DNA of 64,000 bases, from NCBI GenBank assembly GCA_043814605.1, contig JBDRJV010000017.1, forward strand, positions 5,445 through 69,444, in the 5' to 3' direction. Below the pieces are notes generated by a model. It saw only the letters and a program-made list of their open reading frames with translations, was not told the DNA's origin and ran no database searches. Numbering within the stretch: the first letter of the stretch is position 1; the number at the start of each line of letters is the position of its first letter. Source of the stretch: Candidatus Omnitrophota bacterium (lineage in GTDB: Bacteria; Omnitrophota; Gorgyraeia; B26-G9). The translations under genes and the position numbers were made by a program. Positions 1 through 64,000 of this stretch are shown here, piece by piece.

Positions 1-579
1 GGCTGGTATCCATTGGGAAAACCACGTATTGTCACAGAAGCTGATCATAACATTATCAAGAAACTTGATGGAAAACCCGCGGCACGGATTTATGAGGATT
101 ATTTTGGCAAAAGAGTCGCAGATTTAAAAAATGAACCAATGGCGCGGATGTCGGTAATGTATCCTTTGGGGATGTCTATTCCCGAAGAAGAAGAATGTAT
201 TATTCGGAATGCGATGCGAATTAATGAAAAGGGGGAATTAATCTGTGCCGGTGAAGTACCGTGTGGATCGGAAATTCGGGTAATGATGGGTTCAAAAGAA
301 ACCGCTTTAAAAGCAGCTAAAAAAGCCGCCGAGGTTGCTCTGAGCGGGCTGCGTAAAAAAGCGGAAATAGTCTTTGTTTTTGATTCTGTTTCCCGCGAAC
401 GATTATTTGGGCGAAAATCTAAAGAAGAAATTGAAATTGTTCGAGAAACTTTTGGCAAAGACACCCCGATTATTGGATTTTATACTTACGGAGAGCAGGC
501 TCCTTTAGGCGCTACAGTACATTTGGGGCAGACTTTTTTTCATAATGAAACAATTGTTGTGTTTGCGATTGGAGAATAA
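1..579 (+). CDS. FIST C-domain sensor protein, 5'-partial (reading frame open from window edge; track start at 13 is an internal TTG)
   Basis: Frame open from nt 1. Sequence resembles FIST_C domain proteins (…GFYTYGEQAPLG… C-terminal pattern). Directly upstream of a histidine kinase, consistent with FIST sensor operons. Confidence 0.55.
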   Translation, partial: GWYPLGKPRIVTEADHNIIKKLDGKPAARIYEDYFGKRVADLKNEPMARMSVMYPLGMSIPEEEECIIRNAMRINEKGELICAGEVPCGSEIRVMMGSKETALKAAKKAAEVALSGLRKKAEIVFVFDSVSRERLFGRKSKEEIEIVRETFGKDTPIIGFYTYGEQAPLGATVHLGQTFFHNETIVVFAIGE

Positions 580-585
580 TTTTTA

Positions 586-2166
586 ATGAAAATAAATATC
601 TGGGTTATCTTAATTGTGGGAGCCGCAGTATTAAGTGTAATCATCATTGTCAATAGTACAATTACTAAGCTAATGGGCGGATTTATCTTGCTGGTATTAT
701 TAGCCTATTTAGCGGAAGTTTCACGTGAGGAACGTGAACAAATCGCGAAGATGCAAAGAGCGTTAGATAAATTAAGAAATGCCTATAATGAACTTGATGA
801 ACAAGCCAAAATTATTATCCGTACTGACCTTGAACTGAACCGCACCCAGGAAGAACTCGATAAAAAAATCAATGGATTGTATACTTTACACGAATTAGGT
901 AAGTTGATCAGCTCAACATTGGATGTACAGCTTTTATTTTCTCAAATCACAGAACCTTTGATTTTAAAACTGGGTTTTGAGAAGACGATGATTTTTTTAA
1001 AAGAAAAAAGTGACGAAAATCCCCAATGCAAAGCGGCAATTGGATTTGACCATGAGCATATAAAACAGATTGAACAAGCTAATATCACTGCAGAATTTTT
1101 AAAAAATGTATTTGAAAGAGGCAGTTCTGTCTGGGTAAAGAGTGTTGATGGTGCAAGTAATGAGCAGAAAGAATGGCTGAAATTATTTGGTGTCTCTTCA
1201 TTTGTAATTGTTCCCATGGTAATTAAGGAGCATGTCGAAGGGTATATTTTTGTGGGAAATACGACAACCTATAATTATATATCGGAAGGAGATATTGATT
1301 CTCTATTTATTCTTTCTAATCAGCTGGCAATTGCTTTAGAAAATGCCCGCCTTTATGAAGAATTAAAAAAATCACATGATCAATTAGAAATTAGAGTTGA
1401 AGAAAGGACAAAAGAGTTAGCCGAAGCAAATAAGCAATTAGTTCGTTTAAATAAAATGAAATCTGACTTTGTTTCTGCGGTCTCCCATGAATTGCGTACT
1501 CCGCTAACTTCTATAAAAGGGTATGCATCGATACTAAGTGCCGGCCGGCTGGGGCAAGTGAGCGAAGTGCAGTCAGAAAAATTAGATAAAATCAATAAAC
1601 ATAGTGACGAATTAATAAAATTGGTTAATGATTTATTGGATATTGCCAGAATTGAATCCGGCAAGATCGGCATGAGCATAAAACATGCATCCCTGACAGA
1701 AATTATTCGGAGTATTGCGGATTTATTTTTCCCGCAAACTGATGAAAAACATATCGCTTTAAAATTAGAAATGCCTCCGGAACCGATAAAAGTTTGGATG
1801 GATCCGAGTCAAATATCGCGTGTGTTTATTAATCTGATCGGTAATGCGATGAAGTTTACACCGGAAAATGGTTCGATCACCATAAAAGTTAAACCCCTCC
1901 AGGATTACATAAATATTGCAATTACGGATTCAGGAATTGGTATTTCTGAGGAAGATTTACCGCGATTATTTGATGAGTTTTACCGTGTGGATAATGCGAT
2001 TAATGCCGAAAAGAAGGGCACGGGATTAGGGTTACCGCTGGTTAAAAAGATTATTGAGGCCCATAAAGGAAAAATATGGGCTACAAGTGAAGTAGGAAAA
2101 GGTACTACTTTTCATTTTACTCTCTCTTTACACGAAGTTGAAGATTCTCAATTAAACGTCCATTAA
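586..2166 (+). CDS. Sensor histidine kinase, membrane-anchored, GAF + HisKA + HATPase_c
   Basis: N-terminal TM segment and coiled coil. GAF-like region. H-box SHELRTPL. G-boxes GTGLGL near the C-terminus. Starts 7 nt after the FIST gene stop. Confidence 0.85.
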   Translation: MKINIWVILIVGAAVLSVIIIVNSTITKLMGGFILLVLLAYLAEVSREEREQIAKMQRALDKLRNAYNELDEQAKIIIRTDLELNRTQEELDKKINGLYTLHELGKLISSTLDVQLLFSQITEPLILKLGFEKTMIFLKEKSDENPQCKAAIGFDHEHIKQIEQANITAEFLKNVFERGSSVWVKSVDGASNEQKEWLKLFGVSSFVIVPMVIKEHVEGYIFVGNTTTYNYISEGDIDSLFILSNQLAIALENARLYEELKKSHDQLEIRVEERTKELAEANKQLVRLNKMKSDFVSAVSHELRTPLTSIKGYASILSAGRLGQVSEVQSEKLDKINKHSDELIKLVNDLLDIARIESGKIGMSIKHASLTEIIRSIADLFFPQTDEKHIALKLEMPPEPIKVWMDPSQISRVFINLIGNAMKFTPENGSITIKVKPLQDYINIAITDSGIGISEEDLPRLFDEFYRVDNAINAEKKGTGLGLPLVKKIIEAHKGKIWATSEVGKGTTFHFTLSLHEVEDSQLNVH

Positions 2167-2170
2167 ATAG

Positions 2171-3118
2171 GTGATGTATATAATGCGCAAACAAAAAATA
2201 CTAATTATTGATGATGAACCAGACATTCGCGATGTTTTAAAAATTACACTGGAATGTGAAGATTTTGAAGTGTATGAGGCACGTGATGGAGTGGAGGGGC
2301 TTGAGAAAGTTCATAAAAATTCTCCGGATCTGGTTATTTTAGACTATAAAATGCCCAAGATGAATGGGCATGAAGTCTGTCAAATATTAAAAAAAGATAT
2401 TCTTTTGAGGCATATGCCCATTATTATGCTTACGGGAAAAGGAGAGACTCAGGATAAAATAAAAGGCATAAATGCTGGGGCGGATGATTATTTGGTTAAA
2501 CCATTTGACCCGCAGGAGCTGGTTGCGCGTATAAAAATGATTGTACGCAGAAGTACACGTGATTTGGATGCGAATCCATTGAGCCGTTTACCGGGCAATG
2601 TAACGATTATGAGCGAACTAGAAGCCGTAATTAACAGCGGTAAAAATTTTGCTGTCTGCTACCTGGATTTAGATAAATTTAAAGCGTTTAATGATACTTA
2701 CGGTTTTGAACACGGAGATGAGGTAATTCGTGAAACAGCCAGAATTATACTCAGTGTTGTCCAGGAAATTGGGGATAAAGAAGATTTTGTCGGTCATATC
2801 GGCGGTGATGACTATGTAATTTTAACTACAATAGAAAAAGCCGAAGAAATTTGTATAAGAATTATCCGCGAATTTGACGAAGTAGCGCCATCTTTTTATA
2901 ATCAATTAGATAGACAAAGGGGTTTTATCTTAGCGCAAGACAGACAAGGTAATGCCATGCAAATACCGCTAATCTCTGTTTCGATCGGAATTGTTACTAA
3001 CGAAAATCGGCACATTTCTCATGTTGCCGAAATTGGTGAAATCGGCGCTGAACTCAAAAAAGCAGCCAAAGCTAATTCGGGAAGTAATTTTGTTAAGGAT
3101 AGCCGCAAAGCAGAATAA
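2171..3118 (+). CDS. Response regulator, REC domain fused to GGDEF-like domain (signature GGDDY instead of GG[DE]EF)
   Basis: REC motifs (LIIDDE…, DLVILDYKMP, phospho-acceptor Asp context, KPF). C-terminal block LDLDKFKAFNDTYGFEHGDEV … GHIGGDDYVIL aligns to the GGDEF fold, but the A-site reads GGDDY. Confidence 0.8.
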   Translation: MMYIMRKQKILIIDDEPDIRDVLKITLECEDFEVYEARDGVEGLEKVHKNSPDLVILDYKMPKMNGHEVCQILKKDILLRHMPIIMLTGKGETQDKIKGINAGADDYLVKPFDPQELVARIKMIVRRSTRDLDANPLSRLPGNVTIMSELEAVINSGKNFAVCYLDLDKFKAFNDTYGFEHGDEVIRETARIILSVVQEIGDKEDFVGHIGGDDYVILTTIEKAEEICIRIIREFDEVAPSFYNQLDRQRGFILAQDRQGNAMQIPLISVSIGIVTNENRHISHVAEIGEIGAELKKAAKANSGSNFVKDSRKAE

Positions 3119-3126
3119 TATTTATT

Positions 3127-4221
3127 TTAATGACTGAAATAGCTTTTTTCAAATGCGTATTTGCGCGCTGTTCTCAGACTTATTTTTGCGCCATCTAAAA
3201 GATCATGTAATGACTGATCCATTGTTTGCATGCCTTCACGTCCGCCGCTTTCAATCATATTTTTTATTTGAAATGTTTTATTCTCCCGAATAAGATTCCT
3301 AATCCCCGTATTTGCAACCATAACTTCACAGGCCAAATATCTTGTATCTCCATCACGCGACGGAACTAAATTTTGGGAAACAACAATATTTATTGCCTCG
3401 GCAAATTGAATTCTAATCTGAGCCTGTTGTTCTGCAGGGAAAACATCAATCACCCGGCTCACAGACTGCGCTGCCGAACGGGTATGCAAGGTACCAAATA
3501 CAAGGTGACCGGTTTCTGCGGCAGTAACTGCATTAGAAATAGTTTCTAAATCACGCATTTCTCCCACTAAAATAACATCGGGATCTTCTCTTAAAGCCGC
3601 CCGTAAGGCCTGCGCAAAAGTTTTAGAATCAGTTCCAATCTCTCTTTGATTAATAACACTGCGTTTATGTGTATGCAGATATTCTATGGGATCTTCTAAA
3701 GTAATTATATGTGTTTGCCGTTCGTTATTAATTTGATCAATTATCGAAGCTAAGGTTGTGGATTTTCCGCTGCCCGTTGGGCCAGTTACTAAAACCAGCC
3801 CTCTTTGTAATTCGCAAGCTTTTCTCACTGAAGCGGGTAAGCCTAAAGTTTCCAGCGGTTTAATCTTTTGCGGAATTTGCCTTAATGCCGCACATATTCC
3901 ATTACGGTCATGATAAATATTCAACCGGAATCGTGCAGAATTCCCGACTGTGACTCCAAAATCTAGTTCCTGGCCTCTATTATTAAAATCAATTTCCCGG
4001 GCCGGAGGAGTAATACTGGTTAAAATTTCCCGGATGTCATTTTCCTGGAGTTTTTCATTACCCAAAGGCATTAGGCTTTCCGCTTTTCTTACCATGGGCG
4101 GTAAGCCGACGCATAAATGTAAATCTGAAATTTCTTTTTCCAGTATTTCCTTAAATAAATTTCTATATTTTTCCTGCATACAGGATTGATTATAAAATGA
4201 ATTTTCAGTCTCGTCAATCAA
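3127..4221 (-). CDS. pilT: Type IV pilus retraction ATPase PilT/PilU family
   Basis: Walker A GPTGSGKSTT, Walker B ILVGEMRD, and PilT-like length (364 aa) with PilT-like N-terminal domain. Confidence 0.85.
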   Translation of the reverse strand: MIDETENSFYNQSCMQEKYRNLFKEILEKEISDLHLCVGLPPMVRKAESLMPLGNEKLQENDIREILTSITPPAREIDFNNRGQELDFGVTVGNSARFRLNIYHDRNGICAALRQIPQKIKPLETLGLPASVRKACELQRGLVLVTGPTGSGKSTTLASIIDQINNERQTHIITLEDPIEYLHTHKRSVINQREIGTDSKTFAQALRAALREDPDVILVGEMRDLETISNAVTAAETGHLVFGTLHTRSAAQSVSRVIDVFPAEQQAQIRIQFAEAINIVVSQNLVPSRDGDTRYLACEVMVANTGIRNLIRENKTFQIKNMIESGGREGMQTMDQSLHDLLDGAKISLRTARKYAFEKSYFSH

Positions 4222-4422
4222 ATAAATTTAATTAATAAAATAATATTGATGTTAAACTTTGATAATGTTAAAATAAATTAACCGAAAAATTAATATTAAT
4301 AAGAGTATCAAGTAACAACTGTTAATTTTAATCAGTTTTTTATAATCAAGTGAATATAAATAATCATTAAAAATTAATTTTAACTATGTTTTAATTTGCA
4401 GTAATTACACAGTCTGAATTGT

Positions 4423-6057
4423 ATGAAAAAAATCACTTTTGGCTTAAGAAGAAAACTGTATTTAGCTAGTATGCTGGTTACGATTATCGGTGCGGTAATC
4501 GTATGCTGGTATGTAATAACTTATTATCGGGTAATTATTACAGAAGATTTAGAGAAAAGGGCAATCACCTTAGCTAAAAATCTGGCACATGAATGTATCG
4601 GACCGATTATCTTAAAAGATGAAAACACTTTATTAAGTTTGGTTAATAGGATTTTAAAAGAACGTGATATAATTTATACGGCTATTTATGATAAAGACGG
4701 AAATATTCTCGTTCAAGGCGGGCCTTTTAATATAGAAAACATTCCTCAGTCAGTTAAGAAAAAATCTTTAATCACCCATGTAAATTTAGTACAAAAATAT
4801 TTATCCGCTAAGGAAAATTTAATTTATGATATTAGTGTTCCCCTGCATACTGAGGGTTCATTAGAGAACAATGATTCCGAAGACAAGAGCATAGATGAAG
4901 AAAGCCTTTTTTTCACAGGTGAAGGAAAAGAAAGTTTTAGTGTAAAAGTAGGATTAGCCAGAATTGGTATTTCTTTTAAAAACAGTAACCAATCAATTAT
5001 TATTCACCGTAATAAAATTATTTTTATAAACTTAGTGTTATACTGTATTTTTTTAATACTCATGCACTTTATTGTAAATTCAATACTTATGCCGATCAGC
5101 CTTTTATTAAAAGGAACTCAGAAAATCGGAGCCGGAGACTTGAACTATAAAGTTAGAATTAAAAGCTCAGATGAAATCGGACAACTGGCTGATTCTTTTA
5201 ATAAAATGGTAGACAATTTAAATATTTCGACAACATCCATTGAAAACCTTAACAAAGAAATTATGGAGAGAAAATTTGCCGAAGAAAAGCTAAAAGAAGC
5301 TTATCAGGAACTGAAAGAAGCCCAGCAGCAGCTTTTACAATCAAGTAAACTTTCCGCTATGGGGCAAATGGCCGCAGGCATATCCCATGAACTTAACCAG
5401 CCCTTGACCGGAATTAAAGGGTTTGCACAAATTTTAGCCATGGATTTAGGTAAAGACAGCCCCTATCTTACAGATGTAAATAATATTATTGAACAGGCAA
5501 ACCGCATGGATAGCATCATTCAAAATGTACGTTTTTTTGCGCGAAAATCAGAATTTAAATTAGAGAAATTAAATGTTAATGATCCGATAAAAAATGCAGT
5601 GAACTTACTTCAGGAGCAATTAAAAATACACAGTATCGAATTAATTTCGGAACTTGATCCGGATTTGCCGCAAATTTATGGAGATAATAATCAATTGCAG
5701 CAGATATTTTTAAATTTAGTAACTAATGGCCGCGATGCGATTGAGATGGCCCATAAATCTGAACCGGGAAAAATTATTATAAAAAGCCAGCAATGCAAAG
5801 AAGATAAATATATTTTAGTTACCTTCGAAGATAATGGCTGTGGAATTCATAAAGAAAATTTGGAAAATATTTTTAATCCTTTTTTTACAACAAAAGCACC
5901 GAATGGGGGAATGGGGTTAGGATTATCCATAGTTTATCGAATTGCTGAAAACCATAAGGCAATTATTGACGTTGAAAGTGAACAGGGGGAATTCACTATT
6001 TTTAAAATTATTTTCCCCGTTGCAGATGATTATATTGCCTTTGATAAAAAAGCTTGA
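4423..6057 (+). CDS. Sensor histidine kinase with two TM segments, extracytoplasmic domain, HAMP, HisKA, HATPase_c
   Basis: TM1 near residue 15 and TM2 near residue 200, followed by a HAMP-like linker (GDLNYKVRIKSSDEIGQLADSFNKM). H-box SHELNQPL. N/G-boxes (NLVTNGRDA, GGMGLGLSI). Confidence 0.85.
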   Translation: MKKITFGLRRKLYLASMLVTIIGAVIVCWYVITYYRVIITEDLEKRAITLAKNLAHECIGPIILKDENTLLSLVNRILKERDIIYTAIYDKDGNILVQGGPFNIENIPQSVKKKSLITHVNLVQKYLSAKENLIYDISVPLHTEGSLENNDSEDKSIDEESLFFTGEGKESFSVKVGLARIGISFKNSNQSIIIHRNKIIFINLVLYCIFLILMHFIVNSILMPISLLLKGTQKIGAGDLNYKVRIKSSDEIGQLADSFNKMVDNLNISTTSIENLNKEIMERKFAEEKLKEAYQELKEAQQQLLQSSKLSAMGQMAAGISHELNQPLTGIKGFAQILAMDLGKDSPYLTDVNNIIEQANRMDSIIQNVRFFARKSEFKLEKLNVNDPIKNAVNLLQEQLKIHSIELISELDPDLPQIYGDNNQLQQIFLNLVTNGRDAIEMAHKSEPGKIIIKSQQCKEDKYILVTFEDNGCGIHKENLENIFNPFFTTKAPNGGMGLGLSIVYRIAENHKAIIDVESEQGEFTIFKIIFPVADDYIAFDKKA

Positions 6058-6148
6058 TGATTTTAAATTAAAAAAATTATAAAGATAAGATATTTTCAAT
6101 TTTTTATGTTTTCTTTTTTAATCATTAAACTTAGGAGAAAATAATTCT

Positions 6149-6709
6149 ATGCCGGATACCTCTAAAGGTATGCTTTTTAATATGATCCTTAAGTTTATCC
6201 AACAAAAAGGTAAACCGGAATTAATCCATAAAATCAGCGCACAATTGGATAAACCGCTTAAATATATTGATTTTTTTGATTACCCTGTACAAGAATTAAT
6301 GCTGATTACTGAAAAAGCCGCTAAAGGTGTTTTCCCGGATAAAAAAATCGAAACAGCGTTATATACTCTCGCCCGAGAAACATTCACTATTTTAGCGCAA
6401 ACTCCTATCCTGAAAGCAATGCTACCCCGCGCAAAAAGAAATCCGATGAGTGTAGCGCAAAAAATTCCTTTTTTATACAGACAAATCAACTGTTTTGGTA
6501 ATATTTCAGTAGTTGATGTAAAAGAAAAAAGCTGCCGGATAATTTTTAAAAATTATAAAAGTTTTCCCCATTTACAACAAGGATTTTTACAACAAGCCTG
6601 TGATTATTTAGGTTTTATTACTGAAGTCAGTTTAGATATTATTAAGTTTAAAAATAATGGTAACGGGGACATTTTAACTGATTTTGATTTAAGTTTGAAA
6701 TTAAGTTGA
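6149..6709 (+). CDS. Cassette protein A1: ~186-aa conserved hypothetical, putative small-ligand sensor domain (paralog family of 4 in window)
   Basis: ORF with own RBS. 55-65% identity to 7286..7846 and 8327..8887. Conserved blocks TKGMxFN, GKPLKYIDFFDY, FKNYxSxPxLQQGFLQ, NNGNGDI. No TM segment or signal peptide. Confidence 0.7.
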   Translation: MPDTSKGMLFNMILKFIQQKGKPELIHKISAQLDKPLKYIDFFDYPVQELMLITEKAAKGVFPDKKIETALYTLARETFTILAQTPILKAMLPRAKRNPMSVAQKIPFLYRQINCFGNISVVDVKEKSCRIIFKNYKSFPHLQQGFLQQACDYLGFITEVSLDIIKFKNNGNGDILTDFDLSLKLS

Positions 6710-6731
6710 TTTTAAATCAGAGGAGGGTTCT

Positions 6732-7103
6732 GTGGGTAACCGCATAAAGTGGATAGTGTACAAGAACAAACGAATTCTTTTCCACGATTACTCAGGCATT
6801 AGAGGGTTTCAGGGTGAAGGGGAGCAATTAGCACAAGAGGTGAATGAGTTTGTAGAGAAATTGACAGAATATAATATTTTAGAATTAGTTGATGTAAGGA
6901 ATTCATTTGGTGATTTAGAATCAGTAAAAAGGCTTAAAGAAATATCTAAACGATTAAAGCCGCGCATAAAAAAATCTGCAGTAATCGGCGTTAGCGGGAT
7001 AAAAAAAGTTATTTTAGATGCAATTAATACTTTTTCCGAAAGAAAAATTAAACCGTTTAAAACTGAGGAAGAAGCAAAAGAATGGCTGATTTTGGAAGAT
7101 TAA
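6732..7103 (+). CDS. Cassette protein B1: ~123-aa STAS-like (anti-sigma-antagonist-like) protein, GTG start
   Basis: AGGAGGG RBS 4 nt before GTG. Conserved LELVDVRNSFGDLESV (resembles the DLSxVxFxDSSG phosphoserine loop) and a C-terminal …EEEAKEWL helix typical of STAS/SpoIIAA fold. ~70% identity to the copy-2 partner. Confidence 0.6.
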   Translation: MGNRIKWIVYKNKRILFHDYSGIRGFQGEGEQLAQEVNEFVEKLTEYNILELVDVRNSFGDLESVKRLKEISKRLKPRIKKSAVIGVSGIKKVILDAINTFSERKIKPFKTEEEAKEWLILED

Positions 7104-7145
7104 ATCGTTTTAAAGGTTTATAATATTATAATTTTTGGTTTATAC

Positions 7146-7240
7146 ATCCGCGGCCTAAAACCGCGCCCATTTATGGCGCGGATAAAAGGAGGCCGCTTGA
7201 GTATTCCACCCCAGGAACCACGGGCTTTAGCCCGTGGGGG
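7146..7240. repeat. GC-rich nested palindromic element (two strong hairpins) in the intergenic spacer between cassette copies 1 and 2
   Basis: Inner stem CCGCGCC-catttat-GGCGCGG (7161..7181) is nested inside GCGGCC…GGCCGC (7150..7196). A second hairpin CCACGGGC-ttta-GCCCGTGG lies at 7218..7237. GC content is far above local background. Confidence 0.45.
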
Positions 7241-7285
7241 TTACATTTCTGGATAATTTCTAAAAAGAAATCGAGAGAATTTTAA

Positions 7286-7846
7286 ATGCCGGCAACAACA
7301 AAAGGAATGTTTTTTAATGTGGCTTTTAAACTGATTACGGCAAAAGGTCACGCGGAATTAATAGAAAAAATCAGTAAAAAGCTGGGCAAACCTCTTAAAT
7401 ATATTGATTTTTTTGATTATCCCATAGAGGAATTTATGCTGATTGTCGAAGAGGCGATTAAATATATTTACCCGGATAAAAAATTCGAAGAAGCATTATA
7501 TATTTTATCCGAAGAATCATTTGACCTGATCATGCAGACCCCGATAATTAAAGCAGTATTATCCGGAGCAAAGAAAAATATGCAAAATATTGCAAAACGC
7601 ATTCCTTTTATCTATGAACAATTCAATCACTTTGGAAAAATTTCTATTATTGATTTAAAAGAAAAAAACTGTGTGATTGCTTTTAAAAATTATAAAACTT
7701 ATCCGGAACTGCAGCAGGGTTTTTTACAAAGAACCTTTGATTTTCTAAAGCTTAATCACACTGTAGAACTAAACATCCATAAATTTAAAAATAATGGAAA
7801 CGGCGATATTACCGCTGATTTTGATATAAGCTTAAAATGGGGTTAA
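7286..7846 (+). CDS. Cassette protein A2 (paralog of 6149..6709)
   Basis: Same conserved blocks and length (186 aa) as A1. Own start context. Confidence 0.7.
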   Translation: MPATTKGMFFNVAFKLITAKGHAELIEKISKKLGKPLKYIDFFDYPIEEFMLIVEEAIKYIYPDKKFEEALYILSEESFDLIMQTPIIKAVLSGAKKNMQNIAKRIPFIYEQFNHFGKISIIDLKEKNCVIAFKNYKTYPELQQGFLQRTFDFLKLNHTVELNIHKFKNNGNGDITADFDISLKWG

Positions 7847-7868
7847 TTTTTTATAAAGGGTGGTTTAT

Positions 7869-8240
7869 ATGACTAATCGGATAAGGTGGATAGTATATAA
7901 AAACAAGCGTATTCTTCTAGTTGATCTTTCTGGGATTAGAGGGTTTAAGGGCGAAGGGGAGCAATTAGCAAAAGCCGCGGCTGATTTTGTGGATAAATTA
8001 AGAGAATATGAGCTCATCGAATTAATTGATGTCCGGAATTCATTTGGTGATTTAGAATCAGTGAAAACAATGAAAGAACTATCTAAAAAATTAAAGCCGC
8101 ACATAAAGAAATCTGCAATCATTGGAGTAAGTGGGATAAAAAAAGTTATTCTCGATGCGATTAATTCTTTTGCCGAAAGAAAGATTAAACCGTTTAATAC
8201 AGAGGAAGAAGCAAAAGAATGGCTGATTTTAGAAGATTGA
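7869..8240 (+). CDS. Cassette protein B2, STAS-like (track start 7860 is GTG; ATG at 7869 preferred)
   Basis: MTNRIRWIVYKNKRIL…VRNSFGDLESVK…EEEAKEWLILED. ~70% identical to B1. Confidence 0.6.
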   Translation: MTNRIRWIVYKNKRILLVDLSGIRGFKGEGEQLAKAAADFVDKLREYELIELIDVRNSFGDLESVKTMKELSKKLKPHIKKSAIIGVSGIKKVILDAINSFAERKIKPFNTEEEAKEWLILED

Positions 8241-8326
8241 ATGTTAAAAAATTTTAAAGCATTAAAGGTTTAATAATTATTCGCTGAATTATTTAAATAA
8301 TAACTATTATGGGGAAGAGATTTTAA

Positions 8327-8887
8327 ATGCCAGAAACAGCAAAAGGTATACTTTTTAATGTAAATTTAAAATTCATTAAAAATAAGAATAAACCAGAATT
8401 ACTGGAAAAAATCAGTAAAAAGCTGGGCAAACCGCTTAAATATATTGATTTTTTTGATTATCCTGCCCAGGAATTATTGGTTATTGTTGAGGAAATTGCT
8501 AAAAATATTTTTCCCCATAAAAAAACTGACGAAGTTTACTATTTATTAGCACAGGAAAACTTTGCCACTCTTGCGCAAACACCGATTCTAAAAGCAATGC
8601 TGCCTCGCGCAAAAAAAAATCCGCGGATTATTGCGCCAAAAATTCCGTTTTTATATAAGCAAATTTACCGCTTCGGAGAAATTTCTGTGGTTGACCTAGA
8701 AGAAAAAAGCTGCCGTATAGTTTTTAAAAATTATGTTAGTTTGCCGCAGTTACAACAGGGTTTTTTGCAAAAAGTTTCTGATGTATTAGGGTTTAATCAT
8801 AAAGTAGGCTTAAATATCCACAAATTTATAAATAATGGTAACGGAGACATAAAAGCAGATTTTGATTTAACCCTTCGCTGGGATTAA
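8327..8887 (+). CDS. Cassette protein A3 (paralog)
   Basis: 186 aa, same conserved blocks. Confidence 0.7.
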   Translation: MPETAKGILFNVNLKFIKNKNKPELLEKISKKLGKPLKYIDFFDYPAQELLVIVEEIAKNIFPHKKTDEVYYLLAQENFATLAQTPILKAMLPRAKKNPRIIAPKIPFLYKQIYRFGEISVVDLEEKSCRIVFKNYVSLPQLQQGFLQKVSDVLGFNHKVGLNIHKFINNGNGDIKADFDLTLRWD

Positions 8888-8919
8888 AAATACTTAATTA
8901 TAAGGAGTAATAAAGTTTT

Positions 8920-9291
8920 ATGAGTAACCGCATACGCTGGATTGATTATAAGGGAAAAAAAATACTTGTGCACGATTATTCTGAACTTAAAGGATTTAAT
9001 AGGGGGGGAGAACAAGTTTTAAATGAAGTGTCTAATTTCATTGATAAATTAACTGAGAATAATATACTCGAATTAATTGATGTGAGAAATTCTTATGGCG
9101 ATTTAGACTCAATAAAAAAAATGAAGGAAATGTCCAAAAAAATGCAGCCGCATGTAAAGAAATGTGCAATAATCGGGGTGACGGGTGTAAAAAAAGTTCT
9201 TTTAGATACAATTAATGTTTTTTCCCAGCGCCAGATTAAACCGTTTGCCACAGAAGAGGAAGCCAAAGAATGGCTGGTGGCTGAGGATTAG
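8920..9291 (+). CDS. Cassette protein B3, STAS-like
   Basis: 123 aa with NSYGDLDS loop and C-terminal EEEAKEWLVAED. More diverged than B1/B2. Confidence 0.6.
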   Translation: MSNRIRWIDYKGKKILVHDYSELKGFNRGGEQVLNEVSNFIDKLTENNILELIDVRNSYGDLDSIKKMKEMSKKMQPHVKKCAIIGVTGVKKVLLDTINVFSQRQIKPFATEEEAKEWLVAED

Positions 9292-9293
9292 AT

Positions 9294-9746
9294 ATGAGGA
9301 ATAAAATTTATTCAAGGTTAAAACTCTTAGGAAATAAAGAATATTGGATAAAAATATTTATGTTTGGATTTCCTTATTTTCTTATTGTTGATGCATTAAA
9401 AGTTATTTTAATTAATATTCTGCTCATAACTCGTGGAATGTCAACTTACTTGGCTCACTCTACTTCAATGTTTTTATTGATTGGAGATATGGGATTATCT
9501 ATTGGTTTAACTTTTGCAGCGTTGCTTGTTTTATGTGGAAGTATCGGTTTAATACTGAAAAAGAACTGGGCCAGGGGTTATATGTTTATAATATTCCTAC
9601 ATTATTGCATTTTCCAGATATTATTTATACTGTATGCTTCAGGTAATATGTCTTCCTCTTTAATCGAAATGATTCCGGCAACCATTATTTATATGCTAAT
9701 AATTTATGTTTATACTCGTCCTAAAGTAAGGGAGCGGTTTAAATGA
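9294..9746 (+). CDS. Hypothetical integral membrane protein (4 predicted TM helices)
   Basis: Hydrophobic 150-aa ORF starting 3 nt after the B3 stop. Confidence 0.5.
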   Translation: MRNKIYSRLKLLGNKEYWIKIFMFGFPYFLIVDALKVILINILLITRGMSTYLAHSTSMFLLIGDMGLSIGLTFAALLVLCGSIGLILKKNWARGYMFIIFLHYCIFQILFILYASGNMSSSLIEMIPATIIYMLIIYVYTRPKVRERFK

Positions 9747-9765
9747 TAAAAATGGAGGTGAGGAG

Positions 9766-10020
9766 ATGAAGGAGAAAGAAATAGGTGTTATAAATCATTA
9801 CTTTAATAAACTTTCTGTAGGAATTATTGAATTAAAGGGCTCTTTAAAAGTAGGAGACACTATCCATATAAAGGGGGCTCACGATGATTTCAGCCAAACG
9901 ATTGATTCTATGCAAATAGAACATGAAACAGTTGAATCTGCTAAAAAAGGTGAATTTGTGGGTATCAAGGTTGTGCAGCAAGTTCATGTCAACGATAAGG
10001 TATTTTTAGTTGCAGAATAA
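9766..10020 (+). CDS. Small conserved hypothetical (84 aa), beta-rich, possibly EF-Tu domain-2-like barrel
   Basis: GGAGGTGAGGAG RBS. Pattern GxIxL.G.LKVGDTIHIKG…GEFVGIKV resembles translation-factor domain II-like small proteins. Weak assignment. Confidence 0.4.
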   Translation: MKEKEIGVINHYFNKLSVGIIELKGSLKVGDTIHIKGAHDDFSQTIDSMQIEHETVESAKKGEFVGIKVVQQVHVNDKVFLVAE

Positions 10021-10056
10021 TATAGCGGTTGGAATATTACCATACAATTTTATTAA

Positions 10057-10085
10057 GGGGATAGTCTTATAGCTATCCCTTTTTT
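10057..10085 (+). terminator. Intrinsic terminator (GGGATAG-loop-CTATCCC + T6)
   Basis: 7-bp stem, 8-nt loop, TTTTTT run directly after the 9766..10020 gene. Part of a 37-bp element repeated at 13387..13423. Confidence 0.6.
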
Positions 10086-10086
10086 A

Positions 10087-10115
10087 TTGACTAAATGTAA
10101 AGATAGGAGTATGAT
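10087..10115 (+). promoter_or_regulatory. Near-consensus sigma70-type promoter TTGACT-17 nt-TATGAT
   Basis: -35 TTGACT at 10087..10092, exact 17-nt spacer, -10 TATGAT at 10110..10115. AGGAGGG SD at ~10150 precedes ATG 10163. Confidence 0.5.
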
Positions 10116-10162
10116 TCTTATATTAAATAATTACAAAAATAACTAAAAAAAGGAGGGTTAAA

Positions 10163-10387
10163 ATGGAAGGACAGGAAAGTAAGCATGACCGTTTTAAAAG
10201 ATTAGCCAGTAAAAGGGTTCAGAATGCCATTAAGAAAATAGAGATCATTGGTAATCTTGCCTCACCGGGGTATGAGTATTCAGAAGAAGATGTAGAAAAA
10301 ATCACAAGCTCACTTCAAGCAACTCTTGATCAGGTTAAAAACGCTTTTTCAAAAAGAAAGCCAAAAGTTCAGAACTTTACTTTATAA
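10163..10387 (+). CDS. Small Lys-rich hypothetical protein (74 aa) with strong expression signals
   Basis: Consensus promoter, AAAAAGGAGGG SD 6 nt upstream of ATG, and a 13-bp perfect terminator immediately downstream. No recognisable family. Confidence 0.6.
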   Translation: MEGQESKHDRFKRLASKRVQNAIKKIEIIGNLASPGYEYSEEDVEKITSSLQATLDQVKNAFSKRKPKVQNFTL

Positions 10388-10388
10388 A

Positions 10389-10424
10389 ACAGATTAAAAT
10401 CCTGATGATTTTAATCTGTTTTTT
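10389..10424 (+). terminator. Strong intrinsic terminator
   Basis: 13-bp perfect stem ACAGATTAAAATC / GATTTTAATCTGT, 5-nt loop, followed by TTTTTT. Confidence 0.8.
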
Positions 10425-10437
10425 GATTAAACATAAG

Positions 10438-10478
10438 TACAAACTCTGTAAATAAATTACAGAGTTTTTGTACTTTTA
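10438..10478. terminator. Second imperfect hairpin + T-run (possible back-up/bidirectional terminator)
   Basis: GTACAAACTCTGTA-aataaat-TACAGAGTTTTTGTAC, then TTTTAT. Confidence 0.4.
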
Positions 10479-10894
10479 TAAGGTTTTATGAATTTTGATA
10501 ATTTTTGATGTAAATAGACATCTATATGGACACCAGGTAGATGGGGCTACAGAGAATCTAACCCCAGTGGGCATATGAGACTTTTATCTTACATTAGTTC
10601 AATAAATACTTGACAATTTATTAAAATATGAGGAAGAAGTGGCGAAAATAGCGGCGGAGAACGAGTAGATATGAAACAATGGCGGAAGAAAAATAAAAGA
10701 GGAGATTTAAGATAGAAAGGGGCTATGCTGCCCCTTGAAGATAAATGAAGCGCAAAGCACCCTTGCCTAAACATTGCAAATTATCTAATGATAATTTGCT
10801 ACTAGGCTACGGGCATAAATTAGAACTTATTACTTATGTCACTTTGTTCCATAAGCAATGTTCTCATTTAGAAAACAGCCCTGGGAAACAGCGA

Positions 10895-11075
10895 TGATTT
10901 TCTAATGGTTTACTCACTACGACTTCGCTGCCAATTCGGCAGTCCTGCCTCAATGGCGTTCGTCCTGGCTGCATCTTCGTTCCTAAACCAAAGAAAATTA
11001 CCTGTCTCGCCGTGTTTGTGGCGGATATCGCTTGGTTTCAAAAGGGGATTAACAAAAGTTAAACCCTTTTAGTAT
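10895..11075 (+). promoter_or_regulatory. Candidate structured cis-regulatory RNA (GC-rich island in the 5' leader of the radical SAM gene, ending in hairpin AAAAGGG…CCCTTTT)
   Basis: About 50% GC inside a ~30% GC leader. Several local stems (CTGCC-aattc-GGCAG; CGCC-gtgtttgt-GGCG). The terminal 7-bp stem with U-tract at ~11040..11075 lies 85 nt before the start codon. No match to riboswitch classes I can recall. Confidence 0.3.
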
Positions 11076-11158
11076 ACTTGATAACAATAATGAAACATGG
11101 TATACTTTAATATTCAAACCTGTATAAAATAATATAATTAATTGAAAATAAAAGAGTT

Positions 11159-13345
11159 ATGATTAAAATTCGGATATTTAAAAGAGTTGTATCTATGATC
11201 TTACTGCAAGCCTTTTTGTTCGGGGCAGTTAGGTCAATCTATGTCTATGCTCAGGAACAGTCAATACTGAGTCCTCGAATAAGTTTGGGCCAGCCTGACT
11301 TGCAAACAGCAATGACCGAAAAAATGTCTTTAGCGCACTTTCCACCGTTAGATATTAGAGGAATAATAAAAGTAGGAAGAGGAGCAATAATATCAAAATC
11401 TTTGGTGACTAAAGAGGATCAAGCGTCCCAAGTTTTTTTTAAGAAAGCTTTACAGGGACTAGAACAGATCGAAACGATACAATGGTTTATAAATTTAAGA
11501 TGTGTTCTTAGATGCGATCACTGCTACTTAACACCAGAGCAGAAGAAAATGCCTCCTACCTCTTATCAGCAAGTATTAGATATTAGTAAAAAGATCAATA
11601 AACTCCCTGGGATTAAAGGAGTGGTAATTAACGGAGGGGAACCTTTTGCTAACCTTAAATTGATATATTTAGCATTAAAGGAATTAAAAGTACCAAAAAT
11701 AGGCCTTATGACTAGTGGTTTTTGGGCGAAAACACCTTTTATTACCAGTCGTGTTCTTGAAAATATAGTTAACGCTGCGGGAGATAAACACTTAGTTCTA
11801 CAAGTTAGTGTTAACGAATTTATTATGAAACAAAGAACCAAAAATAAAAAGCTTGGGTTTACTTTAGATAACTGGGTTAATATTATTAGGACTGTTGATG
11901 AACAATATTCTAAGAAAATTACTTTAGTGATTACATCTTTCTATAATGATCCAATATTCAATCAGTTAAAAAAGAAAATAGAGGACGAGGGTCTTAAAAT
12001 GCCTGAAGTCCGCAGATCAATAATGGAGTTTATTGGGCCAGCAGGAACCAACTTAGAGCGCAATGAATATAAGCAATGGGTTAATGTAGATAGCGCAGAC
12101 ATTTTTGTCCACAATAAATCTTTAGCAATCTATCCAGATGGGAAAGTAACTGTCGCTGCAGAGTTTTTAGGAGTATTAGAGGCAGGGAATATTTGTAAGC
12201 AGGGATTCCCAGACATTATTGATAATATTAATAAAGATTCATTATTCTACTTTGTTTTAACCAAGAAGGAACCAGCCAGACAATTATTAAGGATGGCTGC
12301 TCATTTTAACCCTGAGCTTGTAAATAAATGTAGCGATGAAATACTAGATGCTCCTAAAATTAGATTGCTGTTAGAAGATCCTATATTGAGATATTGTCTT
12401 AGAAAATTGGTGATTTGGAAGCTCTATAATGAACATGAACTTTTATTCATTGATGAAGATATGAAAAAATATGTCAACAAGCCTATTAGTGAGTTTATGT
12501 TGGAATTGGATAGAGAATACACTGGTCAAAAACAAGAAAAAGGAGAAGACGTAACCATAGTTAGTCTAAAAGATAAAATAATTATAGATTGGTTTGATAT
12601 TTCTAATCCAGCCACAGATTGGAAGAAAATATTTGGTAACAATAACAATCCCCAGGAACTTATAATTGGAAGTCTTTCGAGGTCTATGATCAAAGAAGCC
12701 CAAAAAAATCTTGCCAAGAATTATATCTGGGTTCAAACAATAAATCCTGCAGATACTACATATTTTATTGAGAAAGAAATTAGAGAAAAAAACATTCAAA
12801 ATGTCCGGTTAATCGATGCAGACATAAGAACGGCTATCCAGTCGATGTTTACCTTCGAGCAGATTTCTAATCTTTATGTATATTATACAGGAGCTGACAA
12901 ACGGATAGAAGAGTTTGAACGGCAAAAGTCAGGAGGAATGTATTATTCTGCTGATCCATATCTGCGGCATTTATATATAGAGATGCAGCAATCAGAATTG
13001 CAATATCCACCAAAAGGCTATTGGTTGGATTTTAGACAAGAAGGTTTATTACAGCGATTTTTAACCGTCATAAAAACAGGAGGTGTTTGTCATATCAGCA
13101 GCTGTGTTAGTGACTACATCGCTAGTGTTACCCGTATGATTGATTCTCATAAAATGGACATTCAGACTTTTGATAAGCCTAGTATGTTACCGGAAATAGG
13201 AGTCAACATAACTAATTATCTGGGGATTAGGAAAATACTACCTCTGAGTCCAAGTTGCTTAACGACCGCGAATGTTTCGATTCCTCAATTAAGAGCGAAC
13301 CCCGCTGGGACTTATCAATCGAAAATTATACAGAGTAGTATATAG
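11159..13345 (+). CDS. Atypical large radical SAM domain protein (728 aa) with N-terminal hydrophobic segment and ~450-aa C-terminal extension of unknown function
   Basis: CxxxCxxC motif CVLRCDHC at residues ~115-122, followed by a G-rich SAM-binding-like segment GVVINGGEPF. No SPASM/twitch Cys cluster seen. N-terminus MIKIRIFKRVVSMILLQAFLFGAV is hydrophobic. Confidence 0.75.
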   Translation: MIKIRIFKRVVSMILLQAFLFGAVRSIYVYAQEQSILSPRISLGQPDLQTAMTEKMSLAHFPPLDIRGIIKVGRGAIISKSLVTKEDQASQVFFKKALQGLEQIETIQWFINLRCVLRCDHCYLTPEQKKMPPTSYQQVLDISKKINKLPGIKGVVINGGEPFANLKLIYLALKELKVPKIGLMTSGFWAKTPFITSRVLENIVNAAGDKHLVLQVSVNEFIMKQRTKNKKLGFTLDNWVNIIRTVDEQYSKKITLVITSFYNDPIFNQLKKKIEDEGLKMPEVRRSIMEFIGPAGTNLERNEYKQWVNVDSADIFVHNKSLAIYPDGKVTVAAEFLGVLEAGNICKQGFPDIIDNINKDSLFYFVLTKKEPARQLLRMAAHFNPELVNKCSDEILDAPKIRLLLEDPILRYCLRKLVIWKLYNEHELLFIDEDMKKYVNKPISEFMLELDREYTGQKQEKGEDVTIVSLKDKIIIDWFDISNPATDWKKIFGNNNNPQELIIGSLSRSMIKEAQKNLAKNYIWVQTINPADTTYFIEKEIREKNIQNVRLIDADIRTAIQSMFTFEQISNLYVYYTGADKRIEEFERQKSGGMYYSADPYLRHLYIEMQQSELQYPPKGYWLDFRQEGLLQRFLTVIKTGGVCHISSCVSDYIASVTRMIDSHKMDIQTFDKPSMLPEIGVNITNYLGIRKILPLSPSCLTTANVSIPQLRANPAGTYQSKIIQSSI

Positions 13346-13386
13346 GAACGAAAAAGAAGTTAACTTCAGCAATATATAAACATATC

Positions 13387-13423
13387 AAGGGGTAGTATTC
13401 GGGCTATCCCTTTTTTATTGACT
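13387..13423 (+). repeat. Second copy of 37-bp terminator-like element (AAGGGG…CTATCCCTTTTTTATTGACT), direct repeat of 10055..10092
   Basis: About 32/37 identity with the copy at 10055..10092, including the T6-ATTGACT tail. Here the stem is degraded by a 1-nt deletion and there is no -10 element. Confidence 0.45.
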
Positions 13424-13673
13424 TAACTAGTAGCATAAGACTCCGAACCATCAGAGAGATAGTTAGTTGACTTTTCTTGCCAAAAACTTTAAACTAATTG
13501 TAATATTTTAATTTAACATTTATCATTCGTAATTTATAATTTGTCACTTGTCATTTGCCCCAAATGATGCAACATCTTTAGAGAAATCTTCGGGGGCCCG
13601 AAGAAAAACTTCTCTGGATATCCACATTCGGGATAATTTGTAATTCCCTCCAAAGGAGGGCGTGGGGTCATGG

Positions 13674-13749
13674 CGCAGTTGGGAGCGCGCCTCGTTCGCA
13701 ACGAGGAGGTCGGGGGTTCGAATCCCCCTGACTCCACCAAAAAAAATAA
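13674..13749 (+). tRNA. tRNA-Ala (anticodon CGC), CCA encoded
   Basis: Hand-folded cloverleaf: acceptor GGGGTCA/TGACTCC with G3:U70 wobble (Ala identity element), D-arm GCGC/GCGC, anticodon stem CCTCG/CGAGG with loop TTCGCAA, T-arm GGGGG-TTCGAAT-CCCCC, then ACCA. Confidence 0.85.
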
Positions 13750-13926
13750 ACCCTCGACCTCAAAAAGGGGATTTTAAGGGGAAAGATTGTTTCCCCTTAT
13801 CAGGGTATTAGAACTTCTTTGCGGAAGGAAAAGGACCAGTCCCGGCATAGGCGGGACGATAGGGGAAAACCTTAAGGGTTGTCCCCTATAGAGCGAATAA
13901 AATGAGCGATGAGGGCGGGGTTCGAA

Positions 13927-13957
13927 TCCCCCTGACTCCACCAAAAATGAGCAGAAG
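13927..13957 (+). repeat. 31-bp direct repeat of the tRNA-Ala 3' end (GGGGTTCGAATCCCCCTGACTCCACCAAAAA), att-site-like scar
   Basis: Identical to 13723..13753. Lacks the 5' half of the tRNA. Copies lie 204 bp apart. Confidence 0.6.
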
Positions 13958-13964
13958 GCTTACG

Positions 13965-14003
13965 CAACCAAAGGGAGCGTAAGCCTTTTTGCGAATTTAT
14001 ATA
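13965..14003 (+). terminator. Intrinsic terminator (11-bp perfect stem AAGGCTTACGC/GCGTAAGCCTT + T-run)
   Basis: Read directly. Lies just downstream of the tRNA 3'-end repeat. Confidence 0.65.
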
Positions 14004-14294
14004 GAGGAAGCTTTTGCAACGAGATGACTCCAATGCTCATTTTTAGTGTCCGTAGGGGAAAACGTAGTTTTCCCCTTTCGGCGCTCACCATCCTCATGGG
14101 GCTCGCTGTCACCCCTTTCCCAGAGGACTATTGCTTTTCAAGGAAAGGGAAGAGTCTTATCCTCCCTTTCCTTGGTAACCATACCTACCTAAAAAGGTGT
14201 CGACTTCGTCGACCAATAATTAAAAAAATTTTAAAAAATATTTAACGATAACCCAAGTTAGTATCCTATTTTTAAGCGATGCTATTGATTAAAG

Positions 14295-15038
14295 TTGAAG
14301 AAATATGTTATAATAAAAGCTATGAAAAATAATAAATTATATAAAATAAAAGTCTTCCTGGTTTTACTAACTGTGAGTATTTTATTTGGGTTGTGTATTA
14401 AAAATGTCTACGCTGAGGTTAATGTAGGTGCAACCCGTGAGGAAATCATTGCAACTTTCGGACAACCTACAGGAACCATGAACAGCGGGGATGAAGAAAT
14501 ATTAACTTATCCCGGAGGATTAATTGTTTTACGTGATGGAGTTGTTCAAAGTATGGATGATAAATTTAGCGAACGCTTAGCAGCACGGAAAAAAGAAAAT
14601 GAATTTGAACAAAAACAGAAAAAAAACGGGTTTATACAGTATTTGGGCCAATGGGTTACCCCGCAAAAGAAAAAGAATATTGAAGTAAATAAAAAGTTGG
14701 AAAAGAAAATTTTTGTCTATTCACAGGGAGGGCAGGAAATTGCAATAAATGAGTTACTTGTGCCGGATAAAATTACCATTGTGGATTTTTATGCTGACTG
14801 GTGCGGGCCTTGTAAAGCCATGGGGCCTAAACTGGAAAAACTGGCACTCTCTGATCCTGATGTTTATTTAAGAAAAGTTAATATTATAAAATGGGGCACC
14901 CCGGTTACAAAACAGCATCGGATCAGGGCCATTCCGGATGTACGCGTATTTACACGCAAAGGATATTTACTGGGTAAACCAACACACAGCATTCAGGAAG
15001 TGGAGCAGTTCGTTAAAGAGGCAAAAGATATCCGTTGA
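14295..15038 (+). CDS. Exported thioredoxin-family protein (signal/TM anchor + C-terminal thioredoxin fold)
   Basis: N-terminal hydrophobic segment. WCGPCK active-site motif within a thioredoxin-like block. Confidence 0.75.
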   Translation: MKKYVIIKAMKNNKLYKIKVFLVLLTVSILFGLCIKNVYAEVNVGATREEIIATFGQPTGTMNSGDEEILTYPGGLIVLRDGVVQSMDDKFSERLAARKKENEFEQKQKKNGFIQYLGQWVTPQKKKNIEVNKKLEKKIFVYSQGGQEIAINELLVPDKITIVDFYADWCGPCKAMGPKLEKLALSDPDVYLRKVNIIKWGTPVTKQHRIRAIPDVRVFTRKGYLLGKPTHSIQEVEQFVKEAKDIR

Positions 15039-15254
15039 TATTTAACTTTAATTTTTTTTATGAAAAAACCCGCACGCCCCTCAGATCATGACTTTTGGTT
15101 TATTGCCCGCATCCGAAAAGAAAATTCCCAAAAAAAACTTAATAAACGCCAGCAAAAAATTTTATCAAAAGTTCGACTTTGGGAGAAATTTAACGGGGCA
15201 CTGGACCAAAAAAAATGGAACTTTTAACTAACCACTTATCTTACGGCTAAAAAA

Positions 15255-16517
15255 ATGGAGCAGAAAATACTAAAATTCCCAAAAAATTTTTACTGGGGGG
15301 CAAGCACCTCCGCGCATCAAGTTGAAGGCTGCAATAAAAATGACTGGTCGTTATGGGAAAAAACCCGTGCTTCAAAACTGGCCCAAAAAGCTAAAAACAA
15401 TTATGCCTATCTTAGCGATATTTGGCCGCATATAAAAGATCAGGCGGAAAAAGAGCAAAATTATATTTCCGGGCTGGCAATTGATCATTATCATAAATAC
15501 TGTGAAGATTTTGAACTCGCCAAATCATTAGGACTTAATGCCTACAGGTTCTCTTTGGAATGGTCAAGGATCCAGCCTCAACCAGATTATTTTGATCAAG
15601 CTGCAATAACACACTACCGGCAAATATTAATAAAATTAAAACAATTAGGTATTGAGCCGTTTGTTTGTCTTTGGCACTGGCCGCTGCCTGTTTGGATCAG
15701 CGAAAAAGGCGGCTGGCAACATCCCAAAACACTGGAATATTTTCAAAAATATGTGGAATTAATTTCCTCTGAATTTAAAATTGAGGTTAGATACTGGGTT
15801 ACGCTTAATGAACCGGTTATCTATAGTTATGAGTCATATTTTAAAGGTATTTGGCCTCCGGAGAAAAAAGGGTTGTTAAAATTTTTCCGAATCGTGAAAA
15901 AGCTAATAAAAGCACATAAATTTAGTTATGCCGTAATTAAAAAAAATATTCCGGAAGCAAAAATTGGGATTGCTAAAAATAATATCCATTTTGAAGCTAA
16001 ACATAATTTTTTTATAAATATTTTGATTAAAAAAATACTGGATTGGGGATGGAATAATTATTTTTTGCAAAAAATAAAAAACCATCAGGATTTTATTGGA
16101 CTCAACCACTATTTTCATAATTTAATCGATTGGGGACTAGATAAAAACGAAAATAAAATTGTCTCGGATTTAGGCTGGGAGTTGTATCCGGAAAGTATTT
16201 TTTATGTTTTAAGTGACTTGAAAAAATTTAAAAAACCAGTTTATATTTTAGAAAATGGTTTAGCGGATTTAAAAGATGAAAAAAGAAAGTGGTTTATCAA
16301 AGAAACTCTTCAGTCTGTGTATAAAGCTATTGATTCCGGAGTTGATGTGCAGGGTTATTTTCATTGGTCATTATTAGACAACTTTGAATGGGATAAGGGC
16401 TTTTGGCCAAGATTCGGATTGATTGAGGTCTTATACCCTAGCCTGGAAAGGAAAATAAGGCAGAGTGCTTTTTATTATGCTGAGATTATTAAGCAAAACG
16501 GGCTAGTCGTTGAATAG
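15255..16517 (+). CDS. Glycoside hydrolase family 1 (beta-glucosidase/beta-galactosidase-like)
   Basis: GH1 signatures: N-terminal FxWGxSTSAHQxEG, LNAYRFSLEWSRIQP, acid/base TLNEP, nucleophile ILENG. Confidence 0.85.
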   Translation: MEQKILKFPKNFYWGASTSAHQVEGCNKNDWSLWEKTRASKLAQKAKNNYAYLSDIWPHIKDQAEKEQNYISGLAIDHYHKYCEDFELAKSLGLNAYRFSLEWSRIQPQPDYFDQAAITHYRQILIKLKQLGIEPFVCLWHWPLPVWISEKGGWQHPKTLEYFQKYVELISSEFKIEVRYWVTLNEPVIYSYESYFKGIWPPEKKGLLKFFRIVKKLIKAHKFSYAVIKKNIPEAKIGIAKNNIHFEAKHNFFINILIKKILDWGWNNYFLQKIKNHQDFIGLNHYFHNLIDWGLDKNENKIVSDLGWELYPESIFYVLSDLKKFKKPVYILENGLADLKDEKRKWFIKETLQSVYKAIDSGVDVQGYFHWSLLDNFEWDKGFWPRFGLIEVLYPSLERKIRQSAFYYAEIIKQNGLVVE

Positions 16518-16610
16518 TAATTACTAACCGAAATCAAATTGATTTAATATGTTGATTATGCTAAACTAGGCTTAATAATAAAGTTATCCGTAAGAAAGTG
16601 ATGAGGAAAA

Positions 16611-17249
16611 ATGAGTTTACCGAAAGAAAGAATGATCCTAGGCATAATCTTAACAATTATCGGCGGAACAATACTAATTACCAGCTTAGTTTTTGGAATA
16701 ATTAAGCTTGCTAACGGCCGTTACGAAGACATAAACATTTTCTCGGCAAGATTAACCGCACAAAATAAAAAAATTAATGCCGGTACTTTTATTGCGAATG
16801 CCAATGAAAGCCTTTCTTTCTGGCTGAAAGTTCCGGATCGACGTATTGAAAATCGCGATTTTCTGCTTTCGGTGAGCATTGAGGATCAAAATAACCAGGC
16901 TCTGGCTACCTGGATGAACAATTTTTCTTTGGGGTCATTGCGTAACAGTTCCGGTTTCGGACAATATTATGGCTTAGGAACGCATTACTTTCATAACGAT
17001 TTAGTGGCAAATTTAACTTATAAAATTCAAGGACAGTGGATTGCGCCTTATAAAGGGTATTTGGTTATTCGGAAAACCCGGCCGCTTAAAATCCCGACAA
17101 AGCATATTCTTTGCTTTACTTTAGGAATCATAATTATTTTTAGCGGCGTAGGAATCATCATTAAAAATAAAAAAATTCTTCAACAGTGTGATAACCTCGA
17201 ACAATATCTAAAAAATGGAATTAATCGACAAAAAGTTCAAAAAAAATAA
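16611..17249 (+). CDS. Hypothetical membrane-anchored protein (N- and C-terminal TM)
   Basis: ORF with hydrophobic ends. No family recognised. Confidence 0.45.
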   Translation: MSLPKERMILGIILTIIGGTILITSLVFGIIKLANGRYEDINIFSARLTAQNKKINAGTFIANANESLSFWLKVPDRRIENRDFLLSVSIEDQNNQALATWMNNFSLGSLRNSSGFGQYYGLGTHYFHNDLVANLTYKIQGQWIAPYKGYLVIRKTRPLKIPTKHILCFTLGIIIIFSGVGIIIKNKKILQQCDNLEQYLKNGINRQKVQKK

Positions 17250-17718
17250 ATCAAAATACATAATACAGTGCTTGTTGGCAATCGTTGCTGTTTTTTGTGT
17301 ATTAATGCTGCTGGATATTAAATCAAATGCCGCAATTATCGCATCTTTAGGAGCGAGTGCTTTTATTGCTTTTACGCAGCCAGATGAACAGCGTTCTCAA
17401 CCGCGCTTTCTTGTCGGGGGATATATCGTCGGGATTATTTCCGGATGTATCTGTTATGGAATTTCTCAAATCATGCTGATTCAAAACATACATTTTTTTG
17501 GTACTTTCCTGATGCTATTTTTTTCTGCTTTTGCTGTAGGATTATCCATGTTTTTAATGGTTATCACCAACACAGAGCATCCGCCGGCAACGGGTTTGGC
17601 TTTAGGTCTTTTTCTTAACGGGTGTCAATTCCGTTCGATTATGGTTATTTTAATCGGAATTATCGCGTTATCTATTGTAAAAAAAATACTCAAACCTTTT
17701 TTGACAAATTTAATTTAA
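17215..17718 (+). CDS. HPP family membrane protein
   Basis: Four TM helices. Conserved EHPPATG motif. Confidence 0.65.
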   Translation: MELIDKKFKKNKSKYIIQCLLAIVAVFCVLMLLDIKSNAAIIASLGASAFIAFTQPDEQRSQPRFLVGGYIVGIISGCICYGISQIMLIQNIHFFGTFLMLFFSAFAVGLSMFLMVITNTEHPPATGLALGLFLNGCQFRSIMVILIGIIALSIVKKILKPFLTNLI

Positions 17719-17769
17719 TCTTACCGGTAAGATTAAAAATAATTTTAAAAATTAAAAGGTAGATTTTAG

Positions 17770-18876
17770 ATGAAAGTTACGCGGAGAAAATTTTTAAATA
17801 TTTGTTTAAATACCGGGGCTTGGCTTGCAACATCTAATATAACTAAATTAACTGCGCAGGAAAAATTAAAAGAGTCGCAATATTATCTTGTAAAAGATAA
17901 TCTACAGGTACAATGTATTAAATGCCCCTATCAATGCCTGATAAAAAATCACCAGCGGGGATTTTGCCGGGTGCGGGAAAATCAGGGTGGTAAACTTTAT
18001 AGCATAACCTATGCTAATCCCTGCGCTGTTCATGTTGATCCAATTGAAAAAAAACCGTTTTTTCATGTTTTACCTGGCTCTCAATCATACTCCATAGCAA
18101 CAGTGGGCTGTAACCTAAGATGTAAATTTTGCCAGAATTGGCAGATATCTCAGAGTGATCCTGAAGATATTAAAAGCGTTTATCTGGAACCTGAAGACAT
18201 TGTTGCCGGAGCGAGGCAAACTAAGTGTTTATCCATTGCCTATACATATACGGAACCGACTGTTTTTTATGAATATTGTTTGGACATTTCAAAAATTGCT
18301 CAGGGATACGGAATTAAAAATGTAATGCACTCTAATGGTTACATAAACCCGGATCCATTACGAAAATTAGTTAAACATTTAGATGCTGTTAATGTTGATT
18401 TAAAATCATTTTCTGATGATTATTACCAAAAAGTTTGTCAAGGCGATTTAACAACAGTAACGAATAGCCTTAAAATCATAAAGCAGGAATTAGGAGTATG
18501 GCTGGAGTTAACTAATTTAGTTGTGCCTACACTTAATGATTATCCGGACCAAATTAAAATGATGTGCGATTGGATTGTGCAGGAATTAGGGCAGGAAGTT
18601 CCTTTACACTTTTCGCGTTTTTATCCAACATATAAATTAAGCTCGCTCGCACCGACCCCGCTAAGTACTTTAGAAAAAGCTTATCAAATCGCAAAACAAG
18701 CCGGACTATACTTTGTTTATATCGGAAATGTACCGGGGCATAAAACAGAAAATACTTATTGTCCAGAATGTTCAAATATATTAATTGAACGTTCTGGATA
18801 TGTTGTCATTAAAAATTCAATAGGGAAAGGGGTATGCAGCAAATGCAGCAGAAATATACCGGGTATCTGGGCATAA
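17770..18876 (+). CDS. AmmeMemoRadiSam system radical SAM enzyme, with twin-arginine (Tat)-type N-terminal signal
   Basis: MKVTRRKFLN… matches S/T-RRxFLK. GCNLRCKFCQNWQIS radical-SAM cluster motif (PFL-activase-like). C-terminal CxxC…CxxC. Overall length and layout typical of this family. Confidence 0.8.
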   Translation: MKVTRRKFLNICLNTGAWLATSNITKLTAQEKLKESQYYLVKDNLQVQCIKCPYQCLIKNHQRGFCRVRENQGGKLYSITYANPCAVHVDPIEKKPFFHVLPGSQSYSIATVGCNLRCKFCQNWQISQSDPEDIKSVYLEPEDIVAGARQTKCLSIAYTYTEPTVFYEYCLDISKIAQGYGIKNVMHSNGYINPDPLRKLVKHLDAVNVDLKSFSDDYYQKVCQGDLTTVTNSLKIIKQELGVWLELTNLVVPTLNDYPDQIKMMCDWIVQELGQEVPLHFSRFYPTYKLSSLAPTPLSTLEKAYQIAKQAGLYFVYIGNVPGHKTENTYCPECSNILIERSGYVVIKNSIGKGVCSKCSRNIPGIWA

Positions 18877-20360
18877 AAAAAAGAAGGATTTTAACGATCT
18901 TGTTTTGTTTTACTCTGCTTTTGAATTTCTCAATTTTTAATCTAAGTGCCGCTGAATCCAAACTGATAAAAAAAGCCAATGTCAGCGGAACATTTTACCC
19001 GGCTCAAAAACAGGAACTTTCCGATTTAATCGACACTTTTTTAACTCAGACTCCGCAATTAAAACAACCCGGCCAACTCTGCGGCCTAATCAGCCCGCAT
19101 GCAGGATTAATTTACTCCGGGGCGGTTGCCGGTTACGGTTACAGTTTAATCAGAAATAAAAACTATAAAACAATTATTATTTTAGCGCCCAGCCATTACT
19201 TTCCGCTGGAAAAAGCAGCTACTTATCAAAAAGGATCTTTCCGCACACCCTTAGGTGATATCCCGGTTGATGAAGCTTTAATTGAAGAAATTATTACGAA
19301 AAACAAAAACATTGTTTACAATCCACAGGTTTTTGAGAGAGAACATTCACTGGAAGTTCAACTGCCATTTTTACAAAAATCTTTAAATAATTTTTCCCTC
19401 GTCCCGATTCTTTTGAGTAATCATTCTTTGGATTTATACCGCGAGCTGGCTCAGACATTGGCAGAGGTTATCAAAGAAAAAAATGACATATTAATCATCG
19501 CCAGTTCGGATATGTCCCATTTTCATCCCGATGAAAAAGCCAAGGAAATTGATAAACAAACTTTAAAATTAATCAAAAACGGAAAAGCAGAAGAACTGTT
19601 TAAGGGCTCAGTTTTGAAAAAAAATGAATTATGCGGTTTGTCCGGGGTCGTAACTTTAATGCTCACAATGGAAAAATTAGATGCAACTCAGATCGAAATT
19701 TTGCATTATGCCACGAGTGCGGATACGACAAATTCAGATAAAACAAGGGTTGTAGGATACAGTAGTATTGCTTTCTTTAAGCCACTGAATAAAGATGAAA
19801 ATAAAAAGGAGAAAAATAAAATGCTGACGCAAGCGCAAAAAAAAGAATTAATAATGCTGGCTAAAGATTCCATCAATCAATATGTAACTAGTAAAACTAA
19901 AATTATTCCGAAAACTACGGACATTTTGTTTTTAGAGCCGCGCGGTGCTTTTGTCACCCTACACAAAAATAAGAAACTGCGTGGTTGCATCGGCCGGATT
20001 ATTGCCGATAAACCTTTAATCAATGTAATTGCCGAAACGGCGGTTGAGGCCGCCACTGGTGATCCCCGTTTTCCCCCGGTTACGAAAAGCGAACTACCTG
20101 AGCTAGAACTTGAAATATCTGTACTTTCACCTTTAAAAGAGATTACGAATATTAATGAAATTGAAGTGGGAACACACGGAGTGATCATTCAAAAAGGGTT
20201 TAATTCCGGATTGCTCTTACCCCAGGTAGCCACGGAATACGGTTGGGATAGGGAAGAGTTTTTACAACATACCTGCCATAAAGCTGGTCTTGGGCCAAAT
20301 GCATGGCGAGAAAATGCACAAATTTATATTTTCAGTGCAGAAGTTTTTTCGGAAGAATAG
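18834..20360 (+). CDS. Fused MEMO1-like (AmmeMemoRadiSam protein B) + AMMECR1 (protein A) protein with N-terminal RR signal-like segment
   Basis: N-half: GTFYPAQ…LISPHAGLIYSG (MEMO/DUF52). C-half: …LRGCIGRI…GDPRFPPV…LLLPQVA (AMMECR1). N-terminus KKRRILTILFCFTLLLNFSIFNLSAAES. Overlaps the rSAM gene by 43 nt (start may be M5 at 18846). Confidence 0.8.
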   Translation: MQQMQQKYTGYLGIKKRRILTILFCFTLLLNFSIFNLSAAESKLIKKANVSGTFYPAQKQELSDLIDTFLTQTPQLKQPGQLCGLISPHAGLIYSGAVAGYGYSLIRNKNYKTIIILAPSHYFPLEKAATYQKGSFRTPLGDIPVDEALIEEIITKNKNIVYNPQVFEREHSLEVQLPFLQKSLNNFSLVPILLSNHSLDLYRELAQTLAEVIKEKNDILIIASSDMSHFHPDEKAKEIDKQTLKLIKNGKAEELFKGSVLKKNELCGLSGVVTLMLTMEKLDATQIEILHYATSADTTNSDKTRVVGYSSIAFFKPLNKDENKKEKNKMLTQAQKKELIMLAKDSINQYVTSKTKIIPKTTDILFLEPRGAFVTLHKNKKLRGCIGRIIADKPLINVIAETAVEAATGDPRFPPVTKSELPELELEISVLSPLKEITNINEIEVGTHGVIIQKGFNSGLLLPQVATEYGWDREEFLQHTCHKAGLGPNAWRENAQIYIFSAEVFSEE

Positions 20361-20440
20361 CAGCGTGAGATTATCCCGGTTTTTATCATAATCATTTAAA
20401 AATCCCGAATTATGATCAAATTTTAAAAATTGCTTTAAAA

Positions 20441-21622
20441 ATGCAGAAAACTAACCAAAAAATTAAGGTCCTCCATATAATAACCCGAATGATCATTGGC
20501 GGGGCACAGGAAAATACTTTAGATACAGTGATTGAATTAGGAAAAAATAAAAATTATGAAGTACAATTATTCTCAGGATACACATCTGGACCAGAAGGCA
20601 GTTTAATAAGTAAAGCTGTATCTAATTGCACATTAAAAATCTCTAAATTTTTAATCCGGGATATTAACCCGATTATGGATTTTATCGCTTTAATTCAATT
20701 ATATTTTTTTATTAAAAAAAATAAATTTGATATTGTTCATACGCACAGTTCAAAAGCAGGCATTTTAGGCAGATTTGCAGCAAAATTAGCAAAAACACCC
20801 ATAATTATCCATACTGTTCATGGCCTGCCTTTTTTTAAAGCACAAAATAAAATATTAAATAAAATCTACTTATTACTGGAAAAAATTACGGCACGTTTTA
20901 CGCATAAAATTATTTGCGTCAGCCCCTCGCTTATAGAAGATGCGGTAAGCGCCGGAGTGGGGAAACGGGAAAAATTTGTTAGTGTATATAGCGGTATTGA
21001 ACTGGAGAAATTTAAAAAAAATGTTAGAGAAAAACAAACGCTCAGAAAAAAACTCGGCTTTTCAGAACATGATATAGTTATTGGCAATTTAAGCCGGCTA
21101 TTTACTCATAAAGGCCATGAATTTTTACTGCAAGCGGCAAAAATTATCATGCAAAAATATCCGAAGACAAAACTGCTTTTAATCGGTGATGGAATTTTAA
21201 GGAATAAATTAAAAATTTTAGCCGGAAACTTGAGGATTGAGAAAAATATTGTGTTTACCGGGTTAATTGTTCCGGGAAAAGTTCCCCAATATTTACAAAT
21301 TATAGATATTCTTATGCACACATCTTTACATGAAGGGCTGCCTCGCGCCGCAGTTCAAGCATTCGCTTTAGAAATCCCCGTTATTGGCTTTGATATAGAC
21401 GGAACACGCGATGTTATAAAAAATAATGTGAATGGGTTTCTTATTGCCCCTAAAAATGTGGCCGGTTTAGCCGCGGCAGCTTTAAAACTTATGGAAAATA
21501 GAAAACTGGCACAAAGAATGGGCAAGCAGGGGGCTGATTTTGTCCGGGATGTTTTTAATTTAAAAACCATGATTGCTTCCATCGATTTTATCTATCAGGA
21601 TTTACGATTATGTGGGAAATAG
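20441..21622 (+). CDS. Glycosyltransferase family 4 (GT-B fold)
   Basis: N-terminal GGAQE…, C-terminal E-x7-E-like region (…HTSLHEGLPRAAVQAFALEIPVIG). Confidence 0.8.
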   Translation: MQKTNQKIKVLHIITRMIIGGAQENTLDTVIELGKNKNYEVQLFSGYTSGPEGSLISKAVSNCTLKISKFLIRDINPIMDFIALIQLYFFIKKNKFDIVHTHSSKAGILGRFAAKLAKTPIIIHTVHGLPFFKAQNKILNKIYLLLEKITARFTHKIICVSPSLIEDAVSAGVGKREKFVSVYSGIELEKFKKNVREKQTLRKKLGFSEHDIVIGNLSRLFTHKGHEFLLQAAKIIMQKYPKTKLLLIGDGILRNKLKILAGNLRIEKNIVFTGLIVPGKVPQYLQIIDILMHTSLHEGLPRAAVQAFALEIPVIGFDIDGTRDVIKNNVNGFLIAPKNVAGLAAAALKLMENRKLAQRMGKQGADFVRDVFNLKTMIASIDFIYQDLRLCGK

Positions 21623-22683
21623 CCTATTACTATATTTTTTTATTTGGATTAATCTGTTCTTATTTATTTGTGCTTTTTTTTAAAAAAATTGCTTTGCGTT
21701 TTAATATTGTTGATTTTCCGGATAAGGAACGAAAAACTCACAAGTATCCTATTCCACTTTTAGGCGGCGTAGGCATGTTTATTGCCTATCTGAGCACAAT
21801 TACAGTTAATTTATTTTTGCTCCTATATTTACATCAACAAAACCTGCTTCCGCAAGAAATTTCTTTACATCTTGCGGGAGTTTTTTCTGTTTTAAGAATT
21901 CTCAGTGTCTTGGTCATCTGTACTTTAGCTATGGTAACTGTGGGACTCATTGATGATCTGAGAAAAATATCTGCAAAGTTTAAATTAGTTCTAGAGGTAA
22001 TTTTATGCTGTATTCTCTTTTTTAACGGAATAAAAATTAGTTTATTTATTGATAATCAAATTTTCCAGGTGGTTTTAACCTTTTTTTGGATAATTGGCAT
22101 TACCAATGCTTTTAACCTTTTGGATAATATGGACGGATTATGTGCATTAACTGCATTAATCAGCAGCACTATTTTCTTAATCTGGTCATTAATTAGTTCT
22201 CAAATTTTTATGGTATTAATACTGGCTTGTTTTTGCGGTGTGCTTTCAGGGTTTTTGTTTTTTAATTTTCCTCCGGCTAAAATATTTATGGGAGATGCGG
22301 GAAGCTTATTTATTGGCTTCACTTTAAGCATTTTAACTATTCTTAATACCTATTATTTACCTTCAGCTAAAAAAGCAATTATCGTAATTATGCCGCTGGT
22401 AATTATGGCTATTCCCATATTTGATACAATTTCAGTAATTATTATCCGAATTAAAAATAGAAAATCAATTTTTACTGCGGATAAAAATCATTTATCTCAC
22501 CGCCTGATCAAAAAAGGAATGTCTGAAAAGCAGTCCCTGGCTTTTATTTGTTTAATAAATACTTGTATTGGGCTGGGAGCGCTTATGTTTTTCTGGGTCA
22601 AGATGCGCTCGGGCACTCTTATTTTAATTCAAGCAATATGTATTGTCTTGATCATCTTAATTTTCGCGAGGATGAAAAAATGA
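21610..22683 (+). CDS. Polyprenyl-phosphate N-acetylhexosamine-1-phosphate transferase (WecA/MraY/TagO family)
   Basis: Multi-TM. NAFNLLDNMDGL signature, plus a second conserved Asp-containing block (MGDAGSLFIG). Confidence 0.8.
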   Translation: MWEIAYYYIFLFGLICSYLFVLFFKKIALRFNIVDFPDKERKTHKYPIPLLGGVGMFIAYLSTITVNLFLLLYLHQQNLLPQEISLHLAGVFSVLRILSVLVICTLAMVTVGLIDDLRKISAKFKLVLEVILCCILFFNGIKISLFIDNQIFQVVLTFFWIIGITNAFNLLDNMDGLCALTALISSTIFLIWSLISSQIFMVLILACFCGVLSGFLFFNFPPAKIFMGDAGSLFIGFTLSILTILNTYYLPSAKKAIIVIMPLVIMAIPIFDTISVIIIRIKNRKSIFTADKNHLSHRLIKKGMSEKQSLAFICLINTCIGLGALMFFWVKMRSGTLILIQAICIVLIILIFARMKK

Positions 22684-24650
22684 GTGTTTTGATTTTCTGT
22701 CTCTTACTGGTCGGGGTGTGTTTTTGTTGGTTAGTATTTAGAAGACTACCTCAATTAAATACACTCGAACGCATGATTTTAATTTTAACTTTCGCAATAT
22801 TGTTTTTTAGGCCAATTATGGGAGATGCCTTTTTCACGGGCGTTAATACTTTTTTTTTAATTTCGGTTTTATTCGCCGCGTTATTATTACTGATCAATAA
22901 AACAGTAAAATTAAATTCAAAGAAAGCATCGTTAAATAGTGCAGACACCTCTGATTTTTATTTTTTACAAACCTTTGAATTTAACAATTTTTTATTTATC
23001 ATTACCTTATTCATCGCCTTAAAATTTTCGGCCAGTCTGAACAGCGGATTAAACCAGCTATTAAATTGGTTCATGCTTTTTATATTTTATTTAACTCTAA
23101 AGTGTACAATAAATAATAAACAAAATATAAACTGGCTGTTCTTCTGTTTAGGCGCCTCGGCTGTAATGGTCACAAGTTACGGAATATATCAATATGCCTA
23201 CGGATTTAATATCCTGCGTGAGTTTTTAAAAAACAATTCCGCGCTGATGAATTACAGTCCTGATTTCCTGCGCAGACTTTCTGCAAATACTATTTTTTCC
23301 ACTTTTGTTTATGCCCCGGCATTTGCTGGCTATTTGAATATGATTTTTTTTAGTTTTTTAGGTTATTTATTTTATTTAAAGGAAAAACCTGATTTAGATA
23401 AAAAAGAGAAAGCCGTTTCAATATTTTTAATTATATATTTATTCATAATAATTCCGGTTTTAATTCTTACTGAATCAAAAGGAGGGTGGTTTTCTTTTCT
23501 TTTTGCTTTAGCAATCTTCATTCGGCTGGGATTAAGAAACCATCTAAAAGAACTGATCAAAATTTTTATCTTGGCTTTTACGGCAATACTCCTGGTTGGT
23601 TTTCTCAGTTTTAGAATTTTTCCTAAAATAAAATTTCCTGAAATTAATAACTTTTTGTTATCGCTTGATGTAAGAATTGAATATTGGAAAGCAGCGATCA
23701 ATATGATTCTTGAAAAACCCGTTTGGGGGTGGGGACCGGGTTGTTTTAGTTTTATTTATCCCCTGTTTAAAACAAAATTGGCCGAAGAAACAATTATGGC
23801 GCATAACAGTTATTTACAGATCTGGGCAGAAGGAGGCATATTTAGTTTTACAATTTTTATCTGGCTGTGGATTAATTTTATCCTGCAAGGCATTAAAATC
23901 ATCCATAAAACTCTTACCAGCAGATTTATTTTAATCGGACTCTATTGCGCGGTGATTTCTTTTTTAGCCCATAATTTTATTGACTTTGGTTTCTATGAAT
24001 CGCAAACTGCTTTAATCGCCTATGCACTTGTGGCATTGTTTTTTTTAACAACTAATATTTTTGATCCAAACATAAATAAAGATCTTAAAATTAATAATAT
24101 TTTTAAAACTAAAGCACTCCTGACTGCGGCAATGTTAATTATTGTTTTTACGCTTTTTTATGCCGGTTTAAAATATAGCGGTGAAATCTATACTTTTAAA
24201 TTTCATCAGGCAATCAGCAGAAATAAACCCGAACTTGCCCTGGGATTTATCCGCAAAGCCTCAAAACTTGACCCCTTAAACTCTGATTATGTTTTTAAAC
24301 AAGCATTATTGCAAGAGTCACTTTATTTTAATAAACAAAAAAAACTTTCCTTTAAAAGCAGCAGCCTTCCTGAAATTATTTTATTATATAAAAAAGCGAT
24401 CCGCCTGAATCCTTATATCGCTTATTACCATTTTCGTTTGGGAGAATTTTTAATGCAAACTGATGCATTAGCAAATAAAGATGAAGCACTTTATCACTAT
24501 ATTCGCGCTAAAGAAATTTACCCGTTAAAACCGTTTTATCATGAACAAATCGCGCGAGTTTATGATATAATAGGCAATAAGGAATTATCAGCTTACGAAA
24601 AAAGTATTGCTGAATATCTCCGCCAATTTTACTTTACCGGAACAAAATAA
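22680..24650 (+). CDS. O-antigen ligase (Wzy_C)-like polytopic membrane protein with C-terminal TPR repeats
   Basis: ≥10 TM helices. Wzy_C-like loop (…HNSYLQIWAEGG…). TPR-like C-terminal ~200 aa. Start moved from 22548 to ATG 22680 (ATGA overlap with upstream stop). Confidence 0.65.
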   Translation: MSVLIFCLLLVGVCFCWLVFRRLPQLNTLERMILILTFAILFFRPIMGDAFFTGVNTFFLISVLFAALLLLINKTVKLNSKKASLNSADTSDFYFLQTFEFNNFLFIITLFIALKFSASLNSGLNQLLNWFMLFIFYLTLKCTINNKQNINWLFFCLGASAVMVTSYGIYQYAYGFNILREFLKNNSALMNYSPDFLRRLSANTIFSTFVYAPAFAGYLNMIFFSFLGYLFYLKEKPDLDKKEKAVSIFLIIYLFIIIPVLILTESKGGWFSFLFALAIFIRLGLRNHLKELIKIFILAFTAILLVGFLSFRIFPKIKFPEINNFLLSLDVRIEYWKAAINMILEKPVWGWGPGCFSFIYPLFKTKLAEETIMAHNSYLQIWAEGGIFSFTIFIWLWINFILQGIKIIHKTLTSRFILIGLYCAVISFLAHNFIDFGFYESQTALIAYALVALFFLTTNIFDPNINKDLKINNIFKTKALLTAAMLIIVFTLFYAGLKYSGEIYTFKFHQAISRNKPELALGFIRKASKLDPLNSDYVFKQALLQESLYFNKQKKLSFKSSSLPEIILLYKKAIRLNPYIAYYHFRLGEFLMQTDALANKDEALYHYIRAKEIYPLKPFYHEQIARVYDIIGNKELSAYEKSIAEYLRQFYFTGTK

Positions 24651-24671
24651 AGAGGAGGGCAATAAATAAAC

Positions 24672-25118
24672 ATGTCTAATATACTTGTGATCCACGGTCC
24701 AAATTTAAACCTTTTAGGCACTCGCGAACCAGAGATTTATGGCAATGTAACCTTAGAACACATAAATAAAAAAATTAAAGAATGGGCAAAACAAAATAGA
24801 GTCGGAATAGAAATTATACAATCAAATCATGAAGGGGATATAGTTGATAAAATTGGGCAGGCTCAGGATTCTTTTGATTTAATTTTAATAAACCCCGCTG
24901 CTTATACGCACACAAGCATTGCCATTCGCGATGCAATTAGTGCCATAAAAATTCCTGTCATTGAGGTCCATTTATCTAATATTTACGCACGGGAGGAATT
25001 CCGGCATACTTCTGTCACAGCCACTGCTTGTTACGGACAAGTGAGCGGATTTGGCGATTTCAGTTATATTTTAGGTTTAGAAGCAGCTTTAAAAATCATA
25101 AAGAATAAAAATGATTGA
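24672..25118 (+). CDS. aroQ: 3-dehydroquinate dehydratase, type II
   Basis: [21 protein letters not shown]… and [13 protein letters not shown] signature. Confidence 0.9.
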
Positions 25119-26169
25119 GCAACGACTTAGTAAAATTAGGGATTTTTTAAAAAAAAATAAAACAGATGCAATCCTTATTAAATCCGCAGCTAATGTAAGA
25201 TATTTATCCGGATTTACAGGGGATAGCTGCTATTTATTGATTACGCTAAAAAATAATTATTTTTTGGGTGATTTTCGGTATATTCTACAAGCAAATAACC
25301 AGTTGGGTCAGATTTTTAAAATTATTAAACTCAGGGTTTCTTTTATTAGCAGTATTAGAAAAATTATTAGGAAAGAAAAAATTATAAAATTAAATTTTGA
25401 GTCAGCACAATTTACTTTTGCCCAATACCAGCAAATGTCTTCCGGGTTAAAAAACTTGCCTAAATTTAAATTAATTCCGTTAAAAAATATTGTAGAAAAA
25501 TTAAGAGAAATTAAATCAGATGCGGAAATAGAAATTATTAGAAAAACACAATCAATAACTAAAAAATCTGTAGCTCAGATTAAATCTTTTATCAAAATTG
25601 GCCGAACTGAACTGCAAATTAAACAAAAACTGGAACAAATTCTCATTACCAACGGCTCAGAAGGCTTTGCCTTTGATATAATCGTAGCTTCCGGACCGAA
25701 TACCGCCATGCCGCATGCTCAATCAACGCAAAGAAAAATCAGGCCAAATGAACCAATTATTATTGATGCGGGGATAATTTTCCAAGGCTATAGATCTGAC
25801 TTGACAAGAACTTTCTTTTCAGGTAAAATTACGCAATACACGAAGTATAAGAAATATTATAAACTTGTTGCCACAGCACAAGATAGAGCGATAAAATTGA
25901 TCCGGCCGAATGTTATGATCAGTAAAATTGATCAGGCCGCAAGAAGTGTTTTTAAACAAGCCCGGCTTAATCAATATTTCGGCCATGCTTTGGGACATGG
26001 AATCGGGTTGGAAATTCACGAGACTCCGAGTATTTCCCAAAAAAATAAACAACGATTGGTTCCCGGAATGATTTTTACAATTGAGCCAGGATTGTATATA
26101 CCCAATTTTGGCGGGATTAGGATAGAAGATGTTGTCTTAGTAACAAAAAAAGGATGTGAAATAATATAG
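25111..26169 (+). CDS. M24 family Xaa-Pro aminopeptidase
   Basis: Pita-bread metal-binding blocks (DAGI…, [20 protein letters not shown]). Confidence 0.85.
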
Positions 26170-26171
26170 CG

Positions 26172-26729
26172 ATGATCAGTGCGAACCAGTTTAAATCAGG
26201 TTTAACTATAGAATACGAGGGTCAATTGTTTGCAGTTGTTGAATACCAACATGTGAAACCCGGTAAAGGCGGAGCTTTTGTCCGGACTAAATTAAGAAGT
26301 TTAAGAACAAAACGTATAGTGGAAAAAACTTTCCGGCCGGATGAAAAATTTCAAGATGCATTTGTTGAAGAGAAAAAGATGCAATATTTATATTCATCGG
26401 CAAATACATATCACTTTATGGATCAAGAAACATTTGAAGAATTTACACTTGATTCTGAAAAACTAGCAGATATTGCAAGTTATCTTAAGGAAAATATGGA
26501 GGTTGGCGTTATAATTTACAAACATGAAGTTATTGAAGTAAAACTGCCAATCTTTATTGAATCAAAGATTGAACATACGGAACCGGGAATAAAAGGGGAT
26601 ACTGCCAGGAATTCTTTTAAGCCGGCAACAATTGAAACCGGGGCAATAATTCAAGTCCCTTTATTTATTAATAACGGAGACCGCATAAAAATTGATACTC
26701 GAACGGGTGAATATGTAGAACGAGTTTAA
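26172..26729 (+). CDS. efp: Elongation factor P
   Basis: 185 aa. Conserved KPGKGGAFVRTKLR loop. Confidence 0.9.
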   Translation: MISANQFKSGLTIEYEGQLFAVVEYQHVKPGKGGAFVRTKLRSLRTKRIVEKTFRPDEKFQDAFVEEKKMQYLYSSANTYHFMDQETFEEFTLDSEKLADIASYLKENMEVGVIIYKHEVIEVKLPIFIESKIEHTEPGIKGDTARNSFKPATIETGAIIQVPLFINNGDRIKIDTRTGEYVERV

Positions 26730-26766
26730 TCTTTTTAACCGGGATTTTCCTGTAAAGGAGATAGGT

Positions 26767-27243
26767 ATGAATTTAAAAGAAATAAAAGAGATGATATCTT
26801 TAATGAATGAAAATAATTTAACAGAATTGGAGTTAGAAAGAGAAGGGCTTAAAATTCGTCTAAAAAGAGGCGGCTCCAGTTCATTGGATGCTTCAAACAT
26901 TGTGGTCGAACGCATGAATATGCAAGAATTAACGCAAGGCTCCCGCGCGCAAATTATGTCACCAACTGAAAATTCAAATCAGGCAACAACAATTACGGAT
27001 AACTTTATTGAAATAAAAGCGCCTATGGTGGGAACATTTTACACTGCTCCTTCGCCCGATGCTTCTCCTTTTGTGTCAGTTGGTTCAACGCTTGAGATTG
27101 GTCAGGTTGTCTGCATTATTGAAGCAATGAAATTAATGAACGAAATTAAGTCAGAAGTAAAAGGAATCGTGAAAGAAATATTAATAGAAAACGCCGACCC
27201 GATTGAATTTGGACAGGTACTGTTTAAAATTGAACCCCTTTAA
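26767..27243 (+). CDS. accB: Acetyl-CoA carboxylase biotin carboxyl carrier protein
   Basis: Biotinyl-Lys motif IEAMKLMNEI in the C-terminal lipoyl-like domain. Confidence 0.85.
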   Translation: MNLKEIKEMISLMNENNLTELELEREGLKIRLKRGGSSSLDASNIVVERMNMQELTQGSRAQIMSPTENSNQATTITDNFIEIKAPMVGTFYTAPSPDASPFVSVGSTLEIGQVVCIIEAMKLMNEIKSEVKGIVKEILIENADPIEFGQVLFKIEPL

Positions 27244-27260
27244 AAAAATAAATTGACTAT

Positions 27261-28610
27261 ATGTTTTCAAAAATTTTGATTGCAAACCGTGGAGAAATTG
27301 CCTTAAGAATAATTCGGGCTTGCCGGGAAATGGGTATTCGCACGGTGGCTGTATACTCGGAAGCAGATGCGGATTCTTTGCATGTTCAATTTGCAGATGA
27401 AGCGGTTTGTGTGGGCCCAGCATCCAGTACCGCCAGCTATTTAAATATTGCTTCAATTATGAGTGCGGCAGAAATAACCGATGTAGAAGCAATTCATCCC
27501 GGATACGGTTTTTTAGCAGAAAATGCTCATTTTGCAGAAATTTGCGAATCATGCCATATTACTTTCATTGGCCCGAGTCCTGAAAATATTCGACTGATGG
27601 GAGATAAAATGGAAGCAAAAGCAACTATGCGTAAAGCTGGTATTCCAATTATCCCGGGATCCGGAGATATCTTAACAAACAAAGAGGAAGCAATAAAAAT
27701 TGCTAACAAAATTAGATATCCGGTCATTGTTAAGGCATCGAGCGGCGGAGGTGGACGCGGGATGCGTGTGGCTCATAATGATGTACGCTTAGCCAGCTCT
27801 ATTATTACCGCGCAAACTGAAGCCGAAGCAAGCTTTGGCAATCCTAATGTTTATTTAGAAAAATATTTTGAAAAACCGCGTCATATTGAGGTTCAAATAT
27901 TAGCGGATAAGTTTAATCATGTGGTGCATTTAGGGGAGAGAGATTGTACGATACAAAGACGGCATCAAAAACTGATTGAAGAAACCCCCTCACCGGCTAT
28001 TGATGCTAAAATCAGGCGTAAAATAACTGATGCCGCAGTGCGTGCTGCACGTGCGGTCAACTACACTAATGCCGGAACTATTGAATTTTTACTGGATACT
28101 GACGAAAGATTCTACTTTATGGAAATGAATACACGCATTCAGGTTGAACACACAGTTTCAGAAATGGTATCCGGGATTGATTTAATCAAAGAGCAAATTA
28201 AAATTGCCGCAGGAGAAAAACTGAAATTATCTCAGGATGAGATTAAACTAGAAGGTGCATCTATTGAATGCCGGATTAATGCTGAAGATCCGGATAATAA
28301 TTTCATGCCTTGCCCGGGTGTAATTGAAAATTTACACATGCCTGGCGGCCGCGGCATTAGGATAGATTCACATGTTTACAGCGGGTATAAAATACCGCCT
28401 TATTATGATTCAATGATTGCTAAATTAATTGTCCACGGAAAAGACAGAAAAGAAGCAATAAAAATAATGCAGCGTGCGCTTGATGAATTTGTGATTAATC
28501 CGATAAAAACTACGATTCCTTTTCATAAGGCTGTATTTGCAGATCCACAATTTTTACGCGGTAAATATTATACTGATTTTGTAGAAAACTTTTTAATTAA
28601 AAAAGTTTAA
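27261..28610 (+). CDS. accC: Acetyl-CoA carboxylase biotin carboxylase subunit
   Basis: ATP-grasp fold with hallmark blocks ([29 protein letters not shown]). Confidence 0.9.
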
Positions 28611-28624
28611 AAGGGGGAAGTATT

Positions 28625-28990
28625 GTGACAGAAAAAGACAAAAAAACAGATTTAGGAATTCTTAAAATTAATACGGAAGTAATTGCATCTATTGCCCGCA
28701 ATGCAGCATTACAGGTTAACGGAGTAGAATCAATAAAAAGTTCTCCTTTATCCATGATTTCAGATTTCTTCCATAAAGGTTACCATCATAAGGGAATCAG
28801 CTTGGAAATCAGTGAAAATGAGGTAAAGATCGGGATAACAATAATCGTCAGGTATGGAGTTACGATCCCGGAAGTTGCAAGCGTTGTGCAGGAAAATATT
28901 CGTACCGCAATTGAAGAAATGACGGGATTAACTGTTTCGGAAGTTAATATTAATATTGGAGATATCTATTCAGAACAAGTAGAAGAATAA
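28625..28990 (+). CDS. Asp23/Gls24 family envelope-stress protein
   Basis: 121 aa, characteristic Asp23 pattern (…IAS IA…V GV… EVNINIGD). Confidence 0.75.
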   Translation: MTEKDKKTDLGILKINTEVIASIARNAALQVNGVESIKSSPLSMISDFFHKGYHHKGISLEISENEVKIGITIIVRYGVTIPEVASVVQENIRTAIEEMTGLTVSEVNINIGDIYSEQVEE

Positions 28991-29000
28991 GGGGGAAACA

Positions 29001-29579
29001 ATGCGAATACTAAACAAAATAATTGTATTTTTTTATACTTTAATTTTTTCATTAATCGGTGCCTGCTTAATTTTTATATCTTTACATATTGCCGGATATT
29101 ATGACCTGACTTTTTTACTTGAATATATAATGGAATACCCCAACTTACACCTGCTTTTAGGTTTCAGCGGAATTTTATTAATCCTGGTTAGTTTATCATT
29201 ATTAAATCTTTCCTTTAAAAAATTTCAGGCGGAAAAAACGATTGGGTATGCAGCAGAAGGAGGCCAAGTTATAATTTCCTTAGGAGCAATTGAGGATTTT
29301 ATCCGCCGTTTGACCCAGCATCTACCGGAAGTGAAAGAACTTCGCTCCGAGGTTTTCGTAACTAGAAAAGGTATTGAAATTGAAAGCAGAATAGTTCTTT
29401 GGTCAACTTCAAATATTCCGGAAATTACGGAGAAAGTTCAATCAATAATCAAAGGACAAGTGGGAGATTTGCTCTCCGGTATTGATAAAGCGGTGATCGT
29501 AAATGTACATGTGGTCAAGATAGCTCCAAATGCAGAAAAAAACCAAAAAAATAAACAGGAAATCCCTTTTTTAAGATAA
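29001..29579 (+). CDS. Membrane protein, AmaP-like (Asp23 membrane anchor) guess
   Basis: Two N-terminal TM helices, follows Asp23 gene. Assignment by context only. Confidence 0.4.
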   Translation: MRILNKIIVFFYTLIFSLIGACLIFISLHIAGYYDLTFLLEYIMEYPNLHLLLGFSGILLILVSLSLLNLSFKKFQAEKTIGYAAEGGQVIISLGAIEDFIRRLTQHLPEVKELRSEVFVTRKGIEIESRIVLWSTSNIPEITEKVQSIIKGQVGDLLSGIDKAVIVNVHVVKIAPNAEKNQKNKQEIPFLR

Positions 29580-29585
29580 TTTTTT

Positions 29586-30152
29586 ATGAAAAATATTATT
29601 TCTGATATTTTTAAAAATACAATGAAGACAATTGAATTAACCCATGTAAATTGTGTGGAGGAAATTGAAAAAATTGCCGCAAACATTATTAATGTATACA
29701 AAAATAAAGGTAAAGTTTTGATTTTCGGCAACGGAGGCAGTGCCGCGGACAGTCAGCATTTTGCCGCAGAACTGGTCGGGCGATTTCAAAAAGAAAGGAG
29801 ATCTTACCCGGCAATTGCGTTAACCACAAATACTTCGACAATTACTGCCTTAGCTAATGATTATAGCTATGCATACATATTTGCACGTCAAATCGAAGCT
29901 CTTGGCACGGATAAGGACTTAGCCATCGGGATTTCCACAAGCGGACAAGCTAAGAATGTAATCAATGGGCTTAAAAAAGCTAAAGACTTAGGAATGCAAA
30001 CTATTGCTTTGACCGGCCAAAAAGGTAAAAATCTCAAAAATTTAGTCGACATTTGTTTATGCGTGCCAGACGGTGATACCCCTCGTATTCAGGAAGCGCA
30101 TATAACCATAATTCACATAATTTGTAAACTCGTTGAAGATAATTTATCATAA
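29586..30152 (+). CDS. gmhA: D-sedoheptulose-7-phosphate isomerase (SIS domain)
   Basis: GNGGSAADSQHFAAEL motif. Confidence 0.85.
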   Translation: MKNIISDIFKNTMKTIELTHVNCVEEIEKIAANIINVYKNKGKVLIFGNGGSAADSQHFAAELVGRFQKERRSYPAIALTTNTSTITALANDYSYAYIFARQIEALGTDKDLAIGISTSGQAKNVINGLKKAKDLGMQTIALTGQKGKNLKNLVDICLCVPDGDTPRIQEAHITIIHIICKLVEDNLS

Positions 30153-30637
30153 TGATAAAAGATAAAATAAAATCATTAAAACAGTTATCCACTATTGTAT
30201 TGCATCTCCGACACGCTAAAAAGAAAATCGCATTTACAAACGGCTGTTTTGATTTAATTCATTATGGCCACATTCATTATTTAGAGCAAGCTAAAAAGAA
30301 AACTGATTTTTTAATTGTGGCGATTAACAGCGATAGTTCTGTAAAAAAAATTAAGGGTCCATCCCGGCCGATAACATCACAAAAAAATAGGGCCAGGGTA
30401 ATCGCGGCGCTTGAATGTGTGGATTATGTAACCGTTTTTAACCAATCAACACCGCAAAAACTAATTGAGAAACTTAAGCCGGATATTTTAATTAAAGGCG
30501 CAGATTGGAAAAAAGCGGATATTGTAGGTTCCGAAACAGTTATTAAAAATGGCGGCAAAATAGTCCGGATTAAATTGATCAAAAAACTTTCAACCACACA
30601 ATTAATAAAAAACATTGTTAAAAAAAAAGTTAAATAA
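30152..30637 (+). CDS. D-glycero-beta-D-manno-heptose-1-phosphate adenylyltransferase (RfaE domain II-like cytidylyltransferase)
   Basis: Nucleotidyltransferase motif FTNGCFDLIHYGHIHYL. Confidence 0.85.
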   Translation: MIKDKIKSLKQLSTIVLHLRHAKKKIAFTNGCFDLIHYGHIHYLEQAKKKTDFLIVAINSDSSVKKIKGPSRPITSQKNRARVIAALECVDYVTVFNQSTPQKLIEKLKPDILIKGADWKKADIVGSETVIKNGGKIVRIKLIKKLSTTQLIKNIVKKKVK

Positions 30638-31079
30638 TTATAAAATTTTAAGATTAATTGATGCAAATTCTAACCGTTTACGTGAGGGATTAAGAGTTGT
30701 TGAAGATATCCTCAGGTTTATTTTGGACGATGAAAAATTAACTGCAAAACTTAAAATTTTTAGACACAAGTTAACCAGAACTTTAAATAAAGCAACAATC
30801 ATAAAATCATTAAAAGCACTGAATCACAGACAAATAAATAAGGACGTGGGAAAAAAAACAATAAAGTCTGAAAATATACGCTTTAATGTAAAAGATATTT
30901 TTATGGCAAATGCGCAACGGATTAAGGAATCAACCCGCGTGTTAGAAGAGTTTTTTAAATTATACAATCTTACAATTGCTGAGGATCTAAAAAAATTAAG
31001 ATATAATTTTTACGATTTAGAACAAAAAATAATAACTAAAATTTTAGATTCAGGAAAAACTAAAAAAAGTAAACTTTAA
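30615..31079 (+). CDS. Hypothetical protein, possibly thiamine-associated (ThiD2-like N-terminal motif), upstream of thiC
   Basis: Motif LRLIDANSNRLREGLRVVEDILRF recalled from a domain that accompanies thiamine-phosphate synthase genes. Low certainty. Start uncertain (overlap with upstream gene). Confidence 0.35.
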   Translation: MLKKKLNNYKILRLIDANSNRLREGLRVVEDILRFILDDEKLTAKLKIFRHKLTRTLNKATIIKSLKALNHRQINKDVGKKTIKSENIRFNVKDIFMANAQRIKESTRVLEEFFKLYNLTIAEDLKKLRYNFYDLEQKIITKILDSGKTKKSKL

Positions 31080-31208
31080 AATCTATATTTGCTCGGAAAA
31101 GAAAATTATAATCTGTTTATCTTTGTTTTAAAAAGATAACCTGTTAATATAAAAATTTTTTTCTGTTTCCCTTTTTTAGAATTTCCTCACCTTAAATAAA
31201 AGCGCACG

Positions 31209-32483
31209 ATGAAAACATTAATTGAAACAGCTAAATCCGGAAAAAATTCTTTTTTGATGCGGATGATTTCACGCGATGAAAAGGTAGATATTAATATCCT
31301 CAGAAAACTCATTGCCGAAGGGAAAATAGTTATTCCCAAAAACAAAAATCACATTCTGACTAAACCTTGCGGAATCGGCCAAATGATGCGTGTTAAAATA
31401 AACGCTAACATTGGCACCTCCCCGGGGTGTTCTTCGCCAACAATAGAATTAAAAAAACTAAACACTGCAATTGAATTTGGTGCCGATACTGTTATGGATT
31501 TAAGCGTCGGTGCTAATCTTGTGCAAACTCAAAAATTAATTTTAAAAAAATCTTGTGTTCCAATTGGGACAGTACCAATTTATCAGGCAGCATTAAATGC
31601 TAAAAAAAATCGCGGGTCAATTGTCAACATGACCAATAATGATTTTTTAGAAGTTATCGCCCAGCAGGCAAAAGATGGTGTTGATTTTTTTACAATCCAT
31701 GCTGGGATCACAAAAAAAACTTTAAATACGCTGAAAAATTATCCCCGTTTTATCGGGATTGTAAGCCGGGGAGGAGCAATAATTGCAAAATGGATTAAGG
31801 AGAATAAAAAAGAAAATCCGTTATTTGAAAATTTTGATAAAATATTAAAAATCGCTAAACAATACGATATTGTTTTAAGTTTAGGAGATGGTTTACGTCC
31901 GGGAACAATTTTGGACGCAACGGATAAACCACAGATTTCTGAATTAAAATTATTAGGTTTTCTCGCAAAAATGGCAATAAAAGCCGGGGTACAAGTAATG
32001 ATTGAAGGCCCCGGCCACATCCCGATTGATCAAATTCAAAAAAATATTAAATTACAGAAAAAATTTTGTCAGGGCATACCTTTTTATGTTTTAGGACCAT
32101 TAGTAACTGACATTGGAATGGGGTATGATCACATTACGGCAGCAATCGGATCAGGTATTGCGGCTGCATACGGAGCTGATTTTATCTGTTTTGTTACACC
32201 AGCTGAGCATTTAAAATTACCGGATATAACAGACATTAAACTAGGGGTTATTGCCAGCCGCATTGCAGCACACAGCGGGGATTTAGCCCGCGGTAACCAA
32301 CAGGCCTGGAAAAAAGACAAGCTTATGTCTTGGGCGAGAAAAAAAAGAGAATGGGATAAGCAAATTAAAATGTCTTTAGATCCCAAAAAAATCCGAGCAC
32401 TTAGAAGTAATTCGCAACCGGCAATTAAGGATGTTTGCACAATGTGCGGTGAATTTTGTTCTATGAAACTTATGGATGATTAG
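31209..32483 (+). CDS. thiC: Phosphomethylpyrimidine synthase
   Basis: ThiC core blocks and C-terminal CTMCGEFCSMK Fe-S cluster motif. Confidence 0.9.
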   Translation: MKTLIETAKSGKNSFLMRMISRDEKVDINILRKLIAEGKIVIPKNKNHILTKPCGIGQMMRVKINANIGTSPGCSSPTIELKKLNTAIEFGADTVMDLSVGANLVQTQKLILKKSCVPIGTVPIYQAALNAKKNRGSIVNMTNNDFLEVIAQQAKDGVDFFTIHAGITKKTLNTLKNYPRFIGIVSRGGAIIAKWIKENKKENPLFENFDKILKIAKQYDIVLSLGDGLRPGTILDATDKPQISELKLLGFLAKMAIKAGVQVMIEGPGHIPIDQIQKNIKLQKKFCQGIPFYVLGPLVTDIGMGYDHITAAIGSGIAAAYGADFICFVTPAEHLKLPDITDIKLGVIASRIAAHSGDLARGNQQAWKKDKLMSWARKKREWDKQIKMSLDPKKIRALRSNSQPAIKDVCTMCGEFCSMKLMDD

Positions 32484-32733
32484 GTTTAAGAATTAAGCGT
32501 TAAGAATCAAGGAAAATTTAAAAAGTAAAAATGCTTAATAATTATCTAGCAAACAAAAAACTTTTTTAGATATTTGAAATTTAATTTTGATTTACTTATG
32601 GATAGAGAGTGTATATTACACTTAATTCTTACAACTTAGTACTTATCCCGAATGAAGCAGTTTTCACAAGATGCACTTCGGGATCCTGATGCTCTTACTA
32701 CAGGGGCAACATCATTCGGTAAAACTATCTTTT

Positions 32734-32817
32734 GCGGGCGTAGTGGGAGTGGTACCTGTGCCGCCACTTATTGAAAAACATCCTGAGATTATATCAGGGC
32801 GGCAGAACATCAGCTTC
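32734..32817 (+). pseudogene. Disrupted tRNA-Gly-like fragments (5' part GCGGGCGTAGTGGGAGTGG … GGCAGAACATCAGCTTC)
   Basis: Two segments, near-identical to the 5' acceptor/D-arm and the D/anticodon-stem of the intact tRNA-Gly ~190 bp downstream, separated by ~48 nt of unrelated sequence. Confidence 0.5.
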
Positions 32818-32925
32818 TAAAATGAGTATTTAACTTACGGAGTGAAACGACGAAAGTTAATTATGCGAATTTTATCCCGCCGGATTAAAGGCGGGGCCAA
32901 GCTGTTTATTGACAAATTAATTGAT

Positions 32926-32999
32926 GCGGGCGTAGTTCAGTGGCAGAACATCAGCTTCCCAAGCTGAATACGAGGGTTCGATTCCCTTCGCCCGCTCCA
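32926..32999 (+). tRNA. tRNA-Gly (anticodon CCC), CCA encoded
   Basis: Hand-folded: acceptor GCGGGCG/CGCCCGC, D-arm GTTC/GAAC, anticodon stem TCAGC/GCTGA with loop TTCCCAA, T-arm GAGGG-TTCGATT-CCCTT, then TCCA. Confidence 0.85.
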
Positions 33000-33118
33000 G
33001 AAGATGGAACTCCTAAGGGAATCGAAGCAAATGAGCGCCGACCCTAGGGAGGAAAAGCGAGCAGGATTGCGAGCGTCAGCGAATGCAGGGGAGCCTACGC
33101 AGAGAGCAATACGATGTT

Positions 33119-33177
33119 GCGAACGTAGTGGGCGATTTCCTTCGCCCGCTCCAGAAGATTGAACTCCTAAGGGAATC
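33119..33177 (+). pseudogene. Internally deleted tRNA-Gly pseudo-copy plus repeat of the tRNA's 3' flank
   Basis: GCGAACGTAGT|GGGCGATTTCCTTCGCCCGCTCCA reproduces the 5' acceptor and 3' T-arm/acceptor with the middle missing. 44-bp repeat (2 mismatches) of 32981..33027 including the downstream AAGGGAATC box. Confidence 0.55.
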
Positions 33178-33272
33178 AAAATTTATCCTGTATCATGCGA
33201 AGAATTGGTACAGGGAAAAAAACATTTTTTTGTATGAGATAATTAAGAGTAAATTAATTAGCAGGGGAAACA

Positions 33273-33977
33273 ATGCCGTGTTTAAAATTCTACATATTCA
33301 GTATAATAGTTGTAATCGCATTATTATTTAGCGCTGGATGTTCTGTGCGCGCGCCGATTATAAAAACTACTTTAAAAAAACCGCCAGGACTTATTGCTCC
33401 CCAAGTTACTGGCGAATATCATAGTGTAAAAAAAGGAGAGACTCTCTGGAAAATTAGTCAATATTACTCTGTTGATTTAAACCAGTTATCTGAAATTAAT
33501 AGGATAAGTAATACTTGTAAAATTGAAGTTGGGCAAGAAATCTTTATCCCAGATTATTTGCGAAAAAAGCAGAAGGATCAAAAAATCTATAATCTTTCGG
33601 GGAAAATAACTTTTATCTGGCCTTATAAAGGTGAAATTGTCAGTTGTTTTAATCAAAGCAAATTAAATGTAAAAAACCCTGGTATTGATTTAGCTGCAAA
33701 AGAAGGCAGTTCGATCGCTGCCGCTTGTGATGGTATTGTTATTTTTACATCTGAAAATATGCGCGGGTATGGAAAAGCCATAATTATTCAACATGCAGAA
33801 AATTTTACTACAGTATATACACAAAATAAAAAAAATTTAGTAAAAAAAGGTGAATATGTAAAAAAAGGCCAGGTAATTGCAAAGGCCGGTTCAACCGGGA
33901 GAACTTCCCGCTGTTTGGTACATTTTGAATTAAGAAAAAACAACAAACCACAGAATCCATTACTTTATTTACCATAG
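33273..33977 (+). CDS. Lipoprotein with LysM domain and M23 metalloendopeptidase domain
   Basis: Lipobox LFSAGCS. LysM YHSVKKGETLWKISQYY. M23 blocks (HxxxD region GIDLAA, HFELR). Confidence 0.85.
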   Translation: MPCLKFYIFSIIVVIALLFSAGCSVRAPIIKTTLKKPPGLIAPQVTGEYHSVKKGETLWKISQYYSVDLNQLSEINRISNTCKIEVGQEIFIPDYLRKKQKDQKIYNLSGKITFIWPYKGEIVSCFNQSKLNVKNPGIDLAAKEGSSIAAACDGIVIFTSENMRGYGKAIIIQHAENFTTVYTQNKKNLVKKGEYVKKGQVIAKAGSTGRTSRCLVHFELRKNNKPQNPLLYLP

Positions 33978-33987
33978 GAAATTAGCG

Positions 33988-35613
33988 ATGAATTTAAATT
34001 TAATGACACAACCAAAAATGAACATTTATCGGCCGCAGATTCTAAACCTGCTTTTAATGCGGGTGGAAGCTTTGTTAAAAAAATACCGGCAAAATATTGC
34101 GATTGTAGGTTATCAAAGTTTGGGAAAGACAGCTTTAATTTTTGATCTTTTATATAAAATTAAAAATTTTAATTTGATTCCAATTTATATTACCCTAAAA
34201 ACAAAATCAATAGAACTCTTTGCCAAGAATTTTATGGGGATTTTACTTTATCAATATCTTGCAGAGGAAAAAGAAAAAGTTGAAGACAACTTGGATTTCT
34301 TAATTAATAAAAGTAAAGAAAAAATACCCCGGACAGCAAAAGAAATTCTCAAAATACTCAAATTAATTAATAAAAAATGTACTTCGGATGAAATTTTCAG
34401 TAACGTTTTGGATTTACCTCAAATTTTATATGAAGAAACTCAGAAACCGGTGATTTTAATTTTCGATGAATTTCAAAATTTTGAGAAATTAGGATTAAAT
34501 CGCCCCTTTCTTGAATTAAGTAATAAGATTATGGTCCAAAAAAATATAATGTACATAATTATAAGTTCAAGGCCATATCGTGCGAGAAATATTTTGACTA
34601 AAAAATTAAGTCTTTTATTCGGAAATTTTGAAATCGTGGAGATTAATCCTTTTGATGCCAAGACAGCAGATGATTTTATAAGTCAGGAGTTAAAGGATTT
34701 TTTAATCGAAGAGGATTTAAAAAATTTTTTAATTTATCTTTCTGGCGGTTACCCTTTTTACTTAAAGATATTTCTTGACCAACTCAAATCTATTTCTTTG
34801 GAAAAGAACAGCGGGAAAATAAACGAAGAAATTTTTTTAAAAAGTTTAGAGGAATTAATGCATCAAAACCATGGAATAATAAATCAATATTTTTACAATA
34901 AATATCGTGTTCTGCTTAATAAAAGCGGTTCAAATCTATTTCCATCGATATTGCAAGCTATTGCGGATGGGAAGAAAAAACCCTCGCAAATTGCCAGCTA
35001 TTTAGCAAAAAAAACACCAGAAGTTAACCGGTATATTAATAAACTGATTGAGAAAGACATAATCACCAAAAAAGGGATATTTACACACATTAATGATCCG
35101 CTTTTTGCTTGTTGGATAAAATTTGTATTTAGCCGTGATCAGGATTCTTTTGACATGAATATCTATGGTGCAACAAAAAAATTTGAAGATGACTTAGCTC
35201 GCATTCTGGCTGAATTTAAAAGCGAATCTCAGAAGAAAATTAGTAACCGTATCAAAGAAGTATTTGAACTATTTGAAAATGATATTATCGAACTTGATAA
35301 AAAACGATTTATGTTAACACATTTTGACGAAATTATTACGAATGATCATAATGGCCTGAGCTTGATAAATGCCCGGCGATTGAAAAAAAGTTGGTTCTGT
35401 TGCGTAGAAAAAGAATTTGTTGATGAAGTTAAGGTCAATGAGTTTATAAAAAAAATAAAAAGAAAGGAGTGCCTAAAAAGAATTTTAATAGCATTAGACG
35501 GCATTGATGTTAACGCGCGGTTAAAAGCGTTAGAAGAAAAAGTCTGGATTTGGGACCAAAAAATTTTAAATGAACTATTTTCAATATTTGAAAGGCCAAG
35601 GTTTCTAAAATGA
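33988..35613 (+). CDS. AAA+ ATPase of the archaeal-ATPase/DUF234 type
   Basis: Walker A IVGYQSLGKTAL. Walker B ILIFDEFQNF. C-terminal winged-helix-like tail. Confidence 0.75.
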   Translation: MNLNLMTQPKMNIYRPQILNLLLMRVEALLKKYRQNIAIVGYQSLGKTALIFDLLYKIKNFNLIPIYITLKTKSIELFAKNFMGILLYQYLAEEKEKVEDNLDFLINKSKEKIPRTAKEILKILKLINKKCTSDEIFSNVLDLPQILYEETQKPVILIFDEFQNFEKLGLNRPFLELSNKIMVQKNIMYIIISSRPYRARNILTKKLSLLFGNFEIVEINPFDAKTADDFISQELKDFLIEEDLKNFLIYLSGGYPFYLKIFLDQLKSISLEKNSGKINEEIFLKSLEELMHQNHGIINQYFYNKYRVLLNKSGSNLFPSILQAIADGKKKPSQIASYLAKKTPEVNRYINKLIEKDIITKKGIFTHINDPLFACWIKFVFSRDQDSFDMNIYGATKKFEDDLARILAEFKSESQKKISNRIKEVFELFENDIIELDKKRFMLTHFDEIITNDHNGLSLINARRLKKSWFCCVEKEFVDEVKVNEFIKKIKRKECLKRILIALDGIDVNARLKALEEKVWIWDQKILNELFSIFERPRFLK

Positions 35614-36092
35614 AAATTGGAGTAATTTCAGATACACATATCCCGGTTAACTGCCCTGAAATACCTAAAAAAATATTAAAAGTATTTAAGGATGTTGAGA
35701 TGATTCTGCACGCGGGAGACTTGATTGATTATAAGGTAATAGGAATGCTGCAAAAAATAACCCCCCGAGTTGTTGCAGTTTGCGGAAATATGGATTCTCA
35801 CGAAGCATGTGAAAAGTTAGCAAAAAAAGAGATTTTAACTGTTGGCCGGTATAAAATTGGGTTAATCCATGGATATGGCGCTGCCGATACAATTATTGAA
35901 ACAGTATCCGATGAATTAAAAAATGTTGATATTATTGTTTTTGGTCATTCACACAAGCCGCTAAATAAAAAAATCAACGGCATTTTATATTTTAATCCGG
36001 GAAGCGCAACGGATAAGATTTTCACAAAGGAGAATACAGTAGGAATATTAAATATTAATGATAAAATTGAAGCAAATTTAATTATTGTTTGA
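35610..36092 (+). CDS. YfcE/MJ0936-family metallophosphoesterase
   Basis: MKIGVISDTHIP…, GDLID, GNMD, GHSHKP motifs. 4-nt overlap with the ATPase gene. Confidence 0.85.
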   Translation: MKIGVISDTHIPVNCPEIPKKILKVFKDVEMILHAGDLIDYKVIGMLQKITPRVVAVCGNMDSHEACEKLAKKEILTVGRYKIGLIHGYGAADTIIETVSDELKNVDIIVFGHSHKPLNKKINGILYFNPGSATDKIFTKENTVGILNINDKIEANLIIV

Positions 36093-36133
36093 TTTAATAA
36101 TAAACGTCAAATATTAAAGAAACGAGGTTTAAA

Positions 36134-36604
36134 ATGGATAAACTTTGGGCTCCGTGGAGAATAAAATATATCCAAGCAAAAAAAACAAAAGGCTGTATTT
36201 TTTGCCAAAAACCAAAACAAAAGAAAGATAAACTAAATTATATAATTAAACGAAAAAAATATGCGTATTCAATGTTGAATATTTTTCCTTATAATAACGG
36301 GCATATTTTAGTTGCTCCTTACAAACATGAAGCTAATTTAGATAAACTTGTACCGAATGAAGTTTTAGAGATTATCGATTTAATCAACGAGAACATAAAA
36401 ATATTAAAATTAAAACTAAAACCGCAAGGATTTAATATCGGGGTGAATATGGGAAAAGTTGCCGGCGCTGGATTTGACAATCATATTCATTTTCATATTG
36501 TACCCCGATGGGCAGCAGACACAAATTTTATGCCGATAATAACAGGAACAAAGATAATTTCACAATCATTAGATGAATTATATGAGGTTTTAACACTAAA
36601 GTAA
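36134..36604 (+). CDS. HIT (histidine triad) family protein
   Basis: HxHxHxx motif HIHFHIVPRW. N-terminal CxxC. Confidence 0.75.
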   Translation: MDKLWAPWRIKYIQAKKTKGCIFCQKPKQKKDKLNYIIKRKKYAYSMLNIFPYNNGHILVAPYKHEANLDKLVPNEVLEIIDLINENIKILKLKLKPQGFNIGVNMGKVAGAGFDNHIHFHIVPRWAADTNFMPIITGTKIISQSLDELYEVLTLK

Positions 36605-36637
36605 AAAGTAAAAATTAAAAGGAGAAATTAGGCAATC

Positions 36638-38176
36638 ATGAAGGAACGCATTATCATCATTGACTTTGGATCTCAGTACAGTCAGCTAATTGCCCGACGC
36701 ATTCGAGAATATAATGTTTTTTGTGAAATTTATACCCCGCAGATTACCGCGAAAAAAATAAAAAAACTCAACCCTAAAGGCATAGTTTTTTCCGGGGGGC
36801 CATCTAGCTTAACGGAAAAAAATGCGCCGCATTGTGATAAAAACATTTTGACCTTGAACATTCCGATCTTAGGCATCTGCTATGGGATGCAGCTTTTAGC
36901 TTATTATTATAATGGGAAAGTCGGAAAGTCTTCCGCGCGGGAATATGGCAAAACAGAATTGTTTATTGATGACCCGCGAGATTTATATGCCAATATGGGC
37001 AAGGAAATCATAACCTGGATGTCCCATGAAGATAAAATTACAAAACTTCCCTTAGGATTTATCCGCTTAGCGCACACGAAGAATTCACGTATCGCGAGTT
37101 TTGCGAACCGAAAGTTAAAAATTTACGGAGTGCAATTTCATCCAGAAGTTATTCATACTCCGCGGGGTAAAGAAATAATTAAAAATTTCCTGTTTAAAAT
37201 TTGCCACTGCCAGGGTCTTTGGACAATGAAATCTTTTATCCATGATTCAATAAAGGAAATTAGAGAAAAAGTCGGTACTGATTCTGTCGTCTTAGGATTG
37301 AGCGGAGGAGTTGATTCTTCTGTGACTGCAGTTTTATTGCATAAAGCATTAGGAAAAAGACTCCATTGTATTTTTGTCAATAATGGATTACTGCGTACGG
37401 GAGAAGCCGAACAAGTACAGGACACATTCCGTAAGCATTATCATATGAATTTTCATTATGTAAATTCAGAAAAACTGTTTTTAAAAAAATTAGACAAAGT
37501 TACCGCTCCTGAAAAAAAGCGGAAGATTATTGGTAAATTGTTTATCCAAGTTTTTGATGAGGAGGCACGAAAATTAAAAAACATAAAGTGTTTAGCCCAG
37601 GGCACATTATATCCCGATGTTATTGAAAGTCAGTCTGCTTTCGGGGGGCCATCCGCTGTAATTAAAAGCCACCATAATGTAGGAGGGTTACCGAAAAAAA
37701 TGAATTTAAAACTGGTAGAACCCTTGCGTTTTCTATTTAAGGACGAAGTTAGGATGCTGGGAAAGGAATTAAAAGTTCCGCTTGAATTTATCCAAAGACA
37801 TCCTTTTCCTGGTCCGGGATTAGCTATCCGAATTTTAGGCAGCATAACAAAAAAACGGTTAGATATTTTAAGAGCAGCAGATTTACGTTTTATCGAAGAA
37901 ATCAAAAAAGCCGGACTTTATAACCAAATATGGCAAGCTCTGGCTGTGTTATTACCCATAAAAAGCGTAGGCGTAATGGGTGATGAGAGAACTTATGAAA
38001 ATACAATAGCATTAAGGGCTGTTACCAGTGTTGATGGGATGACTGCTGATTGGGCTAAATTACCTATAGAACTTTTAGAAAAAGTTTCTAACCGTATCAT
38101 TAATGAAGTAAAAGGAGTCAATCGGGTGGTTTATGATATTAGCAGTAAACCTCCGGCAACCATAGAATGGGAATAA
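36638..38176 (+). CDS. guaA: GMP synthase (glutamine-hydrolysing)
   Basis: GATase class I (ICYGMQLL, catalytic triad context) + ATP-PPase SGGVDSSV + C-terminal dimerisation domain. Confidence 0.95.
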
Positions 38177-38177
38177 T

Positions 38178-41100
38178 ATGCAACATACAGATTTCGTGCA
38201 TTTGCATGTGCATAGTCAATATAGTTTATTAGACGGAGCCTGCTTAGTTCCCAAGCTTGTGGAACTAGCTATGGCACTCCATATGCCCGCCCTAGCGATA
38301 ACTGACCATGGTAATATTTTCGGTGCAATTGAGTTTTATAACGAAGCTATGGAAAAAGGGATAAAACCAATTATTGGTTGTGAAACATATCTGGCTCAAT
38401 CCACAAGATTAAATAAATCGTCCGATGGAATACGTGAACAAAATTTTCATTTAACCTTACTCGTTAAAGATGAACTCGGTTACAAAAACTTAATCCGTTT
38501 GGTTTCGATTGCTTATCAAGAAGGATTTTATTATAAACCACGTATTGATAAAGAAGTATTAAGAAAATTTTCTAAAGGGCTAATTGGTTTAAGCGGTTGT
38601 TTAAAAGGTCAAATCCCAGTCTTATTTTTACAAGGCCAAGAAAAAGAAGCTTATCAGACGGTTGCCGAATACCAGGAAATTTTTGACAGAGATAGTTTTT
38701 ATTTAGAATTAATGGACCATGGTATTCCTGAACAAAAACATGTTAATAAAAAACTGATTAAAATGAGCCAAGATTTAGGCGTGCCTCTGGTGGCAACCAA
38801 TGATGTTCATTATCTAAAGAAAGAGATGGCGCATGCCCATGAAGTTTTGCTTTGCTTGCAAACACAAACTTCATTAGCGGATACAAAACGAATGAAAATG
38901 AGCACAAACGAATTTTATTTTAAAAGCGGCGAAGAAATGAAAGCTATTTTCAAAGAAATTCCGCAGGCTATTAGTAATACTTTAAAAATAACAGAAATGT
39001 GTAGTTTGGAACTTAATTTTGAACAAACTCATATTCCAAATTATAATTTACCCCCCGGCGTTACTCCGGTTGAGGTGTTAAAAAAAATGTGCCGGGAAAA
39101 AATTTCTTTGAAATGTCCGGAAAATGAAGCACAGGCAAGCGAACGATTAGAGCACGAATTAGAAGTAATTAAGAACTCTGGATTTGCCAGCTATTTTTTG
39201 ATCGTATCAGATTTTGTCCGCTTTGCTAAAGACAACAAAATTCCCGTCGGACCAGGGCGAGGATCAGCCGCAGGAAGTATTATTTCTTATTTACTGGACA
39301 TTACCGAAATTGACCCCTTGAAGTATGATTTACTTTTTGAGCGTTTTTTAAATCCGGAACGTGTAAGTTTTCCGGATATTGATATTGATTTTTGTTACGA
39401 GCGCCGCGATGAAGTAATCAAATATGTCACTGAGAAATATGGGCAAGATAATGTTGCACAGATTATTACTTTCGGCACTATGGCCGCAAAGGGTGTATTA
39501 CGTGATGTCGGACGAGTAATTGGAATGCCTTATGCTGATGTTGATAAGATTGCTAAGCTTGTCCCGGTTGATCCTAATATTACCTTGCATCAGGCGGTCA
39601 ATATAGAAACAGAATTAAAAAATTTATATGATTCTGATCCAATAATAAAAGAATTAATTAATACTGCATATGTTCTGGAAGGATTAACACGGCATGCTTC
39701 AACCCATGCAGCGGGAGTTGTGATTAGCGATAAACCACTTTATGAACATATACCTTTATTCCGTTCTTCTGAGGGACAAACTACTACCGGCTACACCATG
39801 AAATCATTAGAAAAAATCGGATTACTTAAAATGGACTTTCTGGGACTAAAAACTTTAACGATAATTTCAGAAACAACAAAGATTATCAAACGCACTAAAG
39901 GAATAGACTTAAATATAAGTAAAATTGATTTAAAAGATCAAAAAACATTTGAATTGTTTTCCAAAGCAAAAACTCAAGGAGTGTTTCAGCTGGAAAGTTC
40001 AGGCATGCGAGAACTTTTAAAGAAATTGAAACCCGATAAATTTGAAGATATTATTGCATTACTCGCTTTGTACCGACCTGGCCCTTTAGGCAGCGGGATG
40101 GTCGATGATTTCATCAAAAGAAAGCGTGATGTGGAAAAAGTAAGATATGATCATCCTAAACTTGAACCTATTTTAAAAGATACTTATGGGATTATTCTTT
40201 ATCAGGAGCAAGTTATGCGTATCAGTAATGTTTTAGCCGGATTTAGTTTGGCCCAAGCAGACCTTTTACGCAGAGCTATGGGGAAAAAGATTCCGGAAGT
40301 TATTGAAAATCTTAAAAAAACATTTGTGGATGGGGCATTAAAACTGGGCGTTAACCGAAAAATAGCGGAAAAAGTTTTCGGGCTAATTGAATACTTTGCC
40401 GGTTATGGATTTAATAAAAGCCATTCCACTGCCTATGCTTTAATTTCTTATCAAACCGCATTTTTAAAAGCTAATTACCCGGTTGAATTCATGGCGGCAT
40501 TATTAACCTGCGAAAAAGATAATACGGATAAAATAGCCCGTTACATTAATGAATGTAAAAATATGAAAATTAAAATTTTACCTCCTGATATTAATGAAAG
40601 TTTTTCTCAGTTTACTGTGGTCGGAACCAATGCCATACGCTTCGGGCTATCTGCGGTAAAAAATGTCGGGAAGGGCGCGGTTGATTTAATCATTCAGGCG
40701 CGTAAATTACATGGTGCATTTAACTCTCTTTTTAATTTTTGTGAAATAGTTGATCCGAAAGCTGCAAATAAAAAAGTTATTGAGAGCCTGATTAAATGCG
40801 GTGCTTTTGACAGTTTCGGCTGTAAACGGGCACAACTTATACAGGGAGCGGAAAAAATCATGAATTTAGCCTCGCAAAGACAAAAAGACCGTCAAAGCGG
40901 GCAGCTTCTATTATTTAATCAAACAGAGCAAAAAAATAACTCAGAAGAAATTTTACCGGCAGTAAATGAATGGCCAATGCATGAATTGCTTTCCTATGAA
41001 AAAGCAATGCTGGGTTTTTATATTACCGCACATCCTTTAGATCAGTATAAAAAAATAATACGCCGTTATTCTATTTTAACGGTTGCGGATTTATTTAAAA

Positions 41101-41618
41101 AAAGCAATTTTCCGGAAGAAATAAATATTGCAGGAATTTTAGAAAAAATTAAAATTACAATTACAAAAAGAAAAGCAGAAAAAATGGCAATTTTAAGAAT
41201 CCAGGATTCTGAAAGTTCGATAGAAGTTTTAGTCTTCCCCGAAACATTTAAAACCACATTTATGCATTTAATTCCGGATGCAGTTTTGATGATAAAAGGT
41301 AAAATAGATTATAAAGAAGATTTACCAAAAATCATCGCTTCAAATATTAATCCTTTACAAAATGCCTCAAATGTATTAATAAATAATATAAGTCTAAATA
41401 TATCGGCAATTGATTTAAAAAGTAAAATATTCAGCAAATTAAAAAATATTATTCTGGCACATCCGGGAAAAACACCGGTACATTTATCTATGGCAAATAA
41501 AAAGGGGCATAAGGTAAAAATTCAAGCTGATGCATCGGTTGATGTTAATAATATATTAATTTCACAATTAGAGGAAATCTTAGGAAAAGAAGATATTTTA
41601 ATAAATTTGAAAGAATAG
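38178..41618 (+). CDS. dnaE: DNA polymerase III alpha subunit
   Basis: PHP domain HLHVHSQYSLLDGA, polymerase core, C-terminal OB-fold. 1146 aa. Confidence 0.95.
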   Translation: MQHTDFVHLHVHSQYSLLDGACLVPKLVELAMALHMPALAITDHGNIFGAIEFYNEAMEKGIKPIIGCETYLAQSTRLNKSSDGIREQNFHLTLLVKDELGYKNLIRLVSIAYQEGFYYKPRIDKEVLRKFSKGLIGLSGCLKGQIPVLFLQGQEKEAYQTVAEYQEIFDRDSFYLELMDHGIPEQKHVNKKLIKMSQDLGVPLVATNDVHYLKKEMAHAHEVLLCLQTQTSLADTKRMKMSTNEFYFKSGEEMKAIFKEIPQAISNTLKITEMCSLELNFEQTHIPNYNLPPGVTPVEVLKKMCREKISLKCPENEAQASERLEHELEVIKNSGFASYFLIVSDFVRFAKDNKIPVGPGRGSAAGSIISYLLDITEIDPLKYDLLFERFLNPERVSFPDIDIDFCYERRDEVIKYVTEKYGQDNVAQIITFGTMAAKGVLRDVGRVIGMPYADVDKIAKLVPVDPNITLHQAVNIETELKNLYDSDPIIKELINTAYVLEGLTRHASTHAAGVVISDKPLYEHIPLFRSSEGQTTTGYTMKSLEKIGLLKMDFLGLKTLTIISETTKIIKRTKGIDLNISKIDLKDQKTFELFSKAKTQGVFQLESSGMRELLKKLKPDKFEDIIALLALYRPGPLGSGMVDDFIKRKRDVEKVRYDHPKLEPILKDTYGIILYQEQVMRISNVLAGFSLAQADLLRRAMGKKIPEVIENLKKTFVDGALKLGVNRKIAEKVFGLIEYFAGYGFNKSHSTAYALISYQTAFLKANYPVEFMAALLTCEKDNTDKIARYINECKNMKIKILPPDINESFSQFTVVGTNAIRFGLSAVKNVGKGAVDLIIQARKLHGAFNSLFNFCEIVDPKAANKKVIESLIKCGAFDSFGCKRAQLIQGAEKIMNLASQRQKDRQSGQLLLFNQTEQKNNSEEILPAVNEWPMHELLSYEKAMLGFYITAHPLDQYKKIIRRYSILTVADLFKKSNFPEEINIAGILEKIKITITKRKAEKMAILRIQDSESSIEVLVFPETFKTTFMHLIPDAVLMIKGKIDYKEDLPKIIASNINPLQNASNVLINNISLNISAIDLKSKIFSKLKNIILAHPGKTPVHLSMANKKGHKVKIQADASVDVNNILISQLEEILGKEDILINLKE

Positions 41619-41633
41619 AAAAGTGAGGTAATA

Positions 41634-43031
41634 ATGGCTAAGGATTCAATGGATTTTTATGCAGAGATGAGAGCGAATACACGTATCCGGTCCCGCATTA
41701 AAGTTATGATTAAAATAATTAATGAAGACGGGTCTTTGTCTGTAGCCAAAGAAACCACGGCGCGCGATATCAGTGTGCAGGGGATGTATTTTTTATTCCC
41801 AGAACCTTTAGCTTTCAATAAAAAAGTAAATGTTACTTTCCGACTGCCTAAATTAACTAATCCCGTTGAAATTATCGGCCGCGTTATTCGTATTGAAGAA
41901 GGAGAAAATAATAAATTTGGCGTGGGAATTATTTTTGATGAAATAAAAAATGATAATCAAGAAACAATTTTCCGACAAATTGAATCAATGGATATTTTAA
42001 GATTATTGCAAATTACCGCGCAAAAAAAAGCTTCTGATCTGCATTTAACCTATAATCGTCCTCCGATTCTTAGGTTGCATGGCAGATTGCACCCGTTAGA
42101 AATGGATCCTTTAAATACAGTTGAATTAAAAAATATGATTTATAGTATTTTAGATGATGAGCAAATAGCACGATTTGAAAAGTTTAAAGAATTAGATTTT
42201 GCTTTTTCCCCTAATCCCGATTTAAGGTTTCGGGCAAATATTCATGTTCAAAGAGGTAATGTTGAGGGTACTTTCCGGGTTATTATGCCTGATTTGAAAA
42301 CTACTCAGGAATTAGGACTGCCGAGTGTTGTTGAAAAACTCGCCTTGCTGAAAAAAGGAATTGTCGTTATTGCCGGACCTACCGGTTCAGGCAAAACAAC
42401 AACCTTGGCGGCAATGGTTGATATTATCAATCGCAGAAAAGAATCTGTAATTATTTGTCTTGAAGATCCTATTGAATATATCCACACAAATCTCAATTCA
42501 ATAATTAAACAAAGGGAAATAGGCACAGATACTTTATCTTTTTCTGTTGCATTAAAAAGAACATTACGCCAGGATCCAGATGTAATTCTTGTGGGGGAAT
42601 TATTAGATAATGAAACCGTAAGAACTGTTATCACAGCTGCAGAAACCGGACACCTAGTTTTAACATCTTTACATGCTCCAGATACAGTACAAGCGATTGA
42701 CCGTTTAATCAGTATTTTCCCACCGCAACAACGGCATCAGGCTTGTATACAGCTGGGCAATGTTCTGCAAGGCATTGTTACACAAGCACTTATACCAAAA
42801 AAAGACCGGGAGACAAGGGTTGTAGCAACAGAAGTTATGATTATGACTGATGCTATCCGAAATCATATTCGTGAGGGGCAAACTATTCAAATCCCTTCAT
42901 CAATACAAACAGGAGCTCGTTATGGAATGCATACTATGACCGAAAGTTTTAAGCGTCTGTATAATGCTAATATTATTTCTAAGGAAACAGCTATTGATTA
43001 CTGTCCGGAATTAGCGCAAATTTTAACTTGA
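41634..43031 (+). CDS. PilZ-domain-fused PilT-like type IV pilus retraction ATPase
   Basis: N-terminal ~110 aa with PilZ-like RxxxR…D-x-S-x-x-G motif (RIRSRIKV … ARDISVQGMYF). Then PilT core with Walker A GPTGSGKTTT, Walker B ILVGELLD, His/Asp boxes. Confidence 0.8.
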   Translation: MAKDSMDFYAEMRANTRIRSRIKVMIKIINEDGSLSVAKETTARDISVQGMYFLFPEPLAFNKKVNVTFRLPKLTNPVEIIGRVIRIEEGENNKFGVGIIFDEIKNDNQETIFRQIESMDILRLLQITAQKKASDLHLTYNRPPILRLHGRLHPLEMDPLNTVELKNMIYSILDDEQIARFEKFKELDFAFSPNPDLRFRANIHVQRGNVEGTFRVIMPDLKTTQELGLPSVVEKLALLKKGIVVIAGPTGSGKTTTLAAMVDIINRRKESVIICLEDPIEYIHTNLNSIIKQREIGTDTLSFSVALKRTLRQDPDVILVGELLDNETVRTVITAAETGHLVLTSLHAPDTVQAIDRLISIFPPQQRHQACIQLGNVLQGIVTQALIPKKDRETRVVATEVMIMTDAIRNHIREGQTIQIPSSIQTGARYGMHTMTESFKRLYNANIISKETAIDYCPELAQILT

Positions 43032-43067
43032 CATAATTTTTAGCTTGTGTTAAACTTTTAACCGTAG

Positions 43068-43580
43068 TTGTTGTTAACAAGAAGGATACGAAAAATGATA
43101 GACAAAACAATTGAAAGCAGGATAAAACAATTAAGTGAATTTGTAGAATTATGGGCAGAGTTTTATGAATTATATAAACGTGCTACTAATCAACAAACAT
43201 TCTCTGAAGAAGAAGAAAAAAATTTTTTAGAATTAAAAAGTAGTTTAGCGAGGAAATACCAAGGTCTTATGGATTCTCTAGGCATAAAGCCAACTGCCGA
43301 AGACCGAACCTTTGATGTTATTTCACAAGTTATGAGTCTTAAAAGCATCATTTCATTATCTCCATTACAAATGGAAAAAATGGAAAACGATTGGCATAAT
43401 TCTTACATAACTTTAAATAAAATAATGGGTTCCTTAGAAAACAGAAAAAATGAATTAGCAAAAATTAATGTATTTTCATTATTTATAAAAAGATTGTTTA
43501 CAAATCCTTTTTTTGCGTTAATACTCATAATTATTGTGATTTCTTTTATTTACTATATTGTAATAAATATTTTTGCCTAA
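43068..43580 (+). CDS. Hypothetical protein with C-terminal TM helix
   Basis: ORF only. Coiled-coil-like N-terminal part. Confidence 0.45.
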   Translation: MLLTRRIRKMIDKTIESRIKQLSEFVELWAEFYELYKRATNQQTFSEEEEKNFLELKSSLARKYQGLMDSLGIKPTAEDRTFDVISQVMSLKSIISLSPLQMEKMENDWHNSYITLNKIMGSLENRKNELAKINVFSLFIKRLFTNPFFALILIIIVISFIYYIVINIFA

Positions 43581-43637
43581 ATTAGGTTTTTTATAAAAAT
43601 TTTTTAATGACAAGGACTGAAAGGAGGAGTACTTAAT

Positions 43638-43910
43638 ATGACAAAAAAAGATATTGTACTCAAAATAGCCAGCGAAACAAAAATGAAACAGCAGGATATT
43701 AAGAAAATTGTACAAAAAACATTGGATGCTGTTATTGATAGCCTGGTGAATGGAAAAACTGTAGAATTACGTAATTTTGGGATTTTTAAAGTAAAATCTC
43801 GCAAAGGTAGAACTGGACGTAATCCCAGAACTGGTCAGGTAGTGCCTGTTCCACCAAAAAAAGTAGTAGTTTTTAAGCCCGGCTTAGAAATGAAAAAACT
43901 TGTAAAATAA
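43638..43910 (+). CDS. hup: HU/IHF family DNA-binding protein
   Basis: Signature GRNPRTG in the β-arm. 90 aa. AGGAGG SD. Confidence 0.9.
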   Translation: MTKKDIVLKIASETKMKQQDIKKIVQKTLDAVIDSLVNGKTVELRNFGIFKVKSRKGRTGRNPRTGQVVPVPPKKVVVFKPGLEMKKLVK

Positions 43911-43996
43911 GTGGGTCATAATCTAAAAAAAATAAATTTTTAACTTTAAACCCCAATCATTACGTATTGGGGTTTTATGTTTTGAAAGTAATAAAA

Positions 43997-45259
43997 ATGA
44001 AAATTAAAGCATTAAAAGGTGTTCATGATATTCTTCCCGATCAAATCAATACATGGAATTATGTTTTAAATCAAGCCGCGGAAAAATTCCAGGTTTACGG
44101 CTATCGTCAAATTATTATTCCGATTATTGAAGAAAGTTGTTTGTTTATAAGAGGGATTGGCCAAGAAACAGATATTATCGAAAAAGAAATGTATGCTTTT
44201 GAAGACCGAGGAAAAAGGAAGATAGCTTTACGTCCAGAAGCTACAGCTAGTGTTGTCCGGGCTTATTTGGAACATAACCTGGCCCAGCAGGGATTAGTTA
44301 AGCTATTTTATTCAGGCGCAATGTTCCGCGGCGAAAAACCGCAAGCAGGAAGAAACCGGCAATTTTATCAAATCGGCGTGGAATCCTTAGGATCCTCGAG
44401 TCCTTATCTTGATGCGGAAACCATTACTCTGGCTGTTGATTATCTTACCCAATTAGGGCTTAAAGAATTTAAACTTTTAATTAATACTGTGGGCAGTGTT
44501 CAAGATAAAGAAATTTTTTCGAAAAAATTAAAAAATTATTTTAAGGAAAAAACCGAACAGCTTTGTGCCAATTGTCAAAAACGTTATCATCGTAGTGTGC
44601 TCAGAATCCTCGACTGTAAAAATAAATCCTGCCGTAACTTGATTGAGAAAGCACCCATGATCACGGATTCTCTCTCAGAAAAATCAAAGACAGAATTTCA
44701 ATTAGTTAAAAAATTACTGCTAAATTCCGGTATAAATTTTATTGAATCAAATCATTTAGTGAGAGGATTGGACTACTACACAAAAACGGTATTTGAAATT
44801 ATTCATGATGGATTAGGCGCTCAAAACACAATTTTAGCCGGTGGCCGTTATGATGATTTAGTTGCCGAATTGGGAGGAACTCCTACAGGGGCAATTGGAT
44901 TTGCCGCAGGCATGGAAAGATTAATTTTAGCCATGTCTGCAGAAAATATAAAAATCTCCGCTGTCAAAAAGAAAAGTGTTTATATTATTGGATTAGGCCA
45001 TATTGCTCATGATAAAGCATGGGAAATTGCCCATAATTTAAGACAATTAAATATTGTAACGCACATAAATTTGTCTGAAAAATCTTTAAAATCACTGATG
45101 CGTGAAGCTAATAAAATTAATTGTGATTATGTACTAATTTTAGGAGATGATGAATTAAAAACTAATTCTATTATTATTAAAGATATGGATAAAGGAATAC
45201 AATCTTTAATAGCATTAGATGATTTCGGTAATAAAATTATTAATTTAATTAATGATTAA
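43997..45259 (+). CDS. hisS: Histidine--tRNA ligase (track ORF begins at 43967; ATG 43997 preferred)
   Basis: Class II aaRS motifs (FRGEKPQAGRNRQFYQ, GGRYDDL) and C-terminal anticodon-binding domain. Confidence 0.9.
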   Translation: MKIKALKGVHDILPDQINTWNYVLNQAAEKFQVYGYRQIIIPIIEESCLFIRGIGQETDIIEKEMYAFEDRGKRKIALRPEATASVVRAYLEHNLAQQGLVKLFYSGAMFRGEKPQAGRNRQFYQIGVESLGSSSPYLDAETITLAVDYLTQLGLKEFKLLINTVGSVQDKEIFSKKLKNYFKEKTEQLCANCQKRYHRSVLRILDCKNKSCRNLIEKAPMITDSLSEKSKTEFQLVKKLLLNSGINFIESNHLVRGLDYYTKTVFEIIHDGLGAQNTILAGGRYDDLVAELGGTPTGAIGFAAGMERLILAMSAENIKISAVKKKSVYIIGLGHIAHDKAWEIAHNLRQLNIVTHINLSEKSLKSLMREANKINCDYVLILGDDELKTNSIIIKDMDKGIQSLIALDDFGNKIINLIND

Positions 45260-45289
45260 GTCTGTTTAATTTTACTGATTATAAAAATT

Positions 45290-46443
45290 GTGATAAAAGA
45301 AACTTTTCAATCCACTCAAGATGCTAGTTTAGCACCATATGCAACTTTAAGTAAAAATACTAAAGGCAGAAAATTTCCTGAACCAGAACACGGTTATCGA
45401 GCTATTTTTCAAAGAGACCGGGACAGGATTATTCATTCGCATGCATTCAGGCGTCTGCAATATAAAACTCAAGTTTTTGTCAACCATGAAGGAGACCAAT
45501 ATCGCACTAGACTCACGCATACACTAGAAGTTGTCCAAATTGCCAGAACTATTGCCAGAGCTCTGCATTTAAATGAAGACCTGGTTGAAGCAATTGCTTT
45601 AGCGCATGATATCGGACACACTCCTTTTGGTCATGCCGGGGAAGATGCTTTACGTGAGCTAATGGCAGATCACGGGGGATTCGAACATAATCGGCAAGGA
45701 TTAAGAGTGGTTGATTATTTAGAAGAAAGATATCCTGATTTTAAGGGTTTAAATTTAACCTGGGAAGTGAGAGAAGGGATCATTAAACATGCTTCAACTT
45801 ATGATATTCCCTTAATCACAGAGGAATTTAATGCGAAAAAAAATCCATCTTTAGAGGCTCAGGTTGTAGATATTGCCGATGAAATTGCTTATAATAACCA
45901 TGATTTAGATGATGGCATAAGTAGTGGCTTGATCAAAGAAGGGGATTTAAATAATATTGCTATCTGGACTCAAGCTCAGGAAACTCTGGCCTTAAAAAAT
46001 AAAAAAATTCCGCCAATATAAAAAAATGTCAGATTATCCGTTCGCTTATTAATTTTCAAGTAACTGCTTTGGTAGAAAATTCCTTAAAAAAAATAGTAGA
46101 ACTCGGCATTGATTCTCCGGATAAAACAGCAGCCCAGGATATTAAAATCATTGATTTTCATTCCTCTGAGATAAAGCAAAATATTCAAGAATTAAAAACT
46201 TTTTTGTACAAAAAATTATATAGAAATTATAAAGTTGTCCGAATGTCCAGCAAGGCGCAGAGATTTTTAAAAGAATTATTTAACGTATACCTTAAAAATC
46301 CTGAACAATTACCCAGTGACTATAACCAGAGGATCCAGTCTGAAGGGTTATATCAAGTTATTTGTGATTATATTGCGGGAATGACTGATCGTTATGCTCT
46401 GGATGAATACAAAAAACTATTCCATCCCTGGGAAAAAGTTTAA
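45290..46443 (+). pseudogene. dGTP triphosphohydrolase-like HD-domain gene split by a frameshift (45290..46021 frame 2; 46003..46443 frame 1)
   Basis: N-part carries HD motifs (HSHAFRRL…, [12 protein letters not shown]). C-part carries the family's C-terminal TDRYA motif. Frames switch within A6/A7 homopolymer runs at ~45994..46007. Confidence 0.55.
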
Positions 46444-46561
46444 TTAAATCTTAATCTATTATATTAGCTTGACAACTTAACTAAACAGTTTTATAATAAA
46501 ATAATGTTAATACAAGGTTTTTTAAAGGAATAAAAAAACTTTTAAACAGTGAGGGAAATGT

Positions 46562-46945
46562 ATGGATACTGAAAAAAATGTTGAGGAAAAAAGAAAGTTT
46601 AAAAGAGTTTTCGTCCCAGGGCTAAAAGCCAGTTTTAAGCTTTTAGATCCCCGTACATGGTCAACTTACCACGATAAAAAAATAACTAATGTGGCAAATA
46701 TAAGCCTGGGGGGGCTGGCTTTAAAAACAAACACATTACTTTCGTTACAATCTCCAATTGGATTAGATATAAAAGTTGATTCCGCAGATGATCCCATCAG
46801 GACTTTTGGCCGTGTCGCCTGGATTAAAAAGGAAGCTAATGCAAATGCAGAAGATGACTATACTCTAGGTGTCAGTTTTTCTTGGTGGAAAAAAGAAGAA
46901 GATAAAAAAATAATATTTGATGCAATACAAAAACAAATCGCTTAG
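46562..46945 (+). CDS. Stand-alone PilZ domain protein
   Basis: KRKFKRVFV (RxxxR-like) and NISLGGLAL (D/N-x-S-x-x-G) motifs. Confidence 0.7.
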   Translation: MDTEKNVEEKRKFKRVFVPGLKASFKLLDPRTWSTYHDKKITNVANISLGGLALKTNTLLSLQSPIGLDIKVDSADDPIRTFGRVAWIKKEANANAEDDYTLGVSFSWWKKEEDKKIIFDAIQKQIA

Positions 46946-46962
46946 ATTGAGGCCAGAGTCCG

Positions 46963-48462
46963 ATGAAAAGTTCTTACCAAGATGAATTATTTAATAAAGT
47001 TATTAATCATTCTAGCTGGCAAAATGAAGTCGAAAATTTTTCGAAAATTGTCGGGGGAACTGATTATTATATTATCCCGCATTGTCTGTATGATTCTGGC
47101 CACGGACAAAAAAAATTTATACCCAAGAAAAATACTAAAAAAAATATCAATTCCATACTAAATAAATTATTAACAAAAGCAAAAAAAGAATACCATCCAC
47201 AATATTTTACGGAAAACAACGGCAAAATCCATTACTGCATCCCCATAAAAAATGGCGAACAAATTTACGGCTATGTGGGGATTTGCAACCTGCGTAATAA
47301 AATTTCACAAAGTTTACTAGATTTATTTAATACTTTTACTTGTACTACTATTGAAAATGTACAAAAAGAAATTGAGGTAACCAAGCTTTATGAAACAATC
47401 CGCCCAAAAACAATCGCACTTTCGACTGTACACACAATTGGCAGAATTATTAGTTCCACTTTAGAAATTGATGAGCTGCTGCCGCGAATCGCCCGGCTTA
47501 GTTTACAAGTATTAAGGGCGCAAAGATGCGTAATACTGCTCGTTGATAAATATAAAAAGAATTTAATTCCCTATGCAATTGTAGATGTAAAAAACAAAAA
47601 AGCTGCACAAGAAACATTAAAAATGGGGCAGGGGATTGCCGGTAAAGTTGTAAAAACTGGAAATGCAATTGTACAGCCGAAATATTTATGCGTTCCTTTA
47701 ATTGCAGAAGAGCACATCATTGGAGCAATCAACATGTCTTATCGGCTAGATGGAAAAGCTTTTAGTATTTTTGATAAGGAAATTCTGGTTACACTTTCAG
47801 AACAAGCTGTAATTGCAATCAAAAATGCCCAACTTTACGACGAGCAAGAAAAGTTAACTTTGAACAGTATTAAAGCTTTGGCTTCAATCTTAAGCTCAGG
47901 GGTTGCGGACAATTATGGGCGATCTGATCTGTTTATTAATATAACAATGTCGATCGGCATGGAACTAAAATTAAGTTCTGATCAAATGCGCATGTTATAT
48001 TATGCATCAATTTTACATAATGTGAGTCAAATGGGATTACCGGATAAAATTTTAAGTAAAGCTACAAAATTAACGGGAAGAGATTATAAAATAATTAAGG
48101 AACAACACATTAAGGGAGCACAACTAATCCGGCCGATGGGGGGTAGGCTTAAAGCTGTTTTACCAATAATAATTCATCATCATGAGCGCTATGATGGCAA
48201 TGGATACCCTAGCGGTTTAAAAGCCGAAGATATCCCTCTCGGAGCACGAATCCTGGCGGTAGCGGACTCTTTTGAAGCAATGTTATCTAAACGGCCTTAC
48301 CGGAGAAAAATGTCAATTTCGCAAGCAGTTTCTGAAATAGTTAGATTTAGCGGTGAACAATTTGATCCGATTGTTGTTGATGCTTTTGCGCGTGTAATTC
48401 ACAGGTTCAAAAATAAAATTTTCAGAGGGAAACAAAATGCATGGATTTGGAAAAAATTATAA
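46963..48462 (+). CDS. GAF-domain HD-GYP phosphodiesterase
   Basis: GAF region in the middle. HD-GYP signature HHHERYDGNGYP. Confidence 0.85.
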   Translation: MKSSYQDELFNKVINHSSWQNEVENFSKIVGGTDYYIIPHCLYDSGHGQKKFIPKKNTKKNINSILNKLLTKAKKEYHPQYFTENNGKIHYCIPIKNGEQIYGYVGICNLRNKISQSLLDLFNTFTCTTIENVQKEIEVTKLYETIRPKTIALSTVHTIGRIISSTLEIDELLPRIARLSLQVLRAQRCVILLVDKYKKNLIPYAIVDVKNKKAAQETLKMGQGIAGKVVKTGNAIVQPKYLCVPLIAEEHIIGAINMSYRLDGKAFSIFDKEILVTLSEQAVIAIKNAQLYDEQEKLTLNSIKALASILSSGVADNYGRSDLFINITMSIGMELKLSSDQMRMLYYASILHNVSQMGLPDKILSKATKLTGRDYKIIKEQHIKGAQLIRPMGGRLKAVLPIIIHHHERYDGNGYPSGLKAEDIPLGARILAVADSFEAMLSKRPYRRKMSISQAVSEIVRFSGEQFDPIVVDAFARVIHRFKNKIFRGKQNAWIWKKL

Positions 48463-48858
48463 AATTAGAAATAAATAAAAAGTTTTACAATTTTTTAATG
48501 CATATCCAAATTGCATTGATAGTGTTAGAGGTATTGCCCGCTGGACAGAACTTAGTTTAGACACCACAAAAAAAACTTTAATAAGTCCGGTTAACTATAA
48601 TATTTTCAAGAATATAAAACTAATTCTGCTAGAGGATATTCTTACACACAAAATCAAAAATTAATCAAAAATATTAACCGCACACTAGATAAAATCAGTA
48701 ACTGACTATCCCGTCTAAAGTTATAAAAAACAGGAATTAATTATATAAGACTTAAAATTTTTAATAATAATAAAAAATACTTGTTTTATTAAAGTAATTT
48801 GTTATAATATACATAAATATAATAGTGGTTAACTATTGCTGATACAGGAGGTATCTCA

Positions 48859-49467
48859 ATGAATTACAAGAACAGGGAGGTTCAACCAGAGTTATTTAGC
48901 AGCATCAAAAAAACACAAAAAACAAGTGTTTTTAAAAAAAATTTATTCCGAAATGCTTATAAAATGACGTATTCGGTTTCTTTGGATACAATATTTGTAA
49001 TAATTATTGCGGTGTTAATGCTTAATTTAACATCGTTTGTTTTAGGAATAGAAAACGGAAAAGCTTTAAAAAATACTGCGCTGCAAAAAAGCAGTCCCGA
49101 AAACATAAAAACAACCCTTAAAGCAAAAAAAACAGCAGAGGTAATTGAAACAAAGGTCGTAAATATTATTAAGAGCGAGGAAAAAGAAATTTTAAAACTT
49201 CAGGAATCTACGGAAGATAAAGAAGACAAAACAGTAGTTAATTGTGGTTATGTTATTCAGCTGGTAACTTACAGCTGCGGCAGTACTGCCGAGCGGGAAG
49301 TTGAAAGCTTGGCCGCGCAAGGATTATCCGGATATGTGCATCAATCGGGGAAATATTTTGTTGTATTTTCGGATATATATGATTCAAAAGGTCTGGCATT
49401 AAAAAATTTAGATTTATTCAAAAAAAGATATAAAGATTGTTTTGTTAAAGTTCTAAAAAATTCTTGA
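48859..49467 (+). CDS. Membrane-anchored protein with C-terminal SPOR-like domain
   Basis: TM near residue 45. C-terminal ~75 aa resembles SPOR (…GYVIQL…SGYV…FVVF…). Possible TGTTATAAT promoter at ~48801. Confidence 0.5.
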   Translation: MNYKNREVQPELFSSIKKTQKTSVFKKNLFRNAYKMTYSVSLDTIFVIIIAVLMLNLTSFVLGIENGKALKNTALQKSSPENIKTTLKAKKTAEVIETKVVNIIKSEEKEILKLQESTEDKEDKTVVNCGYVIQLVTYSCGSTAEREVESLAAQGLSGYVHQSGKYFVVFSDIYDSKGLALKNLDLFKKRYKDCFVKVLKNS

Positions 49468-49489
49468 TTTTGAAAGGAGTGTAAAAGTA

Positions 49490-49735
49490 ATGTCAATTCA
49501 TCCCAGTTTAACCGCAGCTAAAGGAAAAAAACAAAGAAGTGTCCTTAAAAGATATGAACGGATTCAAAAATTACAAAAAGAAGGTAAATGGAAAGATGAA
49601 AGTTCCTCTTTTGGTTTACCTAAAGCTAAGGTTATTAAATTAAAATTAAAGAAAGTAAAAGCCGCGGAAACAAAAACTGAAGAAGCGGATAAGGCTGCCG
49701 ATAACAAAGAAGTTTCAAAACCTGCTTCCAAATAA
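49490..49735 (+). CDS. Small basic hypothetical protein (81 aa)
   Basis: Lys-rich, low complexity. GGAG SD. Confidence 0.4.
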   Translation: MSIHPSLTAAKGKKQRSVLKRYERIQKLQKEGKWKDESSSFGLPKAKVIKLKLKKVKAAETKTEEADKAADNKEVSKPASK

Positions 49736-49753
49736 AGCCATACCTTTAAAACA

Positions 49754-50860
49754 ATGAGAAGAATAATAATTTTTTTACTAATTATAGGTTTTATTTCAAT
49801 TTTAGTTTTGGCATCAAATACAGTTAATGGATTGGGTCAAAATTCAGAATTAAAAAAATATACAGGAATTATCACGGCTGATTCAGTTAACCTACGCAGC
49901 GGACCAGGCCTAAATTTTGAAATTTTAAGAAAAGTTGATTGCGGTGACTTAGTTTTAGTTGTGGACAAAGAGCTGGCTTGGGTTAAACTTAAATTACCGA
50001 GAAATTGTAATTCCTATGTGCACAAAGAATACATAACTGCGCTTAATGATATTAGCGGTCAAACTACATCTGATCGTGTCAATGTTCGCGCTGGTTGTGG
50101 TACAGAATTTAATGTGATTGGTCAGCTTAATAAACAAGATCCATTTGAAATTGTTGATTTTGACGGAGATTGGGTTAAAATCTATCCTTACACAAATTGT
50201 TTTGCCTGGGTACATGAAGATTTTGTAAAAATGCAGGGAGCGGCAGAAATATATGAAAAAGTTGAAAACATTAAAAAAGAAAGTGTAAGCCTTTTAATTA
50301 GCGCCGAAGAATTTGAAAAAATTTATTTGGCTGAGCAAAATCAAAGCAATGATAAAGCGCCGATTTTGCAAAAATATCAGGCAATCATGCGTGATTATCC
50401 TAAGTCTGAAGCCGCAAATATTGCTAAAAAACACATCGAACAGTTAGTTGATTCAGCAACTCCTGAGACTGAAATTAAACCTGCAGAAACAATAGATCCT
50501 CAGCTGAACCCAAGCCCAAACACTGTTAAAAAAACAAAAAGCGCTGAGAAAAAAATTTTTGTCTCCAAAAAAACAGTTTTAATTAACACCCCGGTAAAAG
50601 CTGACATTGTGCAACTTCCTCTGCCGAAAGAAGAACCAATTGCCCAGGGGAAATTACTAGATGCCGGCAGAGTTTTAAACCGTACCGGAACTCATAAATT
50701 ATATGATAAAGATAAACAAATAATTTATGATTTAAAAAGCTCACTGCTGGATTTAAATAAATTTATCTATTATAAAGTAAAAATCTGGGGAAAAATAGAT
50801 AATGATAAAAATCATAAACATCCTTTAATTGAGGTAAGCTATATTCAAAAATTAAATTAA
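49754..50860 (+). CDS. Membrane-anchored protein with two bacterial SH3 (SH3b) domains
   Basis: Two repeats of the pattern …VNLRSGPG…F…G..V.V……WVK(L/I). Confidence 0.6.
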   Translation: MRRIIIFLLIIGFISILVLASNTVNGLGQNSELKKYTGIITADSVNLRSGPGLNFEILRKVDCGDLVLVVDKELAWVKLKLPRNCNSYVHKEYITALNDISGQTTSDRVNVRAGCGTEFNVIGQLNKQDPFEIVDFDGDWVKIYPYTNCFAWVHEDFVKMQGAAEIYEKVENIKKESVSLLISAEEFEKIYLAEQNQSNDKAPILQKYQAIMRDYPKSEAANIAKKHIEQLVDSATPETEIKPAETIDPQLNPSPNTVKKTKSAEKKIFVSKKTVLINTPVKADIVQLPLPKEEPIAQGKLLDAGRVLNRTGTHKLYDKDKQIIYDLKSSLLDLNKFIYYKVKIWGKIDNDKNHKHPLIEVSYIQKLN

Positions 50861-50875
50861 AAAAAGTTTTAATTA

Positions 50876-51460
50876 ATGAATCTGACAAATCCTTTAGTTC
50901 TTAGATTTTTTATTAATTTGCCGGCTTTTTTAGTTGCCTTGGTTGTCCATGAATATGCCCACGGGTTTACAGCTTATAAATTTGGTGATTACACAGCCAA
51001 ACATATGGGGCGGCTAACTTTTAATCCACTGGCACATATTGATTTATTTGGTACAATATTATTGCCGCTTTTTTTAATCATTCAACATGCCCCTTTTGTT
51101 GTTGGCTGGGCCAAACCTGTACCGGTTAATTTTTATAATTTAGATAACCCCAAAAAAAACATGATTTGGGTAGCTTTAGCCGGGCCAGCGGCAAATTTTA
51201 TTACTGCCGGAGTAATTTATTTTTTTCTAAAGTTAGGGATTTTAACTAACCCGCTGTTAATGAGCTTCTTAATTAATGTTTTTTTAATAAATATTGTCTT
51301 AGGATTATTTAACCTTATTCCCATTCCACCTTTAGACGGTTCTCGAATCTTAATGGGAATTTTACCTTTAAAATTAGCCCGGATTTATGCTAAAATAAAA
51401 CCGATTTATGGTATGATAATATTAATATTTTTGCTGGCTATTTTAAGGAGAATATTTTAG
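50876..51460 (+). CDS. Site-2 protease family (M50) membrane metalloprotease
   Basis: HEYAH in TM1 and the NLIPIPPLDG motif. Confidence 0.8.
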   Translation: MNLTNPLVLRFFINLPAFLVALVVHEYAHGFTAYKFGDYTAKHMGRLTFNPLAHIDLFGTILLPLFLIIQHAPFVVGWAKPVPVNFYNLDNPKKNMIWVALAGPAANFITAGVIYFFLKLGILTNPLLMSFLINVFLINIVLGLFNLIPIPPLDGSRILMGILPLKLARIYAKIKPIYGMIILIFLLAILRRIF

Positions 51461-52554
51461 TGAAAACAATAAAGGTGAATTTAAATAACAGGTCTTACCC
51501 GATTATTATTAATGCTGATGATTTTAAACAATTAGCGCAACTGATCTTAAAATTAAATTTAGGTACAGATGCATTCATAATTACCAATTCCCGCATTGCT
51601 AAATTATATGCCGGTAAATTAAAAAAGGCTTTGGCAGGTATAAAAATTAAATTTTTCTTCAAAACAGTTAAAGATTCTGAAACCAGTAAATCAATCGATG
51701 AATACATGAAGACAGTAAAAGCAATTTCCGCAATGGATACAGGCAAAAGAATTTTTATTATTGCACTCGGCGGGGGAGTGATCGGGGATTTAAGCGGTTT
51801 TGTTGCGGCTACATATAAAAGAGGTATTAATTATGTGCAAGTTCCCACAACTTTACTGGCTCAAGTTGATTCAGCCATTGGCGGGAAAACAGCGGTTGAT
51901 TTAGCTACGGGTAAAAATTTGGTGGGAGCTTTTTATCAGCCGCGTATTGTTTATTCTAATATTAGTGTGCTTAAAAGTTTGCCCCGGCGCCAAATCAAAA
52001 GCGGATTAGCCGAAATTATTAAATACGGTGTTATTGTCGAACCCAGGTTGTTTAATTTCTGCGATAAAAATTATAAAAAAATCTTAGCTTTAGAAGAAAG
52101 GTCTTTAAGCTACATCATCAGCACTGCCAGTAAAATTAAAGCTAAAATTGTTAGTTTTGATGAAAAAGAAACAAAAGGAATGCGTACTATTTTAAATTTT
52201 GGCCACACGATTGGACATGCACTGGAAACAGCCGTTAATTATAAAACTCTCAATCATGGCGAAGCAATTAGTATCGGGATGGTATGTGCGGCTGAAATTG
52301 CAGAAGAATTAGGAATTATGGAAAAATCACACACTCAAAATTTAATTAAAATTCTAAAAAAATTTAAACTTCCTGTAAGCATTAAAAATGTAAATATAAA
52401 AAAAGTGTTTGCGGCATTTTATCATGATAAAAAATTCATTAATGGTAAAATCCGCATGATTTTACCGACAAGAATCGGGCATGTAATTGTCAGTGAAAAT
52501 ATTCAATTATCAATCATAAAAAAAGTGATGGAGAAAAGGTTAAGGGCAAAATGA
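51460..52554 (+). CDS. aroB: 3-dehydroquinate synthase
   Basis: GGGVIGDLSGF, NAD-binding and metal-binding His blocks (HTIGHALE). Confidence 0.9.
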   Translation: MKTIKVNLNNRSYPIIINADDFKQLAQLILKLNLGTDAFIITNSRIAKLYAGKLKKALAGIKIKFFFKTVKDSETSKSIDEYMKTVKAISAMDTGKRIFIIALGGGVIGDLSGFVAATYKRGINYVQVPTTLLAQVDSAIGGKTAVDLATGKNLVGAFYQPRIVYSNISVLKSLPRRQIKSGLAEIIKYGVIVEPRLFNFCDKNYKKILALEERSLSYIISTASKIKAKIVSFDEKETKGMRTILNFGHTIGHALETAVNYKTLNHGEAISIGMVCAAEIAEELGIMEKSHTQNLIKILKKFKLPVSIKNVNIKKVFAAFYHDKKFINGKIRMILPTRIGHVIVSENIQLSIIKKVMEKRLRAK

Positions 52555-53027
52555 ATATAAAAATCAGAAGATATGAAGACCAAGATAAACCGCAAGTAAT
52601 TAAATTGATAAATTCTATCCTTAAAAATGAATATGATTTGGCTAAAGAAACATATTCAAATTTCGATATCCATAATATTAATGAAGTTTACGGGGGAAAA
52701 AGAGATTTATTTTTAGTCGCTGTTGTCGGTAATAGTGTTGTGGGAACAATTGCCGTAAAAGAAGATGACCGTAATAGCGCGCTCCTGCGTAGAATTTTTG
52801 TTTCTAGTGAATTTCGCGGGATTGGCTTAGGAAAAAAACTTATATTAGAAGCTATTCAATTTTGTGAAGAAAAAAAATTTCGTATTATTAATTTCTGCTC
52901 AACTGACAAAATGGAAGCAGCAAACAATTTGTGTAAAAAAAATGGTTTTTCGCGGCGTGCCTGCATGTCTCTGGGGCCAGTTAAGTTATTAAAATTTACC
53001 CGAAAACTACGGTCAAATTCTCGATAA
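52551..53027 (+). CDS. GNAT family N-acetyltransferase
   Basis: Motif A-like RRIFVSSEFRGIGLGKKL. Confidence 0.8.
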   Translation: MNIKIRRYEDQDKPQVIKLINSILKNEYDLAKETYSNFDIHNINEVYGGKRDLFLVAVVGNSVVGTIAVKEDDRNSALLRRIFVSSEFRGIGLGKKLILEAIQFCEEKKFRIINFCSTDKMEAANNLCKKNGFSRRACMSLGPVKLLKFTRKLRSNSR

Positions 53028-53040
53028 TTTTTTTTGCTTA

Positions 53041-53619
53041 ATGAAAAAACAGTCTGAAAAAAACTTATTTAGCGGTAAATGGATTAGTTTAACAGAACTC
53101 ACCTTTAAAACTAAAAATAATCAGATTATTTACTGGGAAGGCATAAAACGCATTAATACCCATATTATTCTCGTAATTGTGCCAATTATTAAACCGCATA
53201 ATCAATATATCCTGATCAAACAGTTTCGGCCGTCTGTGAATAATGTAGTCATTGGTTTCCCGGCAGGAATTCTGGATTTAAAAAATACGGCAAAAAATTC
53301 CGCAAAAATTGATATTGAAACCCAAGCTTTAAAAGAATTAAAAGAAGAAACTGGGTATACAGGGATTATAACGGATATCAGCCCGGAACTTGTTTTTAAC
53401 CCAGCCTTAAGCAATGAAAGGGTCTATATAGTCAGTGCGGAAATCGATGCAAATAACCCCTTAAATTTGCATCCTGTGCAGCAATTAGAGCCAGCTGAGG
53501 AAATCGACGTTGTTTTAGTGGATAAGGTTAAAATCAAGGAATATTTAATCCAAGAACGAAAAAATGGCTTAGAAATTGGGGTCGCACTTTGGTATTTATT
53601 TGGTATACCGCAATTTTAA
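53041..53619 (+). CDS. NUDIX hydrolase
   Basis: Nudix box GFPAGILD…ALKELKEETGY. Confidence 0.8.
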   Translation: MKKQSEKNLFSGKWISLTELTFKTKNNQIIYWEGIKRINTHIILVIVPIIKPHNQYILIKQFRPSVNNVVIGFPAGILDLKNTAKNSAKIDIETQALKELKEETGYTGIITDISPELVFNPALSNERVYIVSAEIDANNPLNLHPVQQLEPAEEIDVVLVDKVKIKEYLIQERKNGLEIGVALWYLFGIPQF

Positions 53620-53622
53620 ATT

Positions 53623-54249
53623 ATGCCGATGAAAAAAGACAGCTTTCAAGGAAAACAGGCTAAAATGTCTCTTTTTTCAGCATTTTCAATTATAATGCTG
53701 ATACTAATTATAGTTTCTGCCTGGATATTACTGGAACAAGCGCAGAATTTATATTGGGATCATTTTATGTCCAAAAGAAAATTTAAAAAGCATCAAATCG
53801 GAATTTTTCATAAAAATAATATATCAGTATGGGATAAAATTAAGAACAATCTGGAAACTTTAAATAGAAAAACTGAATTAAACAATAATATTAAAACAGT
53901 TATTCAGCTGCTTGAAAAATATGCTAGAGCGCAAGAAATTTATTATAAAAATTATGGGATTTACGCAGAAAATTCAGCTTCTTTAATTATTAAGGCTCAG
54001 GATGGGCAATTTCAGCTTATCGATGCCGATTTAAAGGTGATATCAATGTCCAATAGCAGGCAAGAACCATATTGCGGTTATACGTTTAAACAAGCCATAA
54101 TCAAGGATTCTAATCAGAAAAGCACAGGATTCACATTATTCGCAATCCCAGCCAAAAATGAGTTAGCCGGTCCTAATATTCTATGTATAGACAATCAGGG
54201 AATAGTAAAATATGATCACCCTAAAGGGGAAGCAGTTACGGTTTTCTGA
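53623..54249 (+). CDS. Hypothetical N-terminally anchored protein
   Basis: Single TM. Not a clear prepilin (no G-F-T-L-x-E). Confidence 0.45.
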   Translation: MPMKKDSFQGKQAKMSLFSAFSIIMLILIIVSAWILLEQAQNLYWDHFMSKRKFKKHQIGIFHKNNISVWDKIKNNLETLNRKTELNNNIKTVIQLLEKYARAQEIYYKNYGIYAENSASLIIKAQDGQFQLIDADLKVISMSNSRQEPYCGYTFKQAIIKDSNQKSTGFTLFAIPAKNELAGPNILCIDNQGIVKYDHPKGEAVTVF

Positions 54250-54653
54250 TAATTAGCCATAAATCCATAACTCATTGAAAATCCGTCGGAAAAGCATTCT
54301 CGAGAACATACGATTAAGTTAACATAACATATATTATAGGAAGTTAGCTAAATTATGGGATTGCCTCCCAAATATGCTAATTTTAAGGGATTTGGCTTTT
54401 AGGGTTCGTTCTGGAACTTATCCAGAGGTTATCCCCAGGCTTGTGCGGTGTCTCTGAGATTCAACAGTGTTGATCGTGTGGTGTAGAATAAATACTGCGT
54501 GCGGCGTATACCTAATTAGACGTCCTCCCCAGTAAACAACTTTACTCCCATGATTATCTATGAGTAAGCATAATAAATAAAATAGTAAAAATTAGAAATG
54601 ATTGGTTATTTTAGGTTTTTATTATATTTTTGAAGTTAATAGACTGGTTATTT

Positions 54654-55376
54654 TTAAAAATAAGCATTAAAATGATGCTCAATCTCATCAAGAATATTCA
54701 TATCTAATCTAAAAGCCATAAAATTAACCGAAGAATTCAGTTTAACCAAGGCATTCAGCACTGCATCTTTATCTACAATATTACGTAATTTTGCACAAAA
54801 ATTTTGATTAACTGCCTGGATTTCATCAAAAGTTTTATTAAGCTTAATTAAATCCCAATCGCCGCTAATTCCCTTTCGGTTAAGAAAATATTGTGCGAGT
54901 AAATACATGGTAATCATCCGGTACATTGTTTCTTCTGTTGTGGCAAACGGCAAGTGATATCTGACCATGGGTTTTAATTTTTCCATAACCGGACAGCCGC
55001 TGGTAACCATATATATCCCCATTAAGGAACTTAACCCTATTTGTAAGGATGTTTCTTTAAAAAAAGAACGCTCTTTTGTTTGAATGGAAAGGTCCACCTC
55101 AGTAAAAGAAATTGAATCCTGAAAAGAACCAACCAGGTCTAAAAGATTTAAAACAACAGGACAATAACCGCCATATTCACTCTTTTCCAAACTACAACTG
55201 GAGCACTTAAAATTCTCAAGCTTCGCCCATTCCGGACCGGCTAAAATAGATTTTTGCTTAACCAAATGTAAATTATTATCTAATTTTACCGTAAATTCTT
55301 TTGCCGAACCATCCTTAAACTTAAATAAATAATTAAAATTAATCGTTTCATTTTCTCCCGGATTTAAAAAATTCAT
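54654..55376 (-). CDS. Hypothetical protein (240 aa) with CxxC and GYCP motifs
   Basis: ORF, convergent with upstream gene. No family recognised. Confidence 0.45.
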   Translation of the reverse strand: MNFLNPGENETINFNYLFKFKDGSAKEFTVKLDNNLHLVKQKSILAGPEWAKLENFKCSSCSLEKSEYGGYCPVVLNLLDLVGSFQDSISFTEVDLSIQTKERSFFKETSLQIGLSSLMGIYMVTSGCPVMEKLKPMVRYHLPFATTEETMYRMITMYLLAQYFLNRKGISGDWDLIKLNKTFDEIQAVNQNFCAKLRNIVDKDAVLNALVKLNSSVNFMAFRLDMNILDEIEHHFNAYF

Positions 55377-55537
55377 TCCTCCCCCTTTAATTTTTTTAAG
55401 TTTATTAGTAAATTATATCTCAGAAAAACCCAAATCCCAAACATTTTTTTCTGCGCTGCCGAAGTTGACTTTTCAATCCGCAGCCCTAATTTTTATTTTC
55501 TTTAAAAAATAAAAAAAATAGTGTAAAATAATTTTAT

Positions 55538-57085
55538 ATGAGAAGGAAAACTCTGACAATATTTTTTGCGGATGTGCAAGGCTATACTATCCGCACTGGG
55601 CGTCAGACCAGAGAGCAAAACGAAATTTTCGTAAAAGAAATCCGCACTTTTGTTGAAGATAATATTAAGGAAAAAGGCGGCACTTTTGTCAAAGCCATGG
55701 GTGATGGATTTCTGGGGACTTTTGAATCCCCTACGGATGCTGTTGGCTGCGGCCAGCAAATGCAGAAAAAAATTGATGAACGCAATTCTAATGTACTCAG
55801 ACAAGATAATTTTATCCGGTTCAGGATAGGAATCAGTACAGGTGAAGTCACTTTGGATGATTCCGGTGATGTTTTTGGTGATGCGGTAAATATCGCTGCC
55901 CGTATTCAAAAATTCGCATCTCCGAATGATGTTTATATTTCTGAGGCCACTTACCTGGCCATGAATAAATCTGAAATTAAAGCCCAGGATTTAGGCCCGC
56001 AAAGATTTAAAAATGTACTCCACGAAATCAGAGTTTATAAAGTTTTTCAGGGCTTGCCGGAATTATCCGAGTTGCCCTTAGGTCCTGATAAAAACAAAAA
56101 ATCTCCCTTTTTAAAAAAGATACTAATCCCCGTTGCAATTATTACAGTTATCGTAGTTTTATTCTTATTTCTAAAGAGCCTCTCCCCTGCCCGCCTTAAT
56201 AATAAAGAATATAATTTTGAACATAATTATCAGCCGGATATTGAAAAATTAATGGCTGATGGCAATTTCGGACCGATTATTGGCTGGGCGGAAAGCCAAT
56301 TAGAAAAAACCCCGCAGGATATAAATATGCATGAATTATTAGCAGAAGTTTTTCAAAAAATGCGCGACTGGGATCAAGCTGAATTTCATTTGAAAAGTAT
56401 TGCAGAAATAGTTCCGAATGAGCCTTTTGCCTATATGGCCATGGCAGATATTTTTGAACAAACTGGGCGTAATGAACAGGCAATTCAAATGCTGGCTGAA
56501 TATATTAATCGCGAACCAAATCAATATAAACGAAGAAAAGCACTTGACCGCATGAAGGATATTGAAGCCAGAATTAAAGAACAAGCCTTAGAGCTTAATC
56601 AGCATACACCGACAGAATATAAACCACAATATAATAATCAGCCTCTGCCAGCGCCTTACCCTAATGAAAATAATCAAAATAACGCTTTTAGGGATTCACG
56701 CGATTGGCGAGAAAATGCTCCTATTCCTGACATTCAAAGATTAATGCAAGAAGGAAATTATGGGGAAATAATTGAGTGGGCTCAAGGCGAACTTGAACGA
56801 AATCCGGATAATTTAGAAGCCCATGAGTTATTAAGCAGAGTTTATTTGGAAATGCGAAACTGGGGACAAGCCGAAATGCATTTAAGAGAAGTGATGCAGA
56901 TGATGCCTGATAATACCCTGCTTTATTTTCGCTTAGCGGTGATTTACGAAAAGGCCAACCAAATCGATAATGCTATCCATACATTGCGTTTGTTTATAAA
57001 TAAGGAAAATGATCCGCAAAAAAAACAAAAAGCAATCCGAAAAGTAAAGCAATTAGAACGCCGTAAATACCATCCTCAATTTTGA
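55538..57085 (+). CDS. Class III adenylate/guanylate cyclase (CHD) – TM – tandem TPR-like modules
   Basis: FADVQGYT, metal-binding Asp, GDGF, and FRIGISTGEV…GDAVNIAARI blocks. One TM at ~190. Two ~150-aa internally repeated TPR-like segments. Confidence 0.8.
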   Translation: MRRKTLTIFFADVQGYTIRTGRQTREQNEIFVKEIRTFVEDNIKEKGGTFVKAMGDGFLGTFESPTDAVGCGQQMQKKIDERNSNVLRQDNFIRFRIGISTGEVTLDDSGDVFGDAVNIAARIQKFASPNDVYISEATYLAMNKSEIKAQDLGPQRFKNVLHEIRVYKVFQGLPELSELPLGPDKNKKSPFLKKILIPVAIITVIVVLFLFLKSLSPARLNNKEYNFEHNYQPDIEKLMADGNFGPIIGWAESQLEKTPQDINMHELLAEVFQKMRDWDQAEFHLKSIAEIVPNEPFAYMAMADIFEQTGRNEQAIQMLAEYINREPNQYKRRKALDRMKDIEARIKEQALELNQHTPTEYKPQYNNQPLPAPYPNENNQNNAFRDSRDWRENAPIPDIQRLMQEGNYGEIIEWAQGELERNPDNLEAHELLSRVYLEMRNWGQAEMHLREVMQMMPDNTLLYFRLAVIYEKANQIDNAIHTLRLFINKENDPQKKQKAIRKVKQLERRKYHPQF

Positions 57086-57107
57086 TTTTTCCCAAATCTT
57101 TAAGCCA

Positions 57108-58106
57108 TCACCAATCCGGAAAAGGTTTATGCAGCCAAGTATTAATCAGCCGATCTTTTTGTTTTAATAAATCTGGCTGAACTTGAATATTTTTAAGTTT
57201 ATCTTCAAGCTGTTTATATCGTTTTGATTTTTTAAAAACATATACATAAACAGATATAAATATTATCAAGACAATAAAATCATTATTAAAAGTTAGAATT
57301 CCCTGCACAAAAACATAAATTAATAATATTAATGGCGTGGTTAAAAATATTAAAACAGGAAAAAAAACATACATTTGCCAGGCAATTATTTTCTTAAACT
57401 CATCAAAACTATTTTTAGAATCTAGCTGGGAATATTTAGCTAGGAATTCTTGAGATTTTTTTACGGTAATATTATATACAGCTAAACCTAAACCTACTAA
57501 ACTAAAAAATAAAATTATAAATATTAACTTTTTTAATCGATAATCTATATTCTTCACACCAGGCCAAAATATGAGCATGATTTGATTTGCTTCGGTCATT
57601 TTTTGGTGTCCGCTAGGTAATTTAACCTTGGTTTGAGTTTGTCCGGATCGCATCAGCGTAATTGTAGCATCATTAGCTTGCCAAACCATGGCTGCTCCGT
57701 TTACTCCCATATTGGCTTGAACACCAGCTTGTCCATACTTAGCTGTGAAATCTTTTACTATCTTTTCCCAATTTATACTATTCGCATACAGAACAAAAAT
57801 TCCAAACAGTTTGGTATTACTAATAAAATAATACTCCCTTTCAATATCGTTATTTCTTGATTTTTCTATTAATATCTTATCAAATTGAATGTTATCTTTT
57901 TTTGTTTCAAATTCTAAAGGATCTATTTCTTTAAGATTTGGATATTGTGTTTTAAGCAGGTTTTCATCAATACCGAGAGGGATATTATTATATGAAGCTT
58001 TAGAGAAATTACAGCCGGAAAATGAAACTATGAATAAAGAAAGTATAATAAATTCTAGGAAAAACATCCTGTTGCCTAAGTACTTTTTCCTCATAGAGTT
58101 AAACAT
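57108..58106 (-). CDS. Hypothetical membrane protein (track ORF to 58181 overlaps thyX; internal Met start preferred)
   Basis: Several TM helices. Confidence 0.45.
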   Translation of the reverse strand: MFNSMRKKYLGNRMFFLEFIILSLFIVSFSGCNFSKASYNNIPLGIDENLLKTQYPNLKEIDPLEFETKKDNIQFDKILIEKSRNNDIEREYYFISNTKLFGIFVLYANSINWEKIVKDFTAKYGQAGVQANMGVNGAAMVWQANDATITLMRSGQTQTKVKLPSGHQKMTEANQIMLIFWPGVKNIDYRLKKLIFIILFFSLVGLGLAVYNITVKKSQEFLAKYSQLDSKNSFDEFKKIIAWQMYVFFPVLIFLTTPLILLIYVFVQGILTFNNDFIVLIIFISVYVYVFKKSKRYKQLEDKLKNIQVQPDLLKQKDRLINTWLHKPFPDW

Positions 58107-59616
58107 TAATTTTTTTAACTCCCGGCAATAAAGCTTCTGTAACTTTAGGCAATTTCCCATAAATCCCTGCATAAATTTCATTATATTTGTCTTTACCGCC
58201 GATTAAATCAAAAATAAATGGCACGTTTTCTTTGGCTAATTTAGTCATTTTACGCGAGATATCCTGAATGTCCCATTGTGCATGTGTATCTTCTCTTAAA
58301 CGGGAAATATGATATAATTCCCGACCATTTACCCGGATTAAAACCCGTTTTCGGTGGGAATTAGTTAGAATGTAACTAGCGGCCAGCGGAATTTGTCGAT
58401 TTATTTCATCATAAACTTTATTAGTTTTATCCACAATCTCCATAAAATATTCCTGCATCTTTATTTCCTTAATCGCTTCTGGTATTGTATTGCCCAGATT
58501 TGGATCATAACTTTGAGCTGTTATTGTAGACATCCGGTGTCTTTTTAACTGGCCAAAGCAGGCTGACGATAAAACAATATTATAAGTAAGGTTTATATAT
58601 TCAAATTCCCGCGGCATTGTATCGTAAAATTGCATATTCTGCCAAACTGTTTTTAAAATCTCTTTTTTATCTATATCGTTTAAGGCTTTAATAATGTTTT
58701 TACATTCAGTATAAGGTTTATCCGTAGCAACGCACAATAGTGAACTCAATACAATAAGATCTGCATCTTTGGTTAGTTCCACTAAAGAAACATCGCTATT
58801 TACGGCCATATCCGTAGTCTTAGCATTTTCGGCAATAATTTTTGCCGCCACATCTTTTAATTGGCCAAATGTATGCTGATCAAAATCATTGGCTTGATGA
58901 AAAATTAGTATTGAAGGTGCTACTGCAGCAATTTGGTCGTATATAGTTCTCCCTAACTGTTTTACTTCTTTTAGAGGGTGCGAAGCAAACCTGCGTAAAA
59001 CTAATTCTAAATTACGCGCATTAATTGTTTGCCCAACCTGTGATTCTGTAGCCAGAGCCGTAATATATCGTGCATCTTCTTTTGCCCACCCCTCGAGTAG
59101 ATTATGATTTTTAGGATTAGCGGCTAAATCTGCGTATTTTTTAAAAATATGCGTTTTTAAATTTTTAAAAAGATTAACATAAGCCTGGTTTTGAGTTTCT
59201 ATCATAGCAATAAATTTTTTCTCTAAGGGAGTGCCTTTAATTTCCTCCGGAATAACAAAATCTTTATCCAGAGTAATATAGCGTTGTGATTTTTCGGTAT
59301 ACGAACAAAGCCTGAATTTTTCCAATTCCTCCATACAATAGCGAGAAATACCCAATATATCCAGATTAAACACAGCATGTTCGGCTACAGAATGATGTCC
59401 CATTTTAAAAATTATTGTTGAATTTGATTTACGAGATTTTTCTACTTCACTGCGTGCTAGTTCTCTAATAATATTAATGGGCCGGGAATCACGGCTTATT
59501 CGGGCATAAGCGGCAGAAATAACTTCCGGAGTTAAATCTTCTCTTTTTCCTGTTTTTGCTTCTAATTCTTTTAATATTGTTGTATCTACATTAAACCCCG
59601 CTAAATATACTTTCAT
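58099..59616 (-). CDS. thyX: FAD-dependent thymidylate synthase ThyX, tandem two-domain form (505 aa)
   Basis: C-terminal half has the RHR-x7-S signature (KRHRMSTITAQS). N-terminal half has a ThyX-like His block (GHHSVAEHAVF) but lacks RHR (ARISRDS). Confidence 0.75.
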   Translation of the reverse strand: MKVYLAGFNVDTTILKELEAKTGKREDLTPEVISAAYARISRDSRPINIIRELARSEVEKSRKSNSTIIFKMGHHSVAEHAVFNLDILGISRYCMEELEKFRLCSYTEKSQRYITLDKDFVIPEEIKGTPLEKKFIAMIETQNQAYVNLFKNLKTHIFKKYADLAANPKNHNLLEGWAKEDARYITALATESQVGQTINARNLELVLRRFASHPLKEVKQLGRTIYDQIAAVAPSILIFHQANDFDQHTFGQLKDVAAKIIAENAKTTDMAVNSDVSLVELTKDADLIVLSSLLCVATDKPYTECKNIIKALNDIDKKEILKTVWQNMQFYDTMPREFEYINLTYNIVLSSACFGQLKRHRMSTITAQSYDPNLGNTIPEAIKEIKMQEYFMEIVDKTNKVYDEINRQIPLAASYILTNSHRKRVLIRVNGRELYHISRLREDTHAQWDIQDISRKMTKLAKENVPFIFDLIGGKDKYNEIYAGIYGKLPKVTEALLPGVKKINV

Positions 59617-59654
59617 AAAATTCCCTTCCGATTAAAAGAATACTTTTCTGCATT

Positions 59655-60041
59655 TTAAGCATCTTTTTTTATCCAGATTACATATAACGGCTTGAGGCTA
59701 AAAATTACCATTACTAATAATAACCACCTAATTCTAACATCAAAAATATATGGTACTAATTTAGCAACTATAATCCCAAAAATCATTGCGCTAATTTGAG
59801 AACATTTCATATCGATAAATCCCATTTTTTTTACTTTTTTGTTAAAAAATGCTAAAAATCCTGTTTTTTTCTGACTTTTTCGACTAATCTCCCCCTTGTG
59901 CCCTATAACATAGCCAACTATTCCGCCAATAATCAGTAACACCACAATAGAACCAACTTTACAAAACGAACTTGGTAAATACCCTTGCAACATGCTGAAT
60001 AAAGGACAGCTATTCATAAATATTTCCTTTCTTATGGTCAA
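59655..60041 (-). CDS. Hypothetical small membrane protein
   Basis: 3-4 TM helices. Confidence 0.45.
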   Translation of the reverse strand: MTIRKEIFMNSCPLFSMLQGYLPSSFCKVGSIVVLLIIGGIVGYVIGHKGEISRKSQKKTGFLAFFNKKVKKMGFIDMKCSQISAMIFGIIVAKLVPYIFDVRIRWLLLVMVIFSLKPLYVIWIKKDA

Positions 60042-60091
60042 TTAATTTTACTGGTTAAATTACACTGTTTTGTTATTTTTTCTTTTATTTT

Positions 60092-62149
60092 TTATTCAGT
60101 TTTTTCTATTTCTGCATCCGCGGTTTTATTTGCCTTCTCATTTTTACCGATTTGCCTAGGGCTAAAAACATATTGCTGTTTTATATTGCCAGTTTGATCA
60201 TACCAGTTCCATAATCCATCCCGTTTTCCTTGTACATATCCGCCTTCTGTCTCAACTTTACCATCGGGGAAATACCAGCGGAAAAAACCGTTTTCTTTAC
60301 CTTGATCATAATTACCCGTAATTTTAACAATTCCATCTGTGTAATACCAAATAAACAATCCTTGTTTTTTTTTGTATTTATATTCTCCTTCTCTCAACTC
60401 ACTGCCTAAAGACTTTGCTTTTTCCCAATCCTGCTCCATCTTTAAAAACCAGCCCAGTTGTTTACATACAAGTCCTCTTAAAAAATATCCTTGGGCTTTA
60501 ACTTGTTTGTTTTCCGCTAATTTAATCGCTTTATTTAAATCCGCTACAGCTTTTTTATATTCTTCCTGCGCTTTATAAGAAAGAGCTCTTTGGGAAAGTA
60601 TACTAGCCATTTCATTTGCCTTAAAATTTATCAAGCTTAGCGTATTTTTATCTTCTCCCACTACTTCAAATAGTTTCTGCTTTTGTTCCATATCATCCTG
60701 AGCAATATTTTCTAGCTTTTGTATTGCTTTGTGATAATCATCAATTGCTTTTTCCTGTTCATTAATTTTTTGATAAAGATTACCGCGATTAAAAAAATCC
60801 CAATATTTTGCATAAACACCCTGTTCTTTTATAATCAGGGAAATATCCTCAATCGCTTTCTCATAATTATCCATAGCTTCATAAACTTGTGCTCTTGAAT
60901 AATAAGCAAAATAATTTTTAGGATTTAATTCGATAGCTTTCGTAAATTTTTCTAATGCATCGGGGTATTTACCTTCCTGCAGATAAACATTCCCTAAATC
61001 AATCAATGTTTGGCTTTGGGCAATTGATTCTATTTTTTTCTTCTTTAATCCTTCCTCATTTTCAGAAAACACCCAGTGTAATTTTTTCATATCCACCTGG
61101 CCTTGGACATCAATTGATTCTTTAATTAAATCCGCCCCCCCATCAAGCGCGGCCACTTTCTCGATAATTTGATTGTCTCCTTTGTTTTTTAGAAAATCTA
61201 AGATCCGAGAAAAATCAATTATCCCTTCCCTTGTTCTTGCCTGCTCCAGAGCTTGCTTTAGCTCTGGATCTTTCTCGGCCAGCTCAATAAGCTCAGCTTC
61301 TTTATCTTTGGAGATCTGGATTATTTCTTTGTCCAACTTTTGCGTTAAAACATCGGCATTTTTTGTTTTTTCCTGTAACTTATTAAATATTTGACTCATA
61401 TCCTGAATTTTAATATTTTCCGGCAGAATAAATTTATCCTTGGGAATTGGCACATCAAATTCTAGCTCTCTCACCATTTTAATATAAGCACCCGCAGTTA
61501 TATTTTCCGCTGAGATTTGTTTTAGGAGGATCCCCTGCCAAAAATAAAAAAGATTACTGCCTCTTTCATAAACATTACATATTTTACCCTCACACAGTTC
61601 TTTTTTTATAAAATTAGGGAAAAATCCCTTCTCGCCAAACCAAGAACCTAGAACATTTGGCTGCGCTTTCATTCTCACACCCATTTTTTGTGTGAGATCC
61701 ATAATATGAAATTGTTCCCCATTATATATACTTAACTGATGCAAGTTCTTTTTTGTGTTGCCGATAACTGCAGTTGTATTATTTTCAATCCTAAATTTAC
61801 TATTTTTAAAATCAGCAAATAATATTTCTTCTCCCTCTTGTGAACCGGTATATGCATATTTGATAATTACCGCAGAAAAAGGAACATTAAAAAAAGAAGC
61901 AATATTTTTATTTTCTGCTAAACCTTCAATCCGGATAATATCTTGTTTATCAAATTCAATCTTAATATTATTCCTTTCTAATATCACCTTTTCTTTATCA
62001 TCACTTAATAACTTGCCTTTGATAATTTCTCCCGAGGAGAGAAAAACACTAATTACATCCGTGTTTTTATCCGCTGCGGTTACTATAGATCCAGTATGCC
62101 AAAAATAAATTAGGCCGAAAAAAAATATTATTTTTTTAAAAAAAAGCAT
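60092..62149 (-). CDS. Secreted TPR-repeat protein with C-terminal MORN/YwqK-like repeats
   Basis: Signal peptide. TPR-like pairs. C-terminal GxxxGxWxxYxxxG repeats. Confidence 0.6.
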   Translation of the reverse strand: MLFFKKIIFFFGLIYFWHTGSIVTAADKNTDVISVFLSSGEIIKGKLLSDDKEKVILERNNIKIEFDKQDIIRIEGLAENKNIASFFNVPFSAVIIKYAYTGSQEGEEILFADFKNSKFRIENNTTAVIGNTKKNLHQLSIYNGEQFHIMDLTQKMGVRMKAQPNVLGSWFGEKGFFPNFIKKELCEGKICNVYERGSNLFYFWQGILLKQISAENITAGAYIKMVRELEFDVPIPKDKFILPENIKIQDMSQIFNKLQEKTKNADVLTQKLDKEIIQISKDKEAELIELAEKDPELKQALEQARTREGIIDFSRILDFLKNKGDNQIIEKVAALDGGADLIKESIDVQGQVDMKKLHWVFSENEEGLKKKKIESIAQSQTLIDLGNVYLQEGKYPDALEKFTKAIELNPKNYFAYYSRAQVYEAMDNYEKAIEDISLIIKEQGVYAKYWDFFNRGNLYQKINEQEKAIDDYHKAIQKLENIAQDDMEQKQKLFEVVGEDKNTLSLINFKANEMASILSQRALSYKAQEEYKKAVADLNKAIKLAENKQVKAQGYFLRGLVCKQLGWFLKMEQDWEKAKSLGSELREGEYKYKKKQGLFIWYYTDGIVKITGNYDQGKENGFFRWYFPDGKVETEGGYVQGKRDGLWNWYDQTGNIKQQYVFSPRQIGKNEKANKTADAEIEKTE

Positions 62150-62180
62150 TCTTTTCCTTTAAATAAATTCTTGTTATTGA

Positions 62181-62744
62181 TTATTTCCATTCTAAAAAAC
62201 ATTCAAAATCAGCCACAATATCCCCTTTATTTTCCAACTCTTCGAACCGATGGACAGTTAGAGAAACAGTTCCGATTAGCCCTAGAACCTCCATCCCTTG
62301 AGTAATTAAACCATGATGGTAATGAGGATAATTTTTATAATTTTTAAATATGATTTTATTTTTTTTCTCCGCTATTTCTTCAAACTCTACACTGCCAAAT
62401 TTGTTAATTTGCATATACCAAGAAGGAATTTTTTTAAATGTTTCGGCCGGATTATTTTTTAGAAAAGGCAGTGTTACCTTGCCTAATAAACTCTTTGCAA
62501 ATGTGTAAAATGCAATTTTGCCAAGTTCAAACATGCCTTGTTCTCTGGTTTTTTCAGGGAAAATATACTTTATGCATAACTGTTGGATTAAAACCAGCTC
62601 CTGGATAGAATAATCTTTAAACCCGATATATTCTAGCGGCTTGCCTAATTCCTTGGCTATTTGATTTTTTGTTTGTTCCCCAGATTTTTCCGTAATAAAT
62701 TTTATTACATCATTAAAATACATTCCCTTTGTGGTTTCCTGCAT
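62181..62744 (-). CDS. Cassette protein A4: diverged orphan paralog of the 186-aa family (no STAS partner)
   Basis: Shares TKGMxFN, GKPLxYIxFxDY, IIFKNYKNYP, GDIVADF blocks. ~35-40% identity to A1-A3. Confidence 0.6.
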   Translation of the reverse strand: MQETTKGMYFNDVIKFITEKSGEQTKNQIAKELGKPLEYIGFKDYSIQELVLIQQLCIKYIFPEKTREQGMFELGKIAFYTFAKSLLGKVTLPFLKNNPAETFKKIPSWYMQINKFGSVEFEEIAEKKNKIIFKNYKNYPHYHHGLITQGMEVLGLIGTVSLTVHRFEELENKGDIVADFECFLEWK

Positions 62745-62765
62745 TAATCACTCCCTCGCTTAAAA

Positions 62766-63068
62766 TCATTTTAAGTCAAGAATCAAATCATAATAACTTT
62801 TTAGCCTTTGCAGTAAATCATAAGTAACCTTAACTAAAATTATACTTACTCCGATCACCAAAATTATAATGATTAATTTTTGTTTTTTATTTAAATTAGG
62901 ATTCATCCAAACTAAAGGCAGGACAAACGGGCCAACTGCAAAAAAAAGAATGACGATGGATATTGGCTTAAAATACCATTTTATTTTTTTATTCAAAAAT
63001 TCTCCACAATGTTTACATTTTATTGCTTCCGGCTGGATCAGTTCTGCACAAAAAAGACATTTTTTCAT
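62766..63068 (-). CDS. Small zinc-ribbon + TM protein (100 aa)
   Basis: CLFC…CKHC N-terminal ribbon. Two TM helices. Confidence 0.45.
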   Translation of the reverse strand: MKKCLFCAELIQPEAIKCKHCGEFLNKKIKWYFKPISIVILFFAVGPFVLPLVWMNPNLNKKQKLIIIILVIGVSIILVKVTYDLLQRLKSYYDLILDLK

Positions 63069-63074
63069 ATTATT

Positions 63075-63455
63075 TTAAACTTGTTCAGACTTATCTTTAT
63101 AATCATCACGAAATTGCTGGCAAAATCTTTTAAAACGAGGCTCATAAATCAATTTGTATAAATGCATTTTTTCCGGATATGTCTCTTTGATCAGCTGTTT
63201 TAGCTTCTGCTTTTCTATTTCAATCTCTTCTTTTGTACATTCATTATTTAAAATCAAGCTGACAATTCTATCGGCAATTCTCCTGATTTCAGCCAGAGTC
63301 TCATTTTCTATTTTTAATTTATATTCAACGCAAATATTTTCCAGCTGAGCAAAAATTTCTTCATGTTCAATTCCCAAATTTTGGCCACAATCACAAATAA
63401 AACTTAAATAAATTCTGGTATGTTTTTTTTTGCATTTAGGGCAAATTATCGACAT
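63075..63455 (-). CDS. Small zinc-ribbon protein (126 aa) with coiled coil
   Basis: CPKC…CDC pattern. Confidence 0.45.
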   Translation of the reverse strand: MSIICPKCKKKHTRIYLSFICDCGQNLGIEHEEIFAQLENICVEYKLKIENETLAEIRRIADRIVSLILNNECTKEEIEIEKQKLKQLIKETYPEKMHLYKLIYEPRFKRFCQQFRDDYKDKSEQV

Positions 63456-63499
63456 TTTGACTCACCGAAAAAAATCAAATTTAAATTTGAAATTTTAAA

Positions 63500-63706
63500 T
63501 TAATTCCATTCAAAATTAGTACGATTAACAGCATCCTGCCAAGATTCTGATAAAGGTAATTCTTCTCCCTGAGGATCATAAGATTTCATTTTCTCCCAGC
63601 AAGAGAGACAGTAGAGACGATTTTTACGGATATTTAACGCTCCCCTGCCCTTTTGTAACTCTACCCCGCAGCTATCACATGCACATAACCCATTTAAAAT
63701 TGACAT
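63500..63706 (-). CDS. Small zinc-ribbon protein (68 aa)
   Basis: CACDSC…CLSC. Confidence 0.45.
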   Translation of the reverse strand: MSILNGLCACDSCGVELQKGRGALNIRKNRLYCLSCWEKMKSYDPQGEELPLSESWQDAVNRTNFEWN

Positions 63707-63718
63707 ATTATCATTTCC

Positions 63719-63937
63719 TTATCTTTTTTTGTTAAGGATACCTTCAACTGTAGTTTTATAGCTATGCAATAACTCATCTTCTGTAGAAAAATAAACTTTT
63801 TTTTGTGCTGGAAATGTTATCCACCAATACTTTGCACCCACAGGGGCATCTTTATCTACGCTTCGATCAACTTCGCCATAAGAATTATACGTTTGGATAA
63901 GATCTCCCATTTTATCCTCAAATTTATAATCTGGCAT
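63719..63937 (-). CDS. Small hypothetical protein (72 aa)
   Basis: ORF only. Confidence 0.35.
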   Translation of the reverse strand: MPDYKFEDKMGDLIQTYNSYGEVDRSVDKDAPVGAKYWWITFPAQKKVYFSTEDELLHSYKTTVEGILNKKR

Positions 63938-64000
63938 CAGAATAGTGTCTAATTTCCATTCGAGCAGGTAATCAAATATTTCACCATTACCATCCGCTAT

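Follow-up and report, generated by a model that had tools for sequence, protein, structure and literature searches.

A triplicated DUF2378–PF11964 gene cassette beside an orphan histidine kinase in Omnitrophota: candidate auxiliary sensors with STAS adaptors

Six plus-strand genes of an uncultured Omnitrophota genome form three in-register cassettes (6149–9291), each made of gene A, for a DUF2378 protein with a predicted haem-less H-NOX fold, and gene B, for a SpoIIAA-like protein with a predicted STAS fold. We read the products as auxiliary sensors of ligands, specific to this lineage and equipped with a STAS adaptor; they may modulate the neighbouring histidine kinase in the HnoX–HnoK manner. 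This is our leading reading, and we hold it to be somewhat short of probable. DUF2378 and PF11964 are curated families, neither with an experimentally established function. The present locus is the only one found that joins them, kept together through two ancient duplications and beside a kinase. Throughout, the window means the whole 64,000-nt stretch of DNA that was analysed.

Results

The features are collected in Table 1. A preliminary description of this DNA, made from the letters and their open reading frames, had proposed a triplicated two-gene cassette. The six frames are found where it placed them, in one orientation, and a repeat search returned three in-register 300-nt copies at spacings of 1137 and 1041/1051 nt. 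The DNA identity between gene copies is 69–81%. HMMs built from the copies match only cassette ORFs within the window, with E-values of 1e-68 to 1e-91, so the triplication is not due to chance.

Table 1. Cassette genes and neighbouring features, in window positions (identities among the cassette proteins are global)
Feature	Position	Strand	Description
Histidine kinase	4423–6057	+	Pfam HAMP (6.8e-14), HisKA (3.1e-15), HATPase_c (2.8e-22); weak sCache_3_2
A1	6149–6709	+	186-aa DUF2378/TIGR02265 protein; predicted haem-less H-NOX fold
B1	6732–7103	+	123-aa SpoIIAA-like (PF11964) protein, predicted STAS fold; GTG start 22 nt past A1 stop, GGAGG before it
GC-rich island	7145–7244	+	60% GC double hairpin inside the 182-nt B1–A2 spacer; no T-run
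A2	7286–7846	+	DUF2378 paralog; PF09536 1.8e-12; 59% identity with A1
B2	7869–8240	+	SpoIIAA-like STAS paralog; PF11964 27.1 bits; 78% identity with B1
A3	8327–8887	+	DUF2378 paralog; PF09536 1.2e-09; HNOB 0.0046 (below cut-off); 66% identity with A1
B3	8920–9291	+	SpoIIAA-like STAS paralog; PF11964 29.8 bits; 63% identity with B1
Basic membrane protein	9294–9746	+	150 aa, about four hydrophobic segments, pI 9.9; no Pfam family above cut-off
Small protein	9766–10020	+	84 aa; GTP_EFTU_D2 26.1 bits (cut-off 30.3)
A4	62181–62744	−	Solitary diverged DUF2378 paralog; PF09536 1.3e-18; 41% identity with A1

A2 and A3 are 60% identical, and B2 and B3 63%. The A identities are 59–66% (55–65% first given); the 55–70% quoted for B slightly underestimated the values found (63–78%). 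A4, also foreseen, stands alone: among the neighbouring ORFs a gene for a TPR/MORN protein comes after it, and there is no B gene. Its Pfam match is the best among the four A proteins.

In the three cassettes, A and B are separated by 22, 22 and 32 nt. Every gene had been credited with its own ribosome-binding site; SD-like sequences do precede the B genes, while the site ahead of A2 is weak. For B2, the ATG at 7869 fits the N-termini of B1 and B3, and an alternative in-frame GTG lies at 7860.

The copies are under purifying selection, with dN/dS of 0.18–0.24 at dS of 1.2–1.3. Values of this order (dN/dS about 0.2, dS about 1.2) indicate that the duplications are old and that function has been maintained, as had been supposed. 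The similarity patterns of A and B are incongruent: A1 is nearest to A3, and B1 is nearest to B2 (dS 0.63 vs 1.24). Thus the two genes of one cassette have not evolved as a strict unit.

Both products belong to curated families, contrary to the initial statement that neither matches one; the NCBI names follow these families. All four A proteins exceed the DUF2378 cut-offs, with 38.7–67.8 bits for PF09536 (cut-off 22.2) and 38–43 for TIGR02265 (cut-off 25). They score only 12.7–19.9 bits against HNOB (PF07700), below its cut-off of 25.5. A sequence search of the PDB gave a marginal H-NOX match for A (E 0.12), and it is the fold search that assigns A to the H-NOX fold.

In a profile alignment with the H-NOX protein 6bde, the residue of A opposite the proximal haem histidine is Pro107, which is invariant. 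The Y-x-S-x-R motif of 6bde (Y-K-S-S-R) falls on F133-K-N135-Y-K137, and there is no invariant His or Cys among A1–A4. Since the proximal histidine and Y-x-S-x-R are both missing, A should be without haem and unable to sense NO. Divergence between the A paralogs is highest in helices aA, aC and aD, where 25–38% of positions are invariant; in the loop of residues 34–46, 12 of 13 are. This pattern of diversification speaks for the leading reading.

DUF2378/TIGR02265 is a Myxococcus paralogous family with multiple paralogs per genome, like A here. The A subfamily, made up of Omnitrophota and a few metagenome relatives, shares only 21–29% identity with the myxobacterial members. Elsewhere DUF2378 occurs in fusions with Ser/Thr kinases and with an AraC DNA-binding domain (HTH), which makes "sensor domain" a reasonable label for it. 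No functional study of DUF2378, TIGR02265 or PF09536 was found in the literature. Among the DUF2378 cases found, the present one is the only one with a STAS gene attached.

The B proteins pass the Pfam gathering cut-off of the SpoIIAA-like family PF11964 (formerly DUF3478; structures 2OOK and 2Q3L; PMC2954212); they do not belong to the canonical STAS family, PF01740. A PDB sequence search with B returned nothing; the fold search predicts a STAS fold, so that the label "STAS-like" was apt. The subfamily carries an N-terminal K-W-I-x-Y-K-G-K motif and a nearly invariant C-terminal F-x-T-E-E-E-A-K-E-W-L, and in metagenomes it typically occurs in tandem arrays.

The position of the phospho-serine in the DSSG of SpoIIAA corresponds to D61-L62 of B, in a register read from sequence and anchored on the conserved F-x-D rather than on structure, and it is variable among 28 B-family sequences. 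B thus appears to lack a phosphorylatable Ser/Thr of the DSSG type at the N-terminus of STAS helix 2.

This bears on the logic first suggested for the cassettes, that of RsbR/RsbS-type or partner-switching modules. Such a module (RsbR/RsbS/RsbT or RsbV/RsbW) would have B as a phosphorylatable STAS protein of the anti-anti-sigma type. The unconserved DSSG position and the placement of B in PF11964 rather than PF01740 speak against it. Among the window ORFs of at least 110 aa that were scanned with Pfam, nine of which match no family, there is no HATPase_c_2/RsbW-type kinase, SpoIIE/PP2C or sigma factor; for these ORFs the earlier remark stands that neither a GHKL serine kinase nor a PP2C phosphatase is present. 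As for a stressosome, A and B are separate genes and an RsbT-type kinase is absent from the window. With kinase, phosphatase, sigma factor and phospho-site all missing from the 64-kb window, we reject both readings as very improbable; the suggestion is largely refuted for this window.

The gene upstream does encode a HAMP histidine kinase, as described, and ends 91 nt before the cassettes. Hydropathy and Pfam place TM1 at about residues 10–40, an extracytoplasmic portion of about 160 residues, TM2 at about residues 192–230, and then HAMP-HisKA-HATPase_c. No response regulator gene adjoins it, making it an orphan membrane histidine kinase. The operon just upstream encodes a FIST_C protein, a GAF histidine kinase and an RR-GGDEF protein. 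This is the NosP-NahK-NarR layout, and the region is therefore one of auxiliary-sensor systems. None of A, B, the kinase and the downstream genes matches a defence system in PADLOC.

Downstream, the gene for the 150-aa membrane protein is probably co-transcribed with the cassettes, because it starts only 2 nt past the B3 stop. The 84-aa protein encoded after it shows a sub-threshold likeness to the β-barrel of EF-Tu domain 2. The only site in the region with a terminator-like hairpin and T-run (10055–10082) follows this last gene, in scans for promoters and terminators that barely exceed the shuffled expectation. Co-expression, which the leading reading implies, is favoured by the short SD-bearing A–B spacers and by the placement of this site.

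The GC-rich island between B1 and A2 folds at −59.4 kcal/mol (z = −4.1) and occurs once in the window. Neither this spacer nor any of the other GC-rich non-coding islands matches an Rfam family, and ARAGORN detected no tmRNA. The island may act in RNA processing or stability, or as a partial terminator, setting the first cassette apart from the other two. Its hairpins may interrupt the transcript, which counts against the leading reading.

Another reading lies outside signalling. A and B could both be soluble proteins that work at the membrane, where they bind or carry small hydrophobic molecules (lipid, quinone or acyl-derived). A, through its H-NOX/Bet3-type pocket, and B, through its STAS/SEC14-type cavity, would handle one class of ligand. 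The downstream four-TM protein would then belong to the unit, and the neighbouring kinase would be coincidental. However, the DUF2378 fusions to Ser/Thr kinases and AraC HTH indicate a sensor domain, the neighbours of B elsewhere are inconsistent, and the locus has no lipid-metabolism gene. We regard this reading as unlikely; were the ligand in the leading reading a hydrophobic one, the two would overlap.

Word-indexed homology searches with A1, with B1 and with an alignment of the A proteins matched almost only the window's own paralogs, so close relatives are rare. A contig scan with the A alignment gave four matches only, all in distant Myxococcota loci. In the sample of other loci, no B gene occurs at any of 12 A-family loci, and no A gene at any of 19 B-family loci, one of them too short for judging. 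A 264-kb contig of another Omnitrophota MAG with two A homologs (P0010 and P0013, the latter MFH1459159.1) stands outside this sample. A 17-codon frame upstream of the B homolog at L006 has a superficial likeness to the C-terminus of A; the A HMM detects nothing in it, and we give it no weight.

A histidine kinase adjoins A at none of the 12 other DUF2378 loci; one of them, L028, has a GAF-HD-GYP neighbour. The neighbours with which the PF11964 proteins of Shewanella have been linked are UspA and TonB rather than a sensor or a kinase (PMC2954212). With no pairing elsewhere, neither the A–B partnership nor the kinase link is conserved. The proposal of a partner module had been staked on A and B being co-localised in other genomes, and in this sample it fails on that count.

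All three A–B pairs in the window trace back to a single ancestral juxtaposition and so amount to one observation. The adjacency could be a historical accident that was then copied by tandem duplication. A and B would on this account be functionally unrelated, two amplification-prone families brought together once in a segment duplicated twice, with the copies kept by subfunctionalisation and no A–B or A–kinase complex. Each family does multiply in tandem alone elsewhere: B arrays without A occur at L007 (five copies), L020 (four), L008 (three), L015 and L016 (two each), and A clusters without B at L005 (two) and at the WWE3 loci L030/L031 (three). The lone A4 of the same genome, the lack of co-localisation outside the window and the incongruent A and B patterns also fit. 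But strict A–B alternation with short SD-bearing spacers was kept in 3/3 cassettes over dS >1, and no cassette has lost a gene. This exceeds what neutral relics would lead one to expect, although as evidence it is weak. On balance we find an unrelated pair improbable, to much the same degree as a carrier.

Discussion

In the leading reading, a two-gene unit has expanded in tandem within this lineage. A, a DUF2378 protein with an H-NOX/V4R-type fold, would stand alone in the cytoplasm as a sensor that binds a ligand. As A lacks haem, its ligand would not be haem-bound NO or O2; a small molecule, possibly hydrophobic or anionic, seems likelier. B, presumably a non-phosphorylatable PF11964 protein made from the same transcript 22–32 nt downstream of A, would serve as adaptor or co-receptor, and each A with its B may provide an auxiliary input to a signalling enzyme. 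By analogy with HnoX–HnoK, the most economical target would be the orphan HAMP kinase directly upstream. The three paralog pairs could then represent three ligand specificities with one shared output.

The absence of the pairing elsewhere, the incongruence of A and B and the B1–A2 hairpins count against this reading. So does the want of charge complementarity between A and B, as both proteins are basic.

A bolder version is that the haem-less H-NOX-fold receptor and its non-phosphorylatable adaptor form an obligate pair, a hitherto undescribed system of accessory input to two-component signalling. It would be a split, kinase-independent analogue of RsbR, with three ligand-specific pairs feeding one orphan HAMP kinase. 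We consider this decidedly unlikely. If true, the accessory-input reading would give both uncharacterised families their first function. Should the two families be joined by history alone, the locus amounts to an ordinary expansion of paralogs within one lineage. Three A:B pairs and one kinase make a concrete and cheap test case for the role of PF11964 STAS proteins and for an auxiliary-sensor function of H-NOX-fold proteins that lack haem.

Stand-alone H-NOX proteins are known to regulate adjacent kinases, as in HnoX–HnoK of Shewanella and Vibrio, and the FIST protein NosP regulates NahK (PMC8846402). In contrast to HnoX, A has neither the proximal histidine, Y-x-S-x-R nor haem, and falls below the HNOB cut-off. 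The A genes also lie downstream of the kinase, are triplicated and are paired with STAS genes, and the kinase association is not conserved among the other DUF2378 loci.

In the stressosome, RsbR paralogs join a non-haem globin sensor at the N-terminus to a STAS domain at the C-terminus. Here two polypeptides share these parts, the sensor has an H-NOX and not a globin fold, the window lacks RsbS, RsbT, RsbU, RsbW and a sigma factor, and a conserved phospho-site is missing. The likeness to RsbR is that a usually haem-binding sensor fold appears to be employed without haem, and that several paralogous sensor and STAS units could feed one pathway.

Organization and divergence of the cassettes

The tandem triplication claimed in the preliminary description is borne out by ORF calls, a repeat search and HMMs built from the copies. 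Six plus-strand ORFs lie where they had been placed, the repeat search returns three copies in register, spaced by 1137 and 1041/1051 nt, and the HMMs pick out four A and three B genes in the window and no others. The solitary, diverged fourth A paralog is real, and the gene upstream of A1 does encode a HAMP histidine kinase. Pairwise protein identity is 59–66% for A1–A3, in agreement with the earlier estimate of 55–65%, and 63–78% for B1–B3, for which 55–70% was slightly too low. DNA identity between the cassette copies is 69–81%.

Features of the cassette locus and other parts of the window
Feature	Position	Strand	Basis or remark
FIST_C protein gene, GAF-HisKA-HATPase histidine kinase, response regulator-GGDEF	13-3118	+	Whole unit; FIST_C cut by window edge
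GAF-HisKA-HATPase histidine kinase	586-2166	+	
Response regulator-GGDEF	2171-3118	+	
Membrane histidine kinase	4423-6057	+	Ends 91 nt upstream of A1; HAMP, HisKA, HATPase_c
A1	6149-6709	+	ORF
B1	6732-7103	+	ORF
GC double hairpin	7145-7244	+	B1-A2 spacer; 100 nt, 60% GC
A2	7286-7846	+	ORF
B2	7869-8240	+	ORF
A3	8327-8887	+	ORF
B3	8920-9291	+	ORF
150-aa membrane protein, four segments	Starts 2 nt after B3		ORF and hydropathy
84-aa protein	Next after the 150-aa membrane protein		ORF
tRNA-Ala	13664-13739		
tRNA	32926-32996		
A4	62181-62744	-	41% identical to A1; no adjoining B gene

The A-B spacers are 22–32 nt long and contain SD-like sequences. The sole terminator-like site of the locus, a hairpin plus T-run, is at 10055–10082, from a scan that barely exceeds the shuffled expectation. 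The hairpin island between B1 and A2 (fold z = -4.1, no T-run) contrasts with a genomic GC content of about 33%, occurs only once in the window and has no Rfam counterpart; it might serve in processing or stability, act as a partial terminator or be a small RNA. Other GC-rich non-coding islands, at 13816–13886, 14063–14131 and 33026–33134, adjoin the two tRNA genes and are possible unannotated structured RNAs. No Rfam family scores above threshold in them, and ARAGORN does not bear out the one tmRNA hit, which at 13.1 bits is sub-threshold. Elsewhere in the window, the ThyX gene (58099–59616, minus strand) is of double length: its product has 505 aa and two stretches of Thy1 domain versus the usual one.

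With the exception of B1/B2 (dS 0.63, versus 1.24 for A1/A2), the copy pairs have a dS of 1.19–1.30 and a dN/dS of 0.18–0.24 by the Nei-Gojobori method. The copies go back to old duplications, and purifying selection acts on all six genes, as the proposal of an old duplication with maintained function had it. The nearest relative of A1 is A3 and that of B1 is B2. Toward the 3′ end of the B gene, cassettes 1 and 2 become more alike. This disagreement and the 3′ rise suggest mosaic cassettes, in which the B genes of cassettes 1 and 2 have undergone gene conversion or recombination with each other, rather than units that simply evolved as such.

Divergence among A1–A3 is greatest in helices aA, aC and aD, where A1–A3 share the same residue at 25–38% of positions, and the loop G-K-P-L-K-Y-I-D-F-F-D-Y-P (residues 34–46) is identical at 12 of 13 positions. 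In H-NOX proteins such as Tt H-NOX, the distal ligand pocket is formed in part by helices aA and aD. The pattern of variable helices and constant loop thus fits a putative diversification of ligand specificity, combined with a putative common interaction surface.

Families and folds of the A and B proteins

Neither protein had been assigned to a nameable family; both belong to named families and are so annotated at NCBI, where they are listed for a 73.5-kb contig of a Candidatus Omnitrophota MAG. A1–A4 all exceed the curated cut-offs of Pfam PF09536 (DUF2378) and NCBIfam TIGR02265, and score below threshold for HNOB; the NCBI name is "DUF2378 family protein". B is called "STAS/SEC14 domain-containing protein", and the fold-level guesses were good. 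The locus is a new arrangement of known, already annotated families.

A is an H-NOX-fold protein without haem. In a profile alignment to H-NOX 6bde, an invariant Pro107 occupies the position of the proximal haem histidine and F133-K-N135-Y-K137 that of the Y-x-S-x-R motif, and no His or Cys is invariant across A1–A4. The family is small: a search of 1.84 billion representative proteins gives 371 matches with E ≤ 1e-3, of which only 10 reach E ≤ 1e-30. Members are mostly stand-alone proteins of 175–215 aa. Among the longer ones, the domain follows a Hanks-type Ser/Thr kinase in four proteins and precedes an AraC HTH in one; such architectures are expected for a ligand-sensing regulatory domain.

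An alignment of 28 B-family sequences reveals three nearly invariant motifs: the N-terminal K-W-I-x-Y-K-G-K-x-I-L-Y-V-D-Y, K-x-A-x-x-G-x-x-G, and the C-terminal helix F-x-T-E-E-E-A-K-E-W-L. The alignment shows no conserved Ser/Thr at the position of the SpoIIAA DSSG phospho-site, which corresponds to D61-L62 in the B proteins of the window (register anchored on F-x-D). Pfam scans of all the window's larger ORFs, nine of which matched no family, found no RsbW/SpoIIAB-type kinase, PP2C/SpoIIE or sigma factor, in keeping with the earlier remark that a GHKL serine kinase and a PP2C phosphatase are lacking. A partner-switching or stressosome module was therefore rejected for this window as highly improbable.

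The sole paper on the B family proposes carriers of small non-polar ligands that toggle between an open and a closed state at the membrane, and leaves their function open (PMC2954212). A and B might carry or bind small hydrophobic molecules at the membrane. We consider this unlikely, and it overlaps with our main reading of the locus if the sensed ligand is hydrophobic. In two Myxococcaceae MAGs (L002, 8687–10558; L003, 8696–10555) the DUF2378 gene lies directly 3′ of a FabH-like 3-oxoacyl-ACP synthase III gene, a possible hint of an acyl- or polyketide-derived DUF2378 ligand.

A and B loci in other genomes

The A comparison set comprised 12 other loci: four from Myxococcota (L001–L004), L005 and L026 (both assembly GCA_975902405.1), L025, L027, L028, L029, L032, and a WWE3/Katanobacteria locus from two samples (L030/L031). 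The genome most pertinent to the comparison, that of another Omnitrophota MAG whose 264-kb contig carries two A homologs, lies outside this set. The B set comprised 19 other loci (L006–L024). By HMM search in all six reading frames, 0 of the 12 A loci has a B gene and none of the 19 B loci has an A gene, L006 being uninformative with only 91 nt upstream of B. The partner-module reading is thus without comparative support beyond this contig. None of the 12 A loci has a histidine kinase gene next to it. Only this contig has so far shown the A-B pairing and the kinase-adjoining position, and the three pairs, descended from a single ancestral juxtaposition, are one observation, not three.

Both families multiply apart from each other. 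B arrays without A occur as five copies in L007 (3305–5425), four in L020 (1–1819) and three in L008 (2002–3127), and as pairs in L015 (159–1009) and L016 (1988–2788). These relatives, on unrelated metagenome contigs, are 26–45% identical to B and keep the invariant C-terminal F-x-TEEEAKEWL; tandem multiplication looks like a family-wide, seemingly undescribed habit. B neighbours elsewhere vary (AsnC regulator, MFS transporter, acyl-CoA ligase, GDSL lipase, TPR glycosyltransferase). A genes form a tandem in L005 (561–1121 and 1154–1714) and three copies within 4.5 kb in the WWE3 (CPR) locus (6001–6546, 9359–9907, 9962–10504), so DUF2378 extends beyond Myxococcota and has undergone local multiplication in several phyla. 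The WWE3 cluster is near an IS1595 transposase. Other A loci have mostly housekeeping genes around them; in L028 the genes on either side of a close A homolog are PhoU-LMWPc and GAF-HD-GYP. That the adjacency of A and B is a historical accident of two amplification-prone families has perhaps one chance in a few.

Signalling context

Our best-supported but tentative reading, plausible rather than probable, is that the locus arose by lineage-specific expansion of a sensor and an adaptor that are co-transcribed and maybe auxiliary to the kinase. A would be a haem-less H-NOX-fold ligand sensor and B a non-phosphorylatable STAS adaptor, and we infer contacts of A with B and of A with the kinase. 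The locus is chiefly of value as a tractable system in which to test two families of unknown function.

In the orphan kinase, two hydrophobic segments enclose an outside stretch of about 160 aa and precede the HAMP domain. Signalling genes abound in the region. Second-messenger genes are concentrated at 41634–48462 and 55538–57085, both on the plus strand, and include PilZ fused to a T2SSE ATPase, a stand-alone PilZ, a GAF-HD-GYP phosphodiesterase and a TPR-linked adenylate/guanylate cyclase.

Stand-alone H-NOX proteins are auxiliary regulators of adjacent kinases (HnoX-HnoK) or diguanylate cyclases (PMC8846402). By analogy with HnoX-HnoK, the three A-B pairs may be three auxiliary inputs to the neighbouring kinase. 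The FIST_C operon forms a second "stand-alone sensor plus kinase" unit beside the cassette locus, and its gene layout is the same as that of the NO-responsive NosP-NahK-NarR system (PMC8846402).

Follow-up and report, generated by a model that had tools for sequence, protein, structure and literature searches.

The locus analysed here raises the question of whether proteins with an H-NOX-like fold could take part in signalling without the residues through which H-NOX domains ligate heme. The window, a stretch of 64,000 nucleotides of Candidatus Omnitrophota DNA, contains an open reading frame of about 186 codons that recurs as paralogs, and a preliminary description of this DNA had proposed that the encoded proteins adopt an H-NOX/V4R-like ligand-binding fold from which the heme ligands are missing. 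Answering the question requires the gene arrangement, the predicted fold, the state of the heme-ligating positions and the relationship of these genes to their neighbors to be considered together.

The kinase and cassette locus

The recurring genes are here called A1 to A4, and the genes that accompany three of them B1 to B3. They are arranged with their neighbors as follows.

4423-6057, plus strand: histidine kinase with Pfam HAMP, HisKA and HATPase_c domains, separated from A1 by a 91-nt gap
6149-6709, plus strand: A1, an ATG-started 186-aa open reading frame with its stop codon inside the span, first of three tandem cassettes
6732-7103, plus strand: B1, 123 aa, PF11964, beginning 22 nt past A1
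7286-7846, plus strand: A2, A1 paralog with 59% identity
7869-8240, plus strand: B2, B1 paralog with 78-79% identity, its ATG at 7869 aligned with the B1 and B3 starts
8327-8887, plus strand: A3, A1 paralog with 66% identity
8920-9291, plus strand: B3, B1 paralog with 63-64% identity
9294-9746, plus strand: predicted membrane protein of 150 aa, hydrophobic, starting 2 nt after B3
9766-10020, plus strand: small beta-barrel-like protein of 84 aa, final gene ahead of the terminator
10055-10082, plus strand: terminator-like hairpin, an 11-bp stem followed by a T-run
62181-62744, minus strand: A4, 187 aa, distant A1 paralog with about 41% identity, found by tblastn

The coordinates originally given for the A1 reading frame proved exact, and the four A paralogs that had been counted were all recovered, three of them in tandem and A4 far off on the opposite strand. 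A1, A2 and A3 are mutually 59-66% identical, with their greatest divergence in a helical region at approximately residues 60-110; against A4 their identity drops to about 41%. A B partner is absent from the surroundings of A4, whose neighbors encode a TPR/MORN protein and a zinc-ribbon protein. All four paralogs share the N-terminus M-x-x-T-x-K-G-[MI]-x-F-N; the motif had been recognized correctly, with one residue between T and KG omitted from the pattern as given there, and HMMER aligned its KG(M/I)xF portion to the KGIIF start of an H-NOX. A second block noted in the preliminary description, FKNY-x-[ST]-x-P, holds for A1-A3 and reads FKNYKNYP in A4.

In each of the three cassettes the A and B genes are separated by only 22-32 nt, and every B gene carries its own Shine-Dalgarno sequence. 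The mechanical list of open reading frames starts B2 at a GTG at 7860. Against the Pfam SpoIIAA-like family (PF11964, threshold 25 bits), B1, B2 and B3 score 28.2, 27.1 and 29.8 bits. The AlphaFold2 model of B1 (pLDDT 87.1) has the element order beta-beta-alpha-beta-alpha-beta-alpha-beta-alpha, and its best Foldseek match (E 4.8e-5, TM 0.71) is 2q3l, a DUF3478 structure of SpoIIAA-like fold; below it rank SpoIIAA and further anti-sigma antagonists, RsbS and STAS domains of the stressosome. On this modeling B1-B3 are predicted to have a STAS/SpoIIAA-like fold. SpoIIAA/RsbV-type proteins carry a phosphorylatable Ser or Thr where helix alpha-2 begins, and Ser58 is at most a putative counterpart of it: the residue is invariant in the three B proteins, is positioned four residues ahead of the modeled helix alpha-2 in B1, and is Ser or Thr in most of 36 homologs and Ala in some. 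The locus differs from SpoIIAA/RsbV partner-switching systems in that no RsbT/RsbW-type kinase was seen among the operon genes and a phmmer search of the 64-kb window with a SpoIIE domain query detected no PP2C phosphatase.

The upstream kinase is an orphan, as no response regulator adjoins it, and it is a candidate signalling partner or output of the A proteins. Downstream, the 150-aa membrane protein, which matches no Pfam family above threshold, is probably in the same transcription unit as B3. The 84-aa protein gives sub-threshold matches to EF-Tu domain 2 and the U32 C-terminal family (26.1 bits versus 30.3). The hairpin at 10055-10082 is the first strong terminator in the kinase and cassette region and probably closes the transcription unit of the kinase and the A-B cassettes. 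An Rfam search of the cassette region returned no matches of note. The wider neighborhood is rich in signalling genes, including FIST, GAF-kinase, RR-GGDEF, PilT-like ATPase and HAMP-kinase genes. Assignment of the locus to a defense system was also considered and was rejected, as PADLOC matched neither the A and B genes nor the kinase nor the pair of genes downstream.

Fold and family of the A proteins

Prediction of the A1 structure from a 30-sequence alignment yielded an AlphaFold2 model of high confidence (mean pLDDT 96.2, pTM 0.90), in which seven helical segments are combined with a four-stranded sheet (residues 118-122, 128-136, 158-169 and 175-185). When this model was compared with the PDB using Foldseek, the 46 best matches (E<=1e-3) were all H-NOX proteins or soluble guanylate cyclase (sGC) H-NOX domains, with TM scores of 0.65-0.75. 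The best of these was the K. algicida H-NOX 6bde (E 3e-8, TM 0.75), and the matches also include the H-NOX proteins of T. tengcongensis, Nostoc and Shewanella and the sGC beta1 domain. The first matches outside H-NOX were TRAPP Bet3-like chains, at E of approximately 1e-2 and TM 0.46; these and sGC alpha are among the weaker matches, at ranks 45-50. Sequence profiles converge on the same relationship, as a four-paralog profile run with hmmsearch against the PDB aligned to the K. algicida H-NOX over its full length (E 0.008) and hhalign of the 30-sequence profile against that protein gave a probability of 87.6% (E 3.5e-6). Together these comparisons support the prediction, made from models and not from solved structures, that the A proteins have an H-NOX fold.

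The H-NOX half of the fold proposed in the preliminary description is therefore borne out by the model and by its 46 leading PDB matches. The structure-prediction check suggested there produced no unrelated fold, and the assignment to DUF2378 discussed below is compatible with the H-NOX view. The V4R half of the label found no direct support: the A proteins do not match the V4R Pfam family (PF02830) at E<=1, and the best 50 Foldseek matches of the A1 model include no V4R structure.

At the level of families, A1, A2, A3 and A4 score 42.5, 47.8, 38.7 and 67.8 bits against Pfam DUF2378 (PF09536), all above the gathering threshold of 22.2, and cover positions ~5-160 of this 177-position model. A scan of A1-A3 against TIGR02265 of NCBIfam (cut-off 25) gave 43.1, 38.4 and 41.7 bits. 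The Pfam HNOB family (PF07700) is matched below its gathering threshold of 25.5 by A1 (12.7 bits), A3 (17.3) and A4 (19.9), with no match for A2. These sub-threshold matches are non-random, with E values of 7e-4 for A4 (residues 6-149) and 0.005 for A3, and P0012, a close relative within the subfamily, clears the HNOB threshold with 28.6 bits.

Relatives of the A proteins are few. An exhaustive HMMER search with the four-paralog profile returned 211 cluster representatives at E<=1e-3 among 1.84 billion, of which 32 reached E<=1e-10. A word-index homolog search with A1 as query recovered only the paralogs, to which the four-paralog profile added three further relatives. Judged from these profile comparisons, the A proteins are a rare subfamily of DUF2378, itself a small family. 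A search of a genome collection with the four-paralog alignment turned up just four DUF2378 loci; these are distant, come from myxobacteria, share synteny with one another and have no B genes. These four loci are uninformative for the A subfamily.

The A proteins already bear the name "DUF2378 family protein" at NCBI, in a Candidatus Omnitrophota MAG, and the fold relationship is not new because of this existing annotation. DUF2378, HNOB and V4R are, we take it, grouped in one Pfam clan. DUF2378 has been described as exclusive to myxobacteria and of unknown function (PMC9257966), and a literature search on TIGR02265 found nothing. The occurrence of the A proteins in a Candidatus Omnitrophota MAG extends the range of DUF2378 beyond the myxobacteria of the literature. 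The myxobacterial restriction is a descriptive feature of the family and not a defining one. The A proteins resemble the DUF2378/TIGR02265 'Mxa' family in length class (~180-200 aa) and stand-alone architecture, and they differ from canonical DUF2378 in an extension of approximately ten residues in the last hairpin and, at this locus, in their pairing with STAS-like genes.

Heme ligands and the C-terminal hairpin

In H-NOX proteins the proximal heme-ligating histidine sits on helix alpha-F, as H102 of Tt H-NOX or H105 of sGC beta1. The corresponding position aligns with an invariant proline, Pro107, in hmmsearch and with Arg111 in hhalign, and in the A1 model the alpha-F region consists of short helices interrupted by Pro86, Pro93, Pro99 and Pro107. 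No His or Cys is invariant among A1-A4, the sole invariant Met being the initiator, and no conserved His, Cys or internal Met was found across the 30 relatives; the earlier statement that the proximal histidine is not conserved among the four paralogs is accordingly upheld.

The Y-x-S-x-R clamp of H-NOX aligns with F133-K134-N135-Y136-K137 in both hmmsearch and hhalign. Both alignments preserve the 12-residue spacing from the clamp segment to G145, the one residue invariant throughout the 30-sequence alignment and the counterpart of the conserved glycine of H-NOX helix alpha-G. In this register the arginine position therefore corresponds to Lys in three paralogs (A1, A2, A4) and to Val in A3, and not to Pro140. 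The preliminary description had placed the clamp at Y136, S138 and P140, with Arg replaced by Pro, which is three residues off; its broader point that the propionate clamp is absent survives this error, F-K-N-Y-K/V standing in its place. The columns aligned to Y-x-S-x-R are variable across the 30 relatives. Taken from these alignments, the canonical heme ligands are absent from the A proteins.

Comparison with H-NOX itself (6bdd/6bde, 1u55 and sGC beta1) thus reveals a whole-length fold, detectable homology and stand-alone size in common, and differences in the missing proximal histidine, the replaced clamp, the sub-threshold HNOB scores and the proline-interrupted alpha-F. Two precedents exist for such a fold without heme. 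The H-NOX-like domain of the sGC alpha subunit is heme-less and offers a precedent for a heme-free scaffold, with the difference that it is part of a large enzyme whereas the A proteins stand alone. The heme-free H-NOX redox sensor of V. cholerae provides a precedent for signalling by an H-NOX fold without heme (PMC7108781), but it uses a Cys/zinc site and the A proteins have no conserved Cys.

At the C-terminus of the A1 model, strands 158-169 and 175-185 pair into a long beta-hairpin that turns at N170-G-N-G-D174. The preliminary description had reported a conserved loop here in all paralogs. The string NNGNGDI..DFD is exact in three of the four, A1-A3, with the correction that the residue before DFD in A1 is T and not A; in A4 the claim fails, the counterpart being ELENKGDIVADFE. 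In the family alignment the hairpin extension appears as an insertion of approximately ten residues with the consensus G-x-G-x4-DFD. Of the 30 sequences, 25 carry it, A1-A4 among them, and the other five, which are more canonical DUF2378-like sequences, lack it. Within this alignment the extended hairpin is a signature of the subfamily, and its tip could plausibly form a protruding interaction arm.

Candidate signalling roles and the A-B pairing

The reading that we favor, with somewhat more confidence than doubt, is that the A proteins are a heme-independent, H-NOX-fold signalling module of the DUF2378 family. A1-A4 would represent a branch of the H-NOX-fold superfamily in which the heme-ligating histidine and the Y-x-S-x-R clamp either disappeared or were never present. 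By analogy with stand-alone bacterial H-NOX proteins, they probably act as small cytosolic sensors or adaptors whose conformation would depend on a non-heme ligand or state and would in turn govern a signalling partner by protein-protein contact. Each of the three diverged A copies would be co-transcribed with a dedicated single-domain STAS-fold B protein, giving three parallel A-B input modules that may feed the orphan HAMP kinase or another partner; the candidate contact partners of A are the B protein of its own cassette, the upstream kinase or both. The variable helices at 60-110 are a candidate specificity determinant, and the invariant surfaces (loop 33-45, strand 126-140 and hairpin tip 170-179) may contact partners common to all copies.

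Such a role has parallels among stand-alone bacterial H-NOX proteins: these associate with neighboring kinases or c-di-GMP enzymes and regulate them. Like the A genes, bacterial H-NOX genes often lie in a signalling operon beside a histidine kinase gene, an adjacency found for many of them and represented by the HnoX/HnoK systems. Typical H-NOX-associated kinases are cytosolic, whereas the kinase adjoining the A genes is membrane-bound with a HAMP domain. The latter kinase is already equipped with transmembrane, extracytoplasmic and HAMP input of its own, which counts against the module model.

A serious though less probable alternative is that the A proteins are ligand-free scaffolds, acting purely in protein-protein interaction, as the heme-less pseudo-H-NOX of sGC alpha or the Bet3 subunits of TRAPP do, and sensing nothing, while the signal is carried by B or by the kinase. 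The lack of conservation at the cofactor-ligating residues is in keeping with this, as are the presence of sGC alpha and TRAPP Bet3-like chains among the weaker fold matches and the surface-type character of the best-conserved patches (loop 33-45 and the hairpin tip). The region of greatest paralog divergence, residues 60-110, is however a pocket wall in H-NOX, which fits diversification of specificity better than a fixed scaffold. In addition, three cluster representatives (P0084, P0114 and P0132) have DUF2378 fused C-terminally to Ser/Thr protein kinase domains, an architecture that would be expected of a regulatory or sensor domain. Neither point is decisive.

Whether A and B act together at all bears directly on the module model. 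For all A paralog pairs and all B paralog pairs, dN/dS is 0.18-0.24 with dS of approximately 1.2, and all six are therefore old and under purifying selection. Cassette order and tight spacing have been kept in all three copies despite about 40% protein divergence. The three cassettes derive from one ancestral pair, so they represent a single adjacency event plus retention. The closest pairs differ between the two families, being A1/A3 among the A genes and B1/B2 (dS 0.63) among the B genes, with A1/A2 at dS 1.24, and this discordance of the paralog trees points to gene conversion or to a more intricate series of duplications.

Beyond these three cassettes, adjacency of DUF2378 and B genes was not found in the loci examined. 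Among loci of the A subfamily, one (L001) has two tandem A genes, a second (L002) has an A gene beside a MutS-like gene and an FHA gene, and in a third (L012) the A gene is followed by a GAF-HD-GYP gene, all without B; the contigs of the A relatives P0013, P0015 and P0016 are shorter than 2 kb. B genes elsewhere are mostly solitary or in B-only tandem arrays, with 26 of 79 B-family metagenome loci holding 2-5 tandem B copies and no A, and a Pfam census of 96 genes flanking B-family genes revealed no dominant partner family. Other neighbors include AsnC regulators and, for one B homolog, a TPR-SpoIIE phosphatase.

These observations could be taken to mean that A and B are functionally unrelated, that two duplications of a two-gene segment account for the cassettes, and that A acts alone as A4 would while B belongs to a separate STAS system. 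The B-only arrays and other B neighbors, the A-subfamily genes without B and the discordant trees would all be accommodated. We nevertheless regard this as quite improbable, given the order and the 22-32-nt spacing held in three cassettes through a dS of about 1.2 and given an independent arrangement in another lineage, where a bona fide HNOB gene is flanked by two B-family genes. This synteny (L062/L063) is the sole such case among the 79 loci; its HNOB gene scores 124 bits and retains the proximal His and the clamp Tyr and Ser. H-NOX genes are rare, so a chance B-HNOB-B neighborhood is by our estimate unlikely. It is a suggestive second co-occurrence of the H-NOX superfamily with B-family STAS genes, and no literature linking H-NOX with STAS proteins was found.

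Extending the heme-independent module model, one could propose that H-NOX-fold sensors, DUF2378 in this locus and His-bearing HNOB in L062/L063, signal through a dedicated single-domain STAS family, with the three cassettes serving as parallel ligand-specific modules that converge on the orphan HAMP kinase in a stressosome-like 'split RsbR' arrangement. We consider this broader proposal unlikely. RsbR joins a non-heme globin sensor to STAS, and the likeness to that combination of sensor and STAS is one of analogy only, as sensor and STAS are here separate polypeptides.

That the A proteins instead bind heme or another tetrapyrrole non-canonically, as gas or redox sensors, through residues such as Tyr45, Tyr110/Tyr136 or lysines, is very improbable: the likeness in fold to the heme-bound H-NOX family (TM up to 0.75), the conservation of Tyr45 in at least 90% of the 30 relatives and the frequency of basic residues at the column aligned to the YxSxR arginine would suit it, but the proximal histidine is replaced by Pro or Arg on a proline-broken helix, the clamp Tyr and Ser positions are not conserved, and even the four paralogs have no invariant His, Cys or internal Met.

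In large part this work re-derives an existing DUF2378 annotation, and its new elements are modest. They consist of a non-myxobacterial subfamily with an extended hairpin, model-based structural evidence for an H-NOX fold without heme ligands, and a triplicated pairing with STAS-fold genes that is echoed once by a true H-NOX elsewhere. For DUF2378, a family of unknown function, the ligand-less H-NOX models, the occurrence in Omnitrophota, the Ser/Thr kinase fusions and the kinase, HD-GYP and STAS neighbors together provide a testable hypothesis of heme-independent, H-NOX-like signalling. Should adjacency of H-NOX-superfamily and STAS genes prove general, it would point to a new output branch for H-NOX signalling, and a genuine STAS output would be a hitherto undescribed route for this superfamily.

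The more distant relatives fit the same placement. V4R, the sensor domains of XylR and DmpR and TRAPP Bet3, of which V4R and Bet3 have been linked previously (PMC2253512), have a distant alpha/beta architecture in common with the A proteins, which are clearly nearer to H-NOX. The bona fide H-NOX of L062 itself gives a sub-threshold V4R match, which shows the superfamily link between H-NOX and V4R.

Relatives of the cassette genes at other loci

An H-NOX gene stands directly between members of the B family, the STAS/SpoIIAA-like (PF11964) component of the A–B cassettes, at two related loci, with identical synteny in both:

L062 (metagenome contig), 3440-5316: B-family STAS-like gene, H-NOX gene, second B-family gene, methyltransferase gene
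L063, 1722-3598: the same gene order

The H-NOX gene of L062 is bona fide, scoring 124 bits to the Pfam HNOB domain and retaining the proximal histidine, and the second B-family gene of this locus is longer, at 162 aa. We found no description of such an H-NOX/STAS adjacency in the literature. For DUF2378, the family of the A paralogs, three relatives from the profile search (P0084, P0114 and P0132) carry the domain fused to the C-terminus of a Ser/Thr protein kinase domain, an architecture that suggests a regulatory or sensor role for DUF2378.

B-family genes also occur frequently as tandem arrays of 2-5 paralogs that lack an A gene (L009, L010, L011, L014 and L015, and 26 of the B-family loci among L013-L091). 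One conserved synteny places four copies 3' of an AsnC/Lrp-type regulator, and in L007 and L008 a lone copy is convergent with a TPR-SpoIIE (PP2C) phosphatase gene.

Paralog history and the B1–A2 spacer

The A and B paralog trees of the three tandem cassettes (6149-9291) are discordant. The closest A pair is A1/A3 (66% at the amino acid level) and the closest B pair is B1/B2 (78-79%, dS 0.63), with dS about 1.2 for every other cassette-gene pair. This disagreement suggests either that B1 and B2 underwent gene conversion or that the cassette was not the unit of duplication.

The spacer between B1 and A2 holds a further feature of this region:

7104-7285 (core about 7140-7245): GC-rich structured element in a region of 32% GC

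RNA folding gave a minimum free energy of -59.4 kcal/mol (z = -4.1 relative to shuffles), with nested hairpins that include one perfect 9-bp stem (7218-7226/7229-7237). The element occurs once in the window, has no match in Rfam and no counterpart in the B2–A3 spacer, and no T-run follows its stems. It may serve in processing or stability, or represent a small inserted repeat.

Other genes of the window

A second signalling operon lies directly 5' of the cassette region, convergent with a PilT-like gene:

13-3118, +: FIST-domain protein (truncated by the window start), GAF histidine kinase and response-regulator-GGDEF diguanylate cyclase
3127-4221, -: PilT-like ATPase

The lone paralog A4 is flanked by zinc-ribbon and TPR/MORN-repeat genes (60092-63455, -), with a ThyX-matching gene farther downstream:

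62766-63068, -: zinc-ribbon protein, 100 aa
60092-62149, -: TPR/MORN-repeat protein, 685 aa
58099-59616: protein of 505 aa, matching ThyX (Thy1) twice

Elsewhere are an open reading frame with a CxxxCxxC-like motif, possibly encoding a radical-SAM-type enzyme, and two tRNA genes:

11159-13345, +: 728-aa ORF with the motif CVLRCDHCY
13664-13739: tRNA-Ala(CGC)
32926-32999: tRNA-Gly(CCC)

Follow-up and report, generated by a model that had tools for sequence, protein, structure and literature searches.

Related systems

Elements which integrate into tRNA genes are found on the 3' side of the tRNA. In islands of the Islander type, the element lies between a regenerated tRNA gene and a displaced 3' fragment of it (PMC4383910), and CIMEs are decayed, integrase-less remnants of such tRNA-integrated islands (PMC5704250). 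The locus described here resembles them in two respects: it has a block of DNA beside a tRNA gene, and the 3' end of this tRNA is repeated nearby in a perfect 31-nt copy. On the other hand, what lies between the regenerated tRNA and the displaced fragment is just 174 nt, located 3' of the tRNA, the block is found 5' of it, the direct repeats around the block are not derived from the tRNA, and it has no integrase.

Two other systems are related to proteins encoded in the block. The radical SAM enzyme YydG, or EpeE, has an auxiliary [4Fe-4S] cluster in an extended twitch (T-SPASM) domain, and its Cys223 is the H-atom donor which quenches the C-alpha radical (PMC13012085). PDC-M33 is a PADLOC candidate defence system from the unpublished candidate class PDC-x (PMC11811056).

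Our preferred reading, to which we give a probability of about 60%, is that the interval is a variable slot between a resident 74-aa gene and a tRNA-Ala(CGC) gene, made up of separate transcription units, and that the copies of the repeated element, which we call E, are terminators.

Layout of the locus

The window is the whole 64-kb stretch of DNA analyzed. The features in the region are the following:

9766–10020, + strand: 84-aa gene, an ORF for an EF-Tu domain-2-like beta-barrel (sub-threshold GTP_EFTU_D2 match in Pfam); the left E copy would terminate its transcript
10055–10092, + strand: left E copy, with hairpin at 10055–10082, T6, then ATTGACT
10087–10115, + strand: promoter-like site TTGACT-17-TATGAT for the 74-aa gene, 10/12 matches; putative function
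10163–10387, + strand: 74-aa gene, conserved two-helix small protein; AAGGAGG at 10150–10156
10386–10422, + strand: first predicted terminator of the 74-aa gene, a perfect 16-bp stem overlapping the stop codon, with T run (−16.1 kcal/mol, z −7.6)
10441–10467, + strand: second predicted terminator of the 74-aa gene, from hairpin scan and folding (−12.6 kcal/mol, z −4.7)
10470–11040, no strand: non-coding spacer; its right part, 10862–11073, reaches 51% G+C
11041–11070, no strand: hairpin between A4 and T4 (−11.6 kcal/mol, z −2.8), which the terminator scan does not score
11078–11106, + strand: promoter-like site TTGATA-17-TATACT for the radical SAM gene, 10/12 matches, with TG extension, 53 nt upstream of the start codon; putative function
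11159–13345, + strand: 728-aa radical SAM gene, apparently an orphan, an ORF with a Pfam Radical_SAM match
13387–13423, + strand: right E copy, with hairpin at 13387–13412, T6, ATTGACT; it would terminate the radical SAM gene
13513–13540, + strand: promoter-like site TTAACA-16-TATAAT upstream of tRNA-Ala, 11/12 matches, the best in the region
13664–13739, + strand: tRNA-Ala(CGC), 241 nt to the right of the right E copy
13744–13947, + strand: 174-nt insert rich in G+C, then the tRNA-Ala 3' end again as a 31-nt copy (repeat family, composition)

The 74-aa gene, two terminators, the spacer and the 728-aa radical SAM gene are thus found between the repeats, as the first-pass annotation had described, and the right repeat is indeed close to tRNA-Ala. 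From the sequence we infer that the hairpins terminate transcription and that the promoter-like sites fire. These calls are consensus matches, and promoter-like matches occur in the region at chance frequency (20 found, 17.1 expected from shuffles), a point which weighs against our reading.

The perfect copy of the tRNA-Ala 3' end (13917–13947) lies 204 nt further downstream than the same stretch in the tRNA itself, and a hairpin with a T run can be read just past it, at 13956–13990. Going by this displaced 3' fragment, the integration-type site would be on the 3' side of tRNA-Ala and not at the block. A short insert and then a duplicated tRNA 3' end follow each of the two tRNA genes in the window.

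The spacer

The 74-aa and radical SAM genes are separated by 770 nt without a convincing ORF. None of the six frames of the spacer is open; it contains four small ORFs of 43–61 aa. The structure in the first-pass claim of a long structured leader is only weakly borne out: When bases 10470–11080 (611 nt) are folded, z is only −2.2 on the + strand.

This stretch might regulate the radical SAM gene as a long 5' leader or in the manner of a riboswitch, or else be an independent non-coding RNA gene. Its lack of ORFs, its local G+C content in a genome with 34% G+C and a weak promoter-like site at 10475–10502 would agree with either. Some structure is also predicted, with z from −3 to −4.5 in sliding windows, but only between 10660 and 10980. 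Nevertheless, folding is stronger on the strand opposite the radical SAM gene, both in these windows and overall (z −5.3 on the − strand), and the part richest in G+C, 10900–11060, is unstructured (z about 0). Rfam gives no match at E values up to 10. The spacer has no DNA match in plasmids, phages or the loci we fetched, and nothing homologous is found upstream of the radical SAM homologues. Finally, the radical SAM gene has a better promoter-like site of its own, past the end of the spacer. A leader or RNA gene is thus unlikely.

The repeated element

A repeat search of the window finds a direct repeat of 38 nt with 84% identity (10058–10095 and 13389–13426), with a spacing of 3331. The 21-mer GCTATCCCTTTTTTATTGACT is present exactly twice, at 10072 and 13403, and there is no third copy in the window even if three mismatches are allowed. 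By chance, 0.02 would be expected, and none of 100 shuffles gave two matches: The repeats are real and non-random. They are located where the first-pass annotation had placed them.

E is roughly 40 nt long and consists of a hairpin (GGGATAG...CTATCCC), T6 and ATTGACT. Both copies are scored as a terminator-like hairpin with a T run, with folding energies of −14.4 kcal/mol (z −3.8) for the left copy and −13.7 kcal/mol (z −3.5) for the right one. As in intrinsic terminators, a G+C-rich stem of 10–11 pairs and a U run are found 26–41 nt past a stop codon on the same strand; the left hairpin starts 35 nt past that of the 84-aa gene. The left copy was said to be a terminator whose tail provides a −35 hexamer, which is plausible; its TTGACT lies 17 nt upstream of TATGAT. 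In the right copy, we could not read any −10 hexamer at a workable spacing behind TTGACT.

A search for further copies had been proposed. An exact scan of metagenome contigs with the 21-mer gave one meaningful match, in contig SDBU01000102.1 (L095), from the same Omnitrophota assembly as one of the loci with a 74-aa homologue (L001). The other match of the scan is a chance one inside a coding gene, and the other 94 fetched loci do not contain the 21-mer. The new copy, at an unrelated locus, reads AGGGATAGC-TTTTGAG-GCTATCCCTTTTTTATTGACTTAACT. It is found after a 61-aa ORF, ahead of a 324-aa ORF with an N-terminal hydrophobic segment, and no homology with the window extends outside E. It has the same hairpin, T6 and ATTGACT(TAACT), and its identity is 88% over 42 nt with the right copy, with 26 exact bases in common, and 85% over 39 nt with the left one. 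Three copies of E are therefore known, the 64 kb of the window being the part of the source genome which was searched.

The 21 nt formed by the 3' arm, T6 and ATTGACT are identical in the three copies, while the 5' arm and the loop differ. In this E departs from plain intrinsic terminators: Its conservation is asymmetric and extends beyond the terminator, with three copies from two genomes identical from the 3' arm through the T run and for another 7–12 bases. Its copy number looks low, two in 64 kb and, in the collection scanned, a single exact match, from one other assembly. Since the 21-mer and its hairpin recur at an unrelated locus in another assembly, E would be a dispersed terminator element and not the scar of an insertion.

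Comparison with a syntenic relative

The comparison with a related genome was made with the closest and only syntenic relative (L012/L013), which is fairly distant, with about 80% protein identity. Bases 314–3445 of L012 correspond to bases 1–3110 of the window, with 71% DNA identity and about 80% protein identity. In this relative, an 81-aa homologue of the 74-aa gene (84% identity) is followed by a 149-aa gene and by tRNA-Ala(CGC) (93% identity). The 149-aa protein, called as 144 aa in L013, has a lipoprotein-like N-terminus. The two loci lack the radical SAM gene, the spacer and E. Small gene and tRNA are thus neighbors in both genomes, so the small gene must be considered as resident, with the variation confined to the DNA on its right. 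The interval 10055–13423 does not hold as a unit. The E copies are located at both synteny breakpoints, and it is on the left of each E that the DNA differs. Presumably, radical SAM gene and spacer replaced the 149-aa gene of the relative, or were replaced by it.

The first-pass annotation suggested that the block is a cassette acquired or duplicated by recombination between the repeats. In such a model, donor or circular DNA with one E copy, the 74-aa and radical SAM genes and the spacer would have recombined with a chromosomal E near the tRNA-Ala leader, and the two E copies would be the joints. Direct repeats with 21 exact bases do bracket the block, the radical SAM gene is missing in the relative, and a right TTGACT without a −10 hexamer is what a passively copied piece of promoter would look like. 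However, the 74-aa gene adjoins tRNA-Ala(CGC) in the relative without E and without the radical SAM gene, therefore it did not arrive with the block, and E is also found at an unrelated locus of another genome. Homology between the repeats stops within about 3 nt of E on both sides, and the G+C content of the block (0.33–0.40) is that of the rest of the genome. Outside the radical SAM ORF, the only ORFs of at least 40 aa in 10055–13423 are the 74-aa gene and the four in the spacer, none of them an integrase or transposase, and neither the 74-aa nor the radical SAM protein shows a recombinase domain when scanned with Pfam. The location of the block on the 5' side of the tRNA also argues against a cassette of this kind, which we regard as distinctly improbable.

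E might also be the 3' boundary of small mobile cassettes, each made of a gene and E, for which synteny breakpoints would be the places of insertion or exchange. Two cassettes would then have been acquired separately, one with the 84-aa gene and its E, the other with the spacer, the radical SAM gene and the second E copy. Such a role would account for an E after each of three unrelated genes and exactly at the synteny breaks, and for 21–26 bases which are exact across genomes, as expected from recent spread or sequence-specific selection. On the other hand, the known copies number only three, none with a linked recombinase. Apart from the hairpin itself there is no terminal inverted repeat, nor is there any target duplication or second conserved site, and by default a gene is expected to have a terminator at its 3' end. 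We consider this very doubtful.

The small protein

The 74-aa protein has 24 homologues, with 58–86% identity along the whole length. It has no Cys, as previously noted. AlphaFold2 predicts a helical hairpin (pLDDT 84). The homologues also keep a strong ribosome-binding site. The gene had been described as highly expressed: A good promoter and AAGGAGG are present, from which high expression may be supposed. Other contexts of the gene are L001, L003/L004, L006, L009 and L108–L110; none of seven other Omnitrophota contexts has a radical SAM neighbor.

Distant homologues lead PDC-M33 candidate defence operons in plasmids and in one phage. They were detected in phages and plasmids by tblastn (E 1e-8 to 5e-3), and pairwise blastp against the leading proteins gives E values of 4e-15 to 5e-8. 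The 74-aa protein shares 34–41% identity with the small protein whose gene immediately precedes PDC-M33A, or PDC-M33A/B where B is present. The hosts are plasmids of Planococcus, Arthrobacter, Deinococcus and Agrobacterium and the Clostridium innocuum phage NatCom_9291. Unlike these operons, the window has no homologue of PDC-M33A or PDC-M33B, as tblastn with both proteins gives nothing below E 0.4. The neighbors read in L001, L003/L004, L006, L009 and L012/L013 do not include a gene the size of PDC-M33A after the small gene. In the PADLOC scan of the 728-aa protein the only match is a weak one, pVip (24.7 bits).

The radical SAM protein

The 728-aa protein has a CX3CX2C motif and a Pfam Radical_SAM match of 31.7 bits (cutoff 29.5). 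Only two relatives are found among 1.8 billion representatives, so by sequence it is nearly an orphan. The neighbors of these two homologues (L097, L098) have none in common with the window.

An N-terminal signal-like helix is followed by a YydG-like core (about 100–455, pLDDT 80–97 in the model) and by a C-terminal half (459–728) which cannot be modelled. The best Foldseek match is 8ai6_A, EpeE/YydG (E 1.9e-12, TM-score 0.78 normalised to the target, 336 aligned columns, rmsd 3.9). YydG is also the best match to a profile which combines the query with 13 radical SAM proteins, some of them distant (E 7e-51). The best NCBIfam match is the YydG model TIGR04078, well below threshold (29.9 bits, cutoff 300). 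The core thus shares the fold of the Bacillus subtilis enzyme (PDB 8ai1–8ai6), and the CX3CX2C, GGEP and GFWA motifs align: C115, C119 and C122 correspond to C14, C18 and C21 of YydG.

The differences are considerable. C206, C222, C289 and C292 of YydG, among which the ligands of the auxiliary cluster are presumably found, have no cysteine counterpart in the 728-aa protein, P0026 or P0027. The YPCC of YydG aligns to YPDG, and the position of Cys223 is Gly328 here and Gly in both homologues. The 270-residue C-terminal half, without relatives, and the signal-like helix are absent from YydG, and no gene for a precursor like YydF/EpeX is adjacent to the radical SAM gene.

A RiPP locus, with the 74-aa product as the precursor peptide and the radical SAM protein as its maturase, had been suggested from a small precursor-like gene next to a radical SAM enzyme. 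The small gene does lie upstream of the enzyme gene on the same strand, and the predicted fold is closest to a RiPP epimerase, the sole point for a peptide-modifying role; but such a locus is hardly credible, since the pairing fails in both directions (no small-gene context and neither homologue context has it), two putative terminators and 770 nt split the genes, a protein conserved over its full length with a confident two-helix fold does not resemble a precursor made of leader and variable core, its homologues outside Omnitrophota lead PDC-M33 operons without a radical SAM gene, and the enzyme lacks Cys223 and the presumed auxiliary-cluster cysteines.

Interpretation

In our preferred reading of a variable slot, the left E copy would act as a Rho-independent terminator and end the transcript of the 84-aa gene, and the ATTGACT past its T run would provide the −35 hexamer of the 74-aa promoter. 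The 74-aa gene would be monocistronic, with its strong ribosome-binding site, and would be closed by its two terminators, followed by a 0.6-kb non-coding stretch. The lineage-specific radical SAM gene would then start from its own promoter-like site and end at the second E copy. E is conserved in at least two Omnitrophota genomes after three unrelated genes (84-aa, radical SAM and the 61-aa ORF), therefore its two copies in the window would be two uses of the element, not integration joints.

Further points should be set against this. E is known from just three copies, with 64 kb of the genome searched, and the one syntenic relative is rather distant. The presence of E at both synteny breakpoints would also fit a role in rearrangements. 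An exact match of 26 nt exceeds what termination alone needs, given that the 74-aa proteins of the two genomes share only 85% identity.

The absence of the radical SAM gene from the closest syntenic relative and the rarity of its family support its classification as an accessory gene.

Organization of the region

A 38 nt element, which we call E, is found twice in the window, at 10058–10095 and 13389–13426 (84% identity, with a spacing of 3331 nt in a repeat search of the window). The 21-mer GCTATCCCTTTTTTATTGACT is present exactly two times, also when three mismatches are allowed, versus 0.02 expected by chance. The bracketing of 10055–13423 by a repeat, described in the first-pass annotation, is thus borne out. 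The two copies surround a 74 amino acid gene, a spacer and a radical SAM gene, as follows.

Features between the two copies of E and up to the tRNA gene
Upstream of the 74 amino acid ORF: ribosome-binding site AAGGAGG, seen in the sequence
10163–10387: 74 amino acid ORF
10386–10422: predicted terminator 1, perfect, 16 bp, overlapping the stop codon (–16.1 kcal/mol, z –7.6)
10441–10467: predicted terminator 2
11041–11070: hairpin
11078–11106: promoter-like site TTGATA-17-TATACT with a TG extension
11159–13345: 728 amino acid radical SAM ORF
13513–13540: best promoter-like site of the region, 11/12 matches, preceding tRNA-Ala(CGC)
13664–13739: tRNA-Ala(CGC)

Judging from the sequence, the genes listed here would be separate transcription units, a tentative assignment since promoter-like matches are no commoner here than in shuffled sequences.

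Both copies of E form hairpins of 10–11 bp (–14.4 kcal/mol on the left, –13.7 on the right) which are followed by U6 and scored as terminator-like. A T run followed by ATTGAC behind a terminator hairpin is found in the window only at these two places. In the left copy, TATGAT is located 17 nt downstream of TTGACT; the suggestion that this copy may work both as a terminator and as the –35 box of a promoter agrees with its sequence. No –10 hexamer was found behind the TTGACT of the right copy, which starts 41 nt past the stop codon of the 728 amino acid ORF. The element may be described by the pattern GGGRTAG-N(3-8)-CTATCCCTTTTTTATTGAC.

A metagenome scan with the 21-mer gave two matches. One of them (L096) falls inside the coding sequence of a membrane protein and was discarded as a chance match. 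The other is an Omnitrophota locus, L095, from assembly SDBU01, which is also the source of L001, one of the contexts of the 74 amino acid homologues discussed below. It carries AGGGATAGC-TTTTGAG-GCTATCCCTTTTTTATTGACTTAACT, with a fold of –15.9 kcal/mol, 26 nt behind a 61 amino acid ORF and upstream of a 324 amino acid ORF. Besides E, the comparison of L095 with the window showed nothing in common. E is thus a short element with copies downstream of three unrelated genes, in two genomes or more. Identity between genomes starts with the 3' arm and continues to the end of ATTGACT; in the right copy and L095, TAACT is identical as well. This identity amounts to 21–26 bases and reaches past the T run, a higher degree of conservation among Omnitrophota genomes than termination by itself calls for. 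No match to a 20-mer of E was found in a scan of viral contigs. We have also considered E as an integron attC-like site, which was rejected: there is a single GTTRRRY-like core, present in only two of the three copies.

Comparison with a related genome

Two loci, L012 (ENA ERZ27247117, the longer one) and L013 (JGI Ga0180009), come from a relative of the window organism. L012 shows 71% DNA identity and about 80% protein identity with positions 1–3110 of the window, which code for FIST, a histidine kinase and a GGDEF response regulator. It then has a thioredoxin, a methyltransferase, a PCC gene, an 81 amino acid homologue of the small protein (84% identity), a 149 amino acid protein with a lipoprotein-like N-terminus, tRNA-Ala(CGC) (93% identity) and a Na+/H+ exchanger. 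In both lineages, therefore, the small gene has tRNA-Ala as a neighbour. The two differ in what lies left of the small gene and in the DNA between this gene and the tRNA; a tblastn comparison found no trace of the 149 amino acid protein in the window. Element E is absent from L012 and L013.

When positions 3127–15038 of the window are compared with L012 3445–6970, the thioredoxin-domain gene lies directly behind the response regulator in L012, and 11 kb further in the window, past tRNA-Ala. Relative to the thioredoxin gene, the segment running from the small gene to tRNA-Ala thus lies on one side in the window and on the other in L012. When this gene (WCGPCKAM pattern) was used to search a genome collection, the matches listed were generic thioredoxins of unrelated phyla, with no relative among them.

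The first-pass annotation had suggested that the E-bounded interval is a cassette, acquired or duplicated by recombination between the repeats. Since the small gene neighbours tRNA-Ala without E in L012 and L013, the idea that it arrived jointly with the radical SAM gene is contradicted, and E is also found elsewhere, at L095. The interval does not form a unit, and a mobile cassette is at best a minority possibility. We favor separate units which reuse a terminator element, with a probability of about 0.6; the main uncertainties are that there are few copies of E and that the only syntenic relative is a distant one. We have also considered that E might be a sequence-specific boundary of small Omnitrophota gene cassettes, the genes being acquired or exchanged together with an E at the 3' end. 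Such a role would account for the presence of E at both synteny breakpoints flanking the 74 amino acid gene, the three unrelated genes which precede it and its 21–26 identical bases. We consider it very improbable, and weaker still is a companion idea, that the 74 amino acid protein works with the orphan, signal-bearing radical SAM protein. The small protein leads a candidate defence operon elsewhere; its partner here would be this orphan protein.

The spacer

The spacer upstream of the radical SAM gene (about 600 nt) had been described as a long structured leader, a description which is not supported and seems unlikely. None of its six reading frames is open, and its six-frame translation contains no gene remnant. 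A search of Rfam on both strands, at the gathering threshold and with E-values up to 10, gave no match in the spacer; only two tRNAs and noise were returned. No DNA match was found by blastn in plasmids, phages or the fetched loci, and the upstream regions of the radical SAM homologues contain no counterpart. The structure predicted for it is of moderate strength, and the strand opposite the gene folds better (z –5.3 vs –2.2 for the whole stretch), with local values of –3 to –4.5 between 10660 and 10980. The segment 10862–11073 has 51% G+C and is unstructured: windows over 10900–11099 have z values of about 0. The G+C content of the window is 34%.

Other intergenic regions are also rich in G+C: 7128–7311 and 54383–54553 have 47–50%, in a genome with 34%. 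The first contains the paired hairpins ccgcggcc...ggccgc and ccacgggc...gcccgtgg. Neither matches Rfam at the gathering threshold. Three tandem paralogous pairs are found at 6149–9291, each with a DUF2378 gene (186 amino acids, starting at 6149, 7286 and 8327) followed by a SpoIIAA/STAS-like gene (about 123–126 amino acids).

The 74 amino acid protein

This protein has 24 homologues with 52–86% identity, conserved over the full length. AlphaFold2 predicts a two-helix hairpin (pLDDT 84). No match above threshold was obtained in Pfam, NCBIfam or PHROGs, a PDB profile search found only designed helical proteins, and Foldseek found no match to the model in the PDB. The neighbours of the homologues vary in each of the other Omnitrophota contexts.

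Neighbours of the homologues of the 74 amino acid gene
L001: RadC upstream (also found in L108), RNase H-like gene downstream
L003/L004: acetyltransferase; further upstream, HEPN/nucleotidyltransferase and methylase genes
L006: DHH phosphoesterase, S8 peptidase
L009: unannotated genes
L012/L013: PCC-domain gene

None of the other Omnitrophota contexts examined has a radical SAM gene next to the homologue. The 74 amino acid gene is a resident, independent gene. The presence of several copies per genome was considered and rejected: a second 74 amino acid ORF in L006 is unrelated. In L003 and L001 (7940–8000 in both) the start codon of the homologue is immediately preceded by a long hairpin and then CTCATTAAAGGAGGT. 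The same combination precedes an unrelated gene at L003 9020–9078, and it is absent from the window. It may be a shared 5'-UTR motif.

More distant homologues, 34–41% identical (E-values 1e-8 to 5e-3 by tblastn, 4e-15 to 5e-8 in pairwise comparison), are found in plasmids of Deinococcus, Planococcus, Arthrobacter and Agrobacterium, and in the Clostridium innocuum phage NatCom_9291. In these loci the small gene is the first one in an operon. Outside Agrobacterium, where both downstream genes exist, they match PDC-M33A and PDC-M33B of PADLOC (E-values 1e-205 to 7e-28, the weakest being truncated Deinococcus copies). A homologous gene of 74–77 amino acids consistently precedes PDC-M33 (L104 3001–5955, L105 1907–4921, L106 3492–6486, L103 2980–5962). 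The operon is followed by a DUF6339 gene in two plasmids; it lies beside dcm (cytosine methyltransferase) and vsr restriction-modification genes in three plasmids, and beside an integrase in the phage. PDC-x systems are unpublished candidates (PMC11811056). PADLOC models do not match the small protein of Planococcus or that of the window, and PDC-M33A and PDC-M33B are absent from the window. The full-length conservation, the two-helix hairpin and the link with PDC-M33 argue against the proposed role as a RiPP precursor.

The radical SAM protein

A word-index search with the 728 amino acid protein found only itself. An exhaustive HMMER search of 1.84 billion representatives yielded two relatives whose similarity exceeds that common to radical SAM proteins in general: P0026 (407 amino acids, 33% identity over residues 106–452) and P0027 (964 amino acids, 27% identity over residues 89–278). 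Residues 453–728 had no match in this search. The contexts of these relatives (L097 and L098) have no neighbour in common with the window, and the 74 amino acid gene is absent from both. The small gene is never beside a radical SAM gene in its other contexts, and the reading of the two genes as a RiPP pair fails.

The AlphaFold2 model is confident at residues 100–455 and unusable past 459 (pLDDT <50). Its closest fold in the PDB is the RiPP epimerase EpeE/YydG (E-value 1.9e-12, target-normalised TM-score 0.78), and the family profile matches YydG (E-value 7e-51). EpeE requires an auxiliary [4Fe-4S] cluster in its T-SPASM domain, and Cys223, which quenches the C-alpha radical (PMC13012085). On the other hand, the alignment shows no cysteine counterpart of YydG C206, C222, C223, C289 and C292 in any of the three members of this rare family: YPCC of YydG aligns to YPDG, FPDG and SPWG. 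The NCBIfam YydG score is 29.9, with a cutoff of 300. The protein thus has a YydG-like scaffold, but it does not belong to the YydG family. Its C-terminal half has weak matches to TrmB/Methyltransf_4 (21–25 bits, under the cutoffs), and may be a methyltransferase.

At the N-terminus of all three members there is a hydrophobic, signal-like segment and, behind it, L(S/A)P (window 11159–11260, L097 5866–6000, P0027 residues 20–60); in P0026 the segment appears only if the ORF is extended upstream, beyond its called start. The N-terminus in the window is MIKIRIFKRVVSMILLQAFLFGAVRSIYVYA-QEQSILSPR, with no twin-arginine motif. The NCBI annotation places the start at Met13. Such a segment is unexpected in an oxygen-sensitive radical SAM Fe-S enzyme. 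We regard the radical SAM gene as accessory and specific to its lineage.

Inserts linked to tRNA genes

Islands integrated in tRNA genes are located between the regenerated gene and a displaced 3' fragment (PMC4383910). A perfect 31 nt copy of the 3' end of tRNA-Ala, CCA included, is found at 13917–13947, 204 nt downstream of its counterpart, so that the integration-type site is on the side of the tRNA away from the E-bounded block. In the stretch 13713–13990, tRNA-Ala(CGC) is followed by a 174 nt insert with about 50% G+C and GGGGAAA...TTTCCCC hairpins. A hairpin and a T run are found at 13956–13990, behind the copy of the 3' end, and G+C-rich non-coding DNA runs for 300 nt more, to 14290. 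All of 13713–13990 looks co-transcribed, judging from the lack of a terminator between the tRNA and the insert. A tmRNA in this trailer was rejected: ARAGORN found none, and the permuted-tmRNA match has 19 bits, with a gathering threshold of 47.

tRNA-Gly(CCC) is arranged in the same way (32979–33180), with a 48 nt repeat (94% identity, copies 154 nt apart) which comprises the 3' end of the tRNA and 26 nt more. Its insert is 77% identical to the one behind tRNA-Ala in the syntenic relative (L012 6811–6973, L013 1140–1302). This indicates one element family behind two tRNA species, each copy followed by a duplicate of the 3' end of its own host tRNA. In L013, CCA is missing in the first copy of the 3' end and present in the second. 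Three more distant relatives keep the order ThiC, tRNA-Gly(CCC), M23 peptidase, the latter about 60% identical (L099 2830–3000, L100 1798–1968, L101 2772–3000). Neither the insert nor the duplicated tRNA end is present in them. They look like empty sites, which suggests that the insert was gained in the lineage of the window. No match to the tRNA-insert motif was found in viral contigs. Upstream of tRNA-Gly, at 32734–32810, there are pieces of its 5' half (GCGGGCGTAGT, about 57 nt, GGCAGAACATCAGCTTC), possibly the remains of a broken copy of tRNA-Gly or of another decayed insert.

In the RNAalifold consensus of two homologous inserts (window 33090–33160, L013 1236–1299) the insert ends in bases which pair with the 3' strand of the duplicated acceptor: GGGCG with CGCCC in Gly, GGCCG with TGGCT in Ala. 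C72-N73-C74-C75 is paired with an internal GGGG or GGUG, and in each of the two pairings the changes follow those of the host tRNA. The inserts could be a tRNA-trailer RNA which is functional and has a tRNA-like minihelix at its end; as just two sequences were compared, this pairing could also be due to chance.

Significance

The prospect of a new mobile RiPP-like cassette beside a tRNA, which could have served as a lead, does not survive the evidence; what is left is modest, but usable. The small protein of the window is tied to a gene which heads PDC-M33 candidate defence operons, and the radical SAM protein belongs to a very rare, YydG-like family which appears to lack the auxiliary cluster and has an N-terminal signal-like segment. 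The tRNA-linked inserts, which lie outside the question of the E-bounded block, may be the most interesting feature of the window.

Follow-up and report, generated by a model that had tools for sequence, protein, structure and literature searches.

A dispersed Omnitrophota hairpin element and a candidate small RNA unit in the long gap upstream of a radical SAM gene

Background

The window (the whole 64-kb stretch of Omnitrophota DNA analysed here) is densely packed with genes, almost all on the + strand. One gap is unusual in this setting: 771 nt (10388-11158) separate the stop codon of a 74-aa ORF (10163..10387) from a radical SAM gene. What does this gap encode, if anything? An initial annotation read 10480-11158 as a ~700-nt leader with aptamer and expression platform, that is, as a riboswitch of the downstream gene, and noted two small ORFs in it as possible leader peptides or a precursor.

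The gap is as long as that reading implies, but the stretch is composite rather than a single leader, with a sigma70-like site, of a kind not above its frequency in shuffled sequence, between the terminal hairpin and the gene. The explanation that we propose, to which we give roughly even odds, is that the gap harbours an independent noncoding unit, consisting of a hairpin element, a candidate RNA of ~200 nt and a terminator, separate from the radical SAM gene. In this report, we describe the parts of the gap, the evidence that the hairpin element belongs to a family dispersed in Omnitrophota, and the competing explanations.

Results and discussion

Composition and layout of the gap

The features of the gap, together with the gene that follows it, are as follows.

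10386..10422, + strand: terminator-like hairpin 1 after the 74-aa ORF (perfect arms of 16 nt, 5-nt loop, T-run)
10441..10467, + strand: terminator-like hairpin 2 (11 pairs, then TTTTGTACTTTT)
10468..10716, no strand: purine-rich spacer, unmatched in every fetched locus and lacking a credible ORF
10717..10738, + strand: hairpin H0, AAGGGGC-TATGCT-GCCCCTT, kept in the L152 homologue at 5981-6001
10760..10813, + strand: hairpin P1 of element copy 1 (CCC/GGG, GCCTA/TAGGC, perfect 10-bp stem 10776-10799)
10816..10870, + strand: long hairpin of element copy 1 (covariance-model match 10805-10882, 61.4 bits, E = 1.4e-12)
10891..10997, + strand: conserved noncoding core of 107 nt, GCGATGATTTTCTAATGGTTTAC … CCAAAGAAAA, 86-89% identical to a metagenome contig (L152/L146)
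10998..11039, + strand: genome-specific arm with hairpin CGCC (11008-11011)/GGCG (11020-11023), absent from L152
11040..11071, + strand: terminator-like hairpin AAAAGGGGATTAAC-AAAA-GTTAAACCCTTTT (12 pairs including GGGG/CCC, AAAA loop), then TTTTAGTAT
11078..11106, + strand: sigma70-like promoter candidate for the radical SAM gene, TTGATA-17-TGgTATACT (TG-extended, 10/12 matches)
11159..13345, + strand: radical SAM gene encoding a near-orphan protein (the NCBI start is 11195, giving 716 aa)

Read in this order, two terminator-like hairpins after the 74-aa gene and an unconserved spacer would lead to a + strand unit at ~10717-11071, which would in turn be followed by the promoter-like site at 11078-11106. 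Repeated 38-nt motifs consisting of a terminator and TTGACT bracket 10058-13426. The 74-aa gene has homologues at 80-86% identity, but these have different downstream genes; a synteny search with them gave the first sight of the hairpin element described below. By blastn, neither the island nor the upstream half of the gap has a paralogue within the window.

The GC-rich island (10895..11075) is real but modest. Its GC content is 44.2%, and 100-nt windows peak at 47-48%, against a window mean of 34%; the earlier contrast of ~50% with ~30% was thus overstated. Such a GC content is reached by about 3.4% of all 180-nt windows, a large number of which are coding. The several stems noted in the 3' part of the gap agree with the folding of the + strand of 10756-11080 (z = -4.2 against 100 shuffles), which is suggestive rather than decisive. 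Within the purine-rich spacer, a hairpin at 10505-10597 folds with z = -1.5 on the + strand and -2.6 on the - strand.

The terminal hairpin, described earlier as AAAAGGGG…CCCTTTT, is likewise present, at 11040-11071 and 87 nt before the ATG at 11159. It combines a stable hairpin with a U-run, as intrinsic terminators do, although a simple terminator scan does not list it, and its GGGG/CCCC-TTTT arms are kept in L152.

Relation to the radical SAM gene

An Rfam scan, proposed as a check on the riboswitch reading, returned no riboswitch family at gathering score or at E<=10: with Rfam 15, the whole window at gathering score yields two tRNAs only, and 10350-11200 at E<=10 yields nothing credible. 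The radical SAM protein itself is nearly an orphan. An exhaustive search among 1.84 billion representatives retrieved just two other proteins at E<1e-10, both distant; in a word-indexed protein database the protein found only itself, and its exact sequence is absent from the contig index. There is consequently no family of homologous leaders for a covariation comparison, and the leader is not tied to a gene family.

Because there is no Rfam 15 family, because the sole homologue of the island has no co-oriented downstream gene in its locus, and because a plausible promoter lies downstream of the hairpin, the long gap is probably not a riboswitch leader. We consider it unlikely that the radical SAM mRNA carries a long 5' leader in which the GC island is an aptamer and 11040-11071 a terminator-type expression platform. 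The order of structured domain, hairpin with U-run, and gene does fit such a leader, and resembles riboswitch and terminator-attenuator leaders such as SAM-I and TPP, where a structured 5' domain and a hairpin with a U-run likewise precede the gene, here one for a SAM-using enzyme. Also in its favour, both candidate ribosome-binding sites (11149-11158 and 11179-11188) contain TAAAAGAGTT, with which the 3' arm of the hairpin, AACCCTTTTA, shows 90% complementarity, in sequence that is low-complexity A/T. Moreover, the promoter match past the hairpin is not statistically compelling: the region has 8 sigma70-like sites against 6.1 ± 2.3 in shuffles, and neither 11078-11106 nor a weaker match at 10768-10795 is above chance frequency, so transcription may read through into the radical SAM gene. 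Unlike those known leaders, however, this one shows no aptamer match in Rfam, its core recurs in L152 without a co-oriented downstream gene in that locus, a promoter-like site intervenes, and the gene is a near-orphan with no family attached to the leader. The hairpin element also normally stands directly before the start of a unit, which fits an RNA of its own, yet in one locus (L122) a TPP riboswitch leader begins there too.

Small ORFs

Both small ORFs exist where they were reported (10745..10897, 50 aa, and 10905..11072, 55 aa, both on the + strand), but their interpretation as leader peptides or a precursor found no support on closer analysis. Genes of this window have a mean codon log-likelihood of +0.29 ± 0.11 per codon (5th percentile +0.12), compared with -0.18 for the 50-aa ORF and -0.04 for the 55-aa ORF, and in the latter GC is flat over the codon positions. 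No Shine-Dalgarno (SD) site precedes either ORF in the sequence, and a concatenated query of all six-frame stop-free segments has no protein homologue at E<=10 among 5.8 billion proteins. In L152, a 4-nt indel shifts the frame of the 55-aa ORF while the DNA there is still ~90% identical. We therefore rejected both ORFs as genes on codon statistics and homology search, and the longer one also on its broken frame.

A peptide-coding role of the ORFs (a RiPP precursor on which the radical SAM enzyme acts, say, or a small membrane protein) strikes us as very improbable on this evidence, to which the lack of a radical SAM gene near the L152 homologue adds. The idea draws on their position directly upstream of the radical SAM gene and on the best NCBIfam matches of the radical SAM core, which are peptide-modifying maturases such as YydG (E = 3.7e-7), a weak likeness far below the family cut-off. 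These results remove from 10480-11158 a tempting but unsupported riboswitch call, as well as two spurious peptide genes.

Structure and covariation of the hairpin element

The most conserved piece of the gap (10805-10882) lies just upstream of the GC-rich island and belongs to an element found at many other loci. This element consists of a variable hairpin, P1, that abuts a long hairpin flanked in the DNA by AATTCG and CTCATT. Its pattern is AATTCG … ACTTATG-loop-TTCCATAAG … CTCATT, with helices P0, P2a and P2b. In the long hairpin, a base helix of 5 bp (nAAU/AUUn) is separated by a conserved UC/UC internal loop from a helix of 4 bp; beyond a bulge follows a helix of 10 bp that ends in ACUUAUG/CAUAAGU and is closed by a loop of 11 to 25 nt. 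CUCAUU is itself base-paired with AAUUCG. Of 116 copies elsewhere, 96 have a P1, which ends 0-2 nt from the element.

Copy 1, in the gap, has this pattern, the helices and an abutting P1. Its landmarks are AATTAG (10818-10823, one change from the consensus AATTCG), the 5' arm ACTTATG (10832-10838), the 3' arm CATAAG (10850-10855) and CTCATT (10863-10868), and all its helices are paired except for one A·C. The weak sigma70-like match mentioned above (TAAACA-16-GATAAT, 10768-10795) falls within P1. Unlike typical gene-facing copies, which have an SD site and a start codon within ~20 nt, copy 1 is followed by neither an SD site nor a credible ORF.

Covariation in the element is strong. In an alignment of 127 sequences, 96.5% of cells in the 14-pair core are paired, or 92.1% with the base helix included. 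Six pairs show many compensatory types (one reads GC in 52 sequences, AU in 40 and UA in 19), and the base-helix pair adjoining the SD site reads UA in 41, AU in 38, CG in 18 and GC in 3. The covariation score of 0.397 compares with 0.105 in shuffles, none of 500 of which reached it, and with 0.02-0.07 in slid controls. Rfam 15 contains no family for the element, canonical copies in other loci included, and the searchable Omnitrophota literature yielded no description of it.

The non-Watson-Crick cells complicate a simple RNA interpretation. G·U occurs in 38 of them and A·C in 50 (18 and 27 in copies that face gene starts). Strand-specific selection on RNA does not usually leave G·U no commoner than A·C, and equal numbers despite strong covariation raise the question of whether the RNA is under selection or a palindrome is being maintained in the DNA. 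The element could act either as an RNA hairpin or as a palindromic DNA start signal. Comparing G·U with A·C did not tell which strand is functional, as no bias appeared even when copies were split by gene context.

Distribution of the element

The exact pattern occurs in at least 120 stretches of species-representative genomes, mostly labelled Omnitrophota, and the covariance model gives 181 matches in the 720 kb of 100 loci. Extra copies in the flanks of seeded loci suggest about one element per 9-20 kb; extrapolated from this flank density, a genome would carry roughly 100-200 copies. One of the genomes with the element is that of Ca. Velamenicoccus archaeovorus, from the LiM enrichment (L070); in all, 176 complete Omnitrophota genomes are reported in a preprint (bioRxiv 10.64898/2026.06.07.730766).

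Copies are placed nonrandomly with respect to genes. About 74% face a gene on the same strand, and 86 of 138 have an ORF of 60 aa or more downstream. The start codon typically lies 1-18 nt past the end of the element, with distances clustering at 9-18 nt. Where this distance is at least 8 nt, an SD-like site is present in 63 of 70 copies; in 13 others, the start codon is only 1-4 nt away, which leaves no room for one. Ten downstream genes checked with Pfam all proved to be housekeeping genes (GroEL, GroES, S8, CSD, RRF, ArgG, TopA, L28, RF1 and AccA). Some of the ~38% of copies with no long ORF downstream precede RNAs: a tRNA-Met starts 5 nt past CTCATT in one locus, and the P1 helix of the TPP aptamer in L122 starts within CTCATT. 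The element also occurs between the cistrons of an operon (rpsN-rpsH). Inverted copies elsewhere lie directly after the stop codons of co-directional genes, and an inverted weak copy, P1 and a strong copy can be seen together. Certain orthologous positions are common to species (RF1 twice, S11 twice and a third pair at 63% identity).

The window holds two further copies, both beside tRNA sequences.

13932..14010, - strand: element copy 2, its CTCATT end 4 nt from a duplicated 3' fragment of tRNA-Ala
32807..32884, - strand: element copy 3, its CTCATT end abutting a 5'-half fragment of tRNA-Gly

In copy 3, the P1 side faces an intact tRNA-Gly 42 nt away, and the locus L055 shows the same geometry.

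Conventional promoter readings of the element found no support. Pairs of sigma70-like -35 and -10 boxes show no enrichment at a set position anywhere between 130 nt upstream of the element and 70 nt into it, and the 50 nt upstream of P1 carry no information content. By eye, we considered and rejected sigma54, ECF, sigma28 and T7/T3-like promoters and a reading of CATAAG as a -10 box. In each case the spacing is wrong, the positions concerned are variable, or the SD site, which has to lie inside the mRNA, would not do so. The T3-like appearance of CTCATTAAAGGAGG is most simply explained as CTCATT followed by an SD site. Long-range pairing of inverted and direct copies into one giant hairpin was rejected, as their variable stems are unlike each other and every local hairpin is paired within itself. 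For complementarity with CUCAUU, a pattern for the 3' end of 16S rRNA was sought among the loci; these contain no 16S sequence, and the single match lies in a protein-coding region read as nusB.

A conserved core with one homologue

Downstream of copy 1, the core (10891..10997) contains the hairpin GCTGCC-AATTC-GGCAGT, and a closing strand ATCGC in the genome-specific arm (10998..11039) pairs with GCGAT at 10891. Its predicted helices include UUUUCU/AGAAAA, GGUUUA/UAAACC and GCUGCC/GGCAG. The segment 10891-11001 folds with z = -3.1 on the + strand and -1.8 on the - strand, values that are suggestive without being decisive. Only one homologue of the core was found, that in L152/L146. There a copy of the element also precedes the core (40.5 bits), and its CTCATT end faces the core in both genomes. 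The gene contexts are unrelated: in L152/L146 the element-plus-core unit lies between two opposite-strand genes, and the locus has no ORF of 60 aa or more downstream in the same orientation.

Across the two genomes, the core has kept ~90% identity, and divergence is much greater in P1 and the hairpin stems of the unit. The predicted core pairs are all invariant between the window and the homologue, and an ACGA to GCAA substitution breaks one pair of the minimum-free-energy fold of the window without compensation. L152 also has a 42-nt insertion inside the core, with GGCGAGACCTCGCC and then T8, that looks like a strong + strand terminator, so a full-length RNA would be truncated there. Direct repeats of ~90 bp with iteron-like words lie on both sides of the unit in L152, which suggests a duplicated or inserted cassette. 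Searches for further copies brought no match by blastn of the leader against plasmid and phage collections and no exact match of two core words in viral contigs; in a 19-mer metagenome scan, 23 of 25 matches were unrelated sequence, mostly apparently coding.

According to the initial annotation, a leader with neither conservation in related genomes nor covariation would be simply noncoding spacer. This outcome was not borne out for the 3' part of the gap, which is more than spacer by that same measure, since it is structured, noncoding and conserved.

Proposed explanation and its competitors

In the explanation that we propose, the element would mark a place where an RNA 5' end forms, either as a transcribed hairpin that is recognized or cleaved or as a palindromic start signal in the DNA. 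After copy 1 there is no gene to start; what follows instead is ~200 nt of GC-richer, foldable, noncoding sequence closed by the intrinsic-terminator-like hairpin. The most likely product would be a small noncoding RNA running from ~10866-10875 to ~11075 and expressed independently of the radical SAM gene. Among the marks of a stand-alone sRNA, a terminator and conservation independent of neighbours are present, and the presumed start signal is taken solely from the behaviour of the element elsewhere. Stand-alone bacterial sRNA genes are similar in their length of ~200 nt, their terminal hairpin with a U-run, their conservation in different gene contexts and their lack of coding signal. The putative unit differs from them in that it has no family match and has a phylum-specific element in place of a recognizable promoter.

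A broader and more tentative hypothesis is that the ~75-nt dyad-symmetric module (P1 with the AATTCG…CTCATT hairpin) is a phylum-specific, general 'start here' signal for a large share of the transcription or translation units of Omnitrophota, acting either as an atypical promoter of hairpin or palindromic type or as a universal 5' leader removed by cleavage, and that with the GC island we see the first of a new family of small RNAs expressed from this signal. We see this as possible, although the balance of our judgement is against it. If it is true, the units served would range from protein genes with and without SD sites to tRNAs, riboswitches and small RNAs. An element that sets RNA 5' ends would amount to a lineage-specific 'punctuation' of gene expression in a phylum without a cultured isolate, and it could be used to mark gene starts, operon boundaries and noncoding RNAs in Omnitrophota genomes from metagenomes.

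The element and core could alternatively be a nonfunctional or mobile cassette, that is, repeated or translocated DNA (MITE-like, REPIN-like or the relic of an integrative element) whose conservation reflects recent common origin. We put the chance of this at about one in four. Such a cassette would explain why the unit occurs in unrelated gene contexts in two genomes, and the ~90-bp direct repeats of L152 and the terminator-like insertion inside its core, the 38-nt terminator and TTGACT repeats around 10058-13426, and the position of copies 2 and 3 among fragments of tRNAs and duplicates of their 3' ends, scars that integration typically leaves, all agree with it. So does the lack of a G·U bias over A·C; in DNA, covariation can be mimicked when quasi-palindromes are 'corrected' by template switching. 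However, the core is far less diverged than the hairpin stems and P1, which argues that the core is under constraint and against a uniform recent transfer. The element family is also kept across a phylum, at fixed distances from the start codons of housekeeping genes and in some cases at orthologous positions common to species, and no transposase or integrase is apparent nearby, nor is there a match in plasmid, phage and viral collections.

Known repeat families are instructive here. REP, BIME and REPIN sequences, ERIC/IRU and the Correia elements of Neisseria are intergenic hairpins in many copies, often in inverted pairs around a spacer; they may be co-transcribed, and expression signals can lie within them or be affected by them. 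The Omnitrophota element is like them in its many dispersed hairpin-forming copies and in its inverted pairing. Families of this type are limited to a species or genus and lie mostly 3' of genes, whereas the Omnitrophota element keeps a sequence core across a phylum, is biased in orientation, ends 1-18 nt before housekeeping start codons and has no known associated transposase.

The functional strand might also be the opposite one, in which case an RNA would run from near the 11071-11040 hairpin to H0, with the element read as its reverse complement. We hold this to be quite improbable. In its support, the - strand gives the better fold of the 611-nt region (z = -5.25 versus -2.17 on the + strand, with 20 shuffles only), H0 scores as terminator-like on that strand, and elsewhere inverted copies of the element lie right after co-directional stop codons. 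Yet the core folds better on the + strand (z values above), the U-tract of H0 is poor (TCTATCTT) in both the window and L152, and the CTCATT end faces the core in both genomes, just as it faces genes elsewhere.

Comparison with known start and processing signals

Whichever way the proposed start signal acts, three known systems bear on it. In the boxB-boxA (nut-like) antitermination signals of rRNA operons, a hairpin is likewise followed by a short conserved single-stranded word, and there is a likeness between CUCAUUAA and the boxA core CUCUUUAA. In a comparison made by eye, CUCAUU[A/U/G]A departs from the boxA (NusB/NusE site) consensus GCUCUUUAACAA at one core position, its flanks vary or covary, and the remainder of boxA is missing or variable. 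The element stands before ordinary protein genes, and its CUCAUU is itself paired with AAUUCG; we treat the likeness as a resemblance only.

DNA-level start signals built from inverted repeats exist in the hairpin promoters of phage N4 virion RNA polymerase and in dyad-symmetric bidirectional promoters. In common with such signals, functional RNAs begin a few nucleotides past the element, no fixed sigma70 consensus lies upstream, and G·U is not favoured. We know of no bacterium that uses promoters of this kind for housekeeping genes; moreover, the genome has ordinary sigma70-like sites as well, the loop of the element ranges from 11 to 25 nt, and inverted copies face the 3' ends of genes.

RNase III processing sites and 5' stabilizer hairpins are represented by the T7 early mRNA sites, the lambda N leader and the ompA 5' hairpin. 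To our knowledge, such sites lack strongly conserved stem sequences and are not reused at hundreds of loci, in contrast to the element. The likeness lies in an irregular long hairpin with an internal loop, located directly 5' of a ribosome-binding site and also between cistrons; a hairpin of this kind would create or protect a defined mRNA 5' end.

A long gap upstream of a radical SAM gene

The 771-nt gap (10388-11158) between the 74-aa ORF (10163..10387) and the radical SAM gene (11159..13345) is unusual because the window (34% GC) is gene-dense, with tightly packed genes nearly all on the + strand. The initial annotation proposed a riboswitch-like leader with a GC-rich island, a terminal hairpin and two small ORFs. 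We give about an even chance to a different order: two terminator-like hairpins of the 74-aa gene, a spacer, an independent noncoding unit, and the radical SAM gene's own promoter-like site. The unit would comprise a hairpin element recurring in Omnitrophota, a conserved core of ~200 nt and a terminator.

Features of the gap
10717-10738, hairpin H0
10805-10882, + strand, Omnitrophota hairpin element (adjoined by variable hairpin P1)
10891-10997, conserved noncoding core
10895-11075, GC-richer island
11040-11071, terminal hairpin
11078-11106, candidate promoter

The gap, the terminal hairpin and both small ORFs are present as described. The island is GC-richer than the rest (44%, peaking at 47-48% in 100-nt windows); the claimed contrast of ~50% with a ~30% background was too sharp, as the mean is 34% and ~3.4% of all 180-nt windows equal or exceed the island. 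Folding z-scores are -2.6 (+ strand) and -2.3 (- strand) for 10880-11090, -3.1 (+) and -1.8 (-) for the conserved core, and -4.2 for the + strand of 10756-11080. The minimum-free-energy fold of this last segment shows four domains, with P1 and a long hairpin followed by a branched domain at 10885-11038 and then the terminal hairpin. Further 5', in the half of the gap that lacks conservation, there is also a long irregular hairpin (10505-10597; z -1.5 on + and -2.6 on -), for which a search found no homologue.

Known RNA families, leader model and small ORFs

At gathering scores, the only Rfam 15 matches in the whole window are two tRNAs; ARAGORN finds the same two and no tmRNA. Even at E≤10, Rfam yields no credible match in 10350-11200, which speaks against a known riboswitch. 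Nor is a leader conserved in front of homologous genes. Relatives of the 74-aa gene are 80-86% identical to it, and what lies downstream differs in every genome. The radical SAM protein, identical to the NCBI entry 'MAG: radical SAM protein [Candidatus Omnitrophota bacterium]', is itself a near-orphan. A word-indexed search returned only the protein itself, and an exhaustive search of 1.84 billion representatives found two others at E<1e-10, the better being 33% identical over residues 106-452 only. Judged from these comparisons, a family of homologous leaders does not appear to exist, and we consider a riboswitch leader of the radical SAM gene quite improbable.

The small ORFs, suggested as possible leader peptides or a precursor, have noncoding statistics. 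In codon log-likelihood, the 55-aa ORF scores -0.18 and the 50-aa ORF -0.04 per codon, versus +0.29 ± 0.11 in 55-codon windows of real genes here. GC by codon position is flat in the 55-aa ORF (0.45/0.48/0.45; gene pattern 0.44/0.31/0.29). Every stop-free six-frame segment of the region, concatenated and compared with 5.8 billion proteins, gave no match at E≤10, and Pfam found no domain in the three ORFs tested. The sole homologue of this DNA has a 4-nt indel that puts the 55-aa ORF out of frame, with nucleotides still ~90% identical. We judge that the ORFs are not genes; that they encode peptides is extremely improbable.

A structured hairpin element in Omnitrophota

Comparison of the gap by blastn with loci carrying relatives of the 74-aa gene gave weak recurrent matches, all within window positions 10760-10871 and all intergenic, just 5' of genes. 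Aligned, these matches share a hairpin with an invariant ACTTATG…TTCCATAAG…CTCATT. The pattern ACTTATGTN{3,20}TTCCATAAGN{5,9}CTCATT was then scanned in one genome per GTDB species and matched at least 120 stretches, several contigs belonging to one genome. Among the matches listed, titles are mostly Omnitrophota or Omnitrophica, about 12 are labelled Planctomycetia, Planctomycetales or Planctomycetota, a few only 'bacterium', and one Ratteibacteria; NCBI assigns Omnitrophota to the PVC group. At E<1e-3, a covariance model of the element (R1) gives 181 matches across 100 loci totalling 720 kb, ~80 of them beyond those seeded. Canonical copies from other loci match no Rfam family, and we found no description of the element in searchable literature.

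Parts of the element, from the outside inward, as aligned over 127 distinct copies
Helix P0: outermost, 5 bp, nAAU/AUUn
Internal loop, 2×2: inside P0, UC/UC, >90% conserved
Helix P2a: 4 bp, inside the UC/UC loop
Bulge between P2a and P2b: usually A; in several copies a small inserted hairpin instead
Helix P2b: 10 bp, ending in ACUUAUG/CAUAAGU
Terminal loop: 11-25 nt, with a nested hairpin in some copies

Covariation is strong at positions that the search pattern left free. In the 14-pair core of the hairpin, 96.5% of cells are paired, versus 30-45% in slid controls; compensatory changes of several types occur at six pairs, and the covariation score is 0.397 versus 0.105 ± 0.007 in shuffles, 0 of 500 of which reach it. 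With P0 included, 92.1% of cells are still paired, and the SD-adjacent pair occurs as UA 41, AU 38, CG 18 and GC 3. Stems vary even among copies within one genome and yet stay paired, which argues against mere co-evolution with a DNA-binding protein. Of 116 copies, 96 have P1 directly on their 5' side (median span, 46 nt).

Genomic positions and possible modes of action

Among 138 copies with enough downstream sequence, 86 precede an ORF of at least 60 aa. Start codons concentrate 9-18 nt 3' of CTCATT, with an SD-like site in 63 of 70 lying at ≥8 nt; in 13 copies the start codon follows by 1-4 nt, too close for an SD. The ten downstream proteins checked with Pfam are GroEL, GroES, S8, a cold-shock domain protein, RRF, ArgG, TopA, L28, RF1 and AccA, with RF1 and AccA in the class lacking an SD. 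One copy lies between rpsN and rpsH in the spc ribosomal-protein operon. In other loci, tRNA-Met begins 5 nt past CTCATT (L083), and the P1 helix of a TPP aptamer begins within CTCATT (L122; 42.6 bits, E 2.5e-7, against a gathering score of 54.3). By eye, this aptamer (L122 727-949) looks like one with a large insertion: its conserved 3' word, CTGGATAATGCCAGCG, is repeated ~100 nt downstream, with a second weak match at 881-949. Functional units start within a few nucleotides of the element's 3' end, whatever the mechanism.

Strong copies point towards a nearest long ORF on their own strand in 81 cases (58 within 30 nt) and towards one on the opposite strand in 29 (19 within 30 nt). In back-to-back pairs, a weak inverted copy just past the stop of a co-directional gene is followed by P1 and a strong copy before the next gene.

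We tentatively read the element, at somewhat less than even confidence, as part of the transcript, a hairpin at the 5' end or between cistrons that would be recognised or else cut at its base. Covariation reaching the strand that touches the SD, structure kept despite insertions, the copy inside an operon and inverted copies in 3' trailers all favour this RNA role; against it, G·U pairs (38) are not more frequent than A·C (50), nor in copies facing a gene start (18 versus 27). That parity, and the absence of a sigma70-like promoter at every fixed upstream position examined, would fit a palindromic DNA start signal whose arms are held complementary by template-switch correction, a mutational process. 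We hold this reading only slightly less likely than the RNA role; against it, none of the known promoter geometries tried fits the element, and copies in inverted orientation would direct transcription into genes. That the element is mainly a selfish repeat seems improbable, and some other mode of action still more so. A few copies occupy orthologous positions in different species: two cases at RF1, two at S11, and a third pair 63% identical.

Tandem arrays of two or three copies ~120 nt apart, with no intervening gene and nearly the same P1 and stems within an array, occur at L053 2866-3857, L015 and L089. At L126 4559-5417, a 200-bp tandem duplication, with P1 and an element copy in each repeat, comes after a tmRNA gene (173 bits).

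Copies in the window

With filters off, R1 finds three copies, none followed by an SD and ORF.

10805-10882, + strand, 61.4 bits, followed by the GC island
13932-14010, - strand, 44.4 bits, adjoining a tRNA fragment
32807-32884, - strand, 43.1 bits, adjoining a tRNA fragment

The 3' end of tRNA-Ala(cgc) (13664-13739) has an exact 31-nt copy 204 nt further on (13713-13743 = 13917-13947), which resembles an att-type duplication. DNA between and after these copies, rich in GC and in hairpins, is ~70% identical over 270 nt to positions 1-256 of L104, from another Omnitrophota genome. Upstream of tRNA-Gly(ccc) (32926-32999), part of the gene's own 5' half recurs, interrupted by an insertion (~32735-32815). 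The 3' end and trailer of the gene form a 48-nt repeat (32979-33026 and 33133-33180, 94% identical), the trailer carries the reverse complement of the T-arm, and 33016-33135 is 77% identical to DNA 3' of a tRNA-Ala in L006/L007. Window 32807-32925 and L055 2430-2550 share an inverted element, P1, ~28 nt and a tRNA gene on the other strand; neither has a recognisable promoter between P1 and the tRNA.

A conserved core beyond the element

None of 128 genome loci searched matches 10895-11075 or 10470-10760. Scanning metagenomes with a 19-mer taken from the island gave 25 matches, 23 of them in unrelated, mostly apparently coding sequence. The other two, L146 and L152 (the latter on the 112-kb contig Ga0307991_1000037), do not differ from each other in the compared region and match window positions 10862-10947 at 86% and 10947-10997 at 89%; the core is therefore not mere spacer. 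Aligned with the window, L152 has the same order of parts: H0, P1, a variant element (40.5 bits) and the core, GCGATGATTTTCTAATGGTTTAC…CCAAAGAAAA. The core is far less diverged than P1 and the element stems. L152 has a 42-nt insertion and the 4-nt indel, the window has an extra arm (10998-11030), and the terminal hairpin keeps its GGGG/CCCC-TTTT arms. The insertion holds GGCGAGACCTCGCC and then T8, terminator-like on the + strand.

The L152 unit sits between two opposite-strand genes (5313..5759 and 6687..7640), with no + strand ORF of at least 60 aa downstream within the locus. The core thus occurs independently of a downstream gene, and of a radical SAM gene, contrary to its proposed place in a leader. 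The main rival to an independent noncoding unit, a translocated or decaying cassette with no RNA function, we consider unlikely. Caution about the unit comes from the two-sequence comparison, in which all 35 predicted core pairs are invariant or gapped and none has a compensatory change, and equally from the terminator-like insertion and the flanking repeats of L152.

Direct repeats of ~90 bp flank the element-plus-core unit in L152 (5820-5925 and 6415-6520); rich in CAATAG/CCAATRG words, they look iteron-like.

The radical SAM gene and its surroundings

The candidate promoter, TTGATA-17-TGgTATACT, is TG-extended and matches at 10 of 12 positions. Transcription from it would begin near 11113, ~45 nt 5' of the ATG at 11159. 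Promoter-like matches in the region show no excess over shuffles (8 versus 6.1 ± 2.3), so the gene could also be reached by read-through from upstream. With each of the two candidate ribosome-binding sites, the 3' arm of the terminal hairpin shares 90% complementarity; these are low-complexity A/T words.

NCBI places the start of the gene 12 codons downstream of 11159. The N-terminus resembles a signal peptide by eye; for the C-terminal 270 residues, the sole Pfam/NCBIfam match is methyltransferase-like, weak and below threshold.

A 38-nt terminator hairpin with the motif TTTTTTATTGACT occurs twice (10058-10095 and 13389-13426, 84% identical), bracketing the 74-aa gene and the radical SAM gene with the gap between them; these repeats could be a cassette boundary or merely a common terminator-promoter design. 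Further upstream, 6149-9291 holds three tandem paralogous gene pairs, each encoding a 186-aa DUF2378 protein and then a 123-126-aa SpoIIAA-like (STAS) protein; DNA identity among the pairs is 60-76%.
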